From Candidatus Latescibacterota bacterium (GTDB taxonomy: Bacteria > Latescibacterota > UBA2968 > UBA8231), in NCBI GenBank assembly GCA_965248265.1, contig CBDFJF010000001.1:192001-256000 (forward strand): a stretch of 64,000 nt of DNA, read 5' to 3'. Within the stretch, counting starts at the first letter, position 1. Each line of letters opens with the position of its first letter. The translations under genes were made by a program, and so were the position numbers. Shown one piece after another: positions 1 to 64,000 of this stretch. The notes beneath the pieces are model-generated. The model saw only the letters and a program-made list of their open reading frames with translations. It searched no databases and was not told the DNA's origin.

Positions 1-2107
1 CCACGTGCTTCTGAAAGTCGAGCATATCGGGAGGAGTCCCGACGTAGGCATAGCGCACGATTCCTTGCTTGTCGATCACAAAGCTCGTCGGTATGGCCGT
101 CACATTGCCGTAGTCCTTCTGTACTCGATCGTCTCCCATCAGTAACGGGAAATTCAGTTCTTCCTTCTCCGCGTAAGACCGGACTTTCTCAGCCGTGTCG
201 TTGATCGCAATGCCAATGACGCTGAATCCGTCGTCCTCATATTGATTCTGGAGCGCGAAAAAGGTCGGCATTTCCTCCCGACAAGGGCCACACCACGTAG
301 CCCAGAAATCGACAATCAGGACGTGTCCCTCGAAATCGGCGAGTTTGACTTCCTTGCCGTCGATATCCTTCAGGACAAAATCAGGTGTTGGTTGGCCGAC
401 AAACTCCGCTTTGTCCTTGCTCCTCCCTGGAGGCCCGAACTCATCGACCAGTTTTGACCCTTCAGGCAGGGCGAAGGTGAAGGTGTCCTCGGGAAAGGCC
501 GGATCGATCTCGATGGCACTGTGACGCTCGGTGACGACCATTTTCTTGGGCATCCACTGCCGTTGCTCCTCCGGCATCTCCTTGGCCATCTGTGCCATAT
601 CTACCTCAAAAGCCACCTGGCGGATCAGGTGATCTTTCTTGCCAATCCAGAGCCGTAGGTTGATCGGCTCATCCATCCCTCCCCTCAACGGGATGTGTGC
701 TCCTTCCAGCGAACTCACTGGCACTGTCAGCTCGAAGACAGTAACGTTTGTGCCGTCCAGCTTCTCACGACCTACCTTCTTTACCCCCTCGGCGTCTTCC
801 ATCAGCTCTTTGAGCGGGTCGTCGCTCATCAAGATGGGAAATAAGTAGATACCTCCACCGAAACCACCCATTCGACTGCGTAAATCAGCGGCTGTGGCTT
901 TCTCGGGCGCTTTCTTCTGAGTGTACTGCTTCTGTCCTTCCATCCACCTCACGTCGAGGTAGGTGGTCAACATTAGCCCATCGCTGACCATAGCGGTCTC
1001 ATGCCCATGGCCCTTGGTGTCAAGTCGGAACCGATTGGGACGCTCGAAGGCGAACCACGTCGGTGTGGTCCTTTTCGTTTCCTCACCAGGCCGCTCCTGA
1101 TAGATCTCCATAGTCGTGCTGTCGCGGTAGCCTCGAAGGGATTGGTATCTCGCGGCAGCCATCGCCAGCTCCTCGGGCGGTTTGATCGGAGTCGCGGCAA
1201 AATCGATAACCATCTGTTCGCCAGCGTTGAATCTGGAGACCAACTCGGACTGAAGTCGGTCCAGCGCTGGCCACAAAACCCCAGCAAGGGTCCCTAAGTC
1301 AGCATAGCTTTCCAGCAGACCCTCTGGCAACGTCGGTCCCACAGCCACCTCCAGGCCTTCGTAATCCTGCACGAAAGCTAGATCGCCTAAGCGATCTGGA
1401 CGCCCTCCAGGCGTCCAGGTAATCCAATTGCCGTCTTCCGTACCATCCGCATCGTTTACCACGACATTGAACCCAATAGTCTTTCCCGCCTGGATCTGGA
1501 GGCGTTTCGAGGGAAAGTGTTCGAAAAGCGGGATGGACCACTCGTAGATCAGGCTCTCTCCCAGGCGCACAAAGGCGGCCTGCACTCCTGAGAGCTTCGT
1601 ATCCCCTCCACCAGACAAAGCGGGATTCCCATCCACCAGTGGCTTGAATCGACTTGGTCCGGGGACCATGACGTACTTCTGTGCGTCCTTCTCTCCTCCA
1701 CTTTGGAGGTCTCCCGGCCTGGGGCCGCTGTGGTCGGCATCCACGTAGATCTCACACAGGTCCTGGGTCACCACATTAGGTGCCTCTGGATGCACCACCA
1801 GATCCTCGTCCCGGACCACGATAGCCAAGTAGAGAGAATTGACCTCCAAGTCATAGCCGACGAAAAAGCCTGCCGTCAGATCCTCGGGTCCATCTGGCGG
1901 TGTGGATTTGTATGCCGAGGACACCCACTCAATGGGATACGAGGCCATGTGATCAGGCCAGTCGTCTAGCTTACCGTCGATGGTGATGCCCGGCAGGGGA
2001 ATGGCGTAGGCGGTCCTCTTGTTGTGGGCGTGAGAGGGGCCGTGTATGCCCGTCAGGAGGGCTATTGCAGCACAGATGGACGGATAGGGGATTCGCATAA
2101 ATCGCAT
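1..2107 (-). CDS. Secreted multidomain protein: CBM9/DOMON-like sugar-binding domain + DUF2092/LolA-like domain + TlpA thioredoxin-like domain; 3' end runs off the window (>700 aa)
   Basis: Absent from the ORF track because it runs off the edge. Manual translation from ATG 2107 is open to position 1: signal-like MRFMRIPYPSICAAIALLTG, ITIDGKLDDW...YLAIVVRDED...IGFNVVVNDADG (CBM9-like), FAFERPNRFRLD...MVSDG (LolA/DUF2092-like), DFWATWCGPCREEMP and AIPTSFVIDKQG (TlpA). Confidence 0.85.
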   Translation of the reverse strand, partial: MRFMRIPYPSICAAIALLTGIHGPSHAHNKRTAYAIPLPGITIDGKLDDWPDHMASYPIEWVSSAYKSTPPDGPEDLTAGFFVGYDLEVNSLYLAIVVRDEDLVVHPEAPNVVTQDLCEIYVDADHSGPRPGDLQSGGEKDAQKYVMVPGPSRFKPLVDGNPALSGGGDTKLSGVQAAFVRLGESLIYEWSIPLFEHFPSKRLQIQAGKTIGFNVVVNDADGTEDGNWITWTPGGRPDRLGDLAFVQDYEGLEVAVGPTLPEGLLESYADLGTLAGVLWPALDRLQSELVSRFNAGEQMVIDFAATPIKPPEELAMAAARYQSLRGYRDSTTMEIYQERPGEETKRTTPTWFAFERPNRFRLDTKGHGHETAMVSDGLMLTTYLDVRWMEGQKQYTQKKAPEKATAADLRSRMGGFGGGIYLFPILMSDDPLKELMEDAEGVKKVGREKLDGTNVTVFELTVPVSSLEGAHIPLRGGMDEPINLRLWIGKKDHLIRQVAFEVDMAQMAKEMPEEQRQWMPKKMVVTERHSAIEIDPAFPEDTFTFALPEGSKLVDEFGPPGRSKDKAEFVGQPTPDFVLKDIDGKEVKLADFEGHVLIVDFWATWCGPCREEMPTFFALQNQYEDDGFSVIGIAINDTAEKVRSYAEKEELNFPLLMGDDRVQKDYGNVTAIPTSFVIDKQGIVRYAYVGTPPDMLDFQKHV

Positions 2108-2132
2108 CGGTGTCAGCTCAGAGTTGGCCGAT

Positions 2133-2161
2133 AGGGTACGGAGATTCGGAGGGTGGACCAA
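2133..2161 (-). promoter_or_regulatory. Putative sigma70 promoter of the left islet terminal module
   Basis: Minus strand TTGGTC-N17-TACCCT, about 25 nt upstream of ATG 2107; conserved in the second copy at 11212-11240. Confidence 0.6.
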
Positions 2162-2307
2162 GCGGGGGACAGCTTAACTCATTATAGTGGCCGTCAGACG
2201 GGCTCTGAGGCTATCTGACGTCAGTGCAGACGTGCAGATACTTGGATTAGGGTCCCCCCACTTTCACGAATCCGCAAGAAGGGGTGCCGGGTCTGGGGGG
2301 GCGAGGT
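2133..2307. repeat. Islet terminal module, copy A
   Basis: Identical blocks shared with 11212-11433 in the same order: gggctctgaggctatctg, gtgcagatacttggattaggg, ccccactttcacg, aaggggtgccgggYctgggggg. Confidence 0.9.
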
Positions 2308-2439
2308 GGCTGGTGGAGGGGCACCCAGTGGCCAGGCGTGCTCCGAAACGCTGCCGAAGGTACAGAGGAGGTAGAAAACGACGGCCAGCCAAACGGAGAG
2401 CTCTAACTAACTCCCTGTATTTTCAGGGATTAGATCCTC

Positions 2440-2472
2440 ACTCACCGCACTCGGACACCAGAACTTCTCGAT
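2440..2472. repeat. att-like core repeat, distal copy (duplicate of isochorismatase 3' coding sequence)
   Basis: actcaccgcactcggacaccagaacttctcgat is identical to 11572-11604 and encodes IEKFWCPSAVS on the minus strand. Confidence 0.95.
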
Positions 2473-2723
2473 CTGCGCAGGGGATATGAACCGGTATGAA
2501 CTGGCCGGAACCACCAGAGGTGGACCTGCAACCCGACGATAAAGCCGCCAACGAAGAAGCTGACGATGTGCAGCAGTCCCTGTGAGAGGAATTGCAGGCT
2601 GATCGACATGTAGCGGCTAATCAGCACGTCGCCAATGAGTCCCCCCAGCAGTAACTCAACGGCGATGAATATCCCCATGCTGGCGAACATCCAGACCTTC
2701 GAGAAAGGCCGCGAATCGTTCAC
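2442..2723 (-). pseudogene. Small membrane protein, probably 3'-truncated at the islet boundary
   Basis: RBS GAAGGAG before GTG 2723; two hydrophobic helices to ...VGGFIVG, then a non-hydrophobic tail reading through the terminal repeats into the att core. Confidence 0.5.
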
Positions 2724-2818
2724 TCTGTCTCCTTCTTCCACGCGTGGCAACTTAGCGGCTCCACACAAGAGCCAGACAGGCGTCCAGCGGGGCATCGCTT
2801 CACTACCCTGTGTGTGGA

Positions 2819-3232
2819 TCAATATCCCCCAGTACTCGTTCCCGAAGTCCGGGTCGTGGCGACTGGTCGGCGCGTAATTGACAACGTCCCTTCCATGCCC
2901 TGTGCCCGATGGCCGGGAACGGCGCAGTAGAAGATATAGGTCCCTTCCGAGACGCCGCTCAATTGCGCGCTGGTCGTGTCACCTGCTGGTATATCCACAT
3001 TGACGTTGAGAGCATCGATAGTGAGCGTATGGCCCATATCCGCGCTACTCAATCGTATGGTGACCTCGTCTCCCGGATCAAAGGCAATCCCTCCCGGATT
3101 GAACTGGAACGTACTGGCGGTCATCTCAATGACGCCGTTCGATGGACGGGTTGGCCCGCCGCTATCATCTTCACAGGATGTGAGAAGGCAAGAGGTGAGG
3201 GCGGCGATGAAAACACCTGCGATAGTTTTCAT
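2819..3232 (-). CDS. Cupredoxin (blue copper) lipoprotein
   Basis: Lipobox LTSC; type-1 Cu ligands GHTL...YCAVPGHRAQGM. Confidence 0.85.
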   Translation of the reverse strand: MKTIAGVFIAALTSCLLTSCEDDSGGPTRPSNGVIEMTASTFQFNPGGIAFDPGDEVTIRLSSADMGHTLTIDALNVNVDIPAGDTTSAQLSGVSEGTYIFYCAVPGHRAQGMEGTLSITRRPVATTRTSGTSTGGY

Positions 3233-3404
3233 AATTCCGGATTCTTCACTTTTGTCAAATAGCCACAATCAGAAGGAACCGTGTCACGATCATTCCTCCT
3301 GTGCAGTGATGCTAAGTGGGGGCAGGCGAGAGTTTGATGTGGCGAGGGATGGGCGTCAAGCGTATGTCCGGATAACGAAGGAAGTGCAGAATGGTTGTCC
3401 GAAT

Positions 3405-4298
3405 CTACGGCCTGCTACCGTACTTTAACTCACCCCAACCCCTTGGTGTGACAGCCGTTGGCGCGTCACCCATACGCAACACACGAACACCAACGAAACC
3501 ACTTTCGCCGCGTGGGGAGCCGCCAGCCCGAAACGCCGAGCGAGTGCTTCGGCCTGCATTGCGGAAGTATCCGCCCCGAAAGACACGGACATTGGAGTCT
3601 GTTTTTGGCGTTAACGGGTCAATCTGGGGGTCATTCGTGTACATTCCAAACCCGTCCTGTACCCACTCGAACACATTCCCGTGCATATCATAAAGACCCC
3701 ATGGATTCGGTAACTTCGAACCCACCGGCTGGCCATACTGCAAACCTATGTCCCAAGCGTTCTTTCCATACCATGCGTAGTCTTCTAACTGGCTCTCATC
3801 ATCGCCGAAGGACCACAGGGTGGTAGTTCCGGCTCGACACGCATATTCCCATTCTGCCTCTGTCGGCAATCGATACAGTTCCTCGCCCTCCATTTCGTTC
3901 AAACGGCTGAAGAGTATCAAGGCAACGTTATACGAAATGTAAACCGCAGGGTGGTCCGGGTTGGACTGCACGAAGTCCTGGCCTGACCACGGAGTCCTAC
4001 CCATCACCGCCTCCCACTGTCCCTGGGTGATCTCAAACTTCCCCAGATAAAAACCCTGACTGATCGTCACGCTGTGTGCGGGTTGATCCTCTTGGAACTC
4101 GCCGTCCAACACTTCATCTCCCAGTGGGCCAGAGCGGTAAGCTTGCGCCTGTTCTTCAGTCGTTCCCATGACGAATGTGCCTGGCTCAATCCACACCATC
4201 TCCATCGTCGCGCCGCCAGGTAAGTCCACGGTGATCTCCGTGTTTGCGCTTACGCTCGTCACCGAAAGCATGAGAATGCATGTTAGCTTTTTCATCAT
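3405..4298 (-). CDS. Formylglycine-generating enzyme (SUMF1/FGE-sulfatase) domain secreted protein
   Basis: Motifs MVWIEPGTFVMG, YRLPTEAEWEYACRAG, PNPWGLYDMHGNVFEW, RVFRGG; signal peptide MMKKLTCIL; C-terminal TAVTPRGWGELK. Confidence 0.9.
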   Translation of the reverse strand: MMKKLTCILMLSVTSVSANTEITVDLPGGATMEMVWIEPGTFVMGTTEEQAQAYRSGPLGDEVLDGEFQEDQPAHSVTISQGFYLGKFEITQGQWEAVMGRTPWSGQDFVQSNPDHPAVYISYNVALILFSRLNEMEGEELYRLPTEAEWEYACRAGTTTLWSFGDDESQLEDYAWYGKNAWDIGLQYGQPVGSKLPNPWGLYDMHGNVFEWVQDGFGMYTNDPQIDPLTPKTDSNVRVFRGGYFRNAGRSTRSAFRAGGSPRGESGFVGVRVLRMGDAPTAVTPRGWGELKYGSRP

Positions 4299-4446
4299 GG
4301 TCCCTTCACCTTCGCATGATCCAACGCCCACTCCAGTACGCCATCGTCGGAACACGGCTCGACGTACTGCTGCAACCTGCCCAGCAGATCTGTCATCGTG
4401 ACTGATTGAATCCAAGGTTACCATCCAGCGCCACCCTTATGTCGTG

Positions 4447-4716
4447 CTACTCCGACTCGATCCGGTCTGGACTCTGGACGAACCAATCCACGTGGCCGCA
4501 ATTCGCACAGATCAAGGTCGTGGCGGATTTGTTCGCCCAGTCCAAGTTCAAGAGCGTCAAACCGGCCGTATTGAGCTGTGCCGATCCCTGCTCGAACTCT
4601 TCGAGCCCGCAGTGAGAGCAGGTGATGAGCTTGTCCTTGAGAGTAAATCGACCGGGAGCGAACGAGGTCGCTGCGGCCTGTACGCCCCTTCTCAAAGCTG
4701 TCAGAAGCTTCGCCAT
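4447..4716 (-). CDS. Zinc-ribbon protein
   Basis: CSHCG...CANCG pairs; RBS GGAGGAG upstream. Confidence 0.75.
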   Translation of the reverse strand: MAKLLTALRRGVQAAATSFAPGRFTLKDKLITCSHCGLEEFEQGSAQLNTAGLTLLNLDWANKSATTLICANCGHVDWFVQSPDRIESE

Positions 4717-4826
4717 GGTCTCCTCCAGATTGCGATTCCGATGTGGGGATTCGGGAAGATGTGTACGCAGCCTGCCATTGTGATCACGAGTGTAGTCGGT
4801 GGGAGTGAAGGGTCAAGAGTGGCGCA

Positions 4827-6281
4827 CTATCTCAGCAGCAGGAGCTTCCGCGTTTCCACTCGCTCGCCAGCTTGTAATCGATACAGATACACGCCACTGG
4901 CTAGCTCACGCTCGTTATCATCTCGACCGTTCCATCGAAGGGTATACGTCCCCGCACTTCGATAACCGCGCAGCAGACTCGCCACCTTCTGTCCTGCGAG
5001 GTTGTATAAGGATAGATCAACCTCGTCGGCGGTAGGCAGGGCGAAGCGAATGACGGTGTTGCTATTGAAGGGATTGGGGTAGTTCTGCCGTAGCGCAATC
5101 TGGTGCGGCAGTGTCGGCGCTGGTTCTTCTTCCACGGCAGTCGGCAACGGGAGTGCTGGGTCATGCGCCGCGAGCATGGCTTCGCGGTATTCGACCGGGA
5201 GAAGCGGCCATTCGTCGGGACCGGGTCGCCTCCAGAGATTCACGTTCTGACTGTAGACCCAGACATATTCGTCGGTGTGCTCGAGGGCGCCTCGCAACGC
5301 CGTGGTCAACTCGGTAGGTGAGTAGTAGTTGCTGTTGAAATTCTCGGTGGAGAAGCCGCTGGAGCTGCTGCCGATGAATATGGGGAACGCGATCCGGGCG
5401 TGGCGGTCGAACTTCTCCGGCACCCTGCTGTGAGCTCGGACTTCGGTCTTGAATTCCATCGCCACCTCCTCGAACTGGGCGGCCGTCTTGAACTTGTAGG
5501 CTTTCTCCGCGCCATCGATGATCATGGCCTCGCCAGAGCATTCCGACAGCAGCCCGTCGAAGAACGGGCGCGTGAGATCGAAGTGGTCGCGCGACGCCCC
5601 AAAGTTCGAGTGCACCGGCCCGAGAAGGGTGATTATCCTGATGTCCGGGTAGACGGAGCTGACGGCCCGCATGATCTCGGCACCGCGCTCGAATACCTTG
5701 TCGTAGTATGCCTCGATCGTCCTGGGAGCGAGGTGGTTAACGCGTTGGGAGTCCCACAGGTTCGTGGCATTGTAGGCCTCGTTGTCGAACAAGAAACCCA
5801 CCATGCCGGCGCGTTTGCAGTACTCGGCGGCCACCTTCCAGTTGCTCACGACGGCGTCGAACTCAGAATCGAACCAGTTCGGCACCTTCAAGCCCGCTAT
5901 GCCGGGGTCGAGGTAGACGAGAAGGAAATTCTCCATATACAAATTCGTATCAGCCGACCGCATGAGCTCAATGCCGGTATCGAGATCCACGAGGCGGTGG
6001 AAATCTTTCCGGAACAAACGGCCAACTGCCTCGGTGCGGAGGCCGTCCTTTTCGGTAATCGGGTAGATCGTAACGCCGTCGACGACTGGCATGACTCTTT
6101 CCATCTCACGCACATCGTCGAAGAACATGCGGGCAGTGGGTCTGCCGCTGAAGGAGATGACTTTCTTGCCGGTGTGAGCGGGCTGACTCCATCCCGGAAT
6201 CGCGAACACCAGGATCAGGCCCAGGACCAGCAGCGAGCTGACGCAGCACAAGGTGCAATACCATTGGATGAATCGGTTCAT
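4827..6281 (-). CDS. Secreted protein with a possible glycoside-hydrolase-like domain and a C-terminal FlgD-Ig/secretion-sorting domain
   Basis: Signal peptide; GFLFDNEAY and IIDGAE motifs; C-terminal LRQNYPNPFNSNTVIRF...WNGRDD...LASGVYLYRL. Confidence 0.8.
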   Translation of the reverse strand: MNRFIQWYCTLCCVSSLLVLGLILVFAIPGWSQPAHTGKKVISFSGRPTARMFFDDVREMERVMPVVDGVTIYPITEKDGLRTEAVGRLFRKDFHRLVDLDTGIELMRSADTNLYMENFLLVYLDPGIAGLKVPNWFDSEFDAVVSNWKVAAEYCKRAGMVGFLFDNEAYNATNLWDSQRVNHLAPRTIEAYYDKVFERGAEIMRAVSSVYPDIRIITLLGPVHSNFGASRDHFDLTRPFFDGLLSECSGEAMIIDGAEKAYKFKTAAQFEEVAMEFKTEVRAHSRVPEKFDRHARIAFPIFIGSSSSGFSTENFNSNYYSPTELTTALRGALEHTDEYVWVYSQNVNLWRRPGPDEWPLLPVEYREAMLAAHDPALPLPTAVEEEPAPTLPHQIALRQNYPNPFNSNTVIRFALPTADEVDLSLYNLAGQKVASLLRGYRSAGTYTLRWNGRDDNERELASGVYLYRLQAGERVETRKLLLLR

Positions 6282-6443
6282 ATGATGGTCCCCTTTGGTG
6301 GCTGTAGGATACACTTTTGCAAGAGACGTGCCAAGAAGGGCGACAGGAGAGTCAGGCGGTGCTAACTCATTGTTGCTGTGGGGATTGAGGTTAGCAGACT
6401 GTTTCCCGGACACATCGAGGCCGTGAGTCCGGTTTTCTGGACG

Positions 6444-6608
6444 GATTTCGTGGGTAGAATAGTTACGGGCTTCTCCTTCTCTACTCTCTCCCTCTCTCTG
6501 ACTTTTCTACCCCTCAAAAGGGATGTGAGGTGATTTCATGGGTAGAGTTGTTACCGTTGGTATGTCTCTTTCTTTCTCTCATTCTCTCTAACATTTCTAC
6601 CCTTCAAA
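6444..6608. repeat. Two ~76-bp tandem units (88-bp period), each GGGTAGA...pyrimidine tract...TTCTACCC; origin-like
   Basis: Unit 1 6444-6518 and unit 2 6532-6608 share gatttcRtgggtaga..gttac and ctctctRac.tttctaccc.tcaaa. Confidence 0.75.
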
Positions 6609-6832
6609 TCGAATGGCATGCGACTGAAGGTGCTCCCCCATCAGTGTCGATGTCGATCAAATGTTCTGTGAGGCCACGAAGTTGCCCACATTCGTCGATC
6701 GGTATGTAGGTGGCGTAACAGGTACCCGCAGACATTATAGAGCGTCAGAACGCCTGTAGAACGCCTCAGCGCCATCTTCATCAACATCTACGGACAATTC
6801 GACCCGGATCTATACACACTGCCGATGTTGCC

Positions 6833-7117
6833 TTACTGCAAGTCAGGCTTCCGAGATAGCGTTGAATGGTTCATAAGCCAGTAGCAAAGGACGCCCAGAC
6901 CGGGAACCGAAAATGCGAGTAGCGACCATATCCACGGACCAAAATCCATAGCCAGGGACGGTAGCTGATGGGCATTCTTTTGCACCGAGATACCAATCGC
7001 TATTTGAACAACGACTAAACACACGACGGCCAGAATGAACGGGGCGTAGATGACGATGAAAACAAATGGTACAAGAGCCATTTCCATGTGATCAATCTCC
7101 TCTGACGTTGCTACCAA
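6833..7117 (-). CDS. Small membrane protein of unknown function
   Basis: Two to three hydrophobic segments ending GPWIW...YWLMNHSTL; RBS AGGAG before an internal ATG suggests a slightly shorter start. Confidence 0.6.
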   Translation of the reverse strand: MVATSEEIDHMEMALVPFVFIVIYAPFILAVVCLVVVQIAIGISVQKNAHQLPSLAMDFGPWIWSLLAFSVPGLGVLCYWLMNHSTLSRKPDLQ

Positions 7118-7147
7118 TCATCGTAAGTTGCTTTTCATATGCGTGGG

Positions 7148-7259
7148 ACTGACACACTGACACAGTCCGACACAGAATTGGGGTAGGTTGCTATAGTGGG
7201 GATTTGCTGTATTGCAGAGCTTACCCTACAACCGTGTCGGGGTACGTCAGTGTGTCAGT
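7148..7259. repeat. Nested inverted repeat with GACAC iterons; origin-like
   Basis: actgacacactgac (7148-7161) and gtcagtgtgtcagt (7246-7259) form a perfect 14-bp IR; inner ccgacac/gtgtcgg and gggtag/ttaccc. Confidence 0.75.
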
Positions 7260-7353
7260 TGAAGCAGCATTCACGCGTTTACCCGCACTGCCAAACCGGT
7301 AACGTCGTCGCCCTGCGGAGCCGATCCCAGAGAAGGTCGAAACATGACTCGCT

Positions 7354-10300
7354 TCATCGCGCCGCCAGCTTTAGTTGTGACTCCTCCAGCCTCCGAACGA
7401 CAGCGGTCAGTGCGTCCAACTGCAGTCGCAACTCATCGTTACTCCGAGCCAACGTTTCCTTTTCGGATCGCAGTTCCGACAACTCAGCCTCCACCTGAGT
7501 CAATTCGGCACTACCAGACGCGGCCTTCTCGTGCTGTTGCTCGATGATCCCTTGCTGTTCCTGAATAGCCTTGACGAGAACAGGGACGAAATCGGAATAG
7601 TAAAGGCCCAGGGTCTGGTCAGGATCGTCGCCGATGTGGACGACCTCGTCGATTACAGTCCGCACCTCCTGGGCGATCAAACCAAGCTTCCTGCCCCGTT
7701 CAGGCCGGTCCTTCCAGGTATAGGAGACAGGGTGCAGACGCATCACTTCGTTGAGCCCATATGGACTGTCCTGGATACTCTCCTTCATCCGGCGATCTGA
7801 CGTGTTCACCGAACCACTAACGGCGAATACGTCCGTCCATCGATTACCCGATGCACCGCAAGAAATTGTGTTGTCAGTGAGCGGCCTGATGTTACCACCG
7901 AAATCGACAATACCAGCACCGAACTGGATGTTATTTCCAGCCGGTTGGATCCAAAGCTTTTTGCTATTCAGCGACTGTATGTAACCACCATTTGCATCAA
8001 CGCCAACGGCTACCTGACTGAGTGCTCCGCCACTCTGTCCGTTAGTCGCCATTATGTGCTGCCCGCTGCCGCCCGGTGTGGCATCTACCTTGGATACCAA
8101 CAGCGGGTGAGATCCGGAAGGACTCGTCGTGCCGATGCTGACGTTGCCACCTGTGGGTTGCAACACTATCTCAGTGCCGCTCTGTGATAGGAGTTCCAAA
8201 TCTCCTGTTGTCCCATCACGTGTTATAGAACCGGATGTTGCGGACGCGAAGAGAAGGGACAGATCCACACCGGCAGACTTCAGCAAAACATTACCAGTCA
8301 CTTCAAGCTTTTCTCCTGGTGCTGTGTTGCCGATGCCGACATCGTTGGCTGACGTGATGCGCATCGCCTCACTGCCACCCGTGTGGAATAGGATGGGAAG
8401 GCTGTTGGATTGAAGATAAAGGGCGGATTCGTCAACAGGTGAATAGAGCCATCCCTGCAGGTTCGCATCCTTCATGACCCGAAAACCACTATTGAGACTA
8501 CCCGCGGATTGAGCCGTGACATCGATATAGGTCGTGGCCGCACCTCCATCCACAACCAGTTCCTCTGCCGGACTCGTCGTGCCGATGCCGACGTTGCCGG
8601 CTGCGCTCACGGTCATCCTCGTCGTCGAGCCCGTCTGAAATTGAATGTCACGGGAGCCCGAGTTGTGTCCGATCTGTAGTCCAGTGGCATCAATGTGATC
8701 GACCGTGCTGGCGAAGCTTGCACCTTCGAGCTTCAGCCCAACGGATCCAGAAAGCACATCTCGGGCGTGTACCCGAGTAGTCGGTGCTGTTGTGCCCACG
8801 CCCACGTTGCCAGCATCGTCCACGACAAGCCGATATGTGGCGACACTCGTCTCGGCCTTATCCCGTACCTGGAAGAGCCACCAGGCGTTCTGCAATGCGG
8901 GGATGGCCGAATAGGCATCGGACCAGACTCCACTTTGCCACTTTATGTTTCCGCTCGTTCTGTCGAAATACTCGATCGTCCCATAATTATTAGTACCGTC
9001 ATCATACCGCATTCGCATCGTGAAGAATGGTCCCAGGTCAACGTCTATTGGAGTAATAGGGCTTGTTGTTCCGATTCCGAGCCCCCCATCCTTCCAGTAC
9101 ATATAGGCTTCCGACAGATCACCTTTCCAAAGTGCCAGGTCGTCTATGTTGTTGCTCTGCTGAAACCGGACTTTGCCCGTTCCCCTTGTGAACGTGAGCT
9201 GATCGCCTCCTGTTCCTTCGGCCACGTGGAGTTTTGCCAACGGCGAAGTAGTGCCTATACCCACGTTGCCATTCACCGTCAGTCCCCCAACTCCTGCGAC
9301 ATCGACAGCACCGTTGTCCGCTGTGATGGTGCGGCCAGCTCCCGCTCCACCTTCGTCGTAGGCTTCGTCAAGTGTATTCTGCGTGTCGGTGTCGGTATTG
9401 GTGTCGGTGGCGTTGAAGGTGAGGGTGTTGCCGGAAGGAGCGATGGCCATGTTAGTACCAGCGGCCAGAGTGACTGCGTCAGTAAGGCTGTTCACCGTCA
9501 GAACCACCGCACCTGCGGCAACATCGCCTGCCACTATGGTCGCATTGGCAATCTCAGCCGAGGTGACCGCACCAGGGGCAATCTTGGCAGTTGTGACAGC
9601 GGCGGCGGCCAGTTCCGTGGTCCCAACTCCACCTGCGGCGATATCGAGGGTTACATCGCCCGTGGTGCCGCCATTGGCAAGGCCCGTACCCGCCGTTACG
9701 CCAGTGATGTCACCCCCGGCGGTGGCGGCAATAGTCAGGGTGTTACCGGCCGGGGTGATGTTGATGTTAGATCCCGCGGCCAGAGTGACGGCATCGGTCA
9801 GGGTGTTGAGAGTGGTGACCACTGCGCCACCTGCTATATCGCCAGCGCCGATGGTCGCATCGAGGATCTTCGCACTCGTCACCGCGTCATTGGCCAGATC
9901 GGCTGTAGCAATGGTGGCGTCCAGGATTTCATCGGTGGCCACAGCGCCTGTGGCAATGTCAGTGGCGACAATGGTTGCGTCGGCGATCTTTGCACTCGTT
10001 ACCGCATCGGGGGCCAGATCAGCCTCCGCAACTGCACCGTCGATGATCTTGGCACCTGTGATCGAGTTGTCTGCTATGTCGCCAGTGCCCACCTCATTTC
10101 CACCGGTGGTCGAGATCGTGATGTTCTGGCCGACTTGAACGATGTCGATGTTGGCACCCTCAAGCAGGGTTACGTCGTTGGTGGCCGAGTTGAGACTCAA
10201 TACCGCCGTGTCCGTGGCCAACTTGGCTGCCGTCACCGAGGCGTCCTGGATCTTGGCAGTCGTTACTGCATCGGCCGCGATCTCTGCCTCGCTCACGGCA

Positions 10301-11141
10301 TCGGCGGCTATCTGCGTCGCCGTTACCGCATCGTCTGCCAGATCAACGGTTGCAATCGTGCCGTCTGCCAGTTTGGCCGAAGTCACCGCGCCATCGGCCA
10401 GGTCAGCAGTACCAATGGCACCGTCGGTGATCTTGGCGGAGGTCACCGCATTGTCAGCCAATTCAGATCCGGCTGTAGTGATCGTAACCGTATTACCGGC
10501 AGTGGCCACCGTGACGTTATCACCACCTGCGATCGTGACCCCGTCGGTGACGTTGTTTACGCTCGTCACTACCGCTCCCGAAGCGATGTCGGCTGAGCCT
10601 TGCTGCCATCGGCGATCTTGGCTGCAGTCACGGCATCATCGGCCAGCGCTTCACCAGTGATCGCTGCATCGGCAATCTTGGCGCTGGTTACTGAGTCTTC
10701 CGCAAGCTGCTCCGTACCCACGGCGTTGGCAGCGATCTTATCCGCAGTCACCGCGCCGTCTTCGACATCCTTGGCATAGAGGCTGTAGGGAGCCGCTACC
10801 AGTGCAATGCGCGGCGACAACTCATCGCCTGCGCCAATCGAGATCCCCAGGAAATAGGCTCGGTCGAAGGGCACCTCATCCAGAGACGCACTCTCGCCCA
10901 GTACCACATCGAAAAGCCCCTTGCTCGTCGTTACCGTCCGCGTCGCCGTCCACACGGCAGCACCCCCTGCGGTCTGCTCGTACAGGCGGAAGGTGATCTC
11001 ATGGTCACCATCTGTGACGACATCGCCCGCGGCATCGCTCAGGTAGCCCATGTAGGAAATGGTCTTGGGCACGGCCTCCTGGGCGTGGGCGGTCGATAGG
11101 GAAATTGCAAGGCAAAGTGAGATGGCAAGCAGGGATTTCAT
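7354..11141 (-). pseudogene. Secreted tail-fibre-like protein with peptidase S74 intramolecular chaperone, split by a 1-bp frameshift near 10600 (ORFs 10569-11144 and 7354-10569)
   Basis: Signal peptide, VPKTISYMGYL N-domain, AVTxAKIADG decapeptide repeats, GNVGIGTTSP repeats, TSDRRMKESI S74 motif and coiled coil; restoring one base joins ...KIADGS to GSADIASGAVVTSVN. Confidence 0.85.
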
Positions 11142-11211
11142 CACAACATCTCCTCAGTGAGATTCTTATTCGAGCATCTGGTGCAGACACTACACCATAG
11201 TGGCGGGAGTG

Positions 11212-11240
11212 ATGGTACGGAGATCCGGAGGGGGAACCAA
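11212..11240 (-). promoter_or_regulatory. Putative sigma70 promoter of the right islet terminal module
   Basis: Minus strand TTGGTT-N17-TACCAT pointing into the cargo; RBS GAGGAG before ATG 11141. Confidence 0.65.
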
Positions 11241-11433
11241 GCGATGGCAGGATAGCCTGCATTCCATCATAACCGCTGCTACAGCATCGCCATCACGAGG
11301 GCTCTGAGGCTATCTGGCGGGCAGATGTGCAGATACTTGGATTAGGGCAGGTGTGCAGATGGGTGCGGATGCATATCAGGGTCCCCACTTTCACGGATTA
11401 CAGAAAAGGGGTGCCGGGCCTGGGGGGCGAGGT
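11212..11433. repeat. Islet terminal module, copy B
   Basis: Colinear identical blocks with 2133-2307, plus extra GTGCAGAT-like repeats. Confidence 0.9.
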
Positions 11434-11501
11434 AGGGTAGGGGGAGTCGGGTCAGTCCGAATCGACGTCTTCGTGCTCCCTCGGTGCAGAATTTCGGAGT
11501 G

Positions 11502-11554
11502 ATGTGGTACAAATGTGGTACGCCGAAGGACTTTAGAACCGTAACCTGTTGTTA
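11502..11554. promoter_or_regulatory. Putative integrase arm-type repeats and IHF-like site
   Basis: atgtggtac twice with 11-bp period (11502, 11513); minus strand TAACAACAGGTTA at 11542-11554 is one mismatch from WATCAANNNNTTR. Confidence 0.5.
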
Positions 11555-12300
11555 TTATTTAGGATATCCCAACTCACCGCACTCGGACACCAGAACTTCT
11601 CGATGTACCCAATAACAAGCTGAGTCCCCTCCTCATGTCCAACGTAAGGCGGGGTCGCCGGATTGTACATCGCATCGGTGAGATCCCGGATCAGGGTCAC
11701 ATCCAATCCCCACTTGACCATCTGCTTGATGCCGAAAGTCCGGTTGATCACACACATGTTCGTGTGCACTCCCATGATCAGTAGATGGTGCACGCCGCGT
11801 GACGCCAGAAAGCTGTAGATCTCACCACCGTCATCGGCGATGCCGTCACGCACTTCGTCGATGTCGATACCAGGATGCTGGCTTGACCAGGCTTTGAACG
11901 ACTGCACTTCACCGGTGTCGGAACCACCATTGGGCGCACCGAAGGGGAGATCCGGGTCCTCACGCTCGGTTTCCGCCGGCGGCTCCACCGGCTCACATTC
12001 TTGAATCCTGAGACGCGCCGCGTTGTCGGCGTAGAATTCGAGCGTATCGGAGGGTGCATGCACGATGGTAACACCGCGATCTCGGAGCGCATGCGAGACT
12101 TCGTTCATGCGCGGAACCATCTCATCCACGCGCTCGGTTGCCCCCTTGGTCCAGTGCTTGTCCCACACGTCGCACAACAAGAGGGCGGTTTGCTCACATG
12201 GCAGTCCGGCTTGCTGCTCCAGCACTTCCCAGTACGCACGATCGGCCGCATCGCGCTTCATCTGTTGCCAGCGCCGATTGATCTTGATGACTCCGGCCAT
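11533..12300 (-). CDS. Isochorismatase/nicotinamidase-like cysteine hydrolase
   Basis: TALLLCDVWDKHW, IVHAPSDT, MGVHTNMCV, LIRDLTDAMYNP. Confidence 0.85.
   Translation of the reverse strand: MAGVIKINRRWQQMKRDAADRAYWEVLEQQAGLPCEQTALLLCDVWDKHWTKGATERVDEMVPRMNEVSHALRDRGVTIVHAPSDTLEFYADNAARLRIQECEPVEPPAETEREDPDLPFGAPNGGSDTGEVQSFKAWSSQHPGIDIDEVRDGIADDGGEIYSFLASRGVHHLLIMGVHTNMCVINRTFGIKQMVKWGLDVTLIRDLTDAMYNPATPPYVGHEEGTQLVIGYIEKFWCPSAVSWDILNNNNRLRF
11572..11604. repeat. att-like core repeat, gene-proximal copy
   Basis: Identical to 2440-2472; lies inside the isochorismatase CDS. Confidence 0.95.
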
Positions 12301-12302
12301 GT

Positions 12303-12468
12303 TAGTGCCCTGTTACGGAAGTAGGTTTGTGAAATGAGGGCGCCGAGTCGCCCGACCTGCAAGGCGCGCGAGCGAGGCATATTGGTGGAATATGCCGAGA
12401 GAGCGCAACGCAGTAGGTCGGGATGAATCGGCGGCCGAATACAAGAGTACTTCCGTGACAGGGCACTA
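12303..12468. mobile_element. MITE-like element, 166 bp, 21-bp terminal inverted repeats
   Basis: tagtgccctgttacggaagta and tacttccgtgacagggcacta (1 mismatch), TTAG/CTAG flanks, internal palindrome ggcatatt...aatatgcc. Confidence 0.8.
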
Positions 12469-13638
12469 GAACGTGCCGGTCACATCCATGGTCTTGCTGG
12501 CAGAGGGATCCTTGCTCACCGTCGAGTTGGCGATGCGCTCCTGCAACTTCTCGTAGTAAAACTCTTCATCTACCGGAATCGTCACCCAGTCGTCCGTCCA
12601 TGCCGACAGCAGCATGGCGTTCGAAAGCTCCACGCCGTTGATGCCTTCCTCGCCTGGCGCCAACAGCGGCGTGCCGTTGCGGATGGCATCTACCCAGTTG
12701 GTGAGAACGACGACGTGTTCCTGCTTGCCTCGGCTCGAAACCGGGATCTCGCACTCCCAGATCTCCGGCTGGCCGAAGCCGTTCGGATGCTCCTTGCAGA
12801 ATTGGCTGATCCCCTCGCGGGTGCGCCAGAACGTGATGCGGCCGTTCTCCACCACCACCTTGCCCCGGTCCGCCGAAATCTCCAGCCGGTTCGTCCCCGG
12901 CGCTTCCCCCGTCGAGGTCATGAAGATTCCCGTGCCGCCGTTTTCATACTCGACGTAGGCGGTCGTATCATCATCCACTTCGATGTCGTGGTACTTGCCG
13001 AATCCGACAAAAGCCCGCACCCTCACCGGCATGCCGCAGACCCACTGCCACATGTCCAAATTGTGCGGGCATTGATTGGCCAGCGCCCCGCCGCCTTCCC
13101 CGGCCCAGGTTGCCCGCCAACCGCCCGAATCGAAATAGCTCTGCGCCCGGAACCAGTCCGTGACGGTGTAGATGGTACGCTTGATCTCCCCCAGTTCCCC
13201 GGATGCGACCAATTCCCGCAGCTTTTGACTAATCGGTCGCGCGCGCTGGTTGAACATGATGCCGAAGACCCGGTCGCTTCGGGCGGCCGCTTCGTTCATC
13301 TCACGCACCTGTTTGGTGTAAACCCCGGCCGGCTTTTCCGACATCACGTGCAGGCCACGCTCCAACCCCTGGATCGCATAGGGCGGATGGAAGTAGTGCG
13401 GTGTCGCAATGATGATGGCGTCAATCCCACCTGCCTCCATCAACGCCTCGGCGCTGTCAAACGTGTTGATGCCCGGATGGCCATCTCTCACTGCCTGCAG
13501 CTTGCTCTCATCCGTATCGGCCACGGACACCAACTCGACGCCGGCCACGGCACCGCCGGCCAGGTGACGGATGTGCGCCGTGCCCATGCCGCCTGCTCCG
13601 ATGACGCCAACTCGTACTGAATCCGTTCGGTCTCCCAT
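12466..13638 (-). CDS. Gfo/Idh/MocA family oxidoreductase
   Basis: VGVIGAGGMG, IATPHYFH, EKPAG, GGGALANQCPH. Confidence 0.92.
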   Translation of the reverse strand: MGDRTDSVRVGVIGAGGMGTAHIRHLAGGAVAGVELVSVADTDESKLQAVRDGHPGINTFDSAEALMEAGGIDAIIIATPHYFHPPYAIQGLERGLHVMSEKPAGVYTKQVREMNEAAARSDRVFGIMFNQRARPISQKLRELVASGELGEIKRTIYTVTDWFRAQSYFDSGGWRATWAGEGGGALANQCPHNLDMWQWVCGMPVRVRAFVGFGKYHDIEVDDDTTAYVEYENGGTGIFMTSTGEAPGTNRLEISADRGKVVVENGRITFWRTREGISQFCKEHPNGFGQPEIWECEIPVSSRGKQEHVVVLTNWVDAIRNGTPLLAPGEEGINGVELSNAMLLSAWTDDWVTIPVDEEFYYEKLQERIANSTVSKDPSASKTMDVTGTF

Positions 13639-13651
13639 AAGGTCTCCTACG

Positions 13652-14536
13652 TCAAATCTGATTCTGACCCGATGGCGGGACGACAGGCTCGCCACCGCGA
13701 CACACGACGGGGAAATGAGCTCCAGCTCCCGACATCAGATCACCATTCGCCACCTCGACGAACTCTTTCATCAAATGGTCGCCGCTGGCATCGTAGTGCG
13801 TTTCGCCGGTCATGTAGTGAATGGCGATGGCCCGGCGATCCCTGTTGGATTGATTCGCCGGCGACCCATGCCAGTTGAGCGAGTGATGGAAAGACAACTC
13901 CCCCCGCTTCATCGGCCACGGCCGAGGAACCGCCTCTGCAACCTGCGCACCCTCTGGTGGAACAAAGGGCGCGGTGACGTTCTGGAAGTTCTCGAACTCC
14001 TTGCCCGTCAGATGCTCCCGGATGAAGGCGATCTGATCGCCCCACTGATAGCTGCCCGGAACCATCCACATGCAGCCGTTCTCTTCATCGACATCATCCA
14101 GGGGAATCCAGGCTGAAACGGAAGTCATCGGCTTGATGATCGGCCACAGCGGTGCGTCCTGATGCCAGCTGAGTGCGCCGCCGGTGCCGGCTGGCTTGTA
14201 CTGCAGCTGATCGTGCCAGACCACTAAATCCGACTGACGCGTAAGTTGGCATAATGCCCCCGTTATGGCGGGATGGTACAACAACCGCTCGAAGGCCTCC
14301 GATGCTTCCCAGATATTGACAATCTGCCACACCGGATGCTCGCTCACACCCCTGCCCCCGGCCAGATCCCGAAAGGCTACCGGCTTTGACTCGCCCTCGG
14401 CAAAGCCGTCCGGACCGGTTTCCAGAACACGGTCCAGCTCACTACGCAGCTCCTCGACCTCGTCCTGCTCCAGCAGTGTCCCGGCGTTCAGAAAGCCGTC
14501 GGCATCGAATCGCGCAATTTGCTCTTCGTTCAACAT
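13652..14536 (-). CDS. Phytanoyl-CoA dioxygenase (PhyH) family Fe(II)/2OG oxygenase
   Basis: WHQD, ENGCMWMVPGS, HGSPANQSNRDRRA. Confidence 0.9.
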   Translation of the reverse strand: MLNEEQIARFDADGFLNAGTLLEQDEVEELRSELDRVLETGPDGFAEGESKPVAFRDLAGGRGVSEHPVWQIVNIWEASEAFERLLYHPAITGALCQLTRQSDLVVWHDQLQYKPAGTGGALSWHQDAPLWPIIKPMTSVSAWIPLDDVDEENGCMWMVPGSYQWGDQIAFIREHLTGKEFENFQNVTAPFVPPEGAQVAEAVPRPWPMKRGELSFHHSLNWHGSPANQSNRDRRAIAIHYMTGETHYDASGDHLMKEFVEVANGDLMSGAGAHFPVVCRGGEPVVPPSGQNQI

Positions 14537-14586
14537 ATATTGGACCCCAACCTCTGTATGATGGACCCCAGACCGTTTCTCGGTTC

Positions 14587-17169
14587 TTAGCGGGATCGAG
14601 CGTCGAGTTCTGCCATCCCCTCGCGGAACAGCGCTATCAACCGCGCTCGCACAGCCTCATCCTTGAACACACCGATTTGTTCAGCCCAGGTCACACCACC
14701 CTCCATCTGCGTCAGCAGGTACTCGCCGGCGGCAGGTTCGAAGGTTTCACGCCCACCCACGTCGATGTACACGGGCGATGAGTGCGCCATCACCGGCCCG
14801 GCCCCTGTCCCATGCGGCCCCCAACAGCGCGCCGTGACCCAGCAAGGCGTCTCCGTCTTGAGCTTGTGGTCGAGAACGATTTTTCGCGGGAAATCCGGAT
14901 CAGCCTCCTCGCGCACATCCGGAACGCCGTTGACGACCAGCTCGACCGCACTCAACGGCCATACGCTTTCAGCCGTGGCCTGCACCTCAACCGTGCCGCC
15001 GTTGCCCGGCAGGTGAATCTCCTCACCCATACTGGCACCTTCCACCTGCAGGTCAATCATCGCGCCCGTGCTGGCGAAGGTGTTGCCCCGGCGTACTCCG
15101 CGGCACCAGTTGTCGAAGGTGAATTCCTCATTGCCGTCGAGCTTGGCGTAGGTGCGCGAACAACCCAGGACCCGGTCATTGGACATCTTGTCGGTCCCGC
15201 CGACGATCGGCAGCTTCTGGCCGACATTGAGCCAACGGTAGTAGCCGCGCTCGCCGGCTCCGATGGTTTCTCCCTGCCAGATCCAGCACATCTCGGCCGC
15301 ATCAGCCTGGCCAAGAACAATGTTGGCGGCGTTCTCAAAGTCAGGACTCGGCATGTGGGGCATGATGACGAGTCCCCCCTGGCGCCGGCACTCCTCGGAC
15401 CAATCCGCCATCAAAACTTGAACTTCACCTCCTACCCAATCTTCCTCGGGGCCTCCCGTGCACATCGGTGCGACCATCTCCTTGAGGCCCAGCAGCGAGA
15501 TATGTCCGAGCACGTGCTGGCGGTTTTCCTGGCTGACCCAGATCAGGTGGTCTTCACTCGATGTCGGTGACAGCCCACCCGTGAACTCTTCCCAGCTGGT
15601 GAATAACCTCCCCCACTGGCTCGCCAGCAGGTTGACGACGTTCAGATCTTCGGCCGCCGCTTCAAGATGACTGGATTGGGACGACAGGAAATGCACGTGG
15701 GTGTCGCCGGAATAATAGCCGCGGCTCTTCATGTCGAAGGCCCGCTGCATGCGCAGGGTCAGATTCCGCTGCCCGGGCTTGATCTCCAGCTTCTGCCGTA
15801 GCGGTTCGTACTCGAAGCCTCTGACGACCTCGACGTACGCCTTACCCACCGGCAGTTCGATCTGACAGGTGCCGTCTATGTAGGCGTAGGGTGTGCCCTT
15901 TATGGTGCAGTCGCCGCCCAGATCCTCGAACCATGCCGTGTTGACGTCGGCCTGATGACCGTGCGGCGCCAGATAGGCCCCCGACTCGGAACGGAAGTGC
16001 ACCCGTGATCCCACCGGCTTTCCGGTGTCGGCATCCTCGACCCTCACATGCACCCACTGCTTGCCGCGAACGCCAATGACCTCGATCCGGACCTTGCCCT
16101 GTCGTTCGCTGCCGCTTTCCAGCACGTCTCCCCAGCGAAACTCGGCATCGGCTTCGCCATCGGCCTCGCCCTCAGGTCCTTCATTGATGGACACGCGGCC
16201 TTCCGGCGAAGCGTGCACCTCGGCGTAGCCTCCCTCACGCACCTCCTGCCCCCCGGTCCCGAACCCTTTAACTTCCGTAGTCACGAAATCTTTCCCGGGG
16301 ACAAACAATCGATCCTGACGCACCAGCACTCCGCGATCCACCTTGACCTGTGGGGCCTGAGTACCGTCAGCATCGTCGATGGTGATGGCGATCTCCTTGC
16401 GCGCCGGCCAGTCGAAGGGGTCCTTTTCTTCCTGGCAGATCGTGATCGCACCCAATGCCATCGCCACCATGCCGGTAGCCAGTACCTCAATCTTATCTAT
16501 GATCTTGTCCGTCGGGTTGACCCAGTCTAGGAGCCACCAGCCTTGCAGGCTGCCGCCGTTGAGGGTCGTCGTCCCCACCTGGGTTCGCCCCCAGGGTCCG
16601 GTCATATCGCCGATCGGCACGGAACGGAACTCCCGGCATATGCGGCAGGCGAACGGGTGGTGTCCCCAGCGGATGGAAAAATCATGAATCTCGAAGCGGC
16701 GCCTGAGATTCTGTTCAACACTGGAGCCGTCTTCGAAGTGAATCCGGTACATGCCGACCTGCTGGCCAAACGCGTCAGGGTCATCTGTCGCCGGAGCACA
16801 GGCGTGCGCGAACAACAACCTGCGAGCTCGGTGGCCGACAGAAATCGTAACCGACTCGGGCACACCCTCTATTTCCGCTTCCGCGCCACAAACAGTGACA
16901 TATTTCAGCGAGGCATCATCCGCTGCCCCCTTGAACGGCACCCCCCAAAACAGATTTTCCCCCGACGGCATGCGCTTGAGCTGGGTGTTGTCGGGATCCT
17001 TTCCATCGAAGGGCCACATCCAGCCGTCGCCCGAGCGCACATTGGCGTCGCCGGCATTGCAGGAGTCAGTCAGGTCGAGTGGTTGGAATGGGTCAGCCAA
17101 GTTGTTAACTCCCGTGTGACTCTGATGTTGTGGCGCGACCCGCGTCACAGGTTTCCTCTTCTGGTACAC
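14587..17169 (-). CDS. CehA/McbA-like PHP-fold metallohydrolase with N-terminal beta-domain
   Basis: SGDTHVHF, ENRQHVLGHISL, MPHMP, GGTDKMS, AHSSPVY; start uncertain. Confidence 0.75.
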   Translation of the reverse strand: MYQKRKPVTRVAPQHQSHTGVNNLADPFQPLDLTDSCNAGDANVRSGDGWMWPFDGKDPDNTQLKRMPSGENLFWGVPFKGAADDASLKYVTVCGAEAEIEGVPESVTISVGHRARRLLFAHACAPATDDPDAFGQQVGMYRIHFEDGSSVEQNLRRRFEIHDFSIRWGHHPFACRICREFRSVPIGDMTGPWGRTQVGTTTLNGGSLQGWWLLDWVNPTDKIIDKIEVLATGMVAMALGAITICQEEKDPFDWPARKEIAITIDDADGTQAPQVKVDRGVLVRQDRLFVPGKDFVTTEVKGFGTGGQEVREGGYAEVHASPEGRVSINEGPEGEADGEADAEFRWGDVLESGSERQGKVRIEVIGVRGKQWVHVRVEDADTGKPVGSRVHFRSESGAYLAPHGHQADVNTAWFEDLGGDCTIKGTPYAYIDGTCQIELPVGKAYVEVVRGFEYEPLRQKLEIKPGQRNLTLRMQRAFDMKSRGYYSGDTHVHFLSSQSSHLEAAAEDLNVVNLLASQWGRLFTSWEEFTGGLSPTSSEDHLIWVSQENRQHVLGHISLLGLKEMVAPMCTGGPEEDWVGGEVQVLMADWSEECRRQGGLVIMPHMPSPDFENAANIVLGQADAAEMCWIWQGETIGAGERGYYRWLNVGQKLPIVGGTDKMSNDRVLGCSRTYAKLDGNEEFTFDNWCRGVRRGNTFASTGAMIDLQVEGASMGEEIHLPGNGGTVEVQATAESVWPLSAVELVVNGVPDVREEADPDFPRKIVLDHKLKTETPCWVTARCWGPHGTGAGPVMAHSSPVYIDVGGRETFEPAAGEYLLTQMEGGVTWAEQIGVFKDEAVRARLIALFREGMAELDARSR

Positions 17170-17246
17170 AAAGTAACCAAGACCCCTCGCGCACCAAAGA
17201 CCGCTCAGTTTGCCGGTTGTGAGGACCGGGAATACATTCGATAACT

Positions 17247-18617
17247 ATGTCAAACAGCATGCCGAACAGCCCTCTGACTCGCGGTGATTTACCGCCGGAG
17301 TACGGTCTTCTGGTCCTGCAGGCCGAGCGACCCGAGCAGCAGATCTACGTCCGTTATCTGATGTTGATTCTCAACTACCGCTTCGGACTGGACCTGATCA
17401 CGGTCAAGAGTCATGTGGAGGCGTTTTCGGCGGCGCGCAAGTACGGCCGCAAGATCCGCTGCACCGTCATCGTCCAGGACACCAAGATCGACACCAAATC
17501 GACGATCGCGGCCCTGAGCCTCGAAGACGCCATCCCGTTGATTGCCGTACTGCCTGCCGGCTTGATCGAATCACACCAGGATCTCGTCCAACGCATGACC
17601 AACGTCCATTTTTGTGCCTGGGAAACGGCGTTGGGAAAATCGGACGCCGCCCTTCTGCCGCTGATCTTGAAGACCTTCGCCGCCAACGGCATCGGTGAGC
17701 TCTTTGGTGAAGACGCACAGCAATTGCCGTTCGAGGAAATGCAGGCTCGCGTCGAACGCCGTCTGCGCAACCTGAAAACACTGCCGACCCTGCCCGAAAT
17801 CGCCGTCCGCATCATGACCATGATCCAGGATCCCAGACCCACAGTCGAGGATCTTGAAGAGGTACTGACCAGTGACGCTGCCATCGTCCACAAGCTGCTT
17901 CAGGTCGTCAACTCCCCCGTCTTCGCCGGCAGCGGGCACAAGGGAAGTTGGTCACTGGGGGAAGCTATCGTCCGGCTCGGACGCAACAAGGTCGGTGCCA
18001 TCGCGCAGCAGATCAAAATGATGAACTCACTGGTCAAGCCGGAGCAGAGCCTTTTCGACCTGCGCCGTTTCTGGGAGCACTCGGTCGGCTGCGCCCTGGT
18101 GGCCGACCGGCTTTACCGAGACAAGCTCCTGAACCTCAAGGAGGAGATCGAGTTCAACGACTACTGGATCGGCGGCCTGATGCACGATTCCGGCAAGGTC
18201 GTACTGGGCTTCTTTTTTTGGGAGCACTTCGAGGAGATTCTCACCCACATGGGCAAGGAAGAAACCTCCTTTCGCCAGGCCGAGAAAGATTTGTGTGAGG
18301 TTGCTAATCATGAATTCCTGGGTCAGCTGCTATTGCTCAAATCGAACGTTGGCGAGCAGCTGGTGCGCGCCGTCGGCGAGCATCACTCAGGCAGCAAGGA
18401 TCCCAGTGACCTCGTCTGTCTCCTGCACGTAGCCAACAACCTGTGCAAGGACCTGGATAAGGGATACCTGCAGGAAGAGAGCAGCCTCTATCGGGTGGAG
18501 GTGCTGCAGAAACTCGGCATCACCCGGGAGGACATGGAGCGGATCCGTGAAGAACTCGGAGAGCGGATGGTGAAGGAGATCGACGATCTCGTCGATCGCT
18601 GCGTGCAGCCGGTTTGA
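17247..18617 (+). CDS. HDOD domain signalling protein
   Basis: LPTLPEIA, LLQVVNS, FWEHSVG, GLMHDSGK, NHEFLG. Confidence 0.88.
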   Translation: MSNSMPNSPLTRGDLPPEYGLLVLQAERPEQQIYVRYLMLILNYRFGLDLITVKSHVEAFSAARKYGRKIRCTVIVQDTKIDTKSTIAALSLEDAIPLIAVLPAGLIESHQDLVQRMTNVHFCAWETALGKSDAALLPLILKTFAANGIGELFGEDAQQLPFEEMQARVERRLRNLKTLPTLPEIAVRIMTMIQDPRPTVEDLEEVLTSDAAIVHKLLQVVNSPVFAGSGHKGSWSLGEAIVRLGRNKVGAIAQQIKMMNSLVKPEQSLFDLRRFWEHSVGCALVADRLYRDKLLNLKEEIEFNDYWIGGLMHDSGKVVLGFFFWEHFEEILTHMGKEETSFRQAEKDLCEVANHEFLGQLLLLKSNVGEQLVRAVGEHHSGSKDPSDLVCLLHVANNLCKDLDKGYLQEESSLYRVEVLQKLGITREDMERIREELGERMVKEIDDLVDRCVQPV

Positions 18618-18629
18618 GGCGCTACCGGT

Positions 18630-19595
18630 CTACTGGCCAAGGATCTCTGCGTAACGACTCAGCGTTAGATTGCCCCCACTCAGAACACCGACAACCTTTT
18701 TCCCGCACAGTCTTTCCTTCCCCAGCTCGAACGCCGCCGCCAGCGACACCGCACCAGCGCCTTCGGCGACCAGGCGGGCACTCTGGGCCAGCCGCCGCAC
18801 GGCCACGTCGATGGCATCGTCGCCGACCAGGACGAACTCATCCAGCAGCTCCCACATCATCGTCATCGTCATCTCGAAGGGCACCCGTGTTGCCAGGCCT
18901 TCACTGGTGGTGTCCGCATCAGCCTCGACGTCGAGCCGACGCTCCTTCCAGGCCATCCAGGCACCGGGTGCCTGTTTCGACTGTGCGCCGATTACGGTTA
19001 CATCCGGGTGCGTTTCTTTGACCGCCAGACACAAACCGCTCACACCGCTCCCCCCTCCCACCGGGCCGATGATGATGTCGACGTCCGGCAGTTGCTCGAG
19101 AATCTCCAGTCCCATCGTGCCCACACCCGCGATCAGGCGAGGCTCGTTTGCCGAGTGTACGTAGCGCCTGCCCTCGGCACGGGCCACGCGCTCGACCTCT
19201 ACCCGCGCCTCGTCAAAATCACGACCGTACAGTCTGACATCCGCGCCCAATTCCCGCATCGCCGCCAGCTTGCGTTCGTTGACGCGCTCAGCCGGAGCAT
19301 AGATGATGACGGGCACACCGAAGAGCCCGCCAGCCATGGCCATCGATTGGCCGTGATTGCCGGTGCTGGCACTGATTACACCTGCTGCCTTTTCCTCATC
19401 GCTGAGACGACCAATGAGGTTGACACCGCCCCGGACCTTGAAGGCGCCGATCGGTTGCAGGTTCTCGCACTTGATGTAATAGTCGCAACCCAAAGCGTGC
19501 GAGAGCGACTCACTCTTTATTAGAGGAGTTGGTGGTAGGTAAGGTGTGATCAGCTCGCGCGCCGAAACCACATCTGCGTAGGTAGGTCGACTCAT
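18630..19595 (-). CDS. PLP-dependent threonine/serine dehydratase family protein (no regulatory domain)
   Basis: KCENLQPIGAFKVRGG, ASTGNHG, PVGGGSG, LSGGN; ATGA overlap with the upstream gene. Confidence 0.9.
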   Translation of the reverse strand: MSRPTYADVVSARELITPYLPPTPLIKSESLSHALGCDYYIKCENLQPIGAFKVRGGVNLIGRLSDEEKAAGVISASTGNHGQSMAMAGGLFGVPVIIYAPAERVNERKLAAMRELGADVRLYGRDFDEARVEVERVARAEGRRYVHSANEPRLIAGVGTMGLEILEQLPDVDIIIGPVGGGSGVSGLCLAVKETHPDVTVIGAQSKQAPGAWMAWKERRLDVEADADTTSEGLATRVPFEMTMTMMWELLDEFVLVGDDAIDVAVRRLAQSARLVAEGAGAVSLAAAFELGKERLCGKKVVGVLSGGNLTLSRYAEILGQ

Positions 19596-20332
19596 CTGGA
19601 TCCCGCTCGGATGCGCTCTATAGCTGTGCTCAGGACAGCGGCGTTGTCGCAACGCTCCACAATCGATAACAATTCGGCTTCCGCTGTCTCCGCTATGGCT
19701 TCAACCTCGGCCACCAGTACGGGCAGAGCCCGGGTTACGTTGTCGACGATCGTGATCGTGGCCTGCTGCGCCGTCCGCGACAGCGGGTTGAGGTCGACGG
19801 TGATGACTTCCTTGCCTGCCTTCACCAGCGCTCCGCAGCGATCGCCGTCTTCCAACGGGACGAACACCACGTCGGCGATCGCCAGACCGTCGGGGTGCAC
19901 GAAGCGGCGGTTGGAGTCGATGTCGTCGAGGACCACTTGCGGGTCGGGAAGCAGAACGACCTCGGCTCCCGCCTGCTTCAAATGCTCGGCAATGGCGCGC
20001 TCGCGTTCCTCTGAGGCATGGAAAATATTGACCTCAATCGGGGCCGGCACGATCCGGCTCAACTGCACGATGTCATCCGGCACCAATGCGGCCGTGTTGC
20101 CGTTTATTGATAGAACTGGGTGCTTTGCCGTAAGCAATCGTGCGGCGGCAGCGCGGATGGCCTGGCTGGCAAAGGCATGCGTCTGTTCTCCCAACAGGTA
20201 GTCGAAGGCTTCACCGCGCCCGTGTGCGATGAGCCCATGCGGTGAAGTGATGCCGCTTTCCACACCATTGACCATGGCGTCACGCAGGCGCAGCGAGGTA
20301 TAGCGCGGGTGGCTTGTTGGTACGTCTGTCAC
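19592..20332 (-). CDS. Archaeal-type phosphopantothenate synthetase (4-phosphopantoate--beta-alanine ligase, PPS)
   Basis: SHPRY.SL, GLIAHGRGEAFDYLLGE, SINGNTAAL, VPLEDGDR, DLNPLSR, TIVDNV. Confidence 0.93.
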   Translation of the reverse strand: MTDVPTSHPRYTSLRLRDAMVNGVESGITSPHGLIAHGRGEAFDYLLGEQTHAFASQAIRAAAARLLTAKHPVLSINGNTAALVPDDIVQLSRIVPAPIEVNIFHASEERERAIAEHLKQAGAEVVLLPDPQVVLDDIDSNRRFVHPDGLAIADVVFVPLEDGDRCGALVKAGKEVITVDLNPLSRTAQQATITIVDNVTRALPVLVAEVEAIAETAEAELLSIVERCDNAAVLSTAIERIRAGSR

Positions 20333-21177
20333 AGCAACCCACCCCGTCGCCTGGCCAGAGCTGTCTCCTGGCAGCCCTCGAATCGGCTGGTGCTGAAAAC
20401 GGCATTGCCCAGCATGATCATGGACGCCTCTCCCCCAGTTGATTCGATATTCTCGATGAGTCCACGCACTCGATCATCTCGCAGGAGTCCACTGCCTTCG
20501 GCGAACTGCCGGCACACCCGGATGCACTCGTTCATCTCGACGCGCTCCCTCACGCTCAATTCTCCGAGCGCTGTCAGTGCCACGTCCGCGGCGGCATTGA
20601 TGCGAGCCGCCTGCTCCGTGTCGGAGAGCACGTCGCGAGTTCGAATCGGACCGAAGTAACGGTAGAAAATCGCTTTCCCCTCCTCTATCGGCATCGGTCG
20701 GGCGGCGAGTGGTTGACCCGGAGTCAGCTTGACCAGGCAACCGCCATGATACTGCGCACACACATCCCCGAGTCCGGTGAGATTCTCCACTTCGGCGACA
20801 TGCGCCATCATGGCGAGATCCTCTTCCCCATAACCCAGGTCGAGCAACGCGTTGAGCGCGTAGGCACAGGCCAGTGCCGAAGCCCCGCTGAGGCCGAAAC
20901 CGGAACTCAGCGGCAGAGCAGACTCTATCCGGACCGCAACAGGCAGCGGCGTCAGTTTCTCTATCAGGTTGTTTACGGTCGGGAACTCTATGATCTCTCC
21001 GTTGAAGTAAACGCTCGAATCACTGCCGCTATCCTCCTGGCTGGCGACCTCGACTTCAACCCCGTCGCGAACGGTGAATCCCAGACCCAGAGAATGCATC
21101 TGAGCGGGAGACTTATGCGGGATGATCTTGAACACCCCGGACATGTTCCCCGGCGCGAAGGCAGCTACCGTCTTCAT
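20329..21177 (-). CDS. Archaeal-type pantoate kinase (PoK, GHMP family)
   Basis: AFAPGNMSGVF, SLGLGF, LPLSSGFGLSGA, AHVAEVENLTGLGDV, MIMLGNAVF; overlaps the PPS start. Confidence 0.9.
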   Translation of the reverse strand: MKTVAAFAPGNMSGVFKIIPHKSPAQMHSLGLGFTVRDGVEVEVASQEDSGSDSSVYFNGEIIEFPTVNNLIEKLTPLPVAVRIESALPLSSGFGLSGASALACAYALNALLDLGYGEEDLAMMAHVAEVENLTGLGDVCAQYHGGCLVKLTPGQPLAARPMPIEEGKAIFYRYFGPIRTRDVLSDTEQAARINAAADVALTALGELSVRERVEMNECIRVCRQFAEGSGLLRDDRVRGLIENIESTGGEASMIMLGNAVFSTSRFEGCQETALARRRGGLL

Positions 21178-21273
21178 CGAATGAACCAGGCCTGATACGA
21201 GAAACAGGGGTAATGAAAAATGGCGTAATGAACAATGGGACAATCAGCGATAAGGTAGGTAGGACACGACGCC

Positions 21274-21870
21274 TTACCCACGTCCAGCGACAATCTGCTC
21301 ATGCCGGTAGCAATCGATGGTGTGGTCGTTGACGATGCCCGTCGCCTGCATCAGGGCATAGCAGATCGTCGGGCCCACGAAGGTGAAGTCTCTTTTCTTC
21401 AAATCTTTGCTGATGGTCTCCGCCAGCGGCGTCAGAGCGGGAACATCGCTCATCCCACGCCACCTGTTCTGAATTGGCGTTCCATCCACGAAAGCCCAGA
21501 AATAGGCATCGAAGCTGCCGAATTCCCGCTGCACCTCCAGAAAAGCCCTGGCATTCCTGACCGTACCTTGGACCTTGAGCCGGTTGCGGATGATGCCCTC
21601 GTCTTTGAGCAAGCGAGCAATCTTGCGCTTGTCATACCGGGCAACCTTGCTCGCATCGAAGCCATCCAACAGCCGCCGATAGTTCTCTCGCTTCTTGAGA
21701 ACCGTCGACCAGCTCAGTCCCGCCTGCGCTCCTTCCAACACGATAAACTCGAACCACACAGTGTCGTCATGTACAGGTACGCCCCACTCATCATCGTGGT
21801 AAGCCACGTACTGATCGTCCGTCCCCTTTGCCCATTCGCAGCGAACGAGTTCCCGCTGGCCCCGTGCCAT
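21274..21870 (-). CDS. tag: DNA-3-methyladenine glycosylase I
   Basis: RCEWA, YHDDEWG, LEGAQAGLSW, IIRNRLK, FVGPTICYALMQATGIVNDH. Confidence 0.95.
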   Translation of the reverse strand: MARGQRELVRCEWAKGTDDQYVAYHDDEWGVPVHDDTVWFEFIVLEGAQAGLSWSTVLKKRENYRRLLDGFDASKVARYDKRKIARLLKDEGIIRNRLKVQGTVRNARAFLEVQREFGSFDAYFWAFVDGTPIQNRWRGMSDVPALTPLAETISKDLKKRDFTFVGPTICYALMQATGIVNDHTIDCYRHEQIVAGRG

Positions 21871-21892
21871 CAGCGGTGTTCCTCGAGAGCCA

Positions 21893-22426
21893 TCAGCGGT
21901 GTTCCTCCAGATGTCGTCTCAAATCGAATAGATAGGCTTCGAGCGTGGCCGTGTGCCCGATGAAGACGGCGGCGACGAAGCGAAATATTGGATCGTAGAC
22001 CTCGCCCTCTTCCACGATGCGGATGTAGGTGCCCGGGCCGTCATCGTCGAGTTCGAAGGTCCAGGTGCCGGCAAACGGCAAATCATCTTGAGCGATCCTG
22101 GTGACCAACCGGCGCGGTGGGTCGACCTCGACAGTCGCCAGCGTCAATGAGTCTCCCCAGGCATCAACCTCGACCCAGGTGGTGACACTGTCCCCTTTTG
22201 ACGAGCGGACGACGACGGCGGCTACATCACTGCGCCATCGAGAGTGTTGCGGCCAATCCGTGATCGTCTGCCACACTCGCTCCCTCGTGGCAGGTAGTTC
22301 CCCGCGCACGGCTGCGACGTGGGCAACCGGCAGTATCGATCCGACGACGTAGGCGATGGCAATCAGGATCAGCAGTGCGCTGCCGAGCGTGAGGGTTACG
22401 ACCTTCATCACCTGCCTGCCAGTCAT
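21893..22426 (-). CDS. SRPBCC/polyketide cyclase family protein with N-terminal TM
   Basis: VWQTITD, WRSDV, PFAGTWTFEL, EEGEVYDPIFRF. Confidence 0.82.
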   Translation of the reverse strand: MTGRQVMKVVTLTLGSALLILIAIAYVVGSILPVAHVAAVRGELPATRERVWQTITDWPQHSRWRSDVAAVVVRSSKGDSVTTWVEVDAWGDSLTLATVEVDPPRRLVTRIAQDDLPFAGTWTFELDDDGPGTYIRIVEEGEVYDPIFRFVAAVFIGHTATLEAYLFDLRRHLEEHR

Positions 22427-22435
22427 GCAAGACCC

Positions 22436-22888
22436 TCAAGCTCCAATCGCGTTGGCCAACCTCGACAGAGAACTCTCCCAGCGCTCCTCCATTTCAGCGG
22501 CGCCTGCCGGGTCCGTGAAGCCGGTATGTGACAGTTCGATTTCCGTCAACGAGCCGCGATCGTGAAACTCGACGCTGACCGTCGTCTCCTTCTCACTGGG
22601 CGGCTTGACACCCTCCCAGCGGTCCGTCAAGACTATTTTGAACCGCCAGGTCATGACCAGCCGCAACGGCCCGTCCACCTCGGTGAAACTGCCGTCCGCC
22701 CAAAAATGGCGCCCCGCTGTCGTCGCGTGGTAGCGGACGACTCCGTTCAAAGTGAGATCCATGTCGATCCGCGTGTTAGTGGAATCGGGCGGCGGCCACC
22801 ATTTGACGATCTCATCCGGATCCGTCCATGCCCGAAACACTCGATAGCGAGGAGCAGAGATCAGTTGTTTCAGAGTTACGTCCGTCAC
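22436..22888 (-). CDS. SRPBCC (AHSA1-like) domain protein
   Basis: APRYRVFRAWTDP, RLVMTW, TVSVEF, HTGF. Confidence 0.85.
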   Translation of the reverse strand: MTDVTLKQLISAPRYRVFRAWTDPDEIVKWWPPPDSTNTRIDMDLTLNGVVRYHATTAGRHFWADGSFTEVDGPLRLVMTWRFKIVLTDRWEGVKPPSEKETTVSVEFHDRGSLTEIELSHTGFTDPAGAAEMEERWESSLSRLANAIGA

Positions 22889-23913
22889 TGCGCACTATCC
22901 CCCAGATCGCCGCCGCAGGCTCGGATCAGCGTTTCCTGGGTCAGCAGATCGTGCTCGGGAGAGTAGATTGGCTCGCGTTCGCCGCGGATGATCTGGATGA
23001 ATTCCTCGTGATCGCCGACATACCGCGGCCTATCGGTTACCTCGATCGACTGCCAACCGGTACAGTAGCCAGCCTTGGGTAAGCGCAGACTCATCTCCAA
23101 CTTGGGAGGCTCGATCGGTTCGAGGATGACACTGCCATCTTCCCCATGGACCTCGACCCGACGATGAGGTCCCGCGTCGCACTCCATCGAGGTGGTCTCG
23201 ATGACGGCCATGGCCCCATGGTCGTCGAACTCCAGCATGACCGAGGCGTTGTCGACTCCCGGAGCTATGTCTTTGAAACCCTTCGCGTCGGAGCGCAGAA
23301 ACGAGGTAATCTTGTCAGCCCGGCCAAACATGGTGACGGCCTGATCGAAGAGGTGACAGGCCTCCTCCTGCATGATACCGCCTGGATAGCGATCCACGTG
23401 GTTGCGGTGGAAGTACTCCGGGGTGCTGCCGGCCCGGAAGCGCGCGAAGAACACCCGTCCGAGCAACCCCTCCTTCACCTTTTCCTGGATGAATTGCAGG
23501 CCCGGATTGAAGCGCCACTGATAACCCATCTGCACGCACAACCCGCGCTTGGCGGCCAGATCCAGCAGGGATTGCAGCTCCGGCAATGAGGTTCCCGGCG
23601 GCTTGTCCAAGTGGACATGCTTGCCGGCTTCCAGCGCGAGCCGTGCCCACTCCACGCACTCCCACGGCCAGGTCTCGATGTAAACGGCGGCGATGTCGTC
23701 ATCGGACAGAATCTCATCGACGGACTGGAACCAGTGAACGTCGGCATACTCCTCACGGCCGCGACGAGCATCCCACATCTCACGTTCGGGCTCAAAAATG
23801 CCGCAGAGCTCGACCTTCAATCGCGGCCACAACTCACGAGCCGCTTTGTCTACCGTCTTCGTCGCGTGCGTGTGCGCGATGCCGATCTGCCCCAGCCGCA
23901 CAGAATCACTCAC
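22885..23913 (-). CDS. Gfo/Idh/MocA family oxidoreductase
   Basis: QIGIAHTHA, GKHVHLDKPPG, GYQWRFNP, GGIMQEEACH. Confidence 0.9.
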   Translation of the reverse strand: MSDSVRLGQIGIAHTHATKTVDKAARELWPRLKVELCGIFEPEREMWDARRGREEYADVHWFQSVDEILSDDDIAAVYIETWPWECVEWARLALEAGKHVHLDKPPGTSLPELQSLLDLAAKRGLCVQMGYQWRFNPGLQFIQEKVKEGLLGRVFFARFRAGSTPEYFHRNHVDRYPGGIMQEEACHLFDQAVTMFGRADKITSFLRSDAKGFKDIAPGVDNASVMLEFDDHGAMAVIETTSMECDAGPHRRVEVHGEDGSVILEPIEPPKLEMSLRLPKAGYCTGWQSIEVTDRPRYVGDHEEFIQIIRGEREPIYSPEHDLLTQETLIRACGGDLGDSAQ

Positions 23914-23929
23914 AATGCTTGGCTGCCTT

Positions 23930-24676
23930 CTACTTGCGTGCCTTCTTCAGAAAGTCGGCTGCCCCATCCGACAGCCATCCTTGCGCCGGGGTCATCAGGA
24001 AGCGGATGCCCTGGTCAACCAGCGCCTCCGCCGTGTTGTTCCAGGCCAGCGCCCCGGCGGTGCGCCCTGAATCCACGATCTTGCGCAACGCTTTCTCCAG
24101 GACTTCGACCGCCTCGGGATGATTCGTTTTACCCGTGTGCCCCATGGAACTGGCCAGATCCGATGGGGCCACGAAGAACACGTCGATGTGGTCTACTGTG
24201 AGAATCTCATCCAGGTTTTGCACGGCGACGATGTCTTCGATCAGGACGATGAGCAGGGTCTCGTCGTTGGCGACGGTAAAGTAGTCCTCGACGCCGAAAC
24301 CCTGACGGCCACCGAACATGCCGCGCTTGCCGATAGGCCCGAACTTACCCCCCTCAACCACGTTGGCTGCTTCTTCTTTGGTGTTGACGTGCGGTACCAC
24401 GATCCCCTGCGCGCCAAGGTCCATCGTGCGGTAGATGAGATTCTGATCATTGCGGTTGACCCGCACGATGGAGGTCATGCCCCAGATGTCGCATGCACGC
24501 GTTAGGTTGCCGATTTCTGATGGTTCGGCGGCACCGTGTTCGCCCTCGATCCATATACCGTCGAAATCGTTGGGGCCGAAGCCTTCAACATCGTTTGCGT
24601 CCGTGATACCTGTGACAGTGCAGGTTACTTCCCCCGCATCCAGTTTTCGTTTTACTCGATTCGGTCTGATCTGCAT
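23930..24676 (-). CDS. HpcH/HpaI aldolase family protein
   Basis: WIEGEHG, MDLGAQGIVVPHV, LIED, FVAPSDLA. Confidence 0.9.
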   Translation of the reverse strand: MQIRPNRVKRKLDAGEVTCTVTGITDANDVEGFGPNDFDGIWIEGEHGAAEPSEIGNLTRACDIWGMTSIVRVNRNDQNLIYRTMDLGAQGIVVPHVNTKEEAANVVEGGKFGPIGKRGMFGGRQGFGVEDYFTVANDETLLIVLIEDIVAVQNLDEILTVDHIDVFFVAPSDLASSMGHTGKTNHPEAVEVLEKALRKIVDSGRTAGALAWNNTAEALVDQGIRFLMTPAQGWLSDGAADFLKKARK

Positions 24677-24725
24677 TCGAATGTCCGTCCCGTGTTTGTA
24701 TGATTGTTGCCTATTTCAATGGATA

Positions 24726-25655
24726 CTAACCGTTGAGCAATTCAACCTGAGCGGCGAGAACCTCTTCTACTGACACCTCGCCGTCTCCCTTCTTTACGCT
24801 GCACTTCGTCCCCAGAAAGCTGCTCTGCGAGGATGCCGTCAGCGCTGCGGCGCATTGGCGCGCATCATCGAGCGTGAAACCACTTTCCGGATCGAGATGA
24901 GAATTGTGCGAATCCATGAATCCGTCGGGTGATGCGCCGGCGCCTGACAGAATCACGCCGCACAGCCGCGTGCCGGAACCGAGCACCTTGTCGATGACAT
25001 CGAGCGGGCGATCTCCATTGATGAGCATCCGCCCCCAGTTGAGCATCAACGACACTGGAGTGTCGCCGTCAAGCTCTCCATTGACGGCCGCCAGGACCTG
25101 GATTATGGCATCCACATCCAGTGCAGCCTTCTTGGCCGCCGGAAACGGGATCGCGTGATCGGCCGGCAGGCTGTCTGCCACCTCGAGGGTGAGCTCGCCT
25201 TCTGGTAATGCCGTCTGTGCCACCTGCACCAGTTCACTCAAACTGCGGTGCAGGGCTATACAATGTTCGATGGACCCTCCGGTCCGCTGTCCGGTATGGA
25301 CCGCCAGGGCTCGAACGCCGACTCCTTTCGCAGATAAATCGAAGTACTGCTGTAGAACGGAGTGAGTGTCCAGTAAGGCATGACGCCGGGCGCCTTCGAC
25401 GCTCGATGACAGCCCGTACGCCGGATTGGCCTGCCCCTTCCCCGCCCAATTCGCCACCATCGTGCCGACGATGGAGGCGCCGACCTCGCTGAATACCTCT
25501 ACCAGTTCCGGCAGGAGGGCTTGTCCTGGGAGAATCGGAACCTCGAAAGTCTTGATATTCCATTCGGTAACGGCTTGGCGGTACCACGCCGCCTGTTCCG
25601 ACCCAGACAGAGAGCCGACTGCAGCATATGCGCCCAGTACCTTTTGGGAAATCAT
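24726..25655 (-). CDS. DUF4862-like TIM-barrel protein
   Basis: N-terminal LGAYA, LTLEVADS, LNWGR, DSH motifs recalled from DUF4862. Confidence 0.6.
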   Translation of the reverse strand: MISQKVLGAYAAVGSLSGSEQAAWYRQAVTEWNIKTFEVPILPGQALLPELVEVFSEVGASIVGTMVANWAGKGQANPAYGLSSSVEGARRHALLDTHSVLQQYFDLSAKGVGVRALAVHTGQRTGGSIEHCIALHRSLSELVQVAQTALPEGELTLEVADSLPADHAIPFPAAKKAALDVDAIIQVLAAVNGELDGDTPVSLMLNWGRMLINGDRPLDVIDKVLGSGTRLCGVILSGAGASPDGFMDSHNSHLDPESGFTLDDARQCAAALTASSQSSFLGTKCSVKKGDGEVSVEEVLAAQVELLNG

Positions 25656-25879
25656 TCCTCGCCTCCATCATCGCGTGTTGCTGATCTGTGTTGGTGCCCA
25701 AACACCCGAAATTCGATGCCCGAATGGGCGGAATGACAAAACGGGTTTCCATCTCCTCAGTCAAGGGTGTAGGCCAGGTTTAAGGCGATGAGTGGGCATG
25801 CAACTGTTGACCCGTCGTGTCGTAGACACGTCTTTTGGTTTTCAATTATAGGAGTACGGCAAGAGGAGGACGTCAAGGA

Positions 25880-26785
25880 ATGAAGAGTTTTAAAGGAGTG
25901 GTTGCGGCACCCGTGTCTCCGATGACGGCAGCCGGCGATTTTGACGAAGCCGCGTTCGCCCGCGTGCTGGAGTTCAACCTGCAGGCCGGCATCCACGGTT
26001 TCTGGTTGGCTGGCGGATCGGGTGAAAGCATCATGTTGGATGACGACGAAAACAAACGATTGGCGACCGTGGCCGCTGAGGTGGTTGGTGATCGTGGGGT
26101 GAACATAATGCATGTCGGCTCACCGACGACCCGCCGGTCAGCCGTCATGGCCGAGCACGCCGCGTCTGTCGGCGCCGACGCCATCTGCTGCGTCCCTCCG
26201 TTTTTTTACCGGCGCACGGATGAGGAGATCGTCGAACATTACCGGGTCGTGGCGGCCGCTGCCGATCTGCCTCTATTCGCCTACAACCTGCCGAACTTGA
26301 CCGGTGTCGAGATCACCGTCGACCTGATGCGGAAAATCGTTGATGCGGTGCCTCAGTTGAGAGGGTTGAAGCACTCAGCTCCGCATTTCGGCACCATGAT
26401 GGAATTCCTGGCCATGGACCTGGATTGTTTCATCGGCAACTGTGGCCTGCTGTTGCCGGCGCTGGCCGCTGGCGCGGTCGGTTGTGTTGACGGACCTCCG
26501 ACCATGGCTCCGGAGGTATTCGTTGAAGTGTGGGATACATTTAACGACGGCAATCTCGAACACGCCCGGGAAGCTCAGCAACGCGGGATCGTGATCAAGA
26601 ACATTCTCAACGAGTTCGGCCCGGAGCGCTTCCACTCGGTATTGAAGACCGTTGTAGCGGAACGCATCGGCCTCGATAACTCCGATCCGAGACCACCGGC
26701 CCTGCCACTGAGCCCACAGGAGCGCGCCCATGTACTCGCCAAGGCCGCCGCACTCGGCCTGACACCAGTAGCTGTGAACACCTGA
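25880..26785 (+). CDS. Dihydrodipicolinate synthase/N-acetylneuraminate lyase family aldolase
   Basis: GGSGE, VPPFFY, AYNLP, Schiff-base GLKHS; RBS upstream. Confidence 0.9.
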   Translation: MKSFKGVVAAPVSPMTAAGDFDEAAFARVLEFNLQAGIHGFWLAGGSGESIMLDDDENKRLATVAAEVVGDRGVNIMHVGSPTTRRSAVMAEHAASVGADAICCVPPFFYRRTDEEIVEHYRVVAAAADLPLFAYNLPNLTGVEITVDLMRKIVDAVPQLRGLKHSAPHFGTMMEFLAMDLDCFIGNCGLLLPALAAGAVGCVDGPPTMAPEVFVEVWDTFNDGNLEHAREAQQRGIVIKNILNEFGPERFHSVLKTVVAERIGLDNSDPRPPALPLSPQERAHVLAKAAALGLTPVAVNT

Positions 26786-26820
26786 CTCTCGAATCAACTC
26801 AACCCCCGTCACGCACAGGC

Positions 26821-27843
26821 ATGGACGCGGCTTTCCTGCACGGCATCGGCGATATCCGTATTAGCCAGATTCCGGTGCCGCAGCCACAGGAGGACGAGCT
26901 GCTGTTGAAGGTCCGTGCCGTCGGTATCTGCGGCAGCGACCTGCACTGCTACGTCGACGGCGGCACGGATGGCTCTGACTGGGGTGCCCCCCTTATCCTG
27001 GGTCACGAAATTGCCGCCGAGGTTGTCGGCGGCGGCGGAACCTCGGCCGGCCTTCCCACAGGCTGCCTTGTGGCAGTCGATCCGGGACGCTCCTGCGGCC
27101 ACTGTGAATGGTGCCACCGCGGCCATGCCAATTTGTGCCCTGGTATCCTGTTTTCCGGCTCTCCTCCCGACGTCCATGGCGCGCTGTGTGAGTACATCAC
27201 CGCTCCCTTCACCAACCTCTACTCGGTTCCGGAGGGATTCTCGGACGCCGACACCGCCATCCTGGAGCTGTTGGGGGTAGCCGTGCATACCCTCGATCTG
27301 GCTGCCGTGAAACCAGGCGAGACTGTGCTCGTGTTGGGCACCGGCCCCTTGGGGTTACTACTGGTTCAATTGAGTCGGCACCTGGGCGCCGCCAGCATTT
27401 TCGCCGTTGACCCGCTTGAGTACCGCTGCTCAACGGCCAGCCAATTGGGGGCTGATGAGGTCGCCGTCGCCCATGACGCCGTCGCAGCATGGACCGATGG
27501 CAGAGGAGTCGATGTCGTCCTGGAGGCGACCAACTCCGGCAATGCCATGCAACAAGCTGCGCAGTGTGTTTGTATTGGCGGGCGCCTGATTCTGGCCGGA
27601 ATCCCGGATAGCGATCTGGTCAGCGTTGGCGCCTCGCTGATGCGACGCAAGGGATTGACGCTCAAGGCGGTCAGACGGATGGCGCCGGGTGTCTATCCAC
27701 GGGCCATCGAACTCGTGAGTTCCGGAGCCATCAACCTGCAGCCATTGGCGACCCACTCCTTCTCGCTGCAACAGACAGCAGAGGCCTTTGAGCTTCAGGC
27801 CAATCACCGCGATGGGGTCATCAAGTCCGTCATCGAAATATGA
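26821..27843 (+). CDS. Zn-dependent sugar alcohol dehydrogenase (sorbitol DH-like)
   Basis: GICGSDLH, LGHE, CGHCEWC..C, GTGPLG. Confidence 0.92.
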   Translation: MDAAFLHGIGDIRISQIPVPQPQEDELLLKVRAVGICGSDLHCYVDGGTDGSDWGAPLILGHEIAAEVVGGGGTSAGLPTGCLVAVDPGRSCGHCEWCHRGHANLCPGILFSGSPPDVHGALCEYITAPFTNLYSVPEGFSDADTAILELLGVAVHTLDLAAVKPGETVLVLGTGPLGLLLVQLSRHLGAASIFAVDPLEYRCSTASQLGADEVAVAHDAVAAWTDGRGVDVVLEATNSGNAMQQAAQCVCIGGRLILAGIPDSDLVSVGASLMRRKGLTLKAVRRMAPGVYPRAIELVSSGAINLQPLATHSFSLQQTAEAFELQANHRDGVIKSVIEI

Positions 27844-28483
27844 TGCTGCCGCTGGCGCTGTCACGCTGAATCACCAACAGCAGATCGCCCTCCCCGACCC
27901 GGATTTCCACAGGTCCCGCCGTCACCTCGTTGGAGATGCCGGCCCGCTCCGGTCCCAGCGTGTCACCGAATAGCTCCCATTTCAATCCCTCCGTTTCTAT
28001 TCGACTCACCGGCCCCTCTAGCGGGCACAGCGAAAGCTTCTGGCCGGGAGTGGCGTCGAAGCGAATGCCTCCTGGACCCACCAGGCGAATTTCACAGTAA
28101 TCGTCGAGCAGGCGCAGCTCGATCCGATCCGCGAAGGTCTTGAGCTGGCTGAGATTCCACAGGGTGTGGTCGGTTCGCCGCCCGGTGAAGCCGATCAAAT
28201 CAGCCGTAACAACGCCCATGGTGACGGCATGGTGCAACACCTTCTCCATGTCGGTCGCGTTCTGGTCCATGACGGAAATCTGTAGATCGTCGGGTACCGC
28301 GGCTCGAGCTGCGTCACCGAGCGAATCCAGGTCACCGATAACGAGGGCGGGACTGTAGCCGTATTCGGCCGCCGTGTTGGCGCCACCGTCCGCACAGATC
28401 AGCGTGGTCTTTGTATCGGCCATGAGCTCGGCGAACAGCGCCTTCGACGGAGGCTCTCCGTTGCCGACAATCAGGGCGTGCAT
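27830..28483 (-). CDS. thiN: Thiamine diphosphokinase
   Basis: CADGGAN, IGDLDS, DQNATDMEK, GRRTDHTL.N, GLKWEL, GISN. Confidence 0.92.
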   Translation of the reverse strand: MHALIVGNGEPPSKALFAELMADTKTTLICADGGANTAAEYGYSPALVIGDLDSLGDAARAAVPDDLQISVMDQNATDMEKVLHHAVTMGVVTADLIGFTGRRTDHTLWNLSQLKTFADRIELRLLDDYCEIRLVGPGGIRFDATPGQKLSLCPLEGPVSRIETEGLKWELFGDTLGPERAGISNEVTAGPVEIRVGEGDLLLVIQRDSASGSIIFR

Positions 28484-28506
28484 GCCGTAGCTCTCACCTC
28501 ATTGCC

Positions 28507-30939
28507 TCAATTCTGCTGGAAGCCCACACTCAGGGTGACACCGAACTGGCGAGGATCGCCGTGGGCGATGTACCTCGTATCTCCGACTTCAGCACGCGGA
28601 TCATTGTCGAAGAAGAACCCGCGCACGGCGTAGCGTTCATCGAGCAGATTTCTTCCCCAGGCGGCGATGGTCCAGCTCTTCCAGTCAAACCCCAGCCTCC
28701 CGTTGAGGAGCTGATAGGCCTCGGATTTCTGGTCGTGACTGCCGGAGAAATAGAACTCGTCGACGGCAGAAAGCTCCAGTCGACAGAAAAGGCCGCTCCG
28801 GTCTCTGTATTCACCTCCGATTCGAGCGGTGTATTCCGGTGCGTGCGCAGCTGCACGGTCTCCTCTCGTTTTCTTTCCGTCTTCGGTCTCGTACGCGTCG
28901 ACATGCGTGTTCAGGTAACCGAGGGCGCCGAAAAAGCGAATTCCGTTGACCGGACTGTAGGTCTGCTCCAGCTCCAGACCGCTGTTCCGCCCACCCTCTG
29001 CATTGGCGATGAAGAAGAAGAAGCTGTTCGGGTCATTGGGATCCCGCTGGCTGGACAGATCCACCTGCTGCCCGGTGCGCAGCGAGTGAAAGAGCGTCAG
29101 GACTGTACTGGTTCGCGCACCCAATGAACGGAGACCCGCCTCCATGTTCAGGATGTATTCTGGATCGAAAGGCCGGCTGCCCGCAACGAGATGGGGGTGC
29201 TGATTCACCCCTCCCGCCTTGTAACCCCGAGACACGGCCGCGTATACACTGCGATCTGTGGACAGGTTGTACTGCAGGGCGAACCTGCCGCCGAGCAACG
29301 CGTCGTCGACATCGAAGTTGACCGCCGTTCCTCCGGGATTCGTGATTCCGGTGTACGAAGTGGATTGCCGGTCCAGTCGCGCGTTCACAGTGGCGGACAG
29401 CTTGCTCGTCAACTCCAGTCCGTATTGGCCATAGAGGGCCACATCGGTCATGTCGAAGGTGCTGGTCAAGGCATCCGCGTCGCCGCCAAACAGGTAGCCG
29501 TTACGCTGGTCTGACTCCTCCATGCTCTTGAAGTATGCGCCGACGACGAAGTCGTCGCTCCCGGTGACCACACGACTCTTAAACAGACGCAACTCCTGCG
29601 AGAGAGTCTGTCGGTCTCTGAGCGTGCGGTCGCTGAAATCGTAGTTCCACCCCTCGGTCTCGGGGTCGAAGTTGTACGGATCGGCAAGCCAAAAGCTGTC
29701 GTTCCCCCAGTCCCCATCGAAGCTGTGCTCCAGTTCGGTATCCGAGTAGGTCGTGATCGACACCAGATCGACTCCGGGTTTCTCGAGTGGCAATCCACCC
29801 CTCAGAGACACAGCGGAGGTCAACTGGCGGTCCTTTCCCGGATTGTCCGAATAGGTAATCAGATCCTCGTTGTTGTCGGGGGCCCAGGCGTCGAAGCTGT
29901 TGTCGGCATCTGCACGGAAAAGAGTGCCGACCCAGGTCATGCCGCTCGCCTTCTGGTAGCGGACCTTCGCGCGCACGAGATTCTCACGCCGTCGATTGGT
30001 GTCATCGCGACCCAGAAAGACGTTGTCCCTGAAGCCGTTCGCACGCGCGTCGTGAAAACTGAAGCGCACGGCGATCTCATCACTCACGGGTAGATTCATG
30101 CTGCCGCTGTATCGGAGCAGAGCATCGTTTCCGGCAGCCAGCGAGACGGTCTGCTGCGCTTGCCCAGGATCTGCCGATTGCATGTTGATCAACCCGGCCA
30201 TGGCGTTGGGTCCGAACGACGACGACTGCGGACCTTTGAAGACTTCGATCTGGTCCACGTCGGCCAGCATCGCTGCCATTCCAATGCCACTCAAGTCCAC
30301 GTCGTCCATGACAAAGCCGACGGAGAAATTGGGTGGCCCCTCTTCGGCGTAATGGCTGCGCTCACCGATGCCGCGCACCTGGAAGTAACGCGCGCGCGAC
30401 GTACTGCCGGCCCAGTTAAGGTTCGGGACAGACGGCACCAGATCCTGAAAGTGGCCGGCTTCCAAAGAGGCGATCTCATCCGCCTGCAGTACCGTGACGC
30501 TCGCCGGCACATCGGCCAGGTCCTCTTCGACCAGACCGCCCGTAACTCTGACCGCCGGCACGGCAAGAGCTCGGGGCTCTAGTCGGATGACCATGGATTC
30601 GGCAGACACCGCAATTTTGACGGACCGGTAGCCGATATGGGACACAGTGATCGAATCACTTTCGGTCGCGACACCGATCTCGAAACGACCGAAATGGTCA
30701 GTCGCCACCCCGCTGCCATCACTGCGGACAACGTTGGCGTTGACGAGTGCCTGATCCGTGATCGCATCGAGAACGCTGCCGCCGACCGTGATGGACGCAC
30801 CCGCGCCCGATCCCGGGATCAGCAGCAAAGCCGCCATCATCAGGAGTGAATTCGGGATGATTCCTCGCATCCTGGCGAGTTTCGTTCGCGGGTGCACGAG
30901 GACCGCTCGCACATTCGCGCTGAGCCTTCTGCTGCTCAT
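28507..30939 (-). CDS. TonB-dependent receptor, probably for thiamine
   Basis: N-terminal carboxypeptidase-reg-like domain, plug RYFQVRGIGE, EVFKGPQS, WGRNLLDERY; downstream of a TPP riboswitch; RBS AAGGAG before ATG 30939. Confidence 0.9.
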   Translation of the reverse strand: MSSRRLSANVRAVLVHPRTKLARMRGIIPNSLLMMAALLLIPGSGAGASITVGGSVLDAITDQALVNANVVRSDGSGVATDHFGRFEIGVATESDSITVSHIGYRSVKIAVSAESMVIRLEPRALAVPAVRVTGGLVEEDLADVPASVTVLQADEIASLEAGHFQDLVPSVPNLNWAGSTSRARYFQVRGIGERSHYAEEGPPNFSVGFVMDDVDLSGIGMAAMLADVDQIEVFKGPQSSSFGPNAMAGLINMQSADPGQAQQTVSLAAGNDALLRYSGSMNLPVSDEIAVRFSFHDARANGFRDNVFLGRDDTNRRRENLVRAKVRYQKASGMTWVGTLFRADADNSFDAWAPDNNEDLITYSDNPGKDRQLTSAVSLRGGLPLEKPGVDLVSITTYSDTELEHSFDGDWGNDSFWLADPYNFDPETEGWNYDFSDRTLRDRQTLSQELRLFKSRVVTGSDDFVVGAYFKSMEESDQRNGYLFGGDADALTSTFDMTDVALYGQYGLELTSKLSATVNARLDRQSTSYTGITNPGGTAVNFDVDDALLGGRFALQYNLSTDRSVYAAVSRGYKAGGVNQHPHLVAGSRPFDPEYILNMEAGLRSLGARTSTVLTLFHSLRTGQQVDLSSQRDPNDPNSFFFFIANAEGGRNSGLELEQTYSPVNGIRFFGALGYLNTHVDAYETEDGKKTRGDRAAAHAPEYTARIGGEYRDRSGLFCRLELSAVDEFYFSGSHDQKSEAYQLLNGRLGFDWKSWTIAAWGRNLLDERYAVRGFFFDNDPRAEVGDTRYIAHGDPRQFGVTLSVGFQQN

Positions 30940-30960
30940 GCTCTCTCCTTCCCGTGTCAC

Positions 30961-30998
30961 AAAAAAAGACCGTCTCTCCCTACGCAGGAGAAACGGCC
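30961..30998 (-). terminator. Intrinsic terminator of the TPP riboswitch expression platform
   Basis: Minus strand GGCCGTTTCTCC-loop-GGAGAGACGGTC followed by T7. Confidence 0.75.
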
Positions 30999-31029
30999 CG
31001 TGCACGTGCTCGGTACGTGCGCTCGTGCA

Positions 31030-31118
31030 GTTCCGTGTTCCCTACGCTGGCATCATCCAGTTCAGGTTCGAAGGGTGTACGATCTCAGGCTCGCGATGCG
31101 AGCCACCCCCAACGGAAA
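31030..31118 (-). ncRNA. TPP riboswitch (THI element)
   Basis: Minus strand GGGGTG...CTGAGA...ACCCTTCGAACCTGAACTGGATGATGCCAGCGTAGGGAA. Confidence 0.95.
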
Positions 31119-31162
31119 CTATTATTTGCTGTGAATATACCCCGGCGCGCCTGCCCCGGCAA

Positions 31163-32500
31163 TCAGCCCAGTTTTTCCAGCACGCTGCCCATCGCCTTTA
31201 CAAGCCCGTCTATGTGTTCGGTCTCCATCGGCAGGGAGATGCCATTCATGCCCATGGCGTAGCACATGTTGAAGCCCTGTTCCAGCAACATCAGGTAAGA
31301 CGGCATGACCAGCTCCTTGTTGGCCCCCGACATGACGCGGTAATTGAGCAACTTCTCGGTAGTAAAGTGAATGCTGAAAATCGGCCCATTATGGACTGCC
31401 TGGGCCGGAAAACCGGCATCCTTGAACAGTGTGTTGAGTCCCGAGCACAGACGAACCCCCAGGCCTTCAAGGTGAGCGAACGCCGCCTCATCCAACACCG
31501 TGAGCGTTGCCAGGCCGGCGGCCATCGTCACCGGGTGTCCGGAGTAGGTCCCACTCTGAGAGAAGCCGGTGGCCCCCTTGCTCATATCAAAGCGCTCCAT
31601 GAGATCGGCTCGTCCCCCAAAGGCCCCGACCGGAAACCCACCGCCGATGATCTTGCCGAAGGAAGTGAGATCCGGCTTGACTCCAAAGCCGGTCTGCAAG
31701 CCACCGACACCGGTCCCGAACCCGACGATCTCATCGAATACCATCAGGATGTCGTTGTCTGCAGTTGCCTGGCGCACGAACTGGACGAACTCCGGTCGCT
31801 GCGGCATGATGCCGGCCTTGGGATCGAACATGACGCAGGCCAACTCGTCCCTGTGTTGCTCGATCAAGCGCTCAACCGACTCGGGGTCGTTGTACGGCAG
31901 AATGATCGCCTCCTCGACGGCGCGCGGAACGATACCCTTTGACTGTGCAACCGCCGTCGGCGCCGTCGCCGGCCCGGCCTGGTCCAACGGCGGCCCGACG
32001 CTGATTTCCACCGCGTCGTGCTGACCGTGATACCCACCCTCGAACTTGGCGATCTTGCGGCGTCCGGTGATGCCACGAGCCAGACGGACCAAATGCAGAG
32101 TGGCCTCAGTCCCAGAATTAGTGAAACGGACACTCTCCACGGACGACACTCGCCGGCAGATTTCAGCCGCCAACTCCGCCTCTGTTCCCACAGGAGCGCC
32201 CAACACAATTCCCTTCGTCAGCTGCTCCTCGACAGCCGCCATCACACTAGGATTCCGATGCCCTATGATTTGCCCCGTGTGGTGGTTGACGAAGTCGACG
32301 AACCGCCGGCCATCCACGTCCCACACGTGGCAACCCTCTCCTCTGTCCATCGAAAGCGGGTAGGGCTTGTGGTAGTAGGCTCCCTTTGCCGCACCCGGCA
32401 TTACCTCGGCCGCCTGCTCGAACATCTGGCATGATCGGGGACTCGAAGCGATATAGCTTTTTTCCAACTCTGATGAGAGCCGGGCGATGTCCTTGGTCAT
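31163..32500 (-). CDS. Class III aminotransferase, glutamate-1-semialdehyde aminomutase-like
   Basis: FTNSGTEAT, KFEGGYHG, FDEIV, GKIIGGGFPVGAFGG. Confidence 0.88.
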   Translation of the reverse strand: MTKDIARLSSELEKSYIASSPRSCQMFEQAAEVMPGAAKGAYYHKPYPLSMDRGEGCHVWDVDGRRFVDFVNHHTGQIIGHRNPSVMAAVEEQLTKGIVLGAPVGTEAELAAEICRRVSSVESVRFTNSGTEATLHLVRLARGITGRRKIAKFEGGYHGQHDAVEISVGPPLDQAGPATAPTAVAQSKGIVPRAVEEAIILPYNDPESVERLIEQHRDELACVMFDPKAGIMPQRPEFVQFVRQATADNDILMVFDEIVGFGTGVGGLQTGFGVKPDLTSFGKIIGGGFPVGAFGGRADLMERFDMSKGATGFSQSGTYSGHPVTMAAGLATLTVLDEAAFAHLEGLGVRLCSGLNTLFKDAGFPAQAVHNGPIFSIHFTTEKLLNYRVMSGANKELVMPSYLMLLEQGFNMCYAMGMNGISLPMETEHIDGLVKAMGSVLEKLG

Positions 32501-32515
32501 TTACCTCTTCTCCGG

Positions 32516-33535
32516 TTAGCTCTGGGTGTCGATCAACACCTTCATGATGTCCCCGCCCGACTCCATCTCCTCGAACACTCCTTGCAGGGCATCCAACCCT
32601 CGATGCTCCGTGATCAGCGTGTCCACAGGCAGCGCGCCCTGTTGTGCCAGCTTTATTGCACGTTCGAAATCTTCGTGTTCGTACACCCGCACGCCGTACA
32701 ACTGCAGCTCCCGCAAGAAGAACTGCAATAAATCGATCGTTGGCGCTTCGGCGAATATAGCCACGATTACGGCCCGGCCTCGCGTGCGCAGCAGTTTCGT
32801 CATAACGCTGGCACCCGCCTGGGTACCCGAAACCTCGAAGACGACGTCGGCACCGCCACCGCCCGTGCGCTCTTCAACCGCCGTTACCAGATCCTGCTCT
32901 TTGGGATTCACCACCTCGAACCCGAGATCACGGGCGAACTGCACACGAAATGGATTGACCTCCGAAACCAACACGTTGGCGCCGGCGTTGCGTGCCACCA
33001 ATGACACGATCGTGCCGATCGGGCCCGCGCCGATGACGACGGCTTCTTCACCAGGCTGCAGCCCGGCCAGACGAATGTCATGACAGGCCACCGCCAGCGG
33101 TTCAATCAAGGCCGCCTGTTCGAAGGACAGTTCAGCCGGTAACAGATGGAGGGTATGAGCGGGCACCGTCCACGACGATTGGAATGCTCCTGGCGAGTCG
33201 ATGCCGATGAAGTTGAGCTTCTGGCAGATGTGCCCGTGCCCCCGCATACAGGCAGGACAGGTGCCGCAAGAATCGATCGGCCGCACCACCACCCGTTGTC
33301 CTCTCTCCCAGTCATCGGACCCGGGTCCGATATCGACGATAGTCCCCGACATTTCATGACCCATGACGTGGGGTCGCGGCACGCGCGCATCCATGTGCCC
33401 CTGGAAAACGTGGAGATCCGTACCACAGACGCCGCAGAAGGCTACCTCGATCTGGACTTCACCGGCGGCCGGCGGGCGAGGGACGCAATCTCCCACCCGT
33501 AACGAACGTTGACCCTCGTAGTATGCTGCTTTCAT
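32516..33535 (-). CDS. Zn-dependent alcohol dehydrogenase
   Basis: CGVCGTDLH, MGHE, CGTCPAC..C, GAGPIG. Confidence 0.92.
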   Translation of the reverse strand: MKAAYYEGQRSLRVGDCVPRPPAAGEVQIEVAFCGVCGTDLHVFQGHMDARVPRPHVMGHEMSGTIVDIGPGSDDWERGQRVVVRPIDSCGTCPACMRGHGHICQKLNFIGIDSPGAFQSSWTVPAHTLHLLPAELSFEQAALIEPLAVACHDIRLAGLQPGEEAVVIGAGPIGTIVSLVARNAGANVLVSEVNPFRVQFARDLGFEVVNPKEQDLVTAVEERTGGGGADVVFEVSGTQAGASVMTKLLRTRGRAVIVAIFAEAPTIDLLQFFLRELQLYGVRVYEHEDFERAIKLAQQGALPVDTLITEHRGLDALQGVFEEMESGGDIMKVLIDTQS

Positions 33536-33568
33536 GGATGAGGTGATTTCAGTTTCTGTGTTGGCAAC

Positions 33569-33781
33569 AAAAAGGGGGCCGACGCTTCTCACAGCAGCCA
33601 AAGCCCTGAAAGAGTCGAGACCCCCATTTTGGAGTTGCAACCGAACAGGGGGAGAAAAAGAGTTCCTGCTCGGCACGGCTTACGGTACGAGGCGAATCCT
33701 ACCGCAAACCCGATCTCGCCACAGGGAGTTCCCGTCGTTGCCGTCGGGAAATGACGCGATCCGCGGAACGCGATCCGCGTC
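33569..33781 (-). ncRNA. Candidate ~210-nt structured RNA (sRNA or attenuator leader), family not recognised
   Basis: Promoter TTGACA-N17-TACGGT (33814-33786); GCAA-capped hairpin; stems with G-U pairs on this strand; terminal long hairpin plus U5. Confidence 0.55.
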
Positions 33782-33832
33782 CAGAACCGTACACCCGCGG
33801 GGTCGGGCTGTCAAGACTTAGATCGGGGTATA

Positions 33833-33918
33833 TAAAATAAGGGCCGATAGGATCGCCTCTGTCCTACCAGCCCTCAAACAACGCTCGCGCACCGGATCGA
33901 GCGTGACTGAAAAGTGAT
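33833..33918 (-). ncRNA. Candidate ~85-nt sRNA
   Basis: Promoter TTGACA-N17-TAGTAT (33953-33925); CGCTCG/CGAGCG hairpin; 14-bp terminator stem followed by ATTTT. Confidence 0.5.
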
Positions 33919-34123
33919 GTGTCAATACTACTTGGTTGGTGAAATCCTGTCAAGCAAAAATCTAGGCCTAGACCTTGTTTTTTATGCTAGTTGTACTCAC
34001 ATGGGCATCTCGCGTATGCGGCTCTGTACAGGATTCTCCGGGTCGCCGGGAACCGCATCCAGCCGTAGATTATTCCGCCCGATAATTGACCCGTTCTCTT
34101 ATTTTTCAGGAAGTGACACGGAA

Positions 34124-35122
34124 ATGGCCAATCAGAGCAGCGAGCGCTATCTGGTGACCGGCGCCATGGGATGCGTTGGAGCCTGGGCGATCAAACGCCT
34201 GCTTGATGAAGAATTGCATGTCTCGTCCTACGATCTGTCCGCAGACCGCTACAGACTCGAGACCATCATGGATGATGACGCCATTGCCTCCATCAACTTC
34301 ATTTCCGGCGACATCACCGATCTCGATGCGTTTTCGAGAGCGGTTAACGACAACGATATCACCCATATCCTCCATCTGGCGGCCATGCAGGTTCCGTTGG
34401 TGCGTGCCGATCCGGTACTCGGGGCACGCGTGAACCTGGTTGGCACCACCGTCGTGTTCGAAACGGCCAGGCAACTCCAGGAACTGGTGCAAAACGTCGT
34501 GTTCGCCAGTTCGTTCGGCGTCTACGGCGAGCCGGAGGCCTATCCACCTGGACCACTGGCACACGATGCCAAGCTGTTGCCGCCCACCCTCTACGGCGTG
34601 TTCAAGCAATGCAACGAAGGCACCGCGAGTGTGTACTGGCGCGAGAACGCCCTCCACAGCACTGGGATACGGCCATGCGTCGTCTATGGTCCAGGCCGCG
34701 ATCAAGGCTGGACTTCGACACCTACCAAAGCAATGCTGGCAGCTGCCCTCGGCCGGCCATACCACATCACCTACGGTGGCACCCTCGTCTATCACCATGC
34801 CGATGATGTTGCCGCCGCCTTGATCACGGCGTCCAGAACCAGGCTCGAAGGCGCCCCCGTGTTCAACATCGGCGGCAGCACCGTGTCCATGGAAGAGATC
34901 GTCGCCGCCATCGACGAGGTCGTGCCGGGATCCGCCGCCTCCATCAGCTTCGACCCGACACCGCTACCGCATCCTTCCAGCGCCGATGACAGCGCCCTCA
35001 ACCAGGCCCTCGGCCCGCTCGCCTACCGACCGTTGGTCCAGGGCGTTCGCGACACCATCGCCACCTTTCGCAAGGCCATCGACAGAGGCCGCCTCGATAT
35101 CGAGCGTGCCCTCAGGGCCTAG
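34124..35122 (+). CDS. NAD-dependent epimerase/dehydratase
   Basis: VTGAMGCVG, HLAA, YGVFK, VYGPGRD. Confidence 0.9.
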   Translation: MANQSSERYLVTGAMGCVGAWAIKRLLDEELHVSSYDLSADRYRLETIMDDDAIASINFISGDITDLDAFSRAVNDNDITHILHLAAMQVPLVRADPVLGARVNLVGTTVVFETARQLQELVQNVVFASSFGVYGEPEAYPPGPLAHDAKLLPPTLYGVFKQCNEGTASVYWRENALHSTGIRPCVVYGPGRDQGWTSTPTKAMLAAALGRPYHITYGGTLVYHHADDVAAALITASRTRLEGAPVFNIGGSTVSMEEIVAAIDEVVPGSAASISFDPTPLPHPSSADDSALNQALGPLAYRPLVQGVRDTIATFRKAIDRGRLDIERALRA

Positions 35123-37559
35123 CGATCGAGTCTCCACCATGGCGGGCGTCGCCAGCGGCCATCTGTGAAACGGATTCGAGCAGTTGCTGCCGCGTTCGAG
35201 TAAACCGCTCTGGATCGCGAGTGAAACCGGTGACCCCTTGACCCACCACTTCGTCACAGAGCCGATCCGCGCGCCCGGCATCATGGCCGGCCAACATTCG
35301 CAGTAACTCCAGATCTTCGATCCCATCCCTGATGTTTTCCAGCCGTATGCTCGTCAGGGGTCCGTCAGGACCGGGGTACAACAGGCAACCGTCGCCGTTG
35401 GCCGTGCCGAAGGAGGCTGGGTTCCACCCCCCCACCTTGTTGCCCCGTTCCGGCGACTGCAGCGGCCGTTCATTTCCGGGCCAGCGATTCAGCGTGTAGT
35501 AGAGGAAGCCGTCCACCCGCTGGCGATGCGACATCCACCACAACAGCCGCGCCTCCAGCGCCGGGTACTCGATGAACCAGTTCGCGTGCGGATGGGTCGG
35601 CGCGATGCAGATGTACCACCACACCTGTGCGCCCGCGGCGCGGGCAGCGGTGGCGGCAGCGGGATCGTGGTGGGCAGTCAAGGGGACCCATACATCGACG
35701 ACCTCGTCCAGGCCTGTATCCATACCGAGGCTGGGATCAGCCGCCGTCGTCGCCGTCTTCAACCCGGGATAGCGCTGCTTGAAAAAAGCGAAGACCTCCT
35801 TCAGTTCGGAGAACTCGTCAACGCGCGCTTCATCAAAACCGTACAGAAGCGCCTGCGGCAACAATCCGAGGCGATCGTACTCGTTGACGTAGGGGGCGAG
35901 GGTTTCGGCGATCTTGTCTAATTCTTCGGCGTCATACTCCCTATCTCCCTCCACGTGCAGTGCCACGAAACGGTTGAGTTGGCCACGCTCGCGCGATGCC
36001 AACAAAACCTCCGGGGCAGGGGGCGTACCGGCGTAGATATTCGTCGCATTGAGACGGTGCGCTCCAATAAACTGCCGATAGAGGGGCAGTAGCTTTTCAG
36101 CATGGCTGTCACCATACACTTGCGACAGCGAGCTCTCGTAGAAGGAGAACGCCGTCTGTACGGTCGTGACAGCGGGTACGGCGACCGGGTACACATGCAC
36201 CTCAAGCGGTATGGCGAGTACGTCCGATCGTCCGTCGACGTGCACCTGGATCTCGCCTCGGTAAAAACCGGGTCGCTGAGTTATCGCTGACTCCAGCGCG
36301 ATCCACACTGGCGCATTCTCGCCCGGCTCGACGATAAGGCGAGCGCCAGGCACCAGCGGATCAGGCCACCATCCGCTGTAGTCGACGTTGTATTCCTCCG
36401 GTTCGTGCGCATCCACGTACAGCACCCGGCTCACGGATATCGCTCCCTCCGCAAACACGGCGCCCCCGTCGACGTGCTCGATGGCTCCGACGGTGACGTC
36501 GATGCCGGCGAGTGTGTCCTTCGTGCGGAACACCACTTGAAAGGCCTCCGTCTCGCCCTGACCCATGGCCAGCTGCAGCGCAGTCTCCCCGGATTCTGTT
36601 TTGCCCGGTTTGAATACAGCCCGGTCCGCTGCCGGGAGGTCGTGCAGGAGCACCTTGCGTGTAGAGGGCTCCGCCCACCCCACTATCGAAGAGAATCCCT
36701 CACCGGGTCCGTCAGCACTGTCCACGAATAGTGACCCGAGGGAGCGCACGGTGGTGGAGCCGTGATGCCCGAGCAGGCGCAGGGTAACGGTGTGGCGTCC
36801 AGGAACAGACGTTGACAGTACTTCGCGCAGATGCAGCCTGGTACCGTTGCCGGTGTATGTGGCAACTACGTGCCCGGCTGTATCAGTGACGGCAACACGC
36901 CACGATGCCCGCTTGTTGAAACGGGCTCTGACCACCAGGCTGCCGTGCTGGAAGGGATCGGTAGTGAGTGCGGCTTCTTCAAGGGCGACCGACGCCGCCT
37001 CCAACCGCAAGTCATCGAGATCGATTTCGTAATCCGCCGACGGTTGGCTCATGTAGAAATCGACTCGTCGCACGTGTTCGGTGTCGATGTCGTCCGCCAA
37101 GCCCGCCAGTGAAATCTCGCAGGTACCCCACTTATTTGATTCGATCGGAATGATGCGGATGGCCCGGCGGCCGTCACCATCGTCGATGCGCAATTTCAGG
37201 TGGACGACCCTCGGGTGGCGGGCTCGGGCCTCGAAGCGCAGGACCGAATAGAGGCTCCAATCGCTGGTGCGGAACTGCCCGTCACCATGCTCCAGGATCA
37301 CTGCCGGCCACTTGCCTCGCCATGGCGACCACCGCGGGTACACCAGACGGGCAGCCCGTGCCGAGCCAGCAGGATCCGGAGACTGGCGGTCGAACACATT
37401 GAACTCGGCCTGACGCGCTGACCAGTCATCGTCAGCGTCGTGCCTTTCGAAGTCCTCGAGAACTACGGATGCCACTCGCTGATCGCTGCTGCCGGCGCTC
37501 GCCGTCCCAAAACCGAGCAGGAAGACAGCGCCAGTGGCGAGCGCGTTCGGCAGGTTCAC
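35112..37559 (-). CDS. Secreted DUF4091/GH123-like glycoside hydrolase with N-terminal binding domain
   Basis: GETEAFQV, WWPDPL, YGFDE, WWYIC, GDGCLLYPG, SIRLENIRDGIED. Confidence 0.8.
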   Translation of the reverse strand: MNLPNALATGAVFLLGFGTASAGSSDQRVASVVLEDFERHDADDDWSARQAEFNVFDRQSPDPAGSARAARLVYPRWSPWRGKWPAVILEHGDGQFRTSDWSLYSVLRFEARARHPRVVHLKLRIDDGDGRRAIRIIPIESNKWGTCEISLAGLADDIDTEHVRRVDFYMSQPSADYEIDLDDLRLEAASVALEEAALTTDPFQHGSLVVRARFNKRASWRVAVTDTAGHVVATYTGNGTRLHLREVLSTSVPGRHTVTLRLLGHHGSTTVRSLGSLFVDSADGPGEGFSSIVGWAEPSTRKVLLHDLPAADRAVFKPGKTESGETALQLAMGQGETEAFQVVFRTKDTLAGIDVTVGAIEHVDGGAVFAEGAISVSRVLYVDAHEPEEYNVDYSGWWPDPLVPGARLIVEPGENAPVWIALESAITQRPGFYRGEIQVHVDGRSDVLAIPLEVHVYPVAVPAVTTVQTAFSFYESSLSQVYGDSHAEKLLPLYRQFIGAHRLNATNIYAGTPPAPEVLLASRERGQLNRFVALHVEGDREYDAEELDKIAETLAPYVNEYDRLGLLPQALLYGFDEARVDEFSELKEVFAFFKQRYPGLKTATTAADPSLGMDTGLDEVVDVWVPLTAHHDPAAATAARAAGAQVWWYICIAPTHPHANWFIEYPALEARLLWWMSHRQRVDGFLYYTLNRWPGNERPLQSPERGNKVGGWNPASFGTANGDGCLLYPGPDGPLTSIRLENIRDGIEDLELLRMLAGHDAGRADRLCDEVVGQGVTGFTRDPERFTRTRQQLLESVSQMAAGDARHGGDSIARP

Positions 37560-38560
37560 CGAATCGCGATAGGTCTACCCGGTGAACCCGTCGCCCCTCG
37601 GAAACGAATCGGCGTGAAGACGAAGAGGAACTCGTAGACCTCGTCCGCAACCAGGTCGTCGAAGCGCATGTTTTCGAGGTTCCAGATGCCGTTCTTCGGG
37701 ATGAGCTCGACATGAACGGGAATCTCCGTCAGTTCGCTCAGAACCTCCGTCCCCCATTGGTCGGAACCGATCATGGAGGCGTTGCGCTCGACGATCCATT
37801 TCGCCACCCCGAAGCCGATTCCGGGCGGGTTGGTGTTGTATTTCTCAGCGTCGGTCCAGTACTTCGACCAGCCATAGCGAAAGAACAGCGCGTCACCGTC
37901 TTCGATGTCGTCCTCTCTCATACCCTGTCTCTTCAGCGCCGCACGCACATCGGCGACCGTCACCTCATAGCCATGATCGAGGGCCTCGACTCCCTTCTGA
38001 CCGGCGATGTCGATGAGGATGCCACGGGTCAGATAGGGTTTGATGTGCTCCATGCCGAGCTTTTGCAAACCATAAGTCCCGGCACCTTTGGCGTGCATAT
38101 CAGTCCGCGTATACCCGTTGTAGAACACGTCTTCGACCTGTCCATCGGCCATGGTGACCTGCACCCCGATATGACCGGGACCGTCGAACTGGGTGCCGAT
38201 CTGACCGATTTCACCGCACAGAAACTCATCGTGGTAGACCCAGTTGTCCGCACCGAACGGCCCACCGGAAGGTGACCCCGGAATCGTCAGCGCGTAGGTC
38301 CGGTTGCCAAACAACGGCATGTTGTGATCGTAGATTTGTCCCAGCTCATAGACGTTGCCCTTTTCCACCAGCTTCAGCGAGGCGACGATCTTTTCCGGGG
38401 TTATCCAATTCGAGGCTCCCGCTTGATCGCCAGCTCCCCAAAGGGCGTGCGGCCACCACGGACCCTTTTCCGCCGTTTGCGCCGGCGTCAGGGATGGGCA
38501 AGCCAGCAACATGACGACGAACATCGAAACGATTCTGAGTATGGCAGAGGATCGAGTCAT
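37556..38560 (-). CDS. Cyclase (kynurenine formamidase-like) family protein, secreted
   Basis: WGAGDQAGASN, GTQFDGPGHIG, TRGILIDI, GATGSPGRPIA. Confidence 0.85.
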   Translation of the reverse strand: MTRSSAILRIVSMFVVMLLACPSLTPAQTAEKGPWWPHALWGAGDQAGASNWITPEKIVASLKLVEKGNVYELGQIYDHNMPLFGNRTYALTIPGSPSGGPFGADNWVYHDEFLCGEIGQIGTQFDGPGHIGVQVTMADGQVEDVFYNGYTRTDMHAKGAGTYGLQKLGMEHIKPYLTRGILIDIAGQKGVEALDHGYEVTVADVRAALKRQGMREDDIEDGDALFFRYGWSKYWTDAEKYNTNPPGIGFGVAKWIVERNASMIGSDQWGTEVLSELTEIPVHVELIPKNGIWNLENMRFDDLVADEVYEFLFVFTPIRFRGATGSPGRPIAIR

Positions 38561-38605
38561 CTTTCCGTAACCTCCTGCAATTTGGGGATCGGACTTCAGT
38601 TGCGC

Positions 38606-39298
38606 CTAGGCTACGAATTGGGCTGCCCACTGGCAACTTACATCAGCCACTTCCTCGAACACCTCCTGCTGTGTGCGCCCCGACCTTTTCAGAACCTTGT
38701 ACCCATGGTCCGCACCTTCCAGCCAGTGCATGCGAAAGCGATCGGACAAACCGGCCAGGACCTGCTCCATCAGATCTCTCTGGCAGAGACTGTCTCGCGT
38801 ACCGTTGAAGCACAGAACCGGAACCTTGATATCCGGTAGATGAGCGTCGCGGAGCCGTTCTGGTCTGCCTGCCGGATGCAGGGGGTAGGCGAGCAGGATC
38901 AATCCATCACAGGCGTCCCCCTCCGCCGCCAGCATCGACGCGGTACGGCCACCCATCGACTGGCCACCGATGAGGAGGATCTTCGGGTTCAGCTGCGAGC
39001 GCACGTACTCGATGACACAACGGTAACTGGCCATCAGTTTCGGCATACGGTCCGGCGCCCGACCTCCCCGATGCGTGTAGGAGAAATTGAAGCGGACGAC
39101 GTCGAACCCGGACCTGGTAAACGCCCGTGCGAAGGCCACCATGGTCTTGTGCTCCATGTTGCCACCGGCTCCGTGGGCCATGATATAGACGATATCGCCG
39201 GGGGAGTCGGCTAAAACGTCATGGATTGCCGTGGTCTCCCCATCATCGCCGCCACCGATGGTCCAGATCTGCGTTTCACTCATACCCGACTCCATCAC
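38606..39298 (-). CDS. Alpha/beta hydrolase (KANL3/Tex30-like)
   Basis: AHGAGG, GGQSMGGR, YPLHP, GTRD, ADH. Confidence 0.88.
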   Translation of the reverse strand: MMESGMSETQIWTIGGGDDGETTAIHDVLADSPGDIVYIMAHGAGGNMEHKTMVAFARAFTRSGFDVVRFNFSYTHRGGRAPDRMPKLMASYRCVIEYVRSQLNPKILLIGGQSMGGRTASMLAAEGDACDGLILLAYPLHPAGRPERLRDAHLPDIKVPVLCFNGTRDSLCQRDLMEQVLAGLSDRFRMHWLEGADHGYKVLKRSGRTQQEVFEEVADVSCQWAAQFVA

Positions 39299-39329
39299 AA
39301 TGGTTGTTTTTGACTATTCTCCTCGAATC

Positions 39330-40670
39330 ATGACACTGGCGCAACTCAACGATCTGCTGTCCAACAGGTGCCATACCGGGCACGTCTGGCTCGGGGAACG
39401 CGTCCTGCCGGAGCTGGCGAGGTTCACCGCCACCTTGCCGGAGGCTTCCGCCCGCCGATGCCTTGTGGTCGCTGACACCATCACCTGGGATGTAGCCGGC
39501 GCCGCGATCTACGAGCATCTGCGCGAAGCCGGGTACGGTCTGAGCCGTCATCTGATCGATACCTCACCGGATCGCGGCACCGTCAAGCCCATTTGTGACG
39601 ACGAGCAGGTGAATCGGACCTCACAGCAGATTCACACAGTCGATGCCAGTCTGGTAATCGCCGTTGGTGCCGGCACCGTCAACGATGTCGCCAAACTCGC
39701 CGCCTTTCAGTCCGATCGCCCCTATCTGGTCATACCCACGGCCACGTCCATGAACGGCTACACCTCCTCCACCGCCGCCGTCATGTCTTCAGGCATCAAG
39801 GAGAGCGTCCCCTGCCGCGGACCGATCGCCTGCCTGGCGGATACCGACATCCTGCGGCAGGCCCCGGCACGCATGATCGCCGCCGGCCTCGGCGACCTGG
39901 TGTCTCGCAGTGTCAGCGTGGCTGACTGGTACCTCAGCCACCGATTGCTGGGGACGGAGTACTCGCCCACGGCTATTGCCCTTATCGAGGAAAGCGGCCG
40001 TCTTTGTGACGACCAGGAACAGGCGCTGCCCGGGCGCGACCGCATTGCCGTGGCCAGCCTCATGAGTGCCCTGTTGATCTCCGGGGAGGCCATGACACAG
40101 GCCGGCTCTTCGGCTCCTGCCAGCGGCGCCGAGCACCTCATCAGCCACTACCTGGACATGACCCGCGGCCTGACCGATGCCGGTGATCTCCACGGCTGCC
40201 AGGTTGGCGTCGCTACCATCACTATGGCTGCTTTCTACGAGCAACTGCTTGCCTTGAGGCTGGACCGGGATCTCGACATGGCAGGTCTGACTGCGTCACA
40301 TCGTTCCTGGGCTGAAGTGCAGAGGGACCTGCAAGAACATTTCGGAGGTCTGGCCACGGCGATGCTGCCGCATGCCAGGCGGAGATGCCTGTCCCGGTTG
40401 CAATTGAGTGAGCGGCTGACCCATCTGCAGTCAGAGTGGCTTTCAATCAAGGTTGGATTGACTGCCCTGCTGCGACCTTCCGCCAGTGTGAACGAACAAC
40501 TCCGGGCAGCGGGAGCTCCGGTTTCCTTCAGCGCCCTGGGAGTCGAGCCGGCCCGCGCCCGCGCTGCCGTGCGGTTTGGTCGCCACATTCGAGCGCGCTA
40601 CACCATACTCGATCTGCTGTCAGAAATCGGCTTGTTGGACGGGTGGGTCGATGCGTTGCGCTTGCAATGA
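39330..40670 (+). CDS. sn-glycerol-1-phosphate dehydrogenase (AraM/EgsA family)
   Basis: AVGAGTVNDVAK, PTATSMNGY, AGLGD, PASGAEHLISH, LHGCQVG. Confidence 0.85.
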   Translation: MTLAQLNDLLSNRCHTGHVWLGERVLPELARFTATLPEASARRCLVVADTITWDVAGAAIYEHLREAGYGLSRHLIDTSPDRGTVKPICDDEQVNRTSQQIHTVDASLVIAVGAGTVNDVAKLAAFQSDRPYLVIPTATSMNGYTSSTAAVMSSGIKESVPCRGPIACLADTDILRQAPARMIAAGLGDLVSRSVSVADWYLSHRLLGTEYSPTAIALIEESGRLCDDQEQALPGRDRIAVASLMSALLISGEAMTQAGSSAPASGAEHLISHYLDMTRGLTDAGDLHGCQVGVATITMAAFYEQLLALRLDRDLDMAGLTASHRSWAEVQRDLQEHFGGLATAMLPHARRRCLSRLQLSERLTHLQSEWLSIKVGLTALLRPSASVNEQLRAAGAPVSFSALGVEPARARAAVRFGRHIRARYTILDLLSEIGLLDGWVDALRLQ

Positions 40671-40686
40671 GTCGATTGGCGTACTA

Positions 40687-40716
40687 TTGCTCATAAACCA
40701 TTATAAACCATATAAT
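40687..40716 (+). promoter_or_regulatory. Putative sigma70 promoter with tandem operator-like repeats
   Basis: TTGCTC-N18-TATAAT; ataaaccat twice (40693, 40703). Confidence 0.45.
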
Positions 40717-40782
40717 TAGATGTAACAGTAATCACATGTAACGATTGACTATATGTCCCCCGACGTTTTTTGATGCCAACCC

Positions 40783-42801
40783 ATGAACAGCCCTGAAAAT
40801 CCGGACAAATCGAAGGAAGAGCTGCTCGAGGAACTCGAGCGCCTGCGCGACACGCTTGAGGCCCTGGAAGCCCGGGATCCCGTGCAGGAACTGGCCGTGT
40901 CAGAGGCCCGGTACCGCGCCCTGGTAGAGGGTAGCTCCGACTTCATTTACGTCCTTGACAGCGAGGGCCACTTCACCTTCGCCAACGGCCAGGTCGACAA
41001 TCTTCTGGGCTACAGTCGCGAGGGTATCATCGGCAAGCACTACTCTGAGATTCTACACCCCAGCGACGTCGAGAGTCTCGGACATGCCTTTGCCGAGCGC
41101 CGTACGGGAGATCGCGCCACCAAACGGATGGAAATTCGGCTGCGCTCCAGTACCGGCGACACCCGCGAAGTCGAGATGGACGTGCGTCATTTCTCGATTA
41201 GCGCCAGTGGTCTGTACCGGGGCAGTGACTTCGTCGGTACCCACGGGGTCGCCCGCGACATCACCGAGCGCAAGTACCTGGAAAAGAAGCGTCTGGTTCT
41301 GCAGCGGGTGCGCGAGGCCGTCTGGAGCATGGTGACTGCGGAGGAAATCAATCAGGTCCTGCAGGCCATCCACCAGGGACTCGACACCATCGGCATCACC
41401 TTCCAGCACTGCGCCGTCAACGTCGTCGACATGGGTGAACCACCGATGCTCTACACCTATAGCTCGGTCGAATCATCCCGGCTGAGCAAGCCGGACGAGC
41501 GCATGATCGCCGACACCGAGAGCTACGCCGGCACCATCGCCGCCATCTGGCGACAGGCCTCACCGGCCTACAGGCCCGACCTGAAAGAGGACGACCCCTA
41601 CGGTGAACGGGAGCGCATAATCGACCTCTATGGGCCCGTGCGATCGATCATCGACGTGCCGTTTTCCTTTGGCACCCTGACCATCAACAGCGCCATCGCC
41701 GATGCCTTCAGCGAACGCGATCTAGCCTTCTTCGAGGAACTGGCAGAGGCTCTTTCTGAAGGCTTCCGCCGCATGGAGGATCTGCAACAATTGGCATTGT
41801 CCGAGCAGCGTTACCGCACGCTGGTCGAAACACCCAATTTCGTCGTCATGTTGCTGGACACCGAAGGCAACTACCTCTATGTGAGCCCTCAAATACAGGA
41901 ATGGCTCGGGTACTCGCCGGAGGAATTCTACCGCGATGCCGACATTCGCAAGCAGATCATTCACCCGGACGATCTGGTCGCGACAGAGGAGTTCCACCAG
42001 GCCGATCTTGCCACGGCGCCGCAGGCAATGGCCTACCGATGGCGTGACAAGGACGGCGAGTACCGCTGGGCGTCGGGAGCTATTTTTCCGATCTATGAAA
42101 CCACAGAGGATCAACAGATCCATCGTGCCAGCATGATGCAGGTAGTCGTTCAGGATATCACCGAGCGCAAGGTCGCCGAAGAGCAGATCAAGACCTCATT
42201 GGCGGAAAAAGAGGTCATGCTCAAGGAGATCCACCATCGGGTGAAGAACAATCTGCAAATCATCTCCAGTCTCTTGCATCTGCAGTCTTCCAAACTCGGG
42301 GATGACCGTCTAACCAGGGCCTTCGGTGACAGCCAGCATCGCATTCGCTCGATGGCTCTCATCCACGAAGAGCTCTATGAGTCGGCTGATCTCGCCCGTA
42401 TTGAGTTCGTCGGATACCTGCGGCGCTTGACCGAACACCTGTTCGAATCCTTCGGCGTCGATGAATCCCGCATTCGTCTAACCGTCGACGTCCAGGATGT
42501 CCTGCTCACCATCGAGCGGGCGATCCCATTGTCCCTCATCATCAACGAGCTCTTGTCAAACGCACTCAAGTACGCCTACCCCGGCAACCGCAGCGGCGAG
42601 ATCCGCATTCAGTTGCGGGATGAGGAGGACGGTCCCTTCTCGCTGATCGTCAGCGACGATGGCGTTGGTTTGCCAGACATCGACATCAACAGCCCCGATT
42701 CCCTCGGCCTGCGACTCGTCAACACCCTGGTCTCTCAGTTGGGCGCTGAGATGAGACTCGATCGCACCTCGGGCACCGCCTTCATCGTGGAGCGCCGTTG
42801 A
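40783..42801 (+). CDS. Cytoplasmic PAS-GAF-PAS histidine kinase (HisKA_2 type)
   Basis: RDITERK, KEIHHRVKNNLQ, INELLSNALKY, DDGVGL, SLGLRLV. Confidence 0.92.
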   Translation: MNSPENPDKSKEELLEELERLRDTLEALEARDPVQELAVSEARYRALVEGSSDFIYVLDSEGHFTFANGQVDNLLGYSREGIIGKHYSEILHPSDVESLGHAFAERRTGDRATKRMEIRLRSSTGDTREVEMDVRHFSISASGLYRGSDFVGTHGVARDITERKYLEKKRLVLQRVREAVWSMVTAEEINQVLQAIHQGLDTIGITFQHCAVNVVDMGEPPMLYTYSSVESSRLSKPDERMIADTESYAGTIAAIWRQASPAYRPDLKEDDPYGERERIIDLYGPVRSIIDVPFSFGTLTINSAIADAFSERDLAFFEELAEALSEGFRRMEDLQQLALSEQRYRTLVETPNFVVMLLDTEGNYLYVSPQIQEWLGYSPEEFYRDADIRKQIIHPDDLVATEEFHQADLATAPQAMAYRWRDKDGEYRWASGAIFPIYETTEDQQIHRASMMQVVVQDITERKVAEEQIKTSLAEKEVMLKEIHHRVKNNLQIISSLLHLQSSKLGDDRLTRAFGDSQHRIRSMALIHEELYESADLARIEFVGYLRRLTEHLFESFGVDESRIRLTVDVQDVLLTIERAIPLSLIINELLSNALKYAYPGNRSGEIRIQLRDEEDGPFSLIVSDDGVGLPDIDINSPDSLGLRLVNTLVSQLGAEMRLDRTSGTAFIVERR

Positions 42802-42839
42802 GCGGCGGTCCCGCGGCGACTTGAGCAGGATTCACCGCC

Positions 42840-43388
42840 GTGCATTGGTCGTTCTTACTTCTGGATCTAATCCCGCTTTTCGTCTTCGTCGTGCTAGAGA
42901 GCATGATGACCAATCTCCGGTACGCGCTGTTAGGAGCTGTCTGCAGTATCATCTTATTAGTGGGGTGCGACCTCTACCTGTTCGGGGAGATCGACGAATT
43001 CACGATCCTTTCCTCCGGCCTCGTGATCTTGTTTGGCCTATTGGCACTGCGCTTTGACAACGCCGCCTATTTCAAGATGAAACCGGCGGTCGTCAATCTG
43101 ATTCTGGCCGGCGTATTCCTGACAACCCATCTCCAGGGTTCGCCCCTGCTGCTCACGGCCCTGGACCGCTATGGCGAGACCTTGCCGCCGCAGTTCCAAC
43201 AGGTCCTGTCCCGACCGGAAGTGCGCCCGATGCTGGAACGCACGTCACTCTACCTCGGATTCGGTCTTATCCTACAGGCCGCTGTGGTGACATGGGCCGC
43301 GCTGAAGCTGGGGAGTTGGTGGTGGTTCGCCATCCGCAGCGCCGGGTTCTACATGATGATCTTTCTGGTTGCGCTGGCTGCAAAATGA
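42840..43388 (+). CDS. IspZ/YciB-like inner membrane protein
   Basis: LDLIPLFVF, FGLLAL.FDN.YFKMKP. Confidence 0.72.
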   Translation: MHWSFLLLDLIPLFVFVVLESMMTNLRYALLGAVCSIILLVGCDLYLFGEIDEFTILSSGLVILFGLLALRFDNAAYFKMKPAVVNLILAGVFLTTHLQGSPLLLTALDRYGETLPPQFQQVLSRPEVRPMLERTSLYLGFGLILQAAVVTWAALKLGSWWWFAIRSAGFYMMIFLVALAAK

Positions 43389-44530
43389 AATCCGTTCTGG
43401 TCACCTTCGATTACCCCCCCATCGTTGGCGGTATCGCCAATGCCCTGGCCACCTTCGTGGGGTTGGCGCGGCCGGCCGGCTGCGTGATCCTGGCTCCGCA
43501 GGCACCCGGGGCTGCGGAATTCGACGCCGACTTCCCCGTGCGCACAATCCGCTTTCCCAACTGGACTCGCTTGGGTTTTGTGGGCAAAGCGCTCAGCTTC
43601 ATGGCCGCCGTCGCCCGAACGGGCTTCACCCTCATCCGCATCCGACCCGACCTGTTTGTCGCCGCCCAACTCGTGCGTGCCGGCCCGATGGCCTTAGCGT
43701 GGCACCTGTTGAGCGGAAGGCCCTACGACGTGTGGGTGTATGGCGGTGAAACCAGCTCCCAGTTCACTTCAATGCGTTGGCTGACCCGCCTTCTCCATGT
43801 CGTCCTTCGCCGCGCCCGCACGGTGTTCACGAACAGCCAGTACACGACCCAGGAGATGCTGGCATTCGGGTTGCGCGAAGGCGCCGTGGTCGAACTGCCC
43901 TTGGGCGTCGACCGCTCCGTGTTCTTCCCACAAGCGAAATCGTCGGCTCTGCTGGAACGGTACGCCCTGGCTGACAAGATCGTGTTTACGACCATCGGCC
44001 GGCTCGTCGAGCGCAAAGGTGTAGACACGATGCTGAGCGCGCTGGGCGAGTTGCGTGACGAGATGCCGCCATGGCACTACCTCATCGTCAGCGACGGCCC
44101 TTATCGGCATCGACTGGAAGAAATAGCACGCGAGCTCGATTTAGTGCCGCATGTGACCTTTACCGGGTACGTCGACCAGGAAGAACTGGTCACCTACTAC
44201 AACCTCTGCGACGTGTTCGCGATGCCCAACCGTCAAGTGGGACATGAAACGGAGAGCAGTCTGTCGGTAGAGGGTTTCGGCATGGTCTTTCTGGAGGCCG
44301 CCGCCTGCGGCAAACCCGTCATCGCTGGACGGTCTGGGGGCGCGGTGTACGCTCTCGAGGATGGGTATAATGGATTCAGCGTGGATCCCGAGAACGTCGA
44401 AGAGCTCAAACGCGCCATCAGAGGGTTGCTCGATCCAGATCGGCGCACAGCCATGGGGGTCGCTGGAATCGACTTCGCCAGCCGCTTTGACTGGGGCAAA
44501 TCGGCGGAAATTCTGCGCTCATATATTTGA
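43385..44530 (+). CDS. Glycosyltransferase family 4
   Basis: DYPPIVGGI, GRLVERKG, EGFGMVFLEAAACGKPVIAG. Confidence 0.92.
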   Translation: MKSVLVTFDYPPIVGGIANALATFVGLARPAGCVILAPQAPGAAEFDADFPVRTIRFPNWTRLGFVGKALSFMAAVARTGFTLIRIRPDLFVAAQLVRAGPMALAWHLLSGRPYDVWVYGGETSSQFTSMRWLTRLLHVVLRRARTVFTNSQYTTQEMLAFGLREGAVVELPLGVDRSVFFPQAKSSALLERYALADKIVFTTIGRLVERKGVDTMLSALGELRDEMPPWHYLIVSDGPYRHRLEEIARELDLVPHVTFTGYVDQEELVTYYNLCDVFAMPNRQVGHETESSLSVEGFGMVFLEAAACGKPVIAGRSGGAVYALEDGYNGFSVDPENVEELKRAIRGLLDPDRRTAMGVAGIDFASRFDWGKSAEILRSYI

Positions 44531-44695
44531 TTGCTTGCCCTTGTGAACCGAGCTTTTTTGACACATTTTAGTGTATCCTATCCAACGATGTAAATCCGGT
44601 CAGGCCGCGCCCATCACGACCCGGACGAGCCTTCGGTTACTTTCTCATAAATGCTTTAAAAACAGAGATTTAGTCGCATAGACTCCGACAAAGGT

Positions 44696-46666
44696 ATGGC
44701 GGAAATGCAGACCAAAAAAGCCCTTCTCATCTCCCCCGCTTTCCCGGACGACTCGTTCTGGAGCTACAAGCATGTCATTCGCTACGCGGGACGGAAGGCC
44801 TCTTTTCCACCCCTGGGCGTGTTGTCGTTCGCCGCGATGATGCCGGAAGACTGGGATTTTGAACTGCTCGACATGAACATCCGCCACTGGTCCACACGGA
44901 CTCTGCGCAAGAAAATCCAGCAAGCCGATGCCGTCTTCGCCGGCGCCATGAACATTCAACGCGACTCCCTCGTGGAGTTGCTCGAAGGGCCGGCCAGGGG
45001 CACGGACACGCCCTGGATTCTCGGCGGCCCCATGGCCTCGACTTATCGGGACACGGTATTGCACCCGACGACCGAATCTGACCAGATACTGCATGACGGA
45101 CTGGATCTGTTGGTGTGGGGAGAAGCTCAACCATGGATTGACGATCTGGTCAAGTGGCTGGAGGAGCACCCCAAACACCGCGACGAAACGCCGCATCTGT
45201 TGATTCCCGAACGCGTGCTACAGGAACCGGAGGGATCACGCAAGTACTTGCTCGACAAGGAAATTTTCAAGCCGCTGGACAATCTCCCGGTGCCGCGCTG
45301 GGACCTGATCAACGTTCAGGACTACCGGGCCATGATGATCCAGACCACAGCCGGTTGTCGTTTTCGCTGCAACTTCTGCGACATCGTCCAGTTCAATGGT
45401 GGTTTCGCCCGCGCCAAGGACAAAACCAGTGTCATGCGGGAGCTGAAGAGCATCTACGACTCCGGATTCAGAGGCTCCGTCTTCACCGTCGATGACAACT
45501 TCGTCTCAGAGCCCGAGGCGATGGAGAACATTCTCGAGGGGATGATCGAGTTTCAGCGCGAGCACGATTATCCGTTCAATTTCTTTACCCAAGCGAGCGT
45601 CGATCTCGGCAAGGAAGGGCTCGAATACCTGGTACCGATGATGCGTCAGGCCGGATTCACCGCCGTCTTTCTCGGCATCGAGAATCCGGATCCCAGCGCG
45701 CTGAAAGAGATGAACAAGATTCAGAACGTGAAAACCAGGCCGGAGGACACGGTCCGGGTTCTGCAACAGCAGGGCATCGAGGTCTTCGCGGGATTCATCT
45801 TCGGCACCGATGGCGACACCCGTCAAACAGCGGATCTGATCGTCGACTTCGTCACCAACAACGGGATTTTCTCATCGATGACGGGCAAGCTGACGCCGAT
45901 GCCTCACACGCCCCTGTACGTCGACCTGAAGGAACAGGGACGGTTGATTGGAGCCGTGGACGCGCGTAACAACATCGACGAGTCGGCCCAGTTTCGGCCC
46001 ACGATGGGGGCCGAGCAGCTGGATGAGGGCTTCACCCACATTTTGTCGACGCTGTTTGACCGCAAGGCGCTCTACGGTCGCGCGCGCGATGTCCTCGATC
46101 GCGTCGATCTGCACATCTTCCGCGGCCGCGTACTCACTCGCGGTGAGTACATGGCGGTCGGGCACTCAGTTGTCAGACAGGGCCTGAAACGCTTGGACGG
46201 CGAGTACTTCCGCTTCCTCAGAGAGGCCTTGAAGCGTGATCGCCTCAGTTTGCAGGAAATCCGTGGCGAAGCGACACGGTTCACGGACATGTGGAACTCG
46301 GTGAGACAATCAGCTCGCGACCGCCTCGAGCTCGAAGAGCAGGACGTCAAGCGTTTCACGCAGATGCTGCAGTACGCACAGGACGCGTTGGTCCGCTATG
46401 GTCCCGACAAGGGGCTCGCCGAGGTACGAGATTTCGTCCAGGGGTTCAAGGAATCTCTCGGCAAGGGCGATGTCGCGTTGGAGCAGGGGCGCATGGTGTA
46501 TGAAAGAGCCATGGTTTACTGCGAGGCCAGGATGGAGCACTTCAAGTTTCCGGGAGTCTATCTGACGCGTGCCTTCGAACTGTGCATCATCGGCAACCAC
46601 TACAGGATTTGTGCCGACAATGTGCTGCGGCGTGCTGACAGCGACAACATGATGTCGCCTGTATAA
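44696..46666 (+). CDS. B12-binding radical SAM protein (DUF4070-type) with C-terminal extension
   Basis: FWSY, PPLG, GGP, GCRFRCNFC, VDDNF, FLGIE, GFIFG. Confidence 0.88.
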   Translation: MAEMQTKKALLISPAFPDDSFWSYKHVIRYAGRKASFPPLGVLSFAAMMPEDWDFELLDMNIRHWSTRTLRKKIQQADAVFAGAMNIQRDSLVELLEGPARGTDTPWILGGPMASTYRDTVLHPTTESDQILHDGLDLLVWGEAQPWIDDLVKWLEEHPKHRDETPHLLIPERVLQEPEGSRKYLLDKEIFKPLDNLPVPRWDLINVQDYRAMMIQTTAGCRFRCNFCDIVQFNGGFARAKDKTSVMRELKSIYDSGFRGSVFTVDDNFVSEPEAMENILEGMIEFQREHDYPFNFFTQASVDLGKEGLEYLVPMMRQAGFTAVFLGIENPDPSALKEMNKIQNVKTRPEDTVRVLQQQGIEVFAGFIFGTDGDTRQTADLIVDFVTNNGIFSSMTGKLTPMPHTPLYVDLKEQGRLIGAVDARNNIDESAQFRPTMGAEQLDEGFTHILSTLFDRKALYGRARDVLDRVDLHIFRGRVLTRGEYMAVGHSVVRQGLKRLDGEYFRFLREALKRDRLSLQEIRGEATRFTDMWNSVRQSARDRLELEEQDVKRFTQMLQYAQDALVRYGPDKGLAEVRDFVQGFKESLGKGDVALEQGRMVYERAMVYCEARMEHFKFPGVYLTRAFELCIIGNHYRICADNVLRRADSDNMMSPV

Positions 46667-46864
46667 GCGGACATCCTGTCCGTTCTCGAGCTGACACTCG
46701 AGGACTTAGCGAACATCCTGTTCGCTCTCGAGCTCCGCTCGAGGTTGCCTCGAACTAGCGTTCGAGGAATCTATTTGAAAAACTGCGCTCACTAACGCAA
46801 AGAGCTTCTCGAGCGCAGTTTGAGAACGAACGCAGGTTTTGAGCGAACAGGATGTTCGCTACAT
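46664..46864. repeat. REP/REPIN-like cluster (GTAG family)
   Basis: tagcgaacatcctgttcgctc (46707-46727) and its perfect reverse complement (46841-46861), plus a degenerate copy at 46664; between convergent genes. Confidence 0.75.
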
Positions 46865-47296
46865 CTGTGTCAGCTTGAGCTGGCGCATTCGGCGATAACT
46901 CTCGCTGCCGACCCAAGCCAGACATGACCCTGCGCAGGCGAAAGCCAGGGCCTGTTGCGGACTTCCGGTAACGCCCCAGGCTGCCCCCATCGTCGCCACA
47001 CCCACCAGTAGCAGTTTATACCATCGAGGAATCAGGCTCGCACCGCTGCGCCATTCCTTTTCCCGCAACGCTGCCCTCGATTCGGGAACCATGCCCGCCA
47101 GGAGATCGGCGTCGGGCAAACCGGGTCGCGGCGGCGGCTCGGCGGCTCCGCGGAACGCACGCGCGGACACGGCGACGCCGTGGACGGCGGTTCTCAGCAA
47201 CAAATCTTGCGATCGCTGCTCGTCCTCCTCAGCGGCAGGATCGTCTGACCCTGCCAATATGGCCTCAGGCGTCGGTTTCTCAGCTCGCTGCAGCAT
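46859..47296 (-). CDS. Hypothetical membrane protein
   Basis: ORF with two C-terminal hydrophobic helices; no family recognised. Confidence 0.5.
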   Translation of the reverse strand: MLQRAEKPTPEAILAGSDDPAAEEDEQRSQDLLLRTAVHGVAVSARAFRGAAEPPPRPGLPDADLLAGMVPESRAALREKEWRSGASLIPRWYKLLLVGVATMGAAWGVTGSPQQALAFACAGSCLAWVGSESYRRMRQLKLTQM

Positions 47297-47598
47297 GGTC
47301 TCGACTGGTCATGGCATGGGGCGCCGATGATGCGTCACGGTGACGACTGTCAGTGACTCTAATCAGTTGCTGTAGTCCTCCCTGCACGGCGAAGACGCCA
47401 GCCGGTTGACCGCAGACACTGAAGGAGATTCGGTGGGGAGAAAAATGAGGGCAAGCACCGACGCCTCGACGGTACGGGCACCTCGCTGAGAAGATATTGA
47501 GATCGACGAGGCGCGCGCAAGGTGCTCGGGAACCATGCTGGCCACCCGAGCCCCGCAGAAGCCGTCCGGTGGGCGGTAAGTCGATAGTGACAGGGCAC

Positions 47599-47976
47599 TT
47601 AGATATTTTCGAATGCTTTGCGGAGTTCGGACAGCATGCGGTCGACTCGCACCGGTTTGCGCAATACCCCGGCAACATCGGTCTGCTGACCCTTGCGCTC
47701 CTCCGCTGACTGTTCGACGCAGACGATGATCCTGACCTTGGGGTCGATCTTGTTCAACTGCGCGATCACGACCTCGGTGACCTTCTCCGATTTACTCAGG
47801 TCAATAAGGACCAGCCCGATCTCCGCGTTCTTCTCCTGAAACAGCATCAGGCCCTGCGACGCATCTTCTGCTTCGAAGATCTCATACTTGTAGTACTTCA
47901 GGTTCTGCACCAGAGTCTTGCGCGCTATGACCTGGTCGGCGATGACGAGGATGGGCTTGGCGACACGTACCAGCAT
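47599..47976 (-). CDS. Single-domain response regulator (atypical receiver)
   Basis: ILVIADQ, LVLIDL, IIVC, VLRKP. Confidence 0.8.
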   Translation of the reverse strand: MLVRVAKPILVIADQVIARKTLVQNLKYYKYEIFEAEDASQGLMLFQEKNAEIGLVLIDLSKSEKVTEVVIAQLNKIDPKVRIIVCVEQSAEERKGQQTDVAGVLRKPVRVDRMLSELRKAFENI

Positions 47977-48138
47977 TACGTGTTGAACCTCAGGGTGTTG
48001 AGGGACCGACGGGTGGAGCGCCGTGACCGCTCCCGGCGCTCATTCCCCCGTTAACCTGGTACAGGTGGACGGATTCCAGCAAATCGACGAGATTTGAGGA
48101 TGCGCGCTCCGGTGCACGAGCACATCTGAGGATGATTC

Positions 48139-48324
48139 ATGCCTTTTTTTATGCATTACAAAGACAGGGACGAACCCCAGGAAGTCAGCGAGGGCGAAGC
48201 GCGGCATATCCTTGACCTCGACCTCCCGGCCTCCAAGGACCAGATGTGGCAAAAATTGATGCGCGGTGAGCAAGTCCACGTCCGATTGGGTTACCTGATC
48301 TGGGAGCGCCTGGTGTCTAACTGA
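48139..48324 (+). CDS. Small hypothetical protein (61 aa)
   Basis: GAGGA RBS and ATG; fills the gap between flanking genes. Confidence 0.55.
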   Translation: MPFFMHYKDRDEPQEVSEGEARHILDLDLPASKDQMWQKLMRGEQVHVRLGYLIWERLVSN

Positions 48325-48331
48325 CCATCCC

Positions 48332-49090
48332 TTAGAGCCTGCAGACCTCATACGCCTGCCGCAGTGATGCCACGGGGTCTCCCAGGGGCACGAATTCGTG
48401 CCCGACAAATCCGTCAAAACCAGTTTCTTCGATCGCCTTGATGACAGCCGGATAGTAGATCTCCTGGTTTTCATCCAGTTCGTTGCGCCCTGGATTGCCG
48501 GCGGTGTGGTAGTGGCCGAAGTACCGGTTGTACTCACGAATCGTCCGAATCAGATCCCCTTCCATGATCTGCATGTGGTAGATGTCGTAGAGCAGCTTCA
48601 CCCTGGGTGATCCCACACGCTCTATCACCTCGACCCCCCACGAGGTACTATCGCATTGGTACTCGGGGTGATCCACTTTGCTATTGAGCAGCTCGAGAAC
48701 CAGGTCCACCCCAGCCTCTTCCGCGGCGCCGGCTACCCGACTCAACCCTGCCGCCGTGACCTCGACTCCCTCTTCGTCGTCGTCAACGTGGCGATTCCCC
48801 GAAAAACACATCAGCCCGTGAATTCCATGCTTCTGCGCGTGCTCGAGATTCTCGAGAACTTCGGCCTCAATACGATCATGATTCGACCGCTTGTTCAGCC
48901 CGTCCGTCAAGGTCGTATGGCCGCCGATGGCCGCGATCTCGAGGCCGGCATCTCGGATCGCCTGCCAGTGTTCGGCCGGAACTAAATCGAAGCCGGCGTA
49001 GCCGATATCAGCCACGGCCGCGATCAGCTCATTCGGGCTCAGCTGCTTTCCCCCGAAGCACCACCAGGAAACTGAATGACGTATGGTCAA
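48332..49090 (-). CDS. Hydroxypyruvate isomerase family TIM-barrel protein
   Basis: LELLNSKVDH, LLYDIYHMQIMEGD, HYHTAGNPGRNE, GHEF. Confidence 0.88.
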   Translation of the reverse strand: MTIRHSVSWWCFGGKQLSPNELIAAVADIGYAGFDLVPAEHWQAIRDAGLEIAAIGGHTTLTDGLNKRSNHDRIEAEVLENLEHAQKHGIHGLMCFSGNRHVDDDEEGVEVTAAGLSRVAGAAEEAGVDLVLELLNSKVDHPEYQCDSTSWGVEVIERVGSPRVKLLYDIYHMQIMEGDLIRTIREYNRYFGHYHTAGNPGRNELDENQEIYYPAVIKAIEETGFDGFVGHEFVPLGDPVASLRQAYEVCRL

Positions 49091-51015
49091 CTGACAGACT
49101 TTCGCGCGTCTTCGACGAAGCGCTTGATGCGGGGGCCAAGGGCTTTGATCAAGGCCGTCAACTCGTCCTTGTTCAGCAATGGCTGTTCGAGGAATCCCGC
49201 TGGTAAGAACCCGCTGACCGTGTGTAGGGCATCCTCTTCGACGGCAGCGGCGACCGGGAAGGCTGAATCCTTGGGAAAAGGGTGCAGCACCTGGCCGAAC
49301 ACATCGGCGATGCCAACCAGGAAGGTCAGGGAATCATCAATGCTGGGCTGGTGGTGTGACAGCACCACGTTCCCCAGTTGCTCCCCCAAACCCCACTTGC
49401 GGATCAGGATTTCGCCGGTCACTGTGTGGGTCAGTCCCCCCGCCACCTCCTGTTCGGCATGCAGCATCGATGTCGCCCACTGCTGGGATCGCAGTTCATC
49501 CAACAACAATGGGAACAGGCCGGGGTAGGAGTTCACCATCACCCCTTTGCCGATGTCGTGCATGGTGCCGGCCACGAAGGCACCGGCCTGCGTTGGGTCG
49601 AGCCTCAATCGCTTGGCAAAATTGATCTGTTTGAGAAGATCCATCGTCGGGCTGTCCAGCCCGAGGGTCGCCAGTTCCGAGGTACCTCCCTCTTCGTCGT
49701 CGCCACTCTCAACCGGCAGCGATAGAACGTGCGCAGCAAAGCCTACGCTGAGATTGTGTAACCAGAACTCCTGAAGATCGAATCCCACTTCCTGAATGGA
49801 GGTAAACGTCTTGCGCATGGCTTCGCTGGCCACCAGTCCGGCCACCGTCTTCTTGCCCAGCAGGACCACAGCACGGTCGACTTCGTTCACTTCGACGGTT
49901 AGTCCCAGCGAGGCCGAGTTCGCATGCTTGAGCAAGGTCGCACTCGTCATCGGATCGAGCTTTATGACCTCTATCCATTCCTTGAGATCGCTTTTTGGAT
50001 CTCTGGACAGGGCTGAAATCTTCTCGAACACCTGCGGCAACGACGGCAGCGTCGCCATGGTCTCGACGTCCTCGACGATGCGGCCACGCACAGCCTGGGG
50101 ACTGACTGCATCGGCTTCAGCCTTCACCTTGCGCTTGGAGACACTGGTCAGATGGGCGGCGAGAAACTCTTCGAGTTTGCCGACCAGGGCGGAGCGGCGG
50201 ACGACTTTCAGACCGATTTTCTTCAGCCCCTCCCGGTGCGCCGGCGGGATCTGATTGTTGTCTTCCAGGATGAGGTAGATCGGCAGTGTGGCACCCTTGT
50301 TGATGTGCATCATCCGCGCAATAACGACCGGGTTTCCGTGGCATTTGGACGAGATCAACAGCGCCTTCAACCAGACCTTGGAGGTTTCCTTCTTCAGGAA
50401 CAGGACGATGTTGGTGGTCTGGCTTTCGACCATGTAGCCGGCATTCAGTCCAACCTGAGACTGGTTGCACTTCTGTAATCCCTGCCAACCCCTAGCCAGG
50501 TACTGGGCGACAGCGTTGTTGGGAGGTGCCATCAGCTCTTCGAGTGAGTTGATCGCTTCGCCAAACAGGATGTGTGGGCTGGTAATGTTGTCCTTGTAGG
50601 TGGAGCGCCCCTCCCACAGCTGGGTGAGTTGATCCTTGAGCACAACTCGCTGGTGGGAGCGATGAACCTCGAAGATCTTCTTCTTCAGCTGGTCCGCCTG
50701 GAATGGCTTGGCCAGAAAGCCGTTGACCCCAGCCTGCGACGCGGCCAGGATGTCTTCCTTACCCGCCTTGCCCGACACCACCACGATGGGCAGGATCTTG
50801 AACTGCTCCGCTTCCCGCACTTCGCTGACCAGCTCGATGGTCTCGGATTCCGACAATGGCAAGTCTGCGATGAGCATGTCGAAGGAGGACTCGTAGAGAG
50901 CAGTCCGGGCACGGTCGCAATCCGGCGCCACTACCGCATCCAAGCTCCACTTGCCGAGCAGCTTGACCAGCGCGTCGCCGATTTTCGGCTCTTTTTCTAT
51001 CAGCAGGATGTTCAT
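49087..51015 (-). CDS. Response regulator receiver + HDOD domain protein
   Basis: N-terminal REC (LIADL, FLAKPF); LPSLPQV, FWLHN, MHDIGK, THTVTG, SHHQP. Confidence 0.88.
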   Translation of the reverse strand: MNILLIEKEPKIGDALVKLLGKWSLDAVVAPDCDRARTALYESSFDMLIADLPLSESETIELVSEVREAEQFKILPIVVVSGKAGKEDILAASQAGVNGFLAKPFQADQLKKKIFEVHRSHQRVVLKDQLTQLWEGRSTYKDNITSPHILFGEAINSLEELMAPPNNAVAQYLARGWQGLQKCNQSQVGLNAGYMVESQTTNIVLFLKKETSKVWLKALLISSKCHGNPVVIARMMHINKGATLPIYLILEDNNQIPPAHREGLKKIGLKVVRRSALVGKLEEFLAAHLTSVSKRKVKAEADAVSPQAVRGRIVEDVETMATLPSLPQVFEKISALSRDPKSDLKEWIEVIKLDPMTSATLLKHANSASLGLTVEVNEVDRAVVLLGKKTVAGLVASEAMRKTFTSIQEVGFDLQEFWLHNLSVGFAAHVLSLPVESGDDEEGGTSELATLGLDSPTMDLLKQINFAKRLRLDPTQAGAFVAGTMHDIGKGVMVNSYPGLFPLLLDELRSQQWATSMLHAEQEVAGGLTHTVTGEILIRKWGLGEQLGNVVLSHHQPSIDDSLTFLVGIADVFGQVLHPFPKDSAFPVAAAVEEDALHTVSGFLPAGFLEQPLLNKDELTALIKALGPRIKRFVEDARKSVS

Positions 51016-51052
51016 CGCGGATGTTGGCGGAATGCGGAAGTCGATTCGGGTG

Positions 51053-51862
51053 CTACGTTTCCTGTTTGCCGACAGCGCCGGTGATCAGTGCTTCCGCCCG
51101 TTTGGGGCTGACAAGATTCAAGCCGAGCAGGGCCTTGAGCTTCCAGGGGATGATCAAGTCGCGCTGCCGGTTTTGCATGGCCTTGGCGATGGCGGCACAG
51201 GCGTCTTCGACAGAGACTGACTCCTTGCTGTGCTTGCGCGACGACTCACCCAGGGCATCGCCGTCGGCGCCAAAGGCCCGTTTGCGCAAATCGGTTCCCC
51301 GCAGCCAATGGGGCAGGACGGTCAACACGTCCACGCCGCTGTCGACAAGCTCCATTCTCAGAGCCTCACAGAAGCCCTGCAGAGCATGTTTCGAGGCAAC
51401 ATACCCAGTGTGGCGGGGTACCCCGATTTTACTCTGGATGGAGGTAATCGCCACGATCATGCCCCCGCTGGCCTTTAGATGGGGCAACGCATAATAGATG
51501 CAGTTCACGGCGCCGAGGTAATTGACCTCCATCAGTTTGCGGAAGATGCCTAGATCCTCGACATCCTCGAACGAGGCCCACATGCTGATCCCGGCATTGG
51601 CTATCACATAATCGACGCGGCCGTACTGGGCCACCGTCTTGTCGATCAACCCCTTGCAGTCCATCTCATCAGTCACATCGCCGATCACGGCCTGCGCCTG
51701 ACCCCCGAGAGAACGACAGCTCTCCGCCACCTCCTTCTGCCTGTCCTCTTCCGGCGAAAACAACGTCAGGTTGGATCCAGCGGTGGCGAACTCCTGCGCC
51801 AGTGCGGCGCCGAGCCCGGATGAGGCTCCCGTGATGATGACGGATTTGCCCTCGTGACCCAT
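51053..51862 (-). CDS. SDR oxidoreductase, DHRS7B-like
   Basis: TGASSGLG, NAGIS, MEVNYLG, SIQSK, YVASKHALQGF. Confidence 0.88.
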   Translation of the reverse strand: MGHEGKSVIITGASSGLGAALAQEFATAGSNLTLFSPEEDRQKEVAESCRSLGGQAQAVIGDVTDEMDCKGLIDKTVAQYGRVDYVIANAGISMWASFEDVEDLGIFRKLMEVNYLGAVNCIYYALPHLKASGGMIVAITSIQSKIGVPRHTGYVASKHALQGFCEALRMELVDSGVDVLTVLPHWLRGTDLRKRAFGADGDALGESSRKHSKESVSVEDACAAIAKAMQNRQRDLIIPWKLKALLGLNLVSPKRAEALITGAVGKQET

Positions 51863-53709
51863 CAGCTCGCATCCGAGTCGCCGGCGAAGACGCCGTTGCC
51901 GATACCGAATACGTTCTGCGGATCCATCGCCTTTTTCGTCTGCCGCATCACGGCGATCGCGTTCTCGGATTGCACCTGGGGCAGGAAGCCGTGCCGCAAT
52001 TTACCGACTCCGTGGTGGTGGGAAAGAGAGCCACCGTTGTCGAGGATGACCTGTCGCAGGGCACGCTCAATGTCGTGGTAAACATCGTGAGGGTGATCCA
52101 GCCCTTTGGCGGAAAACCCCAGCGTGAAGTAGATGCACACCCCGCTGTGGTAAGTCTGGGTCACCCGATACGCCAGGTACGGCATGCCGGCGATACCCGC
52201 CTCCTGCGTTCGCTTGCTGAGTTCCTCCTGCACAGCGGCAGTGACGACATGTATGCGATCCCACGGAACAGAGGTCTCGAAACTCTCTCCCATGATCTGA
52301 AACTGGTTGAAGAAATCCCGGATGTAGGCGATCCCGAAGGTGAGGGTGTAACCGCGCTTGCCGTTGCTGGCACCGGCGCTCAACGCTCCGTGTTTCTTCG
52401 CGAGTCTGAAAATCACCTCGCGTTGGTGATCGACCTCACCCTTGGTACCCTCCATCACGATCGTCGAGGCCACCATCTCGAATGGCTTGAAACGCTTGAT
52501 GTGCAGGACGACGAACTTCTGCACCTTGTCCATGATGCTCTTGAAGAACGACGGGGCCGGCTTGAGTGCCTGGCCGAAGCGAAACTCGAAATTGTTTACC
52601 AGGCGGATGCTCGCCGGCAGCCCACCTTCCTGCCGAAGGTCCCGCAGAAACTGTACTCCGACTTCGAACCGGGGGAACACCAGCGCTCCGTATTCACGAA
52701 CGTCGGGAAGTGGATGGATCTTGATTGTCGCCCTGGTGATGATACCGAAGTTGCCCTCACTGCCGAACAGGAACACCCGCGGCTGAATGCCGACCGAGTT
52801 GCGTGGTGTCGCGTGACGGGTTTCGATCTCTCCCGTCGGGGTCACCAGGGTGGCTTCGAGGACGATGTCTTCGATGTTACCGTAGCGGTTCTTCTTCATG
52901 CCGCTGGCATTGGTGGCGATCCAGCCTCCCAGGGTCGACAACTCGACGCTGTCGGGATCATGGCCGGAGGTGAAACCGTGCTTGCCGAGTGACCGCTCCA
53001 GTTCCTTGCCCGAAATCCCGGCTTCGACGCAAGCTACCTGATTGGCTTCGTCGAGAGAGACAATGTGGTTCATTCGCCGCATGTCGACGGAAACGATCGT
53101 TCGCTGCTCGGACGCGGGGAGGGTCAAGGCTCCGCTGACGTTGGTGCCGCCGCCGTAGGGCACCAGGCACATGTCGCTGTCGTTGGCCAGTTCCACCAGG
53201 CGACTCACGTCCTCGTCCCTCTGCGGATAAACCACCACATCAACCAGCCGGCGCAGCGGACCTATGTACAGGAGGCGATAGACCTCGTCAACGCTGACTT
53301 GGCCATGGCTGTGAACCAGGCGATCCTTGTCGTCGACGGAGATTTGATCCGCTGCCAGAACCTTGCCCAGGGCGGCGCGAAGTCCCTCATCCAGTTTCGA
53401 AGGAGCGATCTTCTTGTCGGCGATTTCCGGAACGACATCTTCCTGTCGAATCGGCAGCCCCAGTACTTCCTCGGCGAACGGTATGAAATTGGGCATGCTG
53501 TACCCGGAAAGCGGGTAGCGACTGCCCGTGACCTTGACGCTTCGGGGGCCGTCGAACTCGAAAACCGTGTCGGTGTACCCCCAACGGTGATTCTGCCGCT
53601 CGCCATCCGACTGGTCGTAATAGACATCCAGCGTGTCCTGATCGCCCTGCTTAGCCACCAGGAAGAGGACGACTATGACAGCCAGTGCGGCGGGAATCAA
53701 GAATTCCAT
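51862..53709 (-). CDS. Alkyldihydroxyacetonephosphate synthase (AGPS)-like FAD oxidoreductase with N-terminal TM anchor
   Basis: WGY, PYGGGTNVS, GHDPDSVELSTLGGWIATNASGMKKNRYGNIED, GSEGNFGII, ESFETS, RVTQTY, GSLSHHHGVGK. Confidence 0.88.
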   Translation of the reverse strand: MEFLIPAALAVIVVLFLVAKQGDQDTLDVYYDQSDGERQNHRWGYTDTVFEFDGPRSVKVTGSRYPLSGYSMPNFIPFAEEVLGLPIRQEDVVPEIADKKIAPSKLDEGLRAALGKVLAADQISVDDKDRLVHSHGQVSVDEVYRLLYIGPLRRLVDVVVYPQRDEDVSRLVELANDSDMCLVPYGGGTNVSGALTLPASEQRTIVSVDMRRMNHIVSLDEANQVACVEAGISGKELERSLGKHGFTSGHDPDSVELSTLGGWIATNASGMKKNRYGNIEDIVLEATLVTPTGEIETRHATPRNSVGIQPRVFLFGSEGNFGIITRATIKIHPLPDVREYGALVFPRFEVGVQFLRDLRQEGGLPASIRLVNNFEFRFGQALKPAPSFFKSIMDKVQKFVVLHIKRFKPFEMVASTIVMEGTKGEVDHQREVIFRLAKKHGALSAGASNGKRGYTLTFGIAYIRDFFNQFQIMGESFETSVPWDRIHVVTAAVQEELSKRTQEAGIAGMPYLAYRVTQTYHSGVCIYFTLGFSAKGLDHPHDVYHDIERALRQVILDNGGSLSHHHGVGKLRHGFLPQVQSENAIAVMRQTKKAMDPQNVFGIGNGVFAGDSDAS

Positions 53710-53851
53710 AAGCAAACTCTGAGCGCAACACGAGGTGAGCCAGCATTTCACGGGACCCGGGTGTACTTCTCAATAGTTTAAGGATCAGACAGAAGTACGC
53801 CAAGCGGGAATCGGTCTTTGCGGTTGTTTTTACGTCGGTTACGTCAGCTAC

Positions 53852-54625
53852 TTACAACGGCCATACACTTCCCGCCATGATCCCACCGTCGACGTAGATC
53901 ACCTCGCCGGTCACAAAATCAGAGGCCGGAGCGGCCAGAAAAACAGCGGTACCCACCATATCCTCAGGTGTACCCGGCCTCCGTGCAGGCGTTCGATCGA
54001 TGCACCATTCGCGGAAATCTGCCTGTTCCCACATGTGGGCGTTGATGTCGGTCATGATGAAACCCGGTGCCAGTGCGTTCACCTGGATATTGTGTGGCGC
54101 CAACTCAACGGCCAATCCCTTGGTCATCTGCCCAAGCGCCCCCTTGCTGGTGGCGTAGGCCGAAATCTTGGGCAGCCCCATACCGGTCGCAAGAGAGGCC
54201 ACATTGATAATCTTGCCTCCACCCCCCTCTACCATCGACCCGCGCACTTCCTTACACAGGAAGTACGGCCCCTTGCTGTTCGTGTTCATGATGAGGTCGT
54301 AGCTCGATTCTTCCACCTCCTCCAGCGGCTGGCGAACCGTGGTCGCGGCGACGTTCACAAGGATGTTGATGGGGCCCAGTCCCGCAGTAACCTGTCCGAC
54401 CGCGGCTGGGATGGCATCCATCCGGGAGACATCCAGAGGAACAGCCAACCCACGCACGCCCGTTTCCGCGATCTGCGCCACGACGGCGTCTATGTCACTC
54501 GCGGTCCGTGCCCCCACCGCCACATCCGCCCCGGCCTCGGCCAAGCCCAGAGCGATCGCCTTGCCGATGCCACGACTGCCGCCGCTCACGAACGCGGTCT
54601 TGCCGGATAGATCGAAGAGCTTCAT
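53852..54625 (-). CDS. SDR oxidoreductase (gluconate 5-dehydrogenase/KduD-like)
   Basis: SGGSRGIG, YATSKG, VNALAPG, VDGG. Confidence 0.88.
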   Translation of the reverse strand: MKLFDLSGKTAFVSGGSRGIGKAIALGLAEAGADVAVGARTASDIDAVVAQIAETGVRGLAVPLDVSRMDAIPAAVGQVTAGLGPINILVNVAATTVRQPLEEVEESSYDLIMNTNSKGPYFLCKEVRGSMVEGGGGKIINVASLATGMGLPKISAYATSKGALGQMTKGLAVELAPHNIQVNALAPGFIMTDINAHMWEQADFREWCIDRTPARRPGTPEDMVGTAVFLAAPASDFVTGEVIYVDGGIMAGSVWPL

Positions 54626-54635
54626 ACCGTGTTTC

Positions 54636-55094
54636 CTATTCGTAAATCCCCAGGAGCTCGATTTCGAAAATCAGTACCGAACAGGGCGGGATCGTCGGGG
54701 TGTCGTCATCCCCGTACGCCAGTCGAGGCGGGATCGTCAGCTTCGCCATGCCCCCGCCCTGAAGCATCTGGAGTCCTTCGGTCCAGCCAGCGATCACCCC
54801 TGAAAGCGGGAAGGAGGAAGGGCGCCCGCGTTCAATGGAGCTGTCAAAGACGCGGCCCTCGGCGAAGCGGCCCTCGTAATGGACCTGCACCCGGTTGTGT
54901 GGTTCCGGCTTGGGACCGTACCCCTGTTTCAGTTCGAGAAACACCAGTCCTGATTCCGTGCGAATCGCTCCCTCCTCCTCCGCGGCGGCGGCCAGCACCG
55001 CCTCGTTCGCCGCGGTGGCGCAGGGATCCTCGCAAGCGACCAGGAGGTGGCCGAGCGCGATCCAAGCCATGGCCTGGCTAGAACTTTGGAGCAA
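54636..55094 (-). CDS. FKBP-type peptidyl-prolyl isomerase
   Basis: VHYEG, FDSS, VIAGWTEGLQ, IPPRLAYG, LIFEIEL; start uncertain. Confidence 0.9.
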   Translation of the reverse strand: MLQSSSQAMAWIALGHLLVACEDPCATAANEAVLAAAAEEEGAIRTESGLVFLELKQGYGPKPEPHNRVQVHYEGRFAEGRVFDSSIERGRPSSFPLSGVIAGWTEGLQMLQGGGMAKLTIPPRLAYGDDDTPTIPPCSVLIFEIELLGIYE

Positions 55095-56715
55095 CGGCCT
55101 CTTCCTTCACCATCACTTCGATGAGCGCGGGACGCCCCTCGTCGTTGGCAGCCATGCCGCGTTGGAAGGCGGCGACCAACTCGTCCGGCGACTCTATGCG
55201 CTCGGCGTACGCGCCCAGAGCCTCTCCCAGCTTGGCGTATTCTCCTCCAAGCTTGTTGGCGTCGTGATGCTCGGCGATGTAGGGCAGGTAGGAACTGTAT
55301 TCCGTCATCACCCCGTTGTTGAGGACGACGGTCATGATCGGAATGGATGCCCTGACAGCGGTCTCGATGTCGAGACCGGCCATGCCGAAGGCGGCATCTC
55401 CCATGACATTGACGACCGTCTTTTCCGGTGCGGCCAGCTTGGCTCCGATAGCGAGTCCCAGACCGTAACCAAGCTGGGTTGATTTTCCCCAACCGATATA
55501 ACCGCGCGGCTTGTTGCATTCCCAGAACGGGACCATCTGATTTCGCGGGTAGCCCGAATCATGGGTGATGATGGTGTTATCGACGTCCACCGCCTTGGCG
55601 AGTTCGGTGATCACTCGGTACGGATTGATGGGAATCTCATCCGAATGCAGTCGAGGGTCCCACTCCTCAAGGAACGCGCTTTTGACGCTGGCGACTTCGG
55701 CCACTACGCCAGCCGTATCGGACCGGCCCTCGGCGCTTGTCTGTCGTTTCACTTCTTCGATCATCTGTCGCAGCACGATCTTGGCATCCCCCAGGGCACC
55801 GCAGTTGATGCGATGATCCTTGCCGATCTCCTCACCGCAATTGGTCACCAGACCCAGAGTCACGCCTGGAGGAATCGGCGCTGTAAAGTTGGTCTTGGAA
55901 AACCCGGTGCCGATGCCGAGGACAAGATCGGCCTTGTTCAAGAAATGGCTGATCATAGGCGGGCCGGTGTTGCCGGCGGCACCCAGGGCCAGCGCGTGGC
56001 TTTCTGGAAAACCGCTCTTGCCGCACAGCGACGTCATCACGGGAATCTTCGTCAGCTCGGCGAACTCCACCAGCTCCTCCGTCGCCTCCGCCCACATCAC
56101 ACCGTGGCCGGCGCAGATCACTGGACAGGAGGCGGACATCAGATCCTCGACCAGGTTGCGCACATCGTCGTCGTCAGCCGCCGAGCGGTAAGTCTTGACC
56201 GGGGTGTAGGCAACGTCGGCGGCGGGATACTCCTCATTGCCTAGATCATTCGGGACTTCGAGGATTACGGGCCCCGGCCTGCCGTGGCGCAGCTGACTGA
56301 AGGCCATGTGCATGAATTCGGGGATGCGGTCTACCAGGTTGATCTCTCCCGCCCATTTGGTCACTCCCCGGTAATTCGGCGTAGACTGAAAATTCGGATG
56401 GGTCTGGGCGCGGTCGCGAGACTGCCCCCCCGGCAGCAACAGCACCGGAATCGAGTCGGCGTATGCCTGGGCGACACCACCAAAGGCATTCTCCGCTCCC
56501 GCACCGTACTGCATCACGAACACGCCGATGTTCTTCCCGTTGGTGGTTCGGCTGAAGCCGTCCGCTATGTTGACGCCGGCCCGCTCCTGACGGCAGATGA
56601 TCGGCCTGATGCCCTCCTTCGCCGCCTCGTCCAGCAGCGCGTTCATCGGGAAGGCCGCCAGCCACTCCACCCCCTCCGCCTTGAGGATCTTCGCGATTGC
56701 CCTGTTGCCATTCAC
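55078..56715 (-). CDS. Thiamine pyrophosphate-binding protein (acetolactate synthase-like)
   Basis: RQERAG..ADG, GRPGPV, MGDAAFGM, VLNN. Confidence 0.9.
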   Translation of the reverse strand: MNGNRAIAKILKAEGVEWLAAFPMNALLDEAAKEGIRPIICRQERAGVNIADGFSRTTNGKNIGVFVMQYGAGAENAFGGVAQAYADSIPVLLLPGGQSRDRAQTHPNFQSTPNYRGVTKWAGEINLVDRIPEFMHMAFSQLRHGRPGPVILEVPNDLGNEEYPAADVAYTPVKTYRSAADDDDVRNLVEDLMSASCPVICAGHGVMWAEATEELVEFAELTKIPVMTSLCGKSGFPESHALALGAAGNTGPPMISHFLNKADLVLGIGTGFSKTNFTAPIPPGVTLGLVTNCGEEIGKDHRINCGALGDAKIVLRQMIEEVKRQTSAEGRSDTAGVVAEVASVKSAFLEEWDPRLHSDEIPINPYRVITELAKAVDVDNTIITHDSGYPRNQMVPFWECNKPRGYIGWGKSTQLGYGLGLAIGAKLAAPEKTVVNVMGDAAFGMAGLDIETAVRASIPIMTVVLNNGVMTEYSSYLPYIAEHHDANKLGGEYAKLGEALGAYAERIESPDELVAAFQRGMAANDEGRPALIEVMVKEEAVAPKF

Positions 56716-56886
56716 GATGGCTCTCTCCAGCTGTTAGTGGTGATGGTCCGCATGGCAGCAGAATACTATCTCAGGGCCGCGCCCACCAGTGCTCGGCCTC
56801 TTGCCATCGGATCCCAACAGTGTGCCTTTCCCTCTGCCTGATCCAGCGAACTTGCCAAACTGGCCTGCGGACCTAGTTTTTGTGGT

Positions 56887-57870
56887 ATGCCAGACAATCC
56901 AGTCATATCCGCCGACCAACTGCGTCAATTCGAGCAGGAAGGTTATCTGCTCGTCAAAGGCCTGTTGGATCCGGCAGAGGATCTCGAACCGGTAATCGCC
57001 GAATACGCCGAAGTCCTCGATCAGCTGGCTGGAGAACTGTTCGCGGACGGCGTTATCAGTTCGACCTACGGCGACCTGCCCTTCGGCGAACGTCTGATCG
57101 CGGTGGTCAGCGACAGCGGCCAGGTCCATCAGCAGTATTTTGATTTCTCTCTGCCGCAGAACGGGGTCGAGGCTGATACCCCGTTCTGGGCTGGTCCCGC
57201 TGTCTTCCGTATGCTGCGGAACGAACGGTTGCTGGATGCCGCCGAGTGCTTCGTCGGTCCCGAGATTTACTCCAACCCGGTTCAACACGTGCGGCTCAAG
57301 TCACCCGAGCACGTCAACCCGGTCAACGAAGCTACCGGAACGGTAAAGGATGGCGTAACCCCGTGGCATCAGGATACGGGTGTGGTGTTGCCTGAAGCTG
57401 ATGAGACGAACATGCTGACGGTGTGGTTTCCACTGACCGATGCGACACTCCATCACGGCTGCCTGCAAATCGTCCCGGGCAGCCACCACGGGGGTTTGGT
57501 GCGGCACTGTCCCGGGAGGCCCCATGGTCTCGAAATCCCAGAGAACGTCCACGACAGGGCGGGGGCCATCCCGATGCCGATGGAGCGTGGCGACGTCCTC
57601 TTCCTGACCCGTCTCACCATTCATTCATCACTGCCGAATATCAGCGACGAGGTGCGCTGGAGCTTCGATCTGCGCTACCACCCGATCGGACAACCCACCG
57701 GCCGCAGCATGTTCCCCGGCTTCATTGCGCGCAGCCGATCGAATCCCGCAAGCGAACTGCATGACGCGGTGGAATGGGAGCGCATGTGGCGCGACGCCAG
57801 AGACCACCTCGCCCAGATCGACAAAACCCCGTTCAACCGCTGGGCTGCCGGTCACCCAGCCTGCGCCTGA
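56887..57870 (+). CDS. Phytanoyl-CoA dioxygenase (PhyH) family protein
   Basis: PWHQD, GCLQIVPGSH, HSSLPN, RWSFDLRY. Confidence 0.9.
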   Translation: MPDNPVISADQLRQFEQEGYLLVKGLLDPAEDLEPVIAEYAEVLDQLAGELFADGVISSTYGDLPFGERLIAVVSDSGQVHQQYFDFSLPQNGVEADTPFWAGPAVFRMLRNERLLDAAECFVGPEIYSNPVQHVRLKSPEHVNPVNEATGTVKDGVTPWHQDTGVVLPEADETNMLTVWFPLTDATLHHGCLQIVPGSHHGGLVRHCPGRPHGLEIPENVHDRAGAIPMPMERGDVLFLTRLTIHSSLPNISDEVRWSFDLRYHPIGQPTGRSMFPGFIARSRSNPASELHDAVEWERMWRDARDHLAQIDKTPFNRWAAGHPACA

Positions 57871-59810
57871 GCGAGTTCCGCCAACAGCGTTCCGGCTGCC
57901 GCACGTATACGGGCTCGCGGCCGGTCACCGTACACCAGGTGATTCTCAACTACCTCCTCAAGTTCAGTGCGGGCGGGATCGCCGATGTGCCGCACCAGAT
58001 CGAGATAGGTCTCGTAGTTCTCCGATCGGTCCAGGCGCAGGAACAGACCCGCCAGAAGGCTGAGTTGCCGCGGTGAGCTGGGCGCGTGTTCCTTGAGCTC
58101 GACGAAGCTCACGAGGCGGTTACGGAAGCCGTGCGGATCGGAGGTCAGTGGTATGGCGCCGTCTGGAAGGTGCAACGCCAGGTTCTCAACCTGGGGCCTG
58201 ATGTCCTCCATGACCACCGCCGTCTGATCTCCCTTGAGGGTGCGATACTGGGCAAGGAACACCGTGTGGAACAGGGGGTGGGCATCAAGGTTGGCCAGAA
58301 TTCGGCTCAGGCAACCCGTTTCCAGATCCTCACCCCCCTCTTTCTCGTCGTCCCTTTTACGATCTCGCAGCAGATCCTCGCCGGTCTCGATCAACAGACG
58401 AGCGTCGTCGAGGAACTCGATCCGGCGCCTGAAATCCGGAACATCCTTGGCGCTGAGCCTGGTCTCGACGACGCGACTCAGCATCTTCTTCATCAGGTAG
58501 GCGTTCTCAGCCTGTGAGCGCGGCGACAGCCCCTTGAATTCCTCGAGCAGTTGGCGTCGTTTGAGCCCTATGAAATAATTGTATAACCGGTCGCAATCGC
58601 CGGCTACGCCACCCGGCTCTCGCGAATGTTTACCTGCCACGTACCTCGACAGAAGCTCCCCGAATCCAGTGCGGATATCGTAGCCGTCGTAACGGTTAGC
58701 CGTGACGTATTCGTAACCGTAGGTCACCTCTTCGGCCACGGTTTGGTAGAAGGTCCTTATACCGTCGGCCCCGAATTCGATGAGCCGTTCCATCAACTCC
58801 TCCGTCTTCACGGAGCGGCTGCGACGAAAGCGTGCCTCATCCCACAGATCGTGAATGCAGTCTTCGGGCTTCTGCGGTTCAAGTGGGACCGACAATTCCT
58901 CCGACGCTCGAAATGCAGCGCCGTGAACGATGTCCCGGTCTATGTGGAAGTAGGTTGGGTAGCGGTAGGCCGTGGCCAGCTCGTAGAGCTTGAGATTGCC
59001 CCATAGACGCTCGCGGCTCTCGTCAAAGAGCTCATCGGCTATGTCGAAGGGATCGCAATCGACGATGCTCCGATCCAGGCAGAACACGGCATCACTATAG
59101 TGGCGGAAGAAGATCTCGAATTCGCATTCCGGATCTTCTTCTTCCAGGCGCCGATGATTGTTGAGCTCCTCCAGGGTCGACCTGACGAAGCCATAACCAA
59201 GGGTGTAGAGGGTCCTCAGTCGCACCTGGCACCGACGGACGAATTCCAACAGCAGAAGGTAATCCAGCAGTGGCCATGTTTCCGTTACGATGACCTCCGT
59301 GAGCGCCCAGTAGTCGTAGCCGTTCTCCCACGCAGCCCGCAACACCTGGTGTGGCATGTAGACGGTGCGCCGTGTCCGACCGACGTGGAAGGCCTGGTGT
59401 TCGCGCGGACCGCGGAAGACCAGCAGCTCGGGACCTTTTACCAGAGTCACTGCCACGTCGCTTTCGAGCAAGGCCGTCACGAAGTAATCGGGCAACTGCC
59501 GGATGGCGCCGTAGAAAAATTTGACCATGTCGTGACCGGCGTGGAACCGCGACAGCCGCCGATCGGGCAATCTCACTCCGTCGCGGATCCGAGTCTGCTG
59601 GCCGAAAATGACGGTCATGTCCGCGGCGCGGATGGCGTCATTGACCTCCTGGTGCGTTATGTGGCCTTCCCGCATGCCGCAGTTGGGCCGCTCGTCACCG
59701 CGGCGATGCAGCTGCTCCTCCTGGGAGGTGGCATCGGGGACCTCCAGGCTGCGGTACAGGCGCCGGTCGCGCTCGCTGGAGGATGCGAACATCGGGGCAT
59801 TCAAGGGCAT
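57852..59810 (-). CDS. Hypothetical protein (652 aa)
   Basis: Long open frame filling the gap; no family recognised; start uncertain. Confidence 0.7.
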   Translation of the reverse strand: MPLNAPMFASSSERDRRLYRSLEVPDATSQEEQLHRRGDERPNCGMREGHITHQEVNDAIRAADMTVIFGQQTRIRDGVRLPDRRLSRFHAGHDMVKFFYGAIRQLPDYFVTALLESDVAVTLVKGPELLVFRGPREHQAFHVGRTRRTVYMPHQVLRAAWENGYDYWALTEVIVTETWPLLDYLLLLEFVRRCQVRLRTLYTLGYGFVRSTLEELNNHRRLEEEDPECEFEIFFRHYSDAVFCLDRSIVDCDPFDIADELFDESRERLWGNLKLYELATAYRYPTYFHIDRDIVHGAAFRASEELSVPLEPQKPEDCIHDLWDEARFRRSRSVKTEELMERLIEFGADGIRTFYQTVAEEVTYGYEYVTANRYDGYDIRTGFGELLSRYVAGKHSREPGGVAGDCDRLYNYFIGLKRRQLLEEFKGLSPRSQAENAYLMKKMLSRVVETRLSAKDVPDFRRRIEFLDDARLLIETGEDLLRDRKRDDEKEGGEDLETGCLSRILANLDAHPLFHTVFLAQYRTLKGDQTAVVMEDIRPQVENLALHLPDGAIPLTSDPHGFRNRLVSFVELKEHAPSSPRQLSLLAGLFLRLDRSENYETYLDLVRHIGDPARTELEEVVENHLVYGDRPRARIRAAAGTLLAELAQAQAG

Positions 59811-59972
59811 GCGGGAAAGGTAGCGCCGGCACCTGCGAGACCCAAATCCTTTGACGGATGGCTGGACGAAACCACCCCTTTATTTGATGTTAGAGATGGA
59901 TACTTTCCGCGGAGAGAACTGACCACGCGTCAATCGAGGATCCGACATCATCCATCCGGGTCATAGAACCAA

Positions 59973-60347
59973 TTGAATGAGGTCGCCTCGGAATACGGGC
60001 TCTTCGGCGCGCTGCTGCTGGCCGGTTTCATCTTCGGCGTAATCCCCTGCGTGGTTCCCCTGGTGCTGTCCCCACGCTCGCGGGGTAAAAAAACACGCGA
60101 CACCTACGAATGCGGCGTCGACACCATCGGCAGTGCCTGGATACGCTTCGACATCTCCTACTATCTATTTGCCCTCATCTTCGTCGTGTTTGAAGTGGAT
60201 GTCCTCTACATACTGCCCGTCGCCATGGTCTTCAACGACAGCCAGTACGTGTGGCGGGACCTGATTGAGCTCTCCCTGTTTGTAGGAATCCTGTTTCTCG
60301 CCATCCTGTACGCCTGGCGCAAGGGCGTCCTGCACTGGAGATACTGA
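59973..60347 (+). CDS. nuoA: NADH-quinone oxidoreductase subunit A
   Basis: [24 protein letters not shown]. Confidence 0.95.
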
Positions 60348-60349
60348 CG

Positions 60350-60868
60350 ATGCCGGAAATGGACGACAACACCGAGGAATTACTGGAGCAGGTAGGCCCT
60401 CTGGTCCACCTGAGCAAGCTCGAGACGCTGCTCAATCACGCACGCGCCAACTCGCTTTGGCCTTTGACCTTTGGCCTGGCCTGCTGCGCCATCGAAATGA
60501 TGGCTGTCGGTGCTTCGCGCTTCGACCTCGATCGCATCGGCGCCGGCGTCTTCCGCCCGAGCGCCCGTCAGGCGGACGTGATGATACTGGCCGGCACGAT
60601 ATCGCGGAAGATGGCCCCGGTCATCCAGACCCTGTGGGACCAGATGCCCTCGCCCAAGTGGGCCATCGCCATGGGCGGCTGCACAATCGACGGCGGACCA
60701 TTCAAGTACCCGGGCCAGTACGCCATTGTCGAGGGCGCCGACAAGATCATCCCCGTCGACGTCTACGTTCCCGGATGCCCCCCACGCCCCGAAGCATTGT
60801 TCGCGGGGGTGCTCAAATTGGAAGAGAAGATCAAAGCCGGACGCAAAGGCCCGGAGATGGTCAATTGA
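60350..60868 (+). CDS. nuoB: NADH-quinone oxidoreductase subunit B
   Basis: [29 protein letters not shown]. Confidence 0.95.
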
Positions 60869-61365
60869 TCACGGATGTGCTGAGCGCTGTCCCGGGCATC
60901 TCCTCCAGTTCCGAGCAAGACTACGATACCAAAGGCTATCACTATCTCCACGAAGCCGCCCCGGGGGCCTTGCCCGCCGCTGCTGCCGTCTTTCTCGAGC
61001 AGGGGTTCCACCTCGAACACATGACCTGTCTCGACATGCGGGCAGACGACGACATCATGCGCCTGGTTTATCAGTTCAACCGCTATGGTACCCCGGAACG
61101 CCACGTCTTTCATGCCAACCTGCAACCTGGTGAGGCCGGCACCAGCATCAGCGACGTGTTCGCCGGGGCGAACTGGTACGAACGCGAGGTCTTCGACATG
61201 TTCGGCGTCGGCTTCGACGGACACCCGAATCTGGAGCGCATCCTGATGGGAGTCGACTACATCGGCCACCCGCTGCTCAAGGATTTCGTCGACGCCGATC
61301 CCGAGAGAGACGTGTTCGCCGTGGACGTCGAGTCTGACGGCGAGGGCGAGGGTGAGGATGAGTAG
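60865..61365 (+). CDS. nuoC: NADH-quinone oxidoreductase subunit C
   Basis: [32 protein letters not shown]; TTG start overlapping the nuoB stop. Confidence 0.9.
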
Positions 61366-62506
61366 CATTCCCGGCCCCGCCATGGAGCTCGTCCGCGACG
61401 ACGAGGACCGCGAAACCTACTACCTCAACATGGGACCGCAGCACCCCTCCACCCACGGCGTGCTGCGTCTTCAACTGCATCTGGAGGGCGAGCGCATCCT
61501 CGCAGTCTCCCCCGTCATCGGTTACGGCCACCGGGCGCATGAGAAGATGGCCGAGAACCGGGACTTCCTGATGTTCCTGCCCAACACCAGTCGGGTGGAC
61601 TACTTGTCCGGCATGATCTACAACCTCGGGTACTGCCAGGCCATTGAGAAGATCATGGGGATCGAGGTTCCCGAGCGAGCCGAATACATCCGCATCATCG
61701 CCGGCGAGCTGAACCGAATTTCCAGTCATCTGCTGTGGCTGGGGACCTACCTGCTGGATCTGGGAGGCATCACCCCGTTCCTCTACTGCTTCGACGACCG
61801 CGAGCGCATCCTCGACATCCTCGACTCGGTCACGGGGTCTAGGTTGACCTACTGCTACGGACGCTTCGGCGGCGTCACCATGGATGTCGACGATGCCTTC
61901 CTCGAGTCCACGTCATCGTTCTGCTCCTTCTTCCACGATCGTCTCGACGAGTACAAGGATCTGGTGACGGATAATGTCATCTTCCGCAATCGCACCGAGG
62001 ACGTGGGGCCGTTTTCCGCCGATCTCATTCAGCGCTTCGGCCTTTCCGGCCCCTGCCTGCGCGCCTCCGGCATGGACCGCGATGTGCGCAAAGATGAGCC
62101 CTACGGCATTTACGATCGCCTGGATTTCGAGGTGCCGGTTGGGGTAACGGACAACGGGGACTGCTTTGACCGCTACACCGTGCGCATGGCGGAGATGGTG
62201 CAGAGTCTGCGGCTGATTGAACAGGCCCTGCGCGACATTCCCGAAGGACCGGTAATGGCGGCGAAGGTTCCCAAGAAGATCAAACCTCCGGCGGGTGATT
62301 ATTACTTCGCCGTTGAATCGGCGCGTGGGCATTTCGGCATGTACATCTACAGCGACGGCACCGACACGCCGTTTCGCATCAAACTGCGGACGCCATCGTT
62401 CGCCCACGTGTCGACGATGACGGAAGCCCTGGTTGGCACCATGCTGGCGGACACCATCTCCATTCTCGGCAGCATCGACATCGTCATCCCTGAGATCGAC
62501 CGCTGA
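61358..62506 (+). CDS. nuoD: NADH-quinone oxidoreductase subunit D
   Basis: [31 protein letters not shown]. Confidence 0.95.
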
Positions 62507-62512
62507 CGGGCT

Positions 62513-63490
62513 ATGAAAACTGATTTCATTCAGCTATTTGGCAACCCGTGGCTGGCGATCGCGGCGGCCGCAGCCATCGTCATGGGATATCTGACGGTGA
62601 ATTCGCTGATGTTGATCTGGCTCGAGCGCAAGTTCAGCGCCCGCATTCAGCGCCGCCTCGGACCAACGGAAGTGGGACCCTTCGGCTTGCTGCAGACAGC
62701 CGCCGACATGCTCAAGCTCATCAGCAAGGAACTGCTCACGCCCGCGCACGTGCACCGGCCGCTCTACCTGATCGCTCCCATACTCGTCTTCGCGCCGATT
62801 CTAGCACTGTGTACCCTCTTTCCGGTATCGCAGTCTTGGATCATCTACGACTACGACCTGGCACTGGTACTACTGTTGGCATTCAGCGGCCTGAACGTCA
62901 TCGGTATCTTCGCGGCGGGTTGGGGATCGAACAACAAGTACGCCCTGCTGGGCGCGGTGCGCGCCGTAGCTCAGAACATCTCTTACGAGATCCCGCTGAT
63001 ACTGGCGGTGTTGCCGATCGTTCTCATGACACGTTCGTTGAGCTTCTACGAGATCGCCTCCGCGCAGGCGGCCTTCCCATTCATCGTCGTGCAGCCCCTG
63101 GCCGCCCTCATCTACCTGATCTCGGCGACGGCCGAGACCAACCGCGCTCCCTTCGACATCCCGGAAGCCGAGTCGGAATTGGTGGCCGGTTTTCACACGG
63201 AGTATTCCGGCATGCGCTTTGGCTTGTTCTTTTTCGCCGAGTTCTCCAACATGGTCATCGTCTGCGCCGTCGCCACAGTACTGTTTCTCGGTGGTTGGAA
63301 CGGGCCAGTTCTTCCTGGATTCATATGGTTCTTCATCAAAGTCTACGCCCTCATCCTGGTGATGATGTGGGTCAGGTGGACGTTTCCGCGTCTTCGTTTC
63401 GATCAGTTGATGACCTTTGCCTGGACCGTTCTGGTACCGCTGGCACTGATCAACCTGCTCGTGACCACGGTCGCGATAAAACTGCTGTAG
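62513..63490 (+). CDS. nuoH: NADH-quinone oxidoreductase subunit H
   Basis: ERKFSARIQRRLGP, SNNKYALLG, AETNRAPFDIPEAESELV. Confidence 0.95.
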   Translation: MKTDFIQLFGNPWLAIAAAAAIVMGYLTVNSLMLIWLERKFSARIQRRLGPTEVGPFGLLQTAADMLKLISKELLTPAHVHRPLYLIAPILVFAPILALCTLFPVSQSWIIYDYDLALVLLLAFSGLNVIGIFAAGWGSNNKYALLGAVRAVAQNISYEIPLILAVLPIVLMTRSLSFYEIASAQAAFPFIVVQPLAALIYLISATAETNRAPFDIPEAESELVAGFHTEYSGMRFGLFFFAEFSNMVIVCAVATVLFLGGWNGPVLPGFIWFFIKVYALILVMMWVRWTFPRLRFDQLMTFAWTVLVPLALINLLVTTVAIKLL

Positions 63491-63500
63491 GTAAAAGCCG

Positions 63501-64000
63501 ATGCTGACCAATGCGCTTAAAGGAGCCCGCTCACTGCTCACCGGCATGACGGTGACGCTCAAGCACTGCTTTCGACCGCCGGTGACGTCCAGGTATCCGC
63601 ACGAGAAGATCGAGATGTCGCCGGCCTATCGAAACGTCATCGTCCTCAAAGAGATTCCGGAAATCGGCTCGCATGATTGCATTGACTGCGGGATGTGCGT
63701 CCGGGTGTGCCCGTCGTATTGCATAAAGGTCGAGGGCGAACGGCCCGAAGGCATGAAACGCAAGCGCGCCACCCTGTTCGAGGTCGACTTCGCCCTGTGC
63801 AGCGAATGCGGTCTGTGCCTCGACGTCTGCCCGACCGACACCCTTGGCTACAGCCGTGAGTTCGACCAGGCCGGTTTTGGGCGCGGTGACTTTCTCTACG
63901 ACTTGCTGGTGCCCTGGCGCGACGGTGAGGAAGCCGTGCGCGACCGCTTGCGTGCGGCGGAAGCGGAAAAACAAGCAACCCGCGATGCTGCCAAGAAAGC
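63501..64000 (+). CDS. nuoI: NADH-quinone oxidoreductase subunit I (3' end runs off the window)
   Basis: Manual translation MLTNALKG...CIDCGMCVRVCP...CSECGLCLDVCP, two [4Fe-4S] motifs. Confidence 0.92.
   Translation, partial: MLTNALKGARSLLTGMTVTLKHCFRPPVTSRYPHEKIEMSPAYRNVIVLKEIPEIGSHDCIDCGMCVRVCPSYCIKVEGERPEGMKRKRATLFEVDFALCSECGLCLDVCPTDTLGYSREFDQAGFGRGDFLYDLLVPWRDGEEAVRDRLRAAEAEKQATRDAAKK

What the first reader, a model, noticed from the sequence alone, without database searches (positions are those of the whole stretch)
1..11604. Tandem array of integrase-less cargo islets inserted at the 3' end of an isochorismatase gene
Seen: a perfect 33-bp copy of the gene's 3' coding sequence recurs 9132 bp away. 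Beyond the distal copy is a second version of the same element end, not ordinary chromosome, so at least two related islets are stacked. The complete 9.1-kb islet has no recognisable integrase, excisionase, primase or terminase; its genes are co-oriented and mostly encode secreted or membrane proteins. Established: tyrosine-recombinase islands duplicate a target 3' end and can integrate in tandem, usually at tRNAs. Inference: a family of non-autonomous, cis-signal-only cassettes mobilised in trans that swaps cell-surface cargo, functionally integron-like but built from att, arm and origin sites.
Basis: partly seen in the sequence, partly recalled or inferred. Interest (0 to 1): 0.85.

Follow-up and report, generated by a model that had tools for sequence, protein, structure and literature searches.

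The report
Recombinase-less gene islets stacked at a gene end
A 9.1-kb block of cell-surface genes sits between two identical 33-base copies of the end of an isochorismatase-like gene, next to the remains of an older related block, and looks like a stack of integrated mobile islands that have lost their own integrase rather than a new kind of cassette system.

Summary
A perfect 33-bp direct repeat (2440-2472 and 11572-11604) is the 3' coding end of an isochorismatase-like gene, has only these two copies in the 7.3-Mb genome, and brackets 9,099 bp with no recombinase. Left of the distal copy lies a second version of the same end module.

New here: that module (promoter-like A, then B1-B3, then 130-145 nt, then the core) plus a conserved 112-nt hairpin H occurs a third time, in a 10.2-kb recombinase-less islet bracketed by a perfect 49-bp repeat of tRNA-Arg(ACG). 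So this is a small lineage-specific family using at least two different attachment cores.

In another genus, B3 starts about 25 nt after the stop codon of an intact tyrosine integrase next to tRNA-Val. The integrase is therefore missing exactly between core and B3 in this genome. The fibre genes of two islets are broken.

Best reading (0.6): accreted, decaying integrative islets, like cis-mobilizable elements (CIMEs). Mobilisation in trans is possible but untested: no empty site, circle junction or helper could be found. Nothing supports an integron-like system or an origin.

The parts
11533..12300 (-). Target gene: 255-aa isochorismatase-like protein. Its last 12 codons and stop (11533-11571) are supplied by the islet.
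   Evidence: ORF; PF00857 E 2.9e-7; homologues in 38 of 41 genomes; C-terminal comparison.
11572..11604 (.). Gene-proximal copy of the 33-bp core (codons 233-243 of the target gene).
11428..11571 (.). 144-nt spacer between B3 and the core. It does not align with the other islets' spacers, it encodes the substitute tail of the target gene, and it holds a 9-nt direct repeat at about 11503-11522.
11289..11427 (.). End module B of islet 1: B1 11289-11319, B2 11321-11347, B3 11383-11427. It holds three to four GTGCAGAT-like repeats; B3 can form an imperfect hairpin.
11215..11252 (.). Module A of islet 1. It is promoter-like and lies about 70 nt upstream of the fibre gene start. It is dispersed: 7 copies at up to 3 mismatches, plus a diverged one in islet T.
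7354..11144 (-). Fibre-adhesin gene with a Peptidase_S74 chaperone domain, split by a frameshift near 10569-10600 into 191-aa and 1071-aa frames. It is a paralogue of the intact 1318-aa gene at C1:183218-187174.
7148..7259 (.). Hairpin H, a 112-nt imperfect palindrome. There are exactly 3 copies in the genome, one per A-B islet, with invariant outer arms.
6833..7117 (-). 94-aa small membrane protein with no family match.
6472..6764 (.). Linker R, repeated at C1:181533-181824 (79%) and in part in islet T.
4827..6413 (-). 528-aa secreted protein with a type IX secretion C-terminal sorting domain. Its N-terminal domain has about 10 paralogues in this genome and few in relatives.
4447..4716 (-). 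89-aa zinc-ribbon protein (Zn_ribbon_13, 25 bits against a cut-off of 23).
3405..4424 (-). 339-aa protein of the FGE-sulfatase family with a signal-peptide-like start.
2819..3268 (-). 149-aa cupredoxin with a lipoprotein-like signal.
2442..2822 (-). 126-aa ORF, a small membrane protein with no family match. It reads into the distal core in another frame.
2440..2472 (.). Distal copy of the 33-bp core.
2377..2439 (-). Displaced tail of the target gene (20 codons and stop, in frame with the distal core). It fits the family's C-terminal consensus.
2136..2300 (.). End module of islet 2: A' 2136-2175, B1' 2190-2220, B2' 2226-2252, B3' 2256-2300. There are 139 nt from B3' to the core.
1..2161 (-). 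First cargo gene of islet 2: a 727-aa secreted CBM9 - DUF2092 - AhpC/TSA protein that continues 22 nt left of the window. The islet's own H copy lies at window -1181..-1069.

Best explanation
Window 2473-11571 is an integrated genomic islet that no longer encodes a recombinase. It most likely entered by integrase-type site-specific recombination between the 3' end of the isochorismatase-like gene and a look-alike of that end carried by a circular element. That would explain two things: the 33-bp crossover region is duplicated perfectly, and the element supplies a substitute C-terminal tail and stop codon.

The islet landed beside an older related islet at the same site (tandem accretion). Of the older one, the gene-proximal end module, a hairpin and some cargo remain. 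Further left is a third fibre-gene unit without core or B.

The family is defined by non-coding modules in fixed order: hairpin H, then promoter-like A, then B1-B3, then 130-145 nt, then the core. It has a third member at tRNA-Arg(ACG). In an integrase-bearing relative from another genus the order is core, integrase, B3, cargo. The islets here are therefore best read as integrase-deleted derivatives, comparable to cis-mobilizable elements (CIMEs). They are now decaying and are not shown to move.

Shown: the repeats, the modules, their copy numbers and spacing, the absence of recombinases, and the broken fibre genes. Inferred: the recombination mechanism, the order of insertions and the loss of the integrase.
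For: (1) The 33-bp repeat is perfect, has only two copies in the genome, and lies in the coding end of the target.

(2) Both tails behind the two cores resemble the family's C-terminal consensus seen in 11 homologues, S-[ED]-[DE]-[LI]-[LM]. The distal tail has S-E-D-L-I and the current one S-W-D-I-L. This is expected if incoming elements carry a mimic of the gene end.

(3) Identity is mosaic: core 100%, spacer unalignable, B 82-96%. This does not look like a simple tandem duplication that diverged evenly.

(4) A third A-B-H islet of 10.2 kb lies between an intact tRNA-Arg(ACG) and a 49/49-identical partial copy. The distance from B3 to the core is about 130 nt there, against 144 and 139 nt at the isochorismatase-like gene. 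H has exactly 3 copies, one per islet, all in the same orientation.

(5) B3 occurs in 2 of 75 other genomes of the family. In G007 it starts about 25 nt after the stop codon of an intact PF00589 integrase (E 7.7e-22) that follows tRNA-Val.

(6) Signs of decay. The fibre gene of islet 1 is frameshifted. In islet T the fibre gene is split, carries a perfect 255-bp tandem duplication, and an IS3 sits at the tRNA end. Another carrier of module A, at tRNA-Met, holds a broken integrase.

(7) G+C is 0.52-0.59 across the islets, against 0.60-0.62 to the right and a genome mean of 0.596 (sd 0.025).

(8) The kind is described in the literature: CIMEs and accretion (passage of PMC5704250), and stacked elements with partial tRNAs and degenerate remnants (passages of bioRxiv 10.1101/2020.12.28.424599).
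Against: - No empty site, alternative cargo or excision product was seen; the data could not show them.
- All three A-B islets lack an integrase and have nearly the same B3-to-core distance. That is odd for three independent deletions and fits a dedicated integrase-less family.
- The spacers show no detectable remnant of an integrase.
- This genome's orthologue of the G007 integrase (64% identical, at tRNA-Val) has no B3 behind it. The link between B3 and an integrase therefore rests on one genome.
- The second B3 carrier outside this genome (G086) has no integrase within the 4 kb inspected.
- Module A also precedes genes away from any repeat, so part of the shared 'end' may be plain regulatory paralogy.
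- The G+C shift is only about 1-2 sd.
Confidence: 0.6

Rival explanations
1. One reading: the islets are dedicated non-autonomous cassettes. They keep only cis signals (core, B arm, hairpin H) and are inserted, excised and spread by a recombinase, and perhaps a transfer machinery, encoded elsewhere. In this way surface-protein cargo is swapped at several gene ends.
For: - 3 of 3 A-B-H islets lack any recombinase, and the B3-to-core spacing is nearly constant (144, 139, about 130 nt) although the cores differ.
- The arms of H are invariant in all 3 copies, while the neighbouring coding DNA is about 79% identical.
- Both complete islets have perfect repeats, 33/33 and 49/49.
- Short linker segments between genes are conserved while the gene bodies differ.
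- Smaller units carrying module A lie next to partial copies of tRNA-Phe and of the end of an NHL-repeat gene.
Against: - No helper is visible. Core, B and H occur nowhere else in the genome. They were not found in the phage or plasmid collections, in viral contigs, or in the species-representative genomes.
- No circle junction or empty site was seen (which was uninformative).
- One recombinase would have to serve two unrelated cores.
- The fibre genes are broken in islets 1 and T.
- The islet copies are only about 80% identical, so there has been no recent spread within this genome.
- B3 lies behind an intact integrase in G007.
Confidence: 0.2
2. This is not a mobile element. A and B are the long upstream control region of a paralogous surface-gene family, and H is its terminator. 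The repeat of the target gene's end arose by local duplication or illegitimate recombination during expansion of that family.
For: - Module A has 7-8 copies, always 70-130 nt before a start codon, with two conserved leader types that run into signal-peptide codons.
- Fibre-gene paralogues are many, including a cluster at C2:216-235 kb.
- H always lies just after the stop codon of the first operon.
- The N-terminal domain of the 528-aa cargo protein is a within-genome expansion.
Against: - Two independent loci have perfect repeats of the 3' end of an unrelated target, a protein-coding gene and a tRNA, at the same distance from B3.
- The partial tRNA copy sits beside an intact tRNA operon, which is the classic footprint of integration.
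- B3 lies behind an integrase at a tRNA in G007.
- The fibre paralogues on C2 lack A and B.
Confidence: 0.12
3. Assembly artefact: the 9.1-kb block was wrongly placed between two copies of a short repeat in a metagenome-derived assembly.
For: The genome is 92% complete with 4.4% contamination. The runs hold variant letters at many places, so there are strains or paralogues in the sample.
Against: - A 33-bp repeat cannot mislead a two-contig, 7.3-Mb assembly.
- Contigs of the 4 runs (one sample) cover all 30 bins. Long pieces match with 0 other letters. Pieces start inside the core and run on into their own unique flank: at 2443 in 2 of 4 runs and at 11575 in 4 of 4. These runs are probably the source sample, so this is not independent support.
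- Islet T shows the same architecture elsewhere in the genome.
Confidence: 0.03

Closest known systems
Cis-mobilizable elements (CIMEs) and tandem accretion of ICEs/IMEs in streptococci
   Same: [quoted passage not shown] No integration or transfer genes. Stacked in tandem with related elements at one site. The three-step model of integration, decay, then integration of a second element into the att site is stated in the passage of PMC5704250 read.
   Different: No related ICE or IME was found here, and no conjugation genes. The phylum and target gene differ. The family uses at least two cores. Mobilisation is untested. Pavlovic 2004 and Bellanger 2011 were seen only as entries in that paper's reference list.
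Tycheposon-built genomic islands of Prochlorococcus
   Same: Successive integrations at one site push older elements outward. The islands hold partial copies of the target, fragmented integrases and cargo-only stretches (passages of bioRxiv 10.1101/2020.12.28.424599). Islet T and the tRNA-Phe and tRNA-Met units here look alike.
   Different: Tycheposons are defined by their own tyrosine recombinases and replication modules, and none is present here. The main site is a protein-coding gene. There is no sequence relation.
SCC composite islands with pseudo-SCC elements at the 3' end of rlmH (orfX) in staphylococci
   Same: Cassettes inserted at the 3' end of a protein-coding gene, bounded by direct repeats, stacked in tandem, some without their recombinase. 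A composite island with a pseudo-SCC element is named in the abstract of bioRxiv 10.1101/336396 (search listing). The rest is recalled.
   Different: Those elements use Ccr serine recombinases and target rlmH. Here there is no serine recombinase near the islets, the target is different, and the only linked recombinases are tyrosine type.
Integrons
   Same: A stack of cargo units at one site, with units that cannot move on their own.
   Different: No intI, attI or common promoter. The units are multi-gene with their own promoter-like module. There is no attC-type site between genes: one hairpin per islet and no Rfam match.
Mosaic adhesive trimer (MAT) chimeric fibre proteins of Bdellovibrio (cargo only)
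   Same: Multi-copy fibre family with a conserved N-terminal part and variable distal part. There is a weak NCBIfam hit of the 191-aa part to Bdello_MAT_N (E 2.6e-6, below the cut-off) and a Peptidase_S74 domain. PMC10769870 was seen as a search listing and abstract start only.
   Different: The score is below the family cut-off, the organism is different, and function is untested.

Membership tests
Cis-mobilizable element (CIME) | [quoted passage not shown] | tested here: met
   33/33 identical repeat at 2440-2472 and 11572-11604, lying within the target's last codons
Cis-mobilizable element (CIME) | Has lost integration and transfer genes | tested here: met
   No PF00589, PF00239 or PF07508 match in six frames. 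No such family in 17 ORFs scanned
Cis-mobilizable element (CIME) | Derived from an integrase-bearing ICE or IME by deletion | tested here: inconclusive
   B3 lies right behind an intact integrase in G007. However, no integrase remnant is detectable in the spacers, and no conjugation module was seen.
Cis-mobilizable element (CIME) | Can be excised or co-mobilised by the integrase of a related element | not testable with these tools
   Only k=31 contigs were served, and they break at the repeat. No helper was found.
Autonomous tyrosine-recombinase genomic island | Encodes its own integrase next to one att site | tested here: not met
Integron | intI integrase with attI and a common promoter | tested here: not met
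   The nearest PF00589 matches are at C1:277121 and a fragment at C1:151626, both outside the array
Integron | Single promoterless cassettes, each ending in an attC hairpin site | tested here: not met
   The islets hold 6-8 genes with a promoter-like module A. There is one hairpin H per islet and no Rfam family in 1-14000
SCC / pseudo-SCC composite island | Insertion at the 3' end of rlmH by Ccr serine recombinases | tested here: not met
   The target is an isochorismatase-like gene. The 4 Resolvase-domain matches lie elsewhere in the genome
Tycheposon | Element-borne tyrosine recombinase with a replication module, inserted at a tRNA or other island site | tested here: not met
   No recombinase or replication gene in islets 1 or T. 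Only the stacking with partial targets is alike.

The most novel reading that the evidence does not exclude
A lineage-specific family of integrase-less islets keeps a fixed set of cis sites: arm B with GTGCAGAT-like repeats at a set distance from the core, and the invariant hairpin H. It is moved in trans to the 3' ends of different genes (an isochorismatase-like gene, tRNA-Arg). It would work as a dedicated shuttle for surface-fibre and secreted-protein genes in an uncultivated lineage rich in type IX secretion substrates.
Probability: 0.2. Interest if true: 0.75.

Novelty: new member of a known kind. Interest (0 to 1): 0.5.

Why it matters
If the best reading is right, this is a clear, well-delimited case of island growth by accretion and decay at the end of a protein-coding gene, in a poorly known lineage. 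It also shows where that lineage stores and varies its surface fibres and secreted enzymes.

The family is small (three members with sharp borders, three shared non-coding modules, two different cores). This makes the open question easy to test: are integrase-less islets dead remnants, or are they still moved by a helper? The test is junction PCR or long reads, followed by recombination assays with the lineage's tyrosine recombinases.

Tried and rejected
Empty site or other cargo:
- 40 relatives were searched and all are other genera. The target homologue reaches at most 62% identity.
- In 10 fetched loci (10 kb each side) nothing downstream of the homologue matched the islet region, apart from sorting-domain hits in 2 loci.
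- A metagenome scan for the exact core gave 0 hits.
- A metagenome scan with the protein gave 183 relatives, of which 80 were kept. The three closest (85, 83 and 76% identity) all run off their contigs at residues 168-176, and the other 77 are at most 60% identical.
- In 35 homologous loci of 8 kb or more, 34 have no second copy of the gene end. One (L080) has only a local repeat 95 nt away.

Reads:
- 4 runs of one sample were found, kept only as contigs. Contigs break at the repeat, so none of the four possible junctions can be phased.
- One low-depth joint (2303 to 11367, 2 of 4 runs, depth 2.3-2.6, 33 nt on the shorter side) joins non-homologous points of the two B modules. I treat it as a paralogue or strain artefact.
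- Depth was not used as evidence.

Helper or wider family:
- The B2 21-mer and a degenerate module-A pattern each gave 0 hits in species-representative genomes and in viral contigs. H gave 0 hits in viral contigs.
- The A-B-core stretch gave no match in the plasmid or phage collections.
- B is not significantly similar to the flanks of the other A copies: 6 comparisons gave z from -1.2 to 1.6.
- A weak B3-like hairpin at C1:166944-166991 (nhmmer E 0.002) lies between convergent genes and was left as a possible remnant only.

Structure and signals:
- No Rfam family or tRNA in 1-14000.
- No sigma-70-type promoter or intrinsic terminator in 11000-11700.
- No compensatory changes in B3 or H.
- A 7-nt inverted repeat next to the two cores, seen by eye, is within chance.

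Supplementary files of papers were not consulted; those of the tycheposon preprint hold the element examples and may bear on the comparison.

Full report
**The observation.** The window is C1:192001-256000 of a 7.32-Mb, two-contig genome with 59.5% G+C. A 33-bp stretch is repeated exactly at 2440-2472 and 11572-11604, 9132 bp apart, and the similarity extends to 46 nt at 89%. The genome holds only these two copies at up to 3 mismatches. No third copy at 70% identity or more exists near the locus. A chance repeat of this length within 10 kb is out of the question.

The proximal copy is codons 233-243 of a 255-aa gene on the minus strand (11533-12300). That gene matches Pfam Isochorismatase weakly and only in part (E 2.9e-7) and has homologues in 38 of 41 genomes searched.

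**Anatomy of the complete islet (2473-11571).** All seven main genes are on the minus strand:
- a fibre protein with a Peptidase_S74 domain, split by a frameshift into 191-aa and 1071-aa frames;
- a 94-aa membrane protein;
- a 528-aa protein with a type IX secretion sorting domain;
- an FGE-sulfatase-family protein;
- a cupredoxin;
- a 126-aa membrane protein that reads into the distal core in another frame.

An 89-aa zinc-ribbon ORF lies at 4447-4716. By eye, four proteins begin with signal-peptide-like stretches.

No integrase, excisionase, primase or terminase family matched any of the 17 ORFs scanned. Six-frame searches of the whole genome for tyrosine and serine recombinase domains found 18, 4 and 2 matches, none in the array. 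A permissive tblastn with all integrase-like frames found only a C-terminal fragment 40 kb to the left.

**The element end and the second islet.** Between the fibre gene and the proximal core lie module A (11215-11252), B1-B3 (11289-11427) and a 144-nt spacer. The spacer encodes the present last 12 residues of the target gene. Left of the distal core the same order recurs: a 139-nt spacer with an in-frame alternative tail, then B3', B2', B1' (82, 96 and 84% identity) and A', followed by a 727-aa secreted protein gene.

Both tails resemble the C-terminal consensus of 11 homologues. This is what one expects if each incoming element brings a mimic of the gene end. Identity is mosaic: perfect core, unalignable spacers, 82-96% in B. 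That argues against an evenly diverged local duplication.

Extending leftward gave no third core. It did give a copy of hairpin H belonging to islet 2 (window -1181..-1069), and further left an intact 1318-aa fibre paralogue with its own A and a copy of linker R but no B. 'Stacked' is therefore right, but only one islet is complete. G+C is modestly low (0.52-0.59) from about -18 kb to 12 kb.

**A third family member.** A BLAST of the islet against the genome found a colinear locus at C1:2289249-2297953. It lies between an intact tRNA-Arg(ACG) and a partial copy whose 3' 49 nt are identical, which is followed by tRNA-Arg(TCG).

This 10.2-kb islet T has a diverged A, B1-like and B3 modules about 130 nt from the partial tRNA, its own H, a fibre paralogue split into 955-aa and 443-aa frames, small unknown genes and an IS3 at the tRNA end. 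It has no recombinase of the integrase type. H occurs exactly three times in the genome, once per islet and in the same orientation, with invariant arms. The same non-coding kit thus sits next to two unrelated cores at nearly the same spacing.

**Module A is wider than the islets.** It has 7 copies at up to 3 mismatches, always 70-130 nt before a start codon, with two leader types. Its contexts include:
- a 1.9-kb unit between tRNA-Phe and an 85%-identical 110-nt partial copy;
- the end of an NHL-repeat gene whose last 29-44 nt recur 3.8 and 4.9 kb away;
- an 8.4-kb island at tRNA-Met with a broken tyrosine integrase 350 nt from A.

A looks like a portable promoter region, not an att arm.

**Relatives.** A, B2 and H patterns were not found in the species-representative genomes or viral contigs scanned, nor the A-B-core stretch in the plasmid and phage collections. 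Within the family (75 other genomes) B3 was found in 2.

In G007 it begins about 25 nt after the stop codon of an intact tyrosine integrase (PF00589, E 7.7e-22) that follows tRNA-Val, and a sulfatase gene lies beyond it. The full form there is core - integrase - B3 - cargo. In the present genome the integrase is missing exactly between core and B3.

Against leaning too hard on this:
- the orthologous integrase of this genome (64% identical, at tRNA-Val) has no B3 behind it;
- the G086 copy lies about 225 nt from the end of a PhyH-family gene, with no integrase in the 4 kb inspected;
- the spacers keep no detectable integrase remnant.

**Mobility.** It could not be tested. No genome of the same genus is held. 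The closest metagenome contigs break inside the target gene. The four runs that hold the region come from one sample and are served only as k=31 contigs, which necessarily break at a 33-bp repeat. No other place in the genome carries the core, B or H, so no resident helper is visible.

The best-supported mechanism is ordinary integrase-type insertion followed by accretion and loss of the integrase, as described for CIMEs (passage read) and for stacked tycheposon remnants (passages read). I put this at 0.6. The bolder reading, a dedicated cis-only family moved in trans, keeps about 0.2. It is favoured by the three integrase-less members with constant spacing and an invariant hairpin.

The integron analogy fails on its defining features, and nothing supports an origin. 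Novelty: a new member of a known kind.

Noticed in passing
L107:9881-11938 (C1:466881-468938): A 1.9-kb unit lies between tRNA-Phe(GAA) and an 85%-identical 110-nt partial copy of its 3' half plus terminator. The copy carries a compensatory change in the T arm. The unit holds module A, a leader remnant and one SpoIIE-family phosphatase gene, and no recombinase.
   Followed up: partly
L117:1501-2746 (C1:1922833-1924078); distal repeat at C1:1915614-1915633: An 8.4-kb island at tRNA-Met(CAT) holds a tyrosine integrase broken into two frames (180 and 111 aa). Module A lies 350 nt from it, and a 19-of-20 copy of the tRNA end lies 8,388 bp away.
   Followed up: partly
L109:5393-5421, 6478-6521, 10232-10275 (C2:2000393-2005275): The last 29-44 nt of an NHL-repeat gene recur twice downstream (97% and 80% identity). 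Module A abuts the gene's stop codon, and a histidine kinase gene follows. This could be stacking like that at the isochorismatase-like gene, or paralogous gene ends.
   Followed up: partly
module A type-2 leaders: window 2100-2136, L107:10110-10140, L109:10160-10195, L117:1470-1500, L110:1520-1550: Between A and the start codon there is a short hairpin whose stem differs between copies while pairing is kept, as read by eye from the aligned copies. One copy is in another genus (G021).
   Followed up: no
C2:216000-235500: A cluster of at least four fibre-gene paralogues spaced about 4.9-6.6 kb apart. They have a conserved leader and start but lack modules A and B. Integrase-like matches lie at C2:206730 and C2:188677.
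   Followed up: no
L118:11382-11891: A perfect tandem duplication of 255 bp inside the fibre gene of islet T.
   Followed up: no
window -44000..-40000 (C1:148001-152000): A 4-kb stretch with G+C of 0.42-0.51, against a genome mean of 0.596. Beside it lies a 78-aa C-terminal fragment of a tyrosine recombinase (C1:151599-151832).
   Followed up: no
L003:4210-4746: A 178-aa ORF with helix-turn-helix domains of the kind found in transposases (HTH_32, HTH_29), 15 kb left of the window.
   Followed up: no
L029, L037, L049: The three metagenome contigs with the closest homologues of the target gene (85, 83 and 76% identity) all end inside the gene at residues 168-176.
   Followed up: no
window 4827-5140 and genome-wide: The C-terminal sorting domain of the 528-aa protein has well over a hundred look-alikes per genome in this family (138 first-look candidates in this genome). 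The lineage is very rich in type IX secretion substrates.
   Followed up: no
window 12466-13695: A GFO/IDH/MocA oxidoreductase gene lies between the target gene and the 294-aa gene at 13652-14536. In 3 of 10 relatives' loci that 294-aa gene's homologue is the direct upstream neighbour of the target homologue.
   Followed up: no

Follow-up and report, generated by a model that had tools for sequence, protein, structure and literature searches.

The order of the two steps that lead to phosphopantothenate has served as a marker to tell archaea from bacteria. [quoted passage not shown]

A 2019 paper still terms PoK and PPS archaea-only (PMC6650551). An exception was published the following year by Thomes and Lescure, who described sponge-associated Entoporibacteria in which PoK/PPS substitute for PanC and type III PanK (PMC7883664). 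The Poribacteria with PoK/PPS keep bacterial CoaBC and CoaE, their relatives with PanC and PanK lack PoK/PPS, and no KPR was reported in Poribacteria (PMC7883664). That paper is the only one we found, our literature search for bacterial PoK/PPS having returned no description beyond Poribacteria; the remark in the original prediction that bacterial cases are rarely reported, with Ca. Poribacteria as the example, was thus accurate.

Here we analyze a PoK-PPS gene pair in a 64,000-nucleotide stretch of bacterial DNA (the window). It is highly likely that the pair forms a translationally coupled operon, probably the sole route from pantoate to 4'-phosphopantothenate in its host, and that it belongs to a clade of archaeal origin inherited mostly vertically. 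The archaeal-type route is real and probably functional; the enzyme activities, essentiality, the beta-alanine supply, and the direction, number, and order of the transfers are inferred.

Organization of the locus and its host

The gene for the PoK-type GHMP kinase (pantoate kinase) lies on the minus strand at positions 20329 to 21177 and encodes 282 amino acids from an ATG at 21177. A longer open reading frame is listed for it (20329 to 21243, minus strand); the ATG at 21177, which in the alignment falls opposite residue 3 of the solved enzyme, was used instead. The PPS gene (positions 19592 to 20332, minus strand; 246 amino acids, GTG start) begins within the end of the PoK gene, the PoK stop and PPS start sharing a 4-nt overlap, GTGA, at 20332-20329. 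The stop of PPS in turn overlaps, in an ATGA, the ATG (19595) of a PALP-family, PLP-dependent threonine/serine dehydratase-like gene on the same strand (18630 to 19595; PF00291, 256 bits), whose product scores below all NCBIfam equivalog cut-offs. A homolog of this third gene is found immediately after PPS in three related genomes (G011, G015, and G019) and about 1.8 kb downstream in another (L032), and it is likely to be an operon partner of PoK-PPS.

Upstream, a 96-nt spacer (21178 to 21273, minus strand) between the stop of a Tag glycosylase gene and the PoK start presumably holds a promoter or ribosome-binding site for the operon. A sigma-70 consensus scan gave no minus-strand site in 21178 to 21273 or near the operon, and sites in a promoter/terminator consensus scan were no commoner than in shuffled sequence. 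Among the sequencing runs listed as matching 18600 to 21900, none was an RNA run; some that matched with a small share were labeled seawater or marine metagenome.

The genes for the Tag glycosylase and an HDOD protein adjoin the pair, and the window also encodes a TonB-dependent receptor, a T9SS sorting-domain protein, and PAS histidine kinases. The overlapping PoK and PPS genes originally predicted amid bacterial genes are borne out in coordinates and content by the profile matches (see below), the GTGA overlap, and the bacterial neighbors.

The same contig carries a bacterial 16S rRNA gene. RpoB of the host is 80 to 83% identical to that of metagenome-assembled genomes (MAGs) labeled Latescibacterota or Gemmatimonadetes, RpoB identity inside the host's family being 78 to 87%. 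A poribacterial host was ruled out by RpoB, which shares 56% identity with its counterpart on a Poribacteria-labeled chromosome. Placement in Gemmatimonadota was also considered, since one close relative (L032) is labeled Gemmatimonadaceae, yet other observations point to Latescibacterota. The host's phylum counts only 168 species genomes in the collection searched, PanC of two family members lies at zero tree distance from proteins labeled Latescibacteria or Latescibacterota, and one report describes NCBI Gemmatimonadota genomes that GTDB-Tk reclassified as Latescibacterota (PMC10581226). The phylum name of the host is thus based on labels given by submitters.

Identity of the two enzymes

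PPS was readily identified. It covers the whole of Pfam profile PF02006 (229.3 bits, profile positions 1-176 of 176), exceeds the cut-offs of NCBIfam NF010324 (340.5 bits; cut-off 227) and of the equivalog NF041123 (303.1 bits; cut-off 300), and aligns end to end with the solved PPS of T. kodakarensis (3wdk; its residues 1-242 pair with 1-243 at E 4.8e-69). In an alignment of 29 cluster representatives, 18 columns are invariant and a further 23 nearly so, and the window PPS keeps all of them. These matches point to an enzyme that would ligate 4-phosphopantoate and beta-alanine with ATP. In a cluster look-up of the closest PPS relatives, those at 84 to 94% identity had no named entry.

PoK is more divergent. 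It matches the GHMP kinase N-terminal domain (PF00288, 52.8 bits), and its two highest-scoring NCBIfam families are both pantoate-kinase models, NF040725 and NF041122, whose names indicate that they represent methanogen-type and Thermoplasmata-type enzymes. Its scores on them, 165.6 (cut-off 380) and 79.8 (cut-off 500), are both under the equivalog cut-offs; the next family, homoserine kinase, follows at 34.1 bits, more than 130 bits below the best. Among solved structures, pantoate kinase 6jbc comes closest in sequence (E 9.4e-18), with a mevalonate kinase as runner-up (8.2e-06). An AlphaFold model of the protein (pLDDT 96.8) likewise retrieved 6jbc as the top Foldseek match (E 1.8e-24, TM 0.84/0.81, 26% identity), the runner-up reaching E 2.9e-14 and TM 0.66. 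By both sequence and fold, the window PoK is closer to characterized PoK than to other GHMP kinases.

The catalytic and pantoate-binding residues of T. kodakarensis PoK are S28, S104, H131, E134, D143, R155, and T186. In the 6jbc alignment, the window PoK has S29, S97, H126, E129, D138, K150, and T180 at these sites. Five of them (S29, S97, H126, E129, and T180) do not vary across 29 homologs from bacteria and archaea, which have 19 invariant PoK columns in all. Sequence and model together suggest a GHMP kinase that would phosphorylate pantoate.

CoA pathway context and distribution

The host genome (7.32 Mb in 2 contigs) is rated 92.3% complete, so that the lack of a match does not by itself demonstrate that a gene is absent. 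Profile searches of it gave no match for PanC or CoaX (type III PanK), and the best match to the CoaA (type I PanK) model scored 31.8 bits (cut-off 235), an outcome that fits the proposed replacement of the bacterial enzymes. A search for Fumble (type II PanK) was blank in the host genome and equally so in all control genomes and is therefore uninformative. Other steps of the pathway were matched by PanB (288.5 bits), the CoaBC DFP domain (232.9 bits), bacterial-type CoaE (125.1 bits), and three KPR-like ApbA_C matches, with panB and coaBC on the other contig from PoK-PPS. For a beta-alanine source, neither PanD nor PF00282 (group II PLP decarboxylase) was matched in the host genome; this is a gap in the pathway that leaves the identity of PoK and PPS unaffected.

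In the pathway that we propose, the GHMP kinase would phosphorylate D-pantoate with ATP, PPS would join the resulting 4-phosphopantoate to beta-alanine with a further ATP, and the bacterial-type CoaBC and CoaE would take 4'-phosphopantothenate on to CoA. The PoK-PPS pair would have taken the place of PanC and PanK, and not lately.

The two routes have complementary distributions. Among 41 related genomes, the host's own included, PoK and PPS occur in the same 17 and PanC and CoaX in the same 23; both sets together were seen in none, and a single genome (G005, 90% complete) lacks all four genes. Four of five other PPS-bearing genomes, under other labels, were also without a PanC or CoaX match, these being Poribacteria, Gammaproteobacteria, and Dehalococcoidia chromosomes and a Gemmatimonadaceae-labeled MAG. 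In a Methylomirabilia-labeled MAG (G044), PoK-PPS may occur together with CoaX and a broken PanC.

These data bear on the alternative that the two genes are real but act on other substrates, the CoA precursors being acquired from the surroundings or from a host. The low PoK scores relative to the equivalog cut-offs, the unmatched beta-alanine source, and the translational coupling of a PALP enzyme downstream of PPS would all be compatible with this reading. Pantothenate or pantetheine taken up from outside would, however, be unusable without PanK (types I and III unmatched), and retaining PanB and CoaBC is sensible only if pantoate is converted to phosphopantothenate. PPS scores over its equivalog cut-off, both proteins keep the columns that are invariant across archaea and bacteria, and the strict complementarity of PoK/PPS and PanC/CoaX holds in 40 of the 41 genomes. 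We consider other substrates improbable for these reasons and retain the conversion of pantoate to 4'-phosphopantothenate as the probable role of the pair.

Phylogeny and origin of the pair

For the trees, PPS relatives were drawn from the best 80 of at least 589 in the genome collection. In the concatenated PoK-PPS tree, the bacterial sequences form a clade of 25 rows (support 100/99) nested among archaeal sequences, which fits the archaeal origin originally predicted for the pair. The clade comprises the host's family, Poribacteria, and MAGs under several other phylum labels. Within it the window groups with G007, G019, G017, and L032 (95/85), and the same four genomes and the window fall in one 100-supported subclade of the RpoB tree, the shallow branching of PoK-PPS being congruent with that of RpoB. 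The Poribacteria (97/93) adjoin two members of the host's family (89/92) and thus stand among the family's sequences. Monophyly of the family's PoK-PPS was seen in 0 of 200 bootstrap trees, and constraining it lowered the log-likelihood by 30, with an AU test p value of 0.056; despite the bootstraps, monophyly is therefore not rejected at 0.05, and transfer between the host's family and Poribacteria may have run in either direction.

Direct and recent acquisition of the pair by this one genome from an archaeon would agree with the archaeal origin of the PoK-PPS family (PF02006 matched all four archaeal control genomes and none of the ten bacterial ones) and with the archaeal-labeled contigs that are the nearest outgroups of the bacterial clade. 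It is very unlikely, however, given how close the two proteins are to their bacterial homologs: PPS is 59 to 65% identical to these (best-segment tblastn), and PoK is 55 to 62% identical, compared to 37 to 45% for the nearest archaeal-labeled contigs. Of 75 further species in the host's family, 31 also carry the pair, and its shallow topology agrees with RpoB. The GC/GC3 values (PoK, 0.60/0.70; PPS, 0.62/0.72) fall within the spread shown by 15 other genes of the window, and the flanking genes scanned gave no match to an integrase or transposase family. The pair is old in the host genome and no recent import, as its GC3 matches that of the neighboring genes. Of the inter-domain transfer originally invoked to replace the bacterial CoA entry steps, the archaeal origin and the replacement therefore stand, and a recent transfer into this genome does not. 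The occurrence in 31 of 75 species, the RpoB-like branching, the host-like composition, and the bacterial nearest relatives together place the inter-domain step at or before the base of the multi-phylum bacterial clade. This clade would have been present early in the Latescibacterota-like family and then inherited mostly vertically.

That archaeal DNA was joined to a bacterial contig by faulty assembly or binning is extremely improbable: the source is uncultured and the read-level check draws on four runs of one sample, possibly the window's own source, but composition is uniform, a single Logan contig (3,455 nt, run X1) covers 18149-21603, and hence the pair and the sequence on either side of it, without a difference and at the depth of the flanking contigs (~16), the same pair lies on single-contig assemblies of the relatives G002, G008, G015, G017, and G018, and synteny extends to the downstream gene in G011, G015, and G019. 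A chimera at this locus, which the original prediction had allowed for, is thus not supported.

With an old, mostly vertically inherited bacterial clade as the preferred reading, a fuller history can be put forward tentatively, its parts taken jointly at somewhat less than even confidence. A single bacterial cassette may go back to one derivation from a panB-coaBC-PoK-PPS cluster of archaea with small genomes and may have supplanted PanC/PanK in lineages that carry at least seven bacterial phylum labels. PoK/PPS would be ancestral in the host's family, where the sole PanC/CoaX subclade is nested within PoK/PPS users; from this nesting it would follow that the subclade either reverted or that both routes long coexisted and were then sorted. 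Poribacteria, in turn, may have got their copy from the host's family. As to the PanC of this subclade, the best named matches of the G009 protein are labeled Latescibacterota and Gemmatimonadetes, as for RpoB, and in the PanC tree the family clade, a same-class clade, and outsiders (KSB1 and deltaproteobacterial) meet in one unsplit fork.

Comparison with known systems

The locus extends the PoK/PPS swap to another phylum-level lineage, the earlier published exception (2020) being tied to sponge symbiosis. The data suggest a bacterial cassette that is shared by many lineages and that, inside one family, excludes PanC/PanK in one genus after another, and so offer a tractable case of non-orthologous displacement in an essential pathway, possibly with reversal. 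For annotation, a pipeline restricted to PanC and PanK would call such bacteria pantothenate or CoA auxotrophs.

Compared to the standard bacterial route through PanC and CoaX or CoaA, the net conversion is the same (pantoate, beta-alanine, and 2 ATP to 4'-phosphopantothenate), but the two steps run in the opposite order and the enzymes are unrelated; neither PanC nor CoaX or CoaA had a credible match in the window's genome. With T. kodakarensis, the PPS aligns end to end and the PoK shares the fold (TM 0.84); the window PoK is, however, only 26% identical to its counterpart, and the window genes are bacterial and overlapping.

The Entoporibacteria show the same enzyme swap with bacterial CoaBC and CoaE, and Poribacteria-labeled sequences fall in the same PoK-PPS clade. 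They differ in host lineage (RpoB 56% identical, compared to 78 to 87% inside the window's family) and in that the window's genome has three KPR-like ApbA_C matches, no KPR being reported in Poribacteria.

The nearest non-bacterial relatives in both trees belong to panB-coaBC-PoK-PPS clusters in five small MAGs (L026, L027, L033, L034, and L037; labels Nanoarchaeia, Nanoarchaeota, and Methanosarcinales), whose archaeal nature is taken from ribosomal protein S8e (four of the five) and the submitters' labels. These clusters share with the window the PoK-then-PPS order and the overlapping genes. In contrast to the window's genome, where they sit on the other contig, coaBC and panB lie just upstream in L027 and L034. 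CoaBC is fused to PoK in L033, and a 666-amino-acid open reading frame at the same position in L026 suggests the same CoaBC-PoK fusion.

Overlapping PoK and PPS genes in a bacterial setting

[quoted passage not shown] PoK, the upstream ORF of the pair (20329-21177, minus strand), encodes 282 aa from an ATG; the ORF as listed extends to a TTG at 21243, and the ATG at 21177 was preferred because it falls at residue 3 in the alignment with the solved pantoate kinase. PPS, downstream (19592-20332, minus strand), encodes 246 aa from a GTG. The junction sequence is CTGTGACAGAC, in which GTGA contains both the TGA that ends PoK and the GTG that begins PPS. PPS is in turn translationally coupled to a threonine/serine dehydratase-like gene of the PALP family (18630-19595, minus strand), whose ATG at 19595 overlaps the PPS stop as ATGA. 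A PALP homolog directly follows PPS in three related genomes (G011, G015, and G019) and lies ~1.8 kb downstream in a fourth locus (L032); its occurrence near PPS is confined to the window's RpoB subclade.

PoK is separated by 96 nt from the preceding Tag glycosylase gene, and a simple promoter/terminator scan around the pair gave nothing above chance. The neighbors are bacterial (HDOD protein, Tag, SRPBCC/AHSA1 proteins, oxidoreductases, an aldolase, a TonB-dependent receptor, and a T9SS-tail protein), with no integrase or transposase family matched among the flanking genes scanned. Elsewhere in the window, the ORF at 14587-17169 (minus strand, 860 aa) had no Pfam match at the default threshold, and those at 7354-10569 (1,071 aa) and 35112-37559 (815 aa), both on the minus strand, had no NCBIfam match at 1e-10.

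Several observations argue against a chimeric contig at this locus. A single Logan contig of 3,455 nt covers 18149-21603, running past the pair on either side at the depth of the neighbors, and Logan contigs from four runs cover 16000-24000 without differences; the runs come from one sample, maybe the window's own source, and thus represent a second assembler, not an independent sample. GC and GC3 are host-like (0.60/0.70 for PoK and 0.62/0.72 for PPS, inside the range of 15 other window genes), and the pair also occurs within single-contig assemblies of relatives.

Identity of the two proteins

PoK carries a GHMP kinase N domain, and its two top NCBIfam families are pantoate kinase models, at 165.6 and 79.8 bits (equivalog cutoffs of 380 and 500, not reached); the third-ranked family scored 34.1 bits. 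Its closest solved relative by sequence is the pantoate kinase 6jbc (E = 9.4e-18; runner-up, 8.2e-06). A structure model built from 29 homologs (pLDDT 96.8) also matched 6jbc first (E = 1.8e-24; TM 0.84/0.81; 26% identity), followed by a homoserine kinase (2.9e-14; TM 0.66). What we take to be the catalytic and pantoate-binding residues of the Thermococcus PoK align with S29, S97, H126, E129, D138, K150 (for R155), and T180 here, five of which are invariant among the 29 homologs.

The PPS match to Pfam PF02006 spans the entire profile (229.3 bits). The protein passed the NCBIfam NF010324 cutoff (340.5 against 227) and, narrowly, that of the archaeal equivalog NF041123 (303.1 against 300), and its alignment with the solved T. 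kodakarensis PPS, 3wdk, extends from one end to the other (E = 4.8e-69). Aligned with 28 cluster representatives (50% identity), it keeps all 18 invariant columns. Two homologs, P0158 (529 aa) and P0166 (521 aa), have ~280 additional C-terminal residues; fused forms of PPS therefore exist.

Host organism and its CoA pathway

The window's contig bears a bacterial 16S rRNA gene. Among the RpoB matches listed for the genome were 120 relatives at 80 to 98% identity, of which nine were labeled ("Candidatus Latescibacterota bacterium," 4; "Gemmatimonadetes bacterium," 3; "bacterium," 2), none as Poribacteria. RpoB identity is 78 to 87% inside the window's family and 68 to 69% to other families of the class; for genomes reached through named loci it was 83% (Gemmatimonadaceae-labeled MAG), 60% (Methylomirabilia MAG), 56% (Poribacteria-labeled and "Gammaproteobacteria" chromosomes), and 52 to 56% (Dehalococcoidia chromosome). 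The PanC proteins (bacterial pantothenate synthetase) of two family members show a tree distance of zero to database entries labeled Latescibacteria/Latescibacterota, the phylum comprises 168 species genomes in the collection, and a published study (PMC10581226) has GTDB-Tk moving NCBI Gemmatimonadota genomes to Latescibacterota. On these grounds the organism is read as belonging to a Latescibacterota-like lineage, its name being taken from the submitters' labels. In two genomes of one genus (g19) of the sister family, the RpoB match contains one in-frame TAG (G033:C1:4528895-4532650 and G038:C198:26515-30270).

The genome (7.32 Mb in two contigs, rated 92.3% complete) gave no match to PanC or to CoaX (type III pantothenate kinase [PanK]), and nothing above 31.8 bits to the CoaA (type I PanK) model, the cutoff of which is 235. 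PanB, CoaBC, a bacterial CoaE, and three ApbA_C (KPR-like) matches were found, so the cell would be able to make pantoate and use 4'-phosphopantothenate. For the steps between them, PoK and PPS are, judging from sequence, the only candidates found in searches that covered PanC and type I and III PanK. As a source of beta-alanine, neither PanD nor a PF00282 decarboxylase was matched; PF00282 matches are present in a relative, G002.

Distribution of the two routes

Among the nearest 41 genomes, the window's own included, PPS and PoK occurred together in the same 17 and PanC and CoaX in the same 23, with no genome carrying both sets; G005 (90% complete) matched none of the four. PanC and CoaX were present in all 16 genomes of the class's other three families. 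Across the phylum, PPS was found in 33 of the 168 genomes: the window's own, 31 of 75 other members of its family, and the single genome of family f13, against 0 of 91 in the other twelve families. The f13 match (G076, C45:9585-10106) is the only one outside the window's family. The PanC of family member G014 (C12:48612-49424, L149) is only 38.6% identical to that of G009, versus 58 to 66% for other members, and sits on a very long branch of the PanC tree; it may have a different origin.

A wider scan of one genome per species returned at least 589 PPS relatives, the best 80 of which bore archaeal (56), Poribacteria (11), or other bacterial (13) labels (two each of Gammaproteobacteria, Dehalococcoidia, Verrucomicrobiota, and Acidobacteriota; one each of Gemmatimonadaceae, Methylomirabilia, Gottesmanbacteria, Cloacimonadota, and "uncultured bacterium"). 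In this set PoK lies immediately upstream of PPS in 5/11 Poribacteria and 4/13 other bacterial loci, and in the Gottesmanbacteria locus the two are set apart by a short ORF. Five genomes without an adjacent PoK were checked for one elsewhere, and it was located in four (a Dehalococcoidia chromosome, a Verrucomicrobiales MAG, and two Poribacteria chromosomes); a 9.5-Mb Acidobacteriota MAG gave no PoK match at E = 1e-10. PanC and CoaX were not matched in four of five PPS-bearing genomes carrying other labels. The Methylomirabilia-labeled MAG G044 (locus L036) has a CoaX at 247 bits and a PanC in three frameshifted pieces, reflecting either coexistence of both routes while PanC decays or a binning/assembly artifact. 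Its PoK-PPS pair lies on an 8.6-kb contig, and the flagged positions in this MAG are C84:3898-4564 and C1:39274-39888.

Phylogeny

In a quick PPS tree (96 rows), one clade (SH-aLRT 91) united 16/16 family rows, 11/11 Poribacteria, 11 other bacterial rows, and two labeled Nanoarchaeota; deeper branches were weakly supported. A quick PoK tree (58 rows) placed 26 bacterial rows, as one clade (99), within a 33-row clade (99), separate from other archaeal PoKs and completed by six contigs labeled Nanoarchaeia, Nanoarchaeota, or Methanosarcinales and one labeled Gottesmanbacteria. In a more careful, methanogen-rooted tree of the concatenated proteins (39 rows, 528 columns), the bacterial clade (100/99) grouped with the archaeal-labeled pair L034/L027 (100/99) and the Gottesmanbacteria row in a 95/94 clade. 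The window joined G007, G019, G017, and L032 (95/85). Poribacteria formed one clade (97/93), whose partners at 89/92 were the Methylomirabilia row and two family members, G010 and G003. Monophyly of the family's PoK-PPS appeared in 0/200 bootstrap trees and was not rejected by the AU test (P = 0.056); the direction of exchange between the family and Poribacteria is thus suggested by the nesting, not significantly.

A quick RpoB tree (33 rows, LG+G4) recovered the family as a single clade (100), whose first branch (G012, G023) and most other branches use PoK/PPS. The PanC/CoaX users, seven in number, group together (93) inside the family, under a branch supported at 96. The route requires two changes on this tree. 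This nested subclade possibly represents a reversion, or else bacterial genes kept through long coexistence. Groups common to the PoK-PPS and RpoB trees are G008/G021, G002/G018, G012/G023, G010/G003, G017/L032, and the window's subclade.

As to the nearest archaeal-labeled loci, panB, coaBC, PoK, and PPS are consecutive on L027 and L034. Locus L033 encodes a 675-aa CoaBC-PoK fusion (1968-3995, plus strand; Flavoprotein, DFP, and GHMP domains) along with a CDC48-type ATPase; a 666-aa ORF at the matching position of L026 (1912-3912, plus strand) suggests a putative fusion of the same kind. Archaeal ribosomal protein S8e was found in four of the five nearest archaeal-labeled bins, and these four measure 1.1 to 1.8 Mb.

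Discussion

The bacterial clade with archaeal-labeled neighbors and the missing PanC and CoaX matches indicate that interdomain transfer replacing the bacterial steps, as first proposed, is essentially the right interpretation. Archaeal PoK-PPS genes probably entered bacteria before the radiation of the window's family, in which the pair is an old resident passed on mostly vertically, and the same cassette is today present in several bacterial lineages.

PoK and PPS were reportedly established in archaea by Yokooji et al. in 2009 and in later work from the same group. Shimosaka et al. 2019 (PMC6650551) term them archaea-only enzymes. The rare bacterial occurrence first noted for Poribacteria is confirmed by Thomes and Lescure 2020 (PMC7883664), who, in 38 Entoporibacteria, reported PoK in 31 and PPS in 34; Pelagiporibacteria have PanC and type III PanK instead, and coexistence of the two routes is given there as not known. 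Database annotations already name PoK/PPS proteins in MAGs labeled Latescibacteria, Gemmatimonadetes, and Planctomycetota; a full-text literature search returned no paper assigning them to Latescibacterota, Gemmatimonadota, or other bacteria beyond Poribacteria. The finding is real and belongs to a published type of case, not a new one. What it adds to the Poribacteria precedent is a second host phylum for the route, the mutual exclusion of the two routes genus by genus inside one family, and a hint of a shared, spreading bacterial PoK-PPS cassette, with possible reversal.
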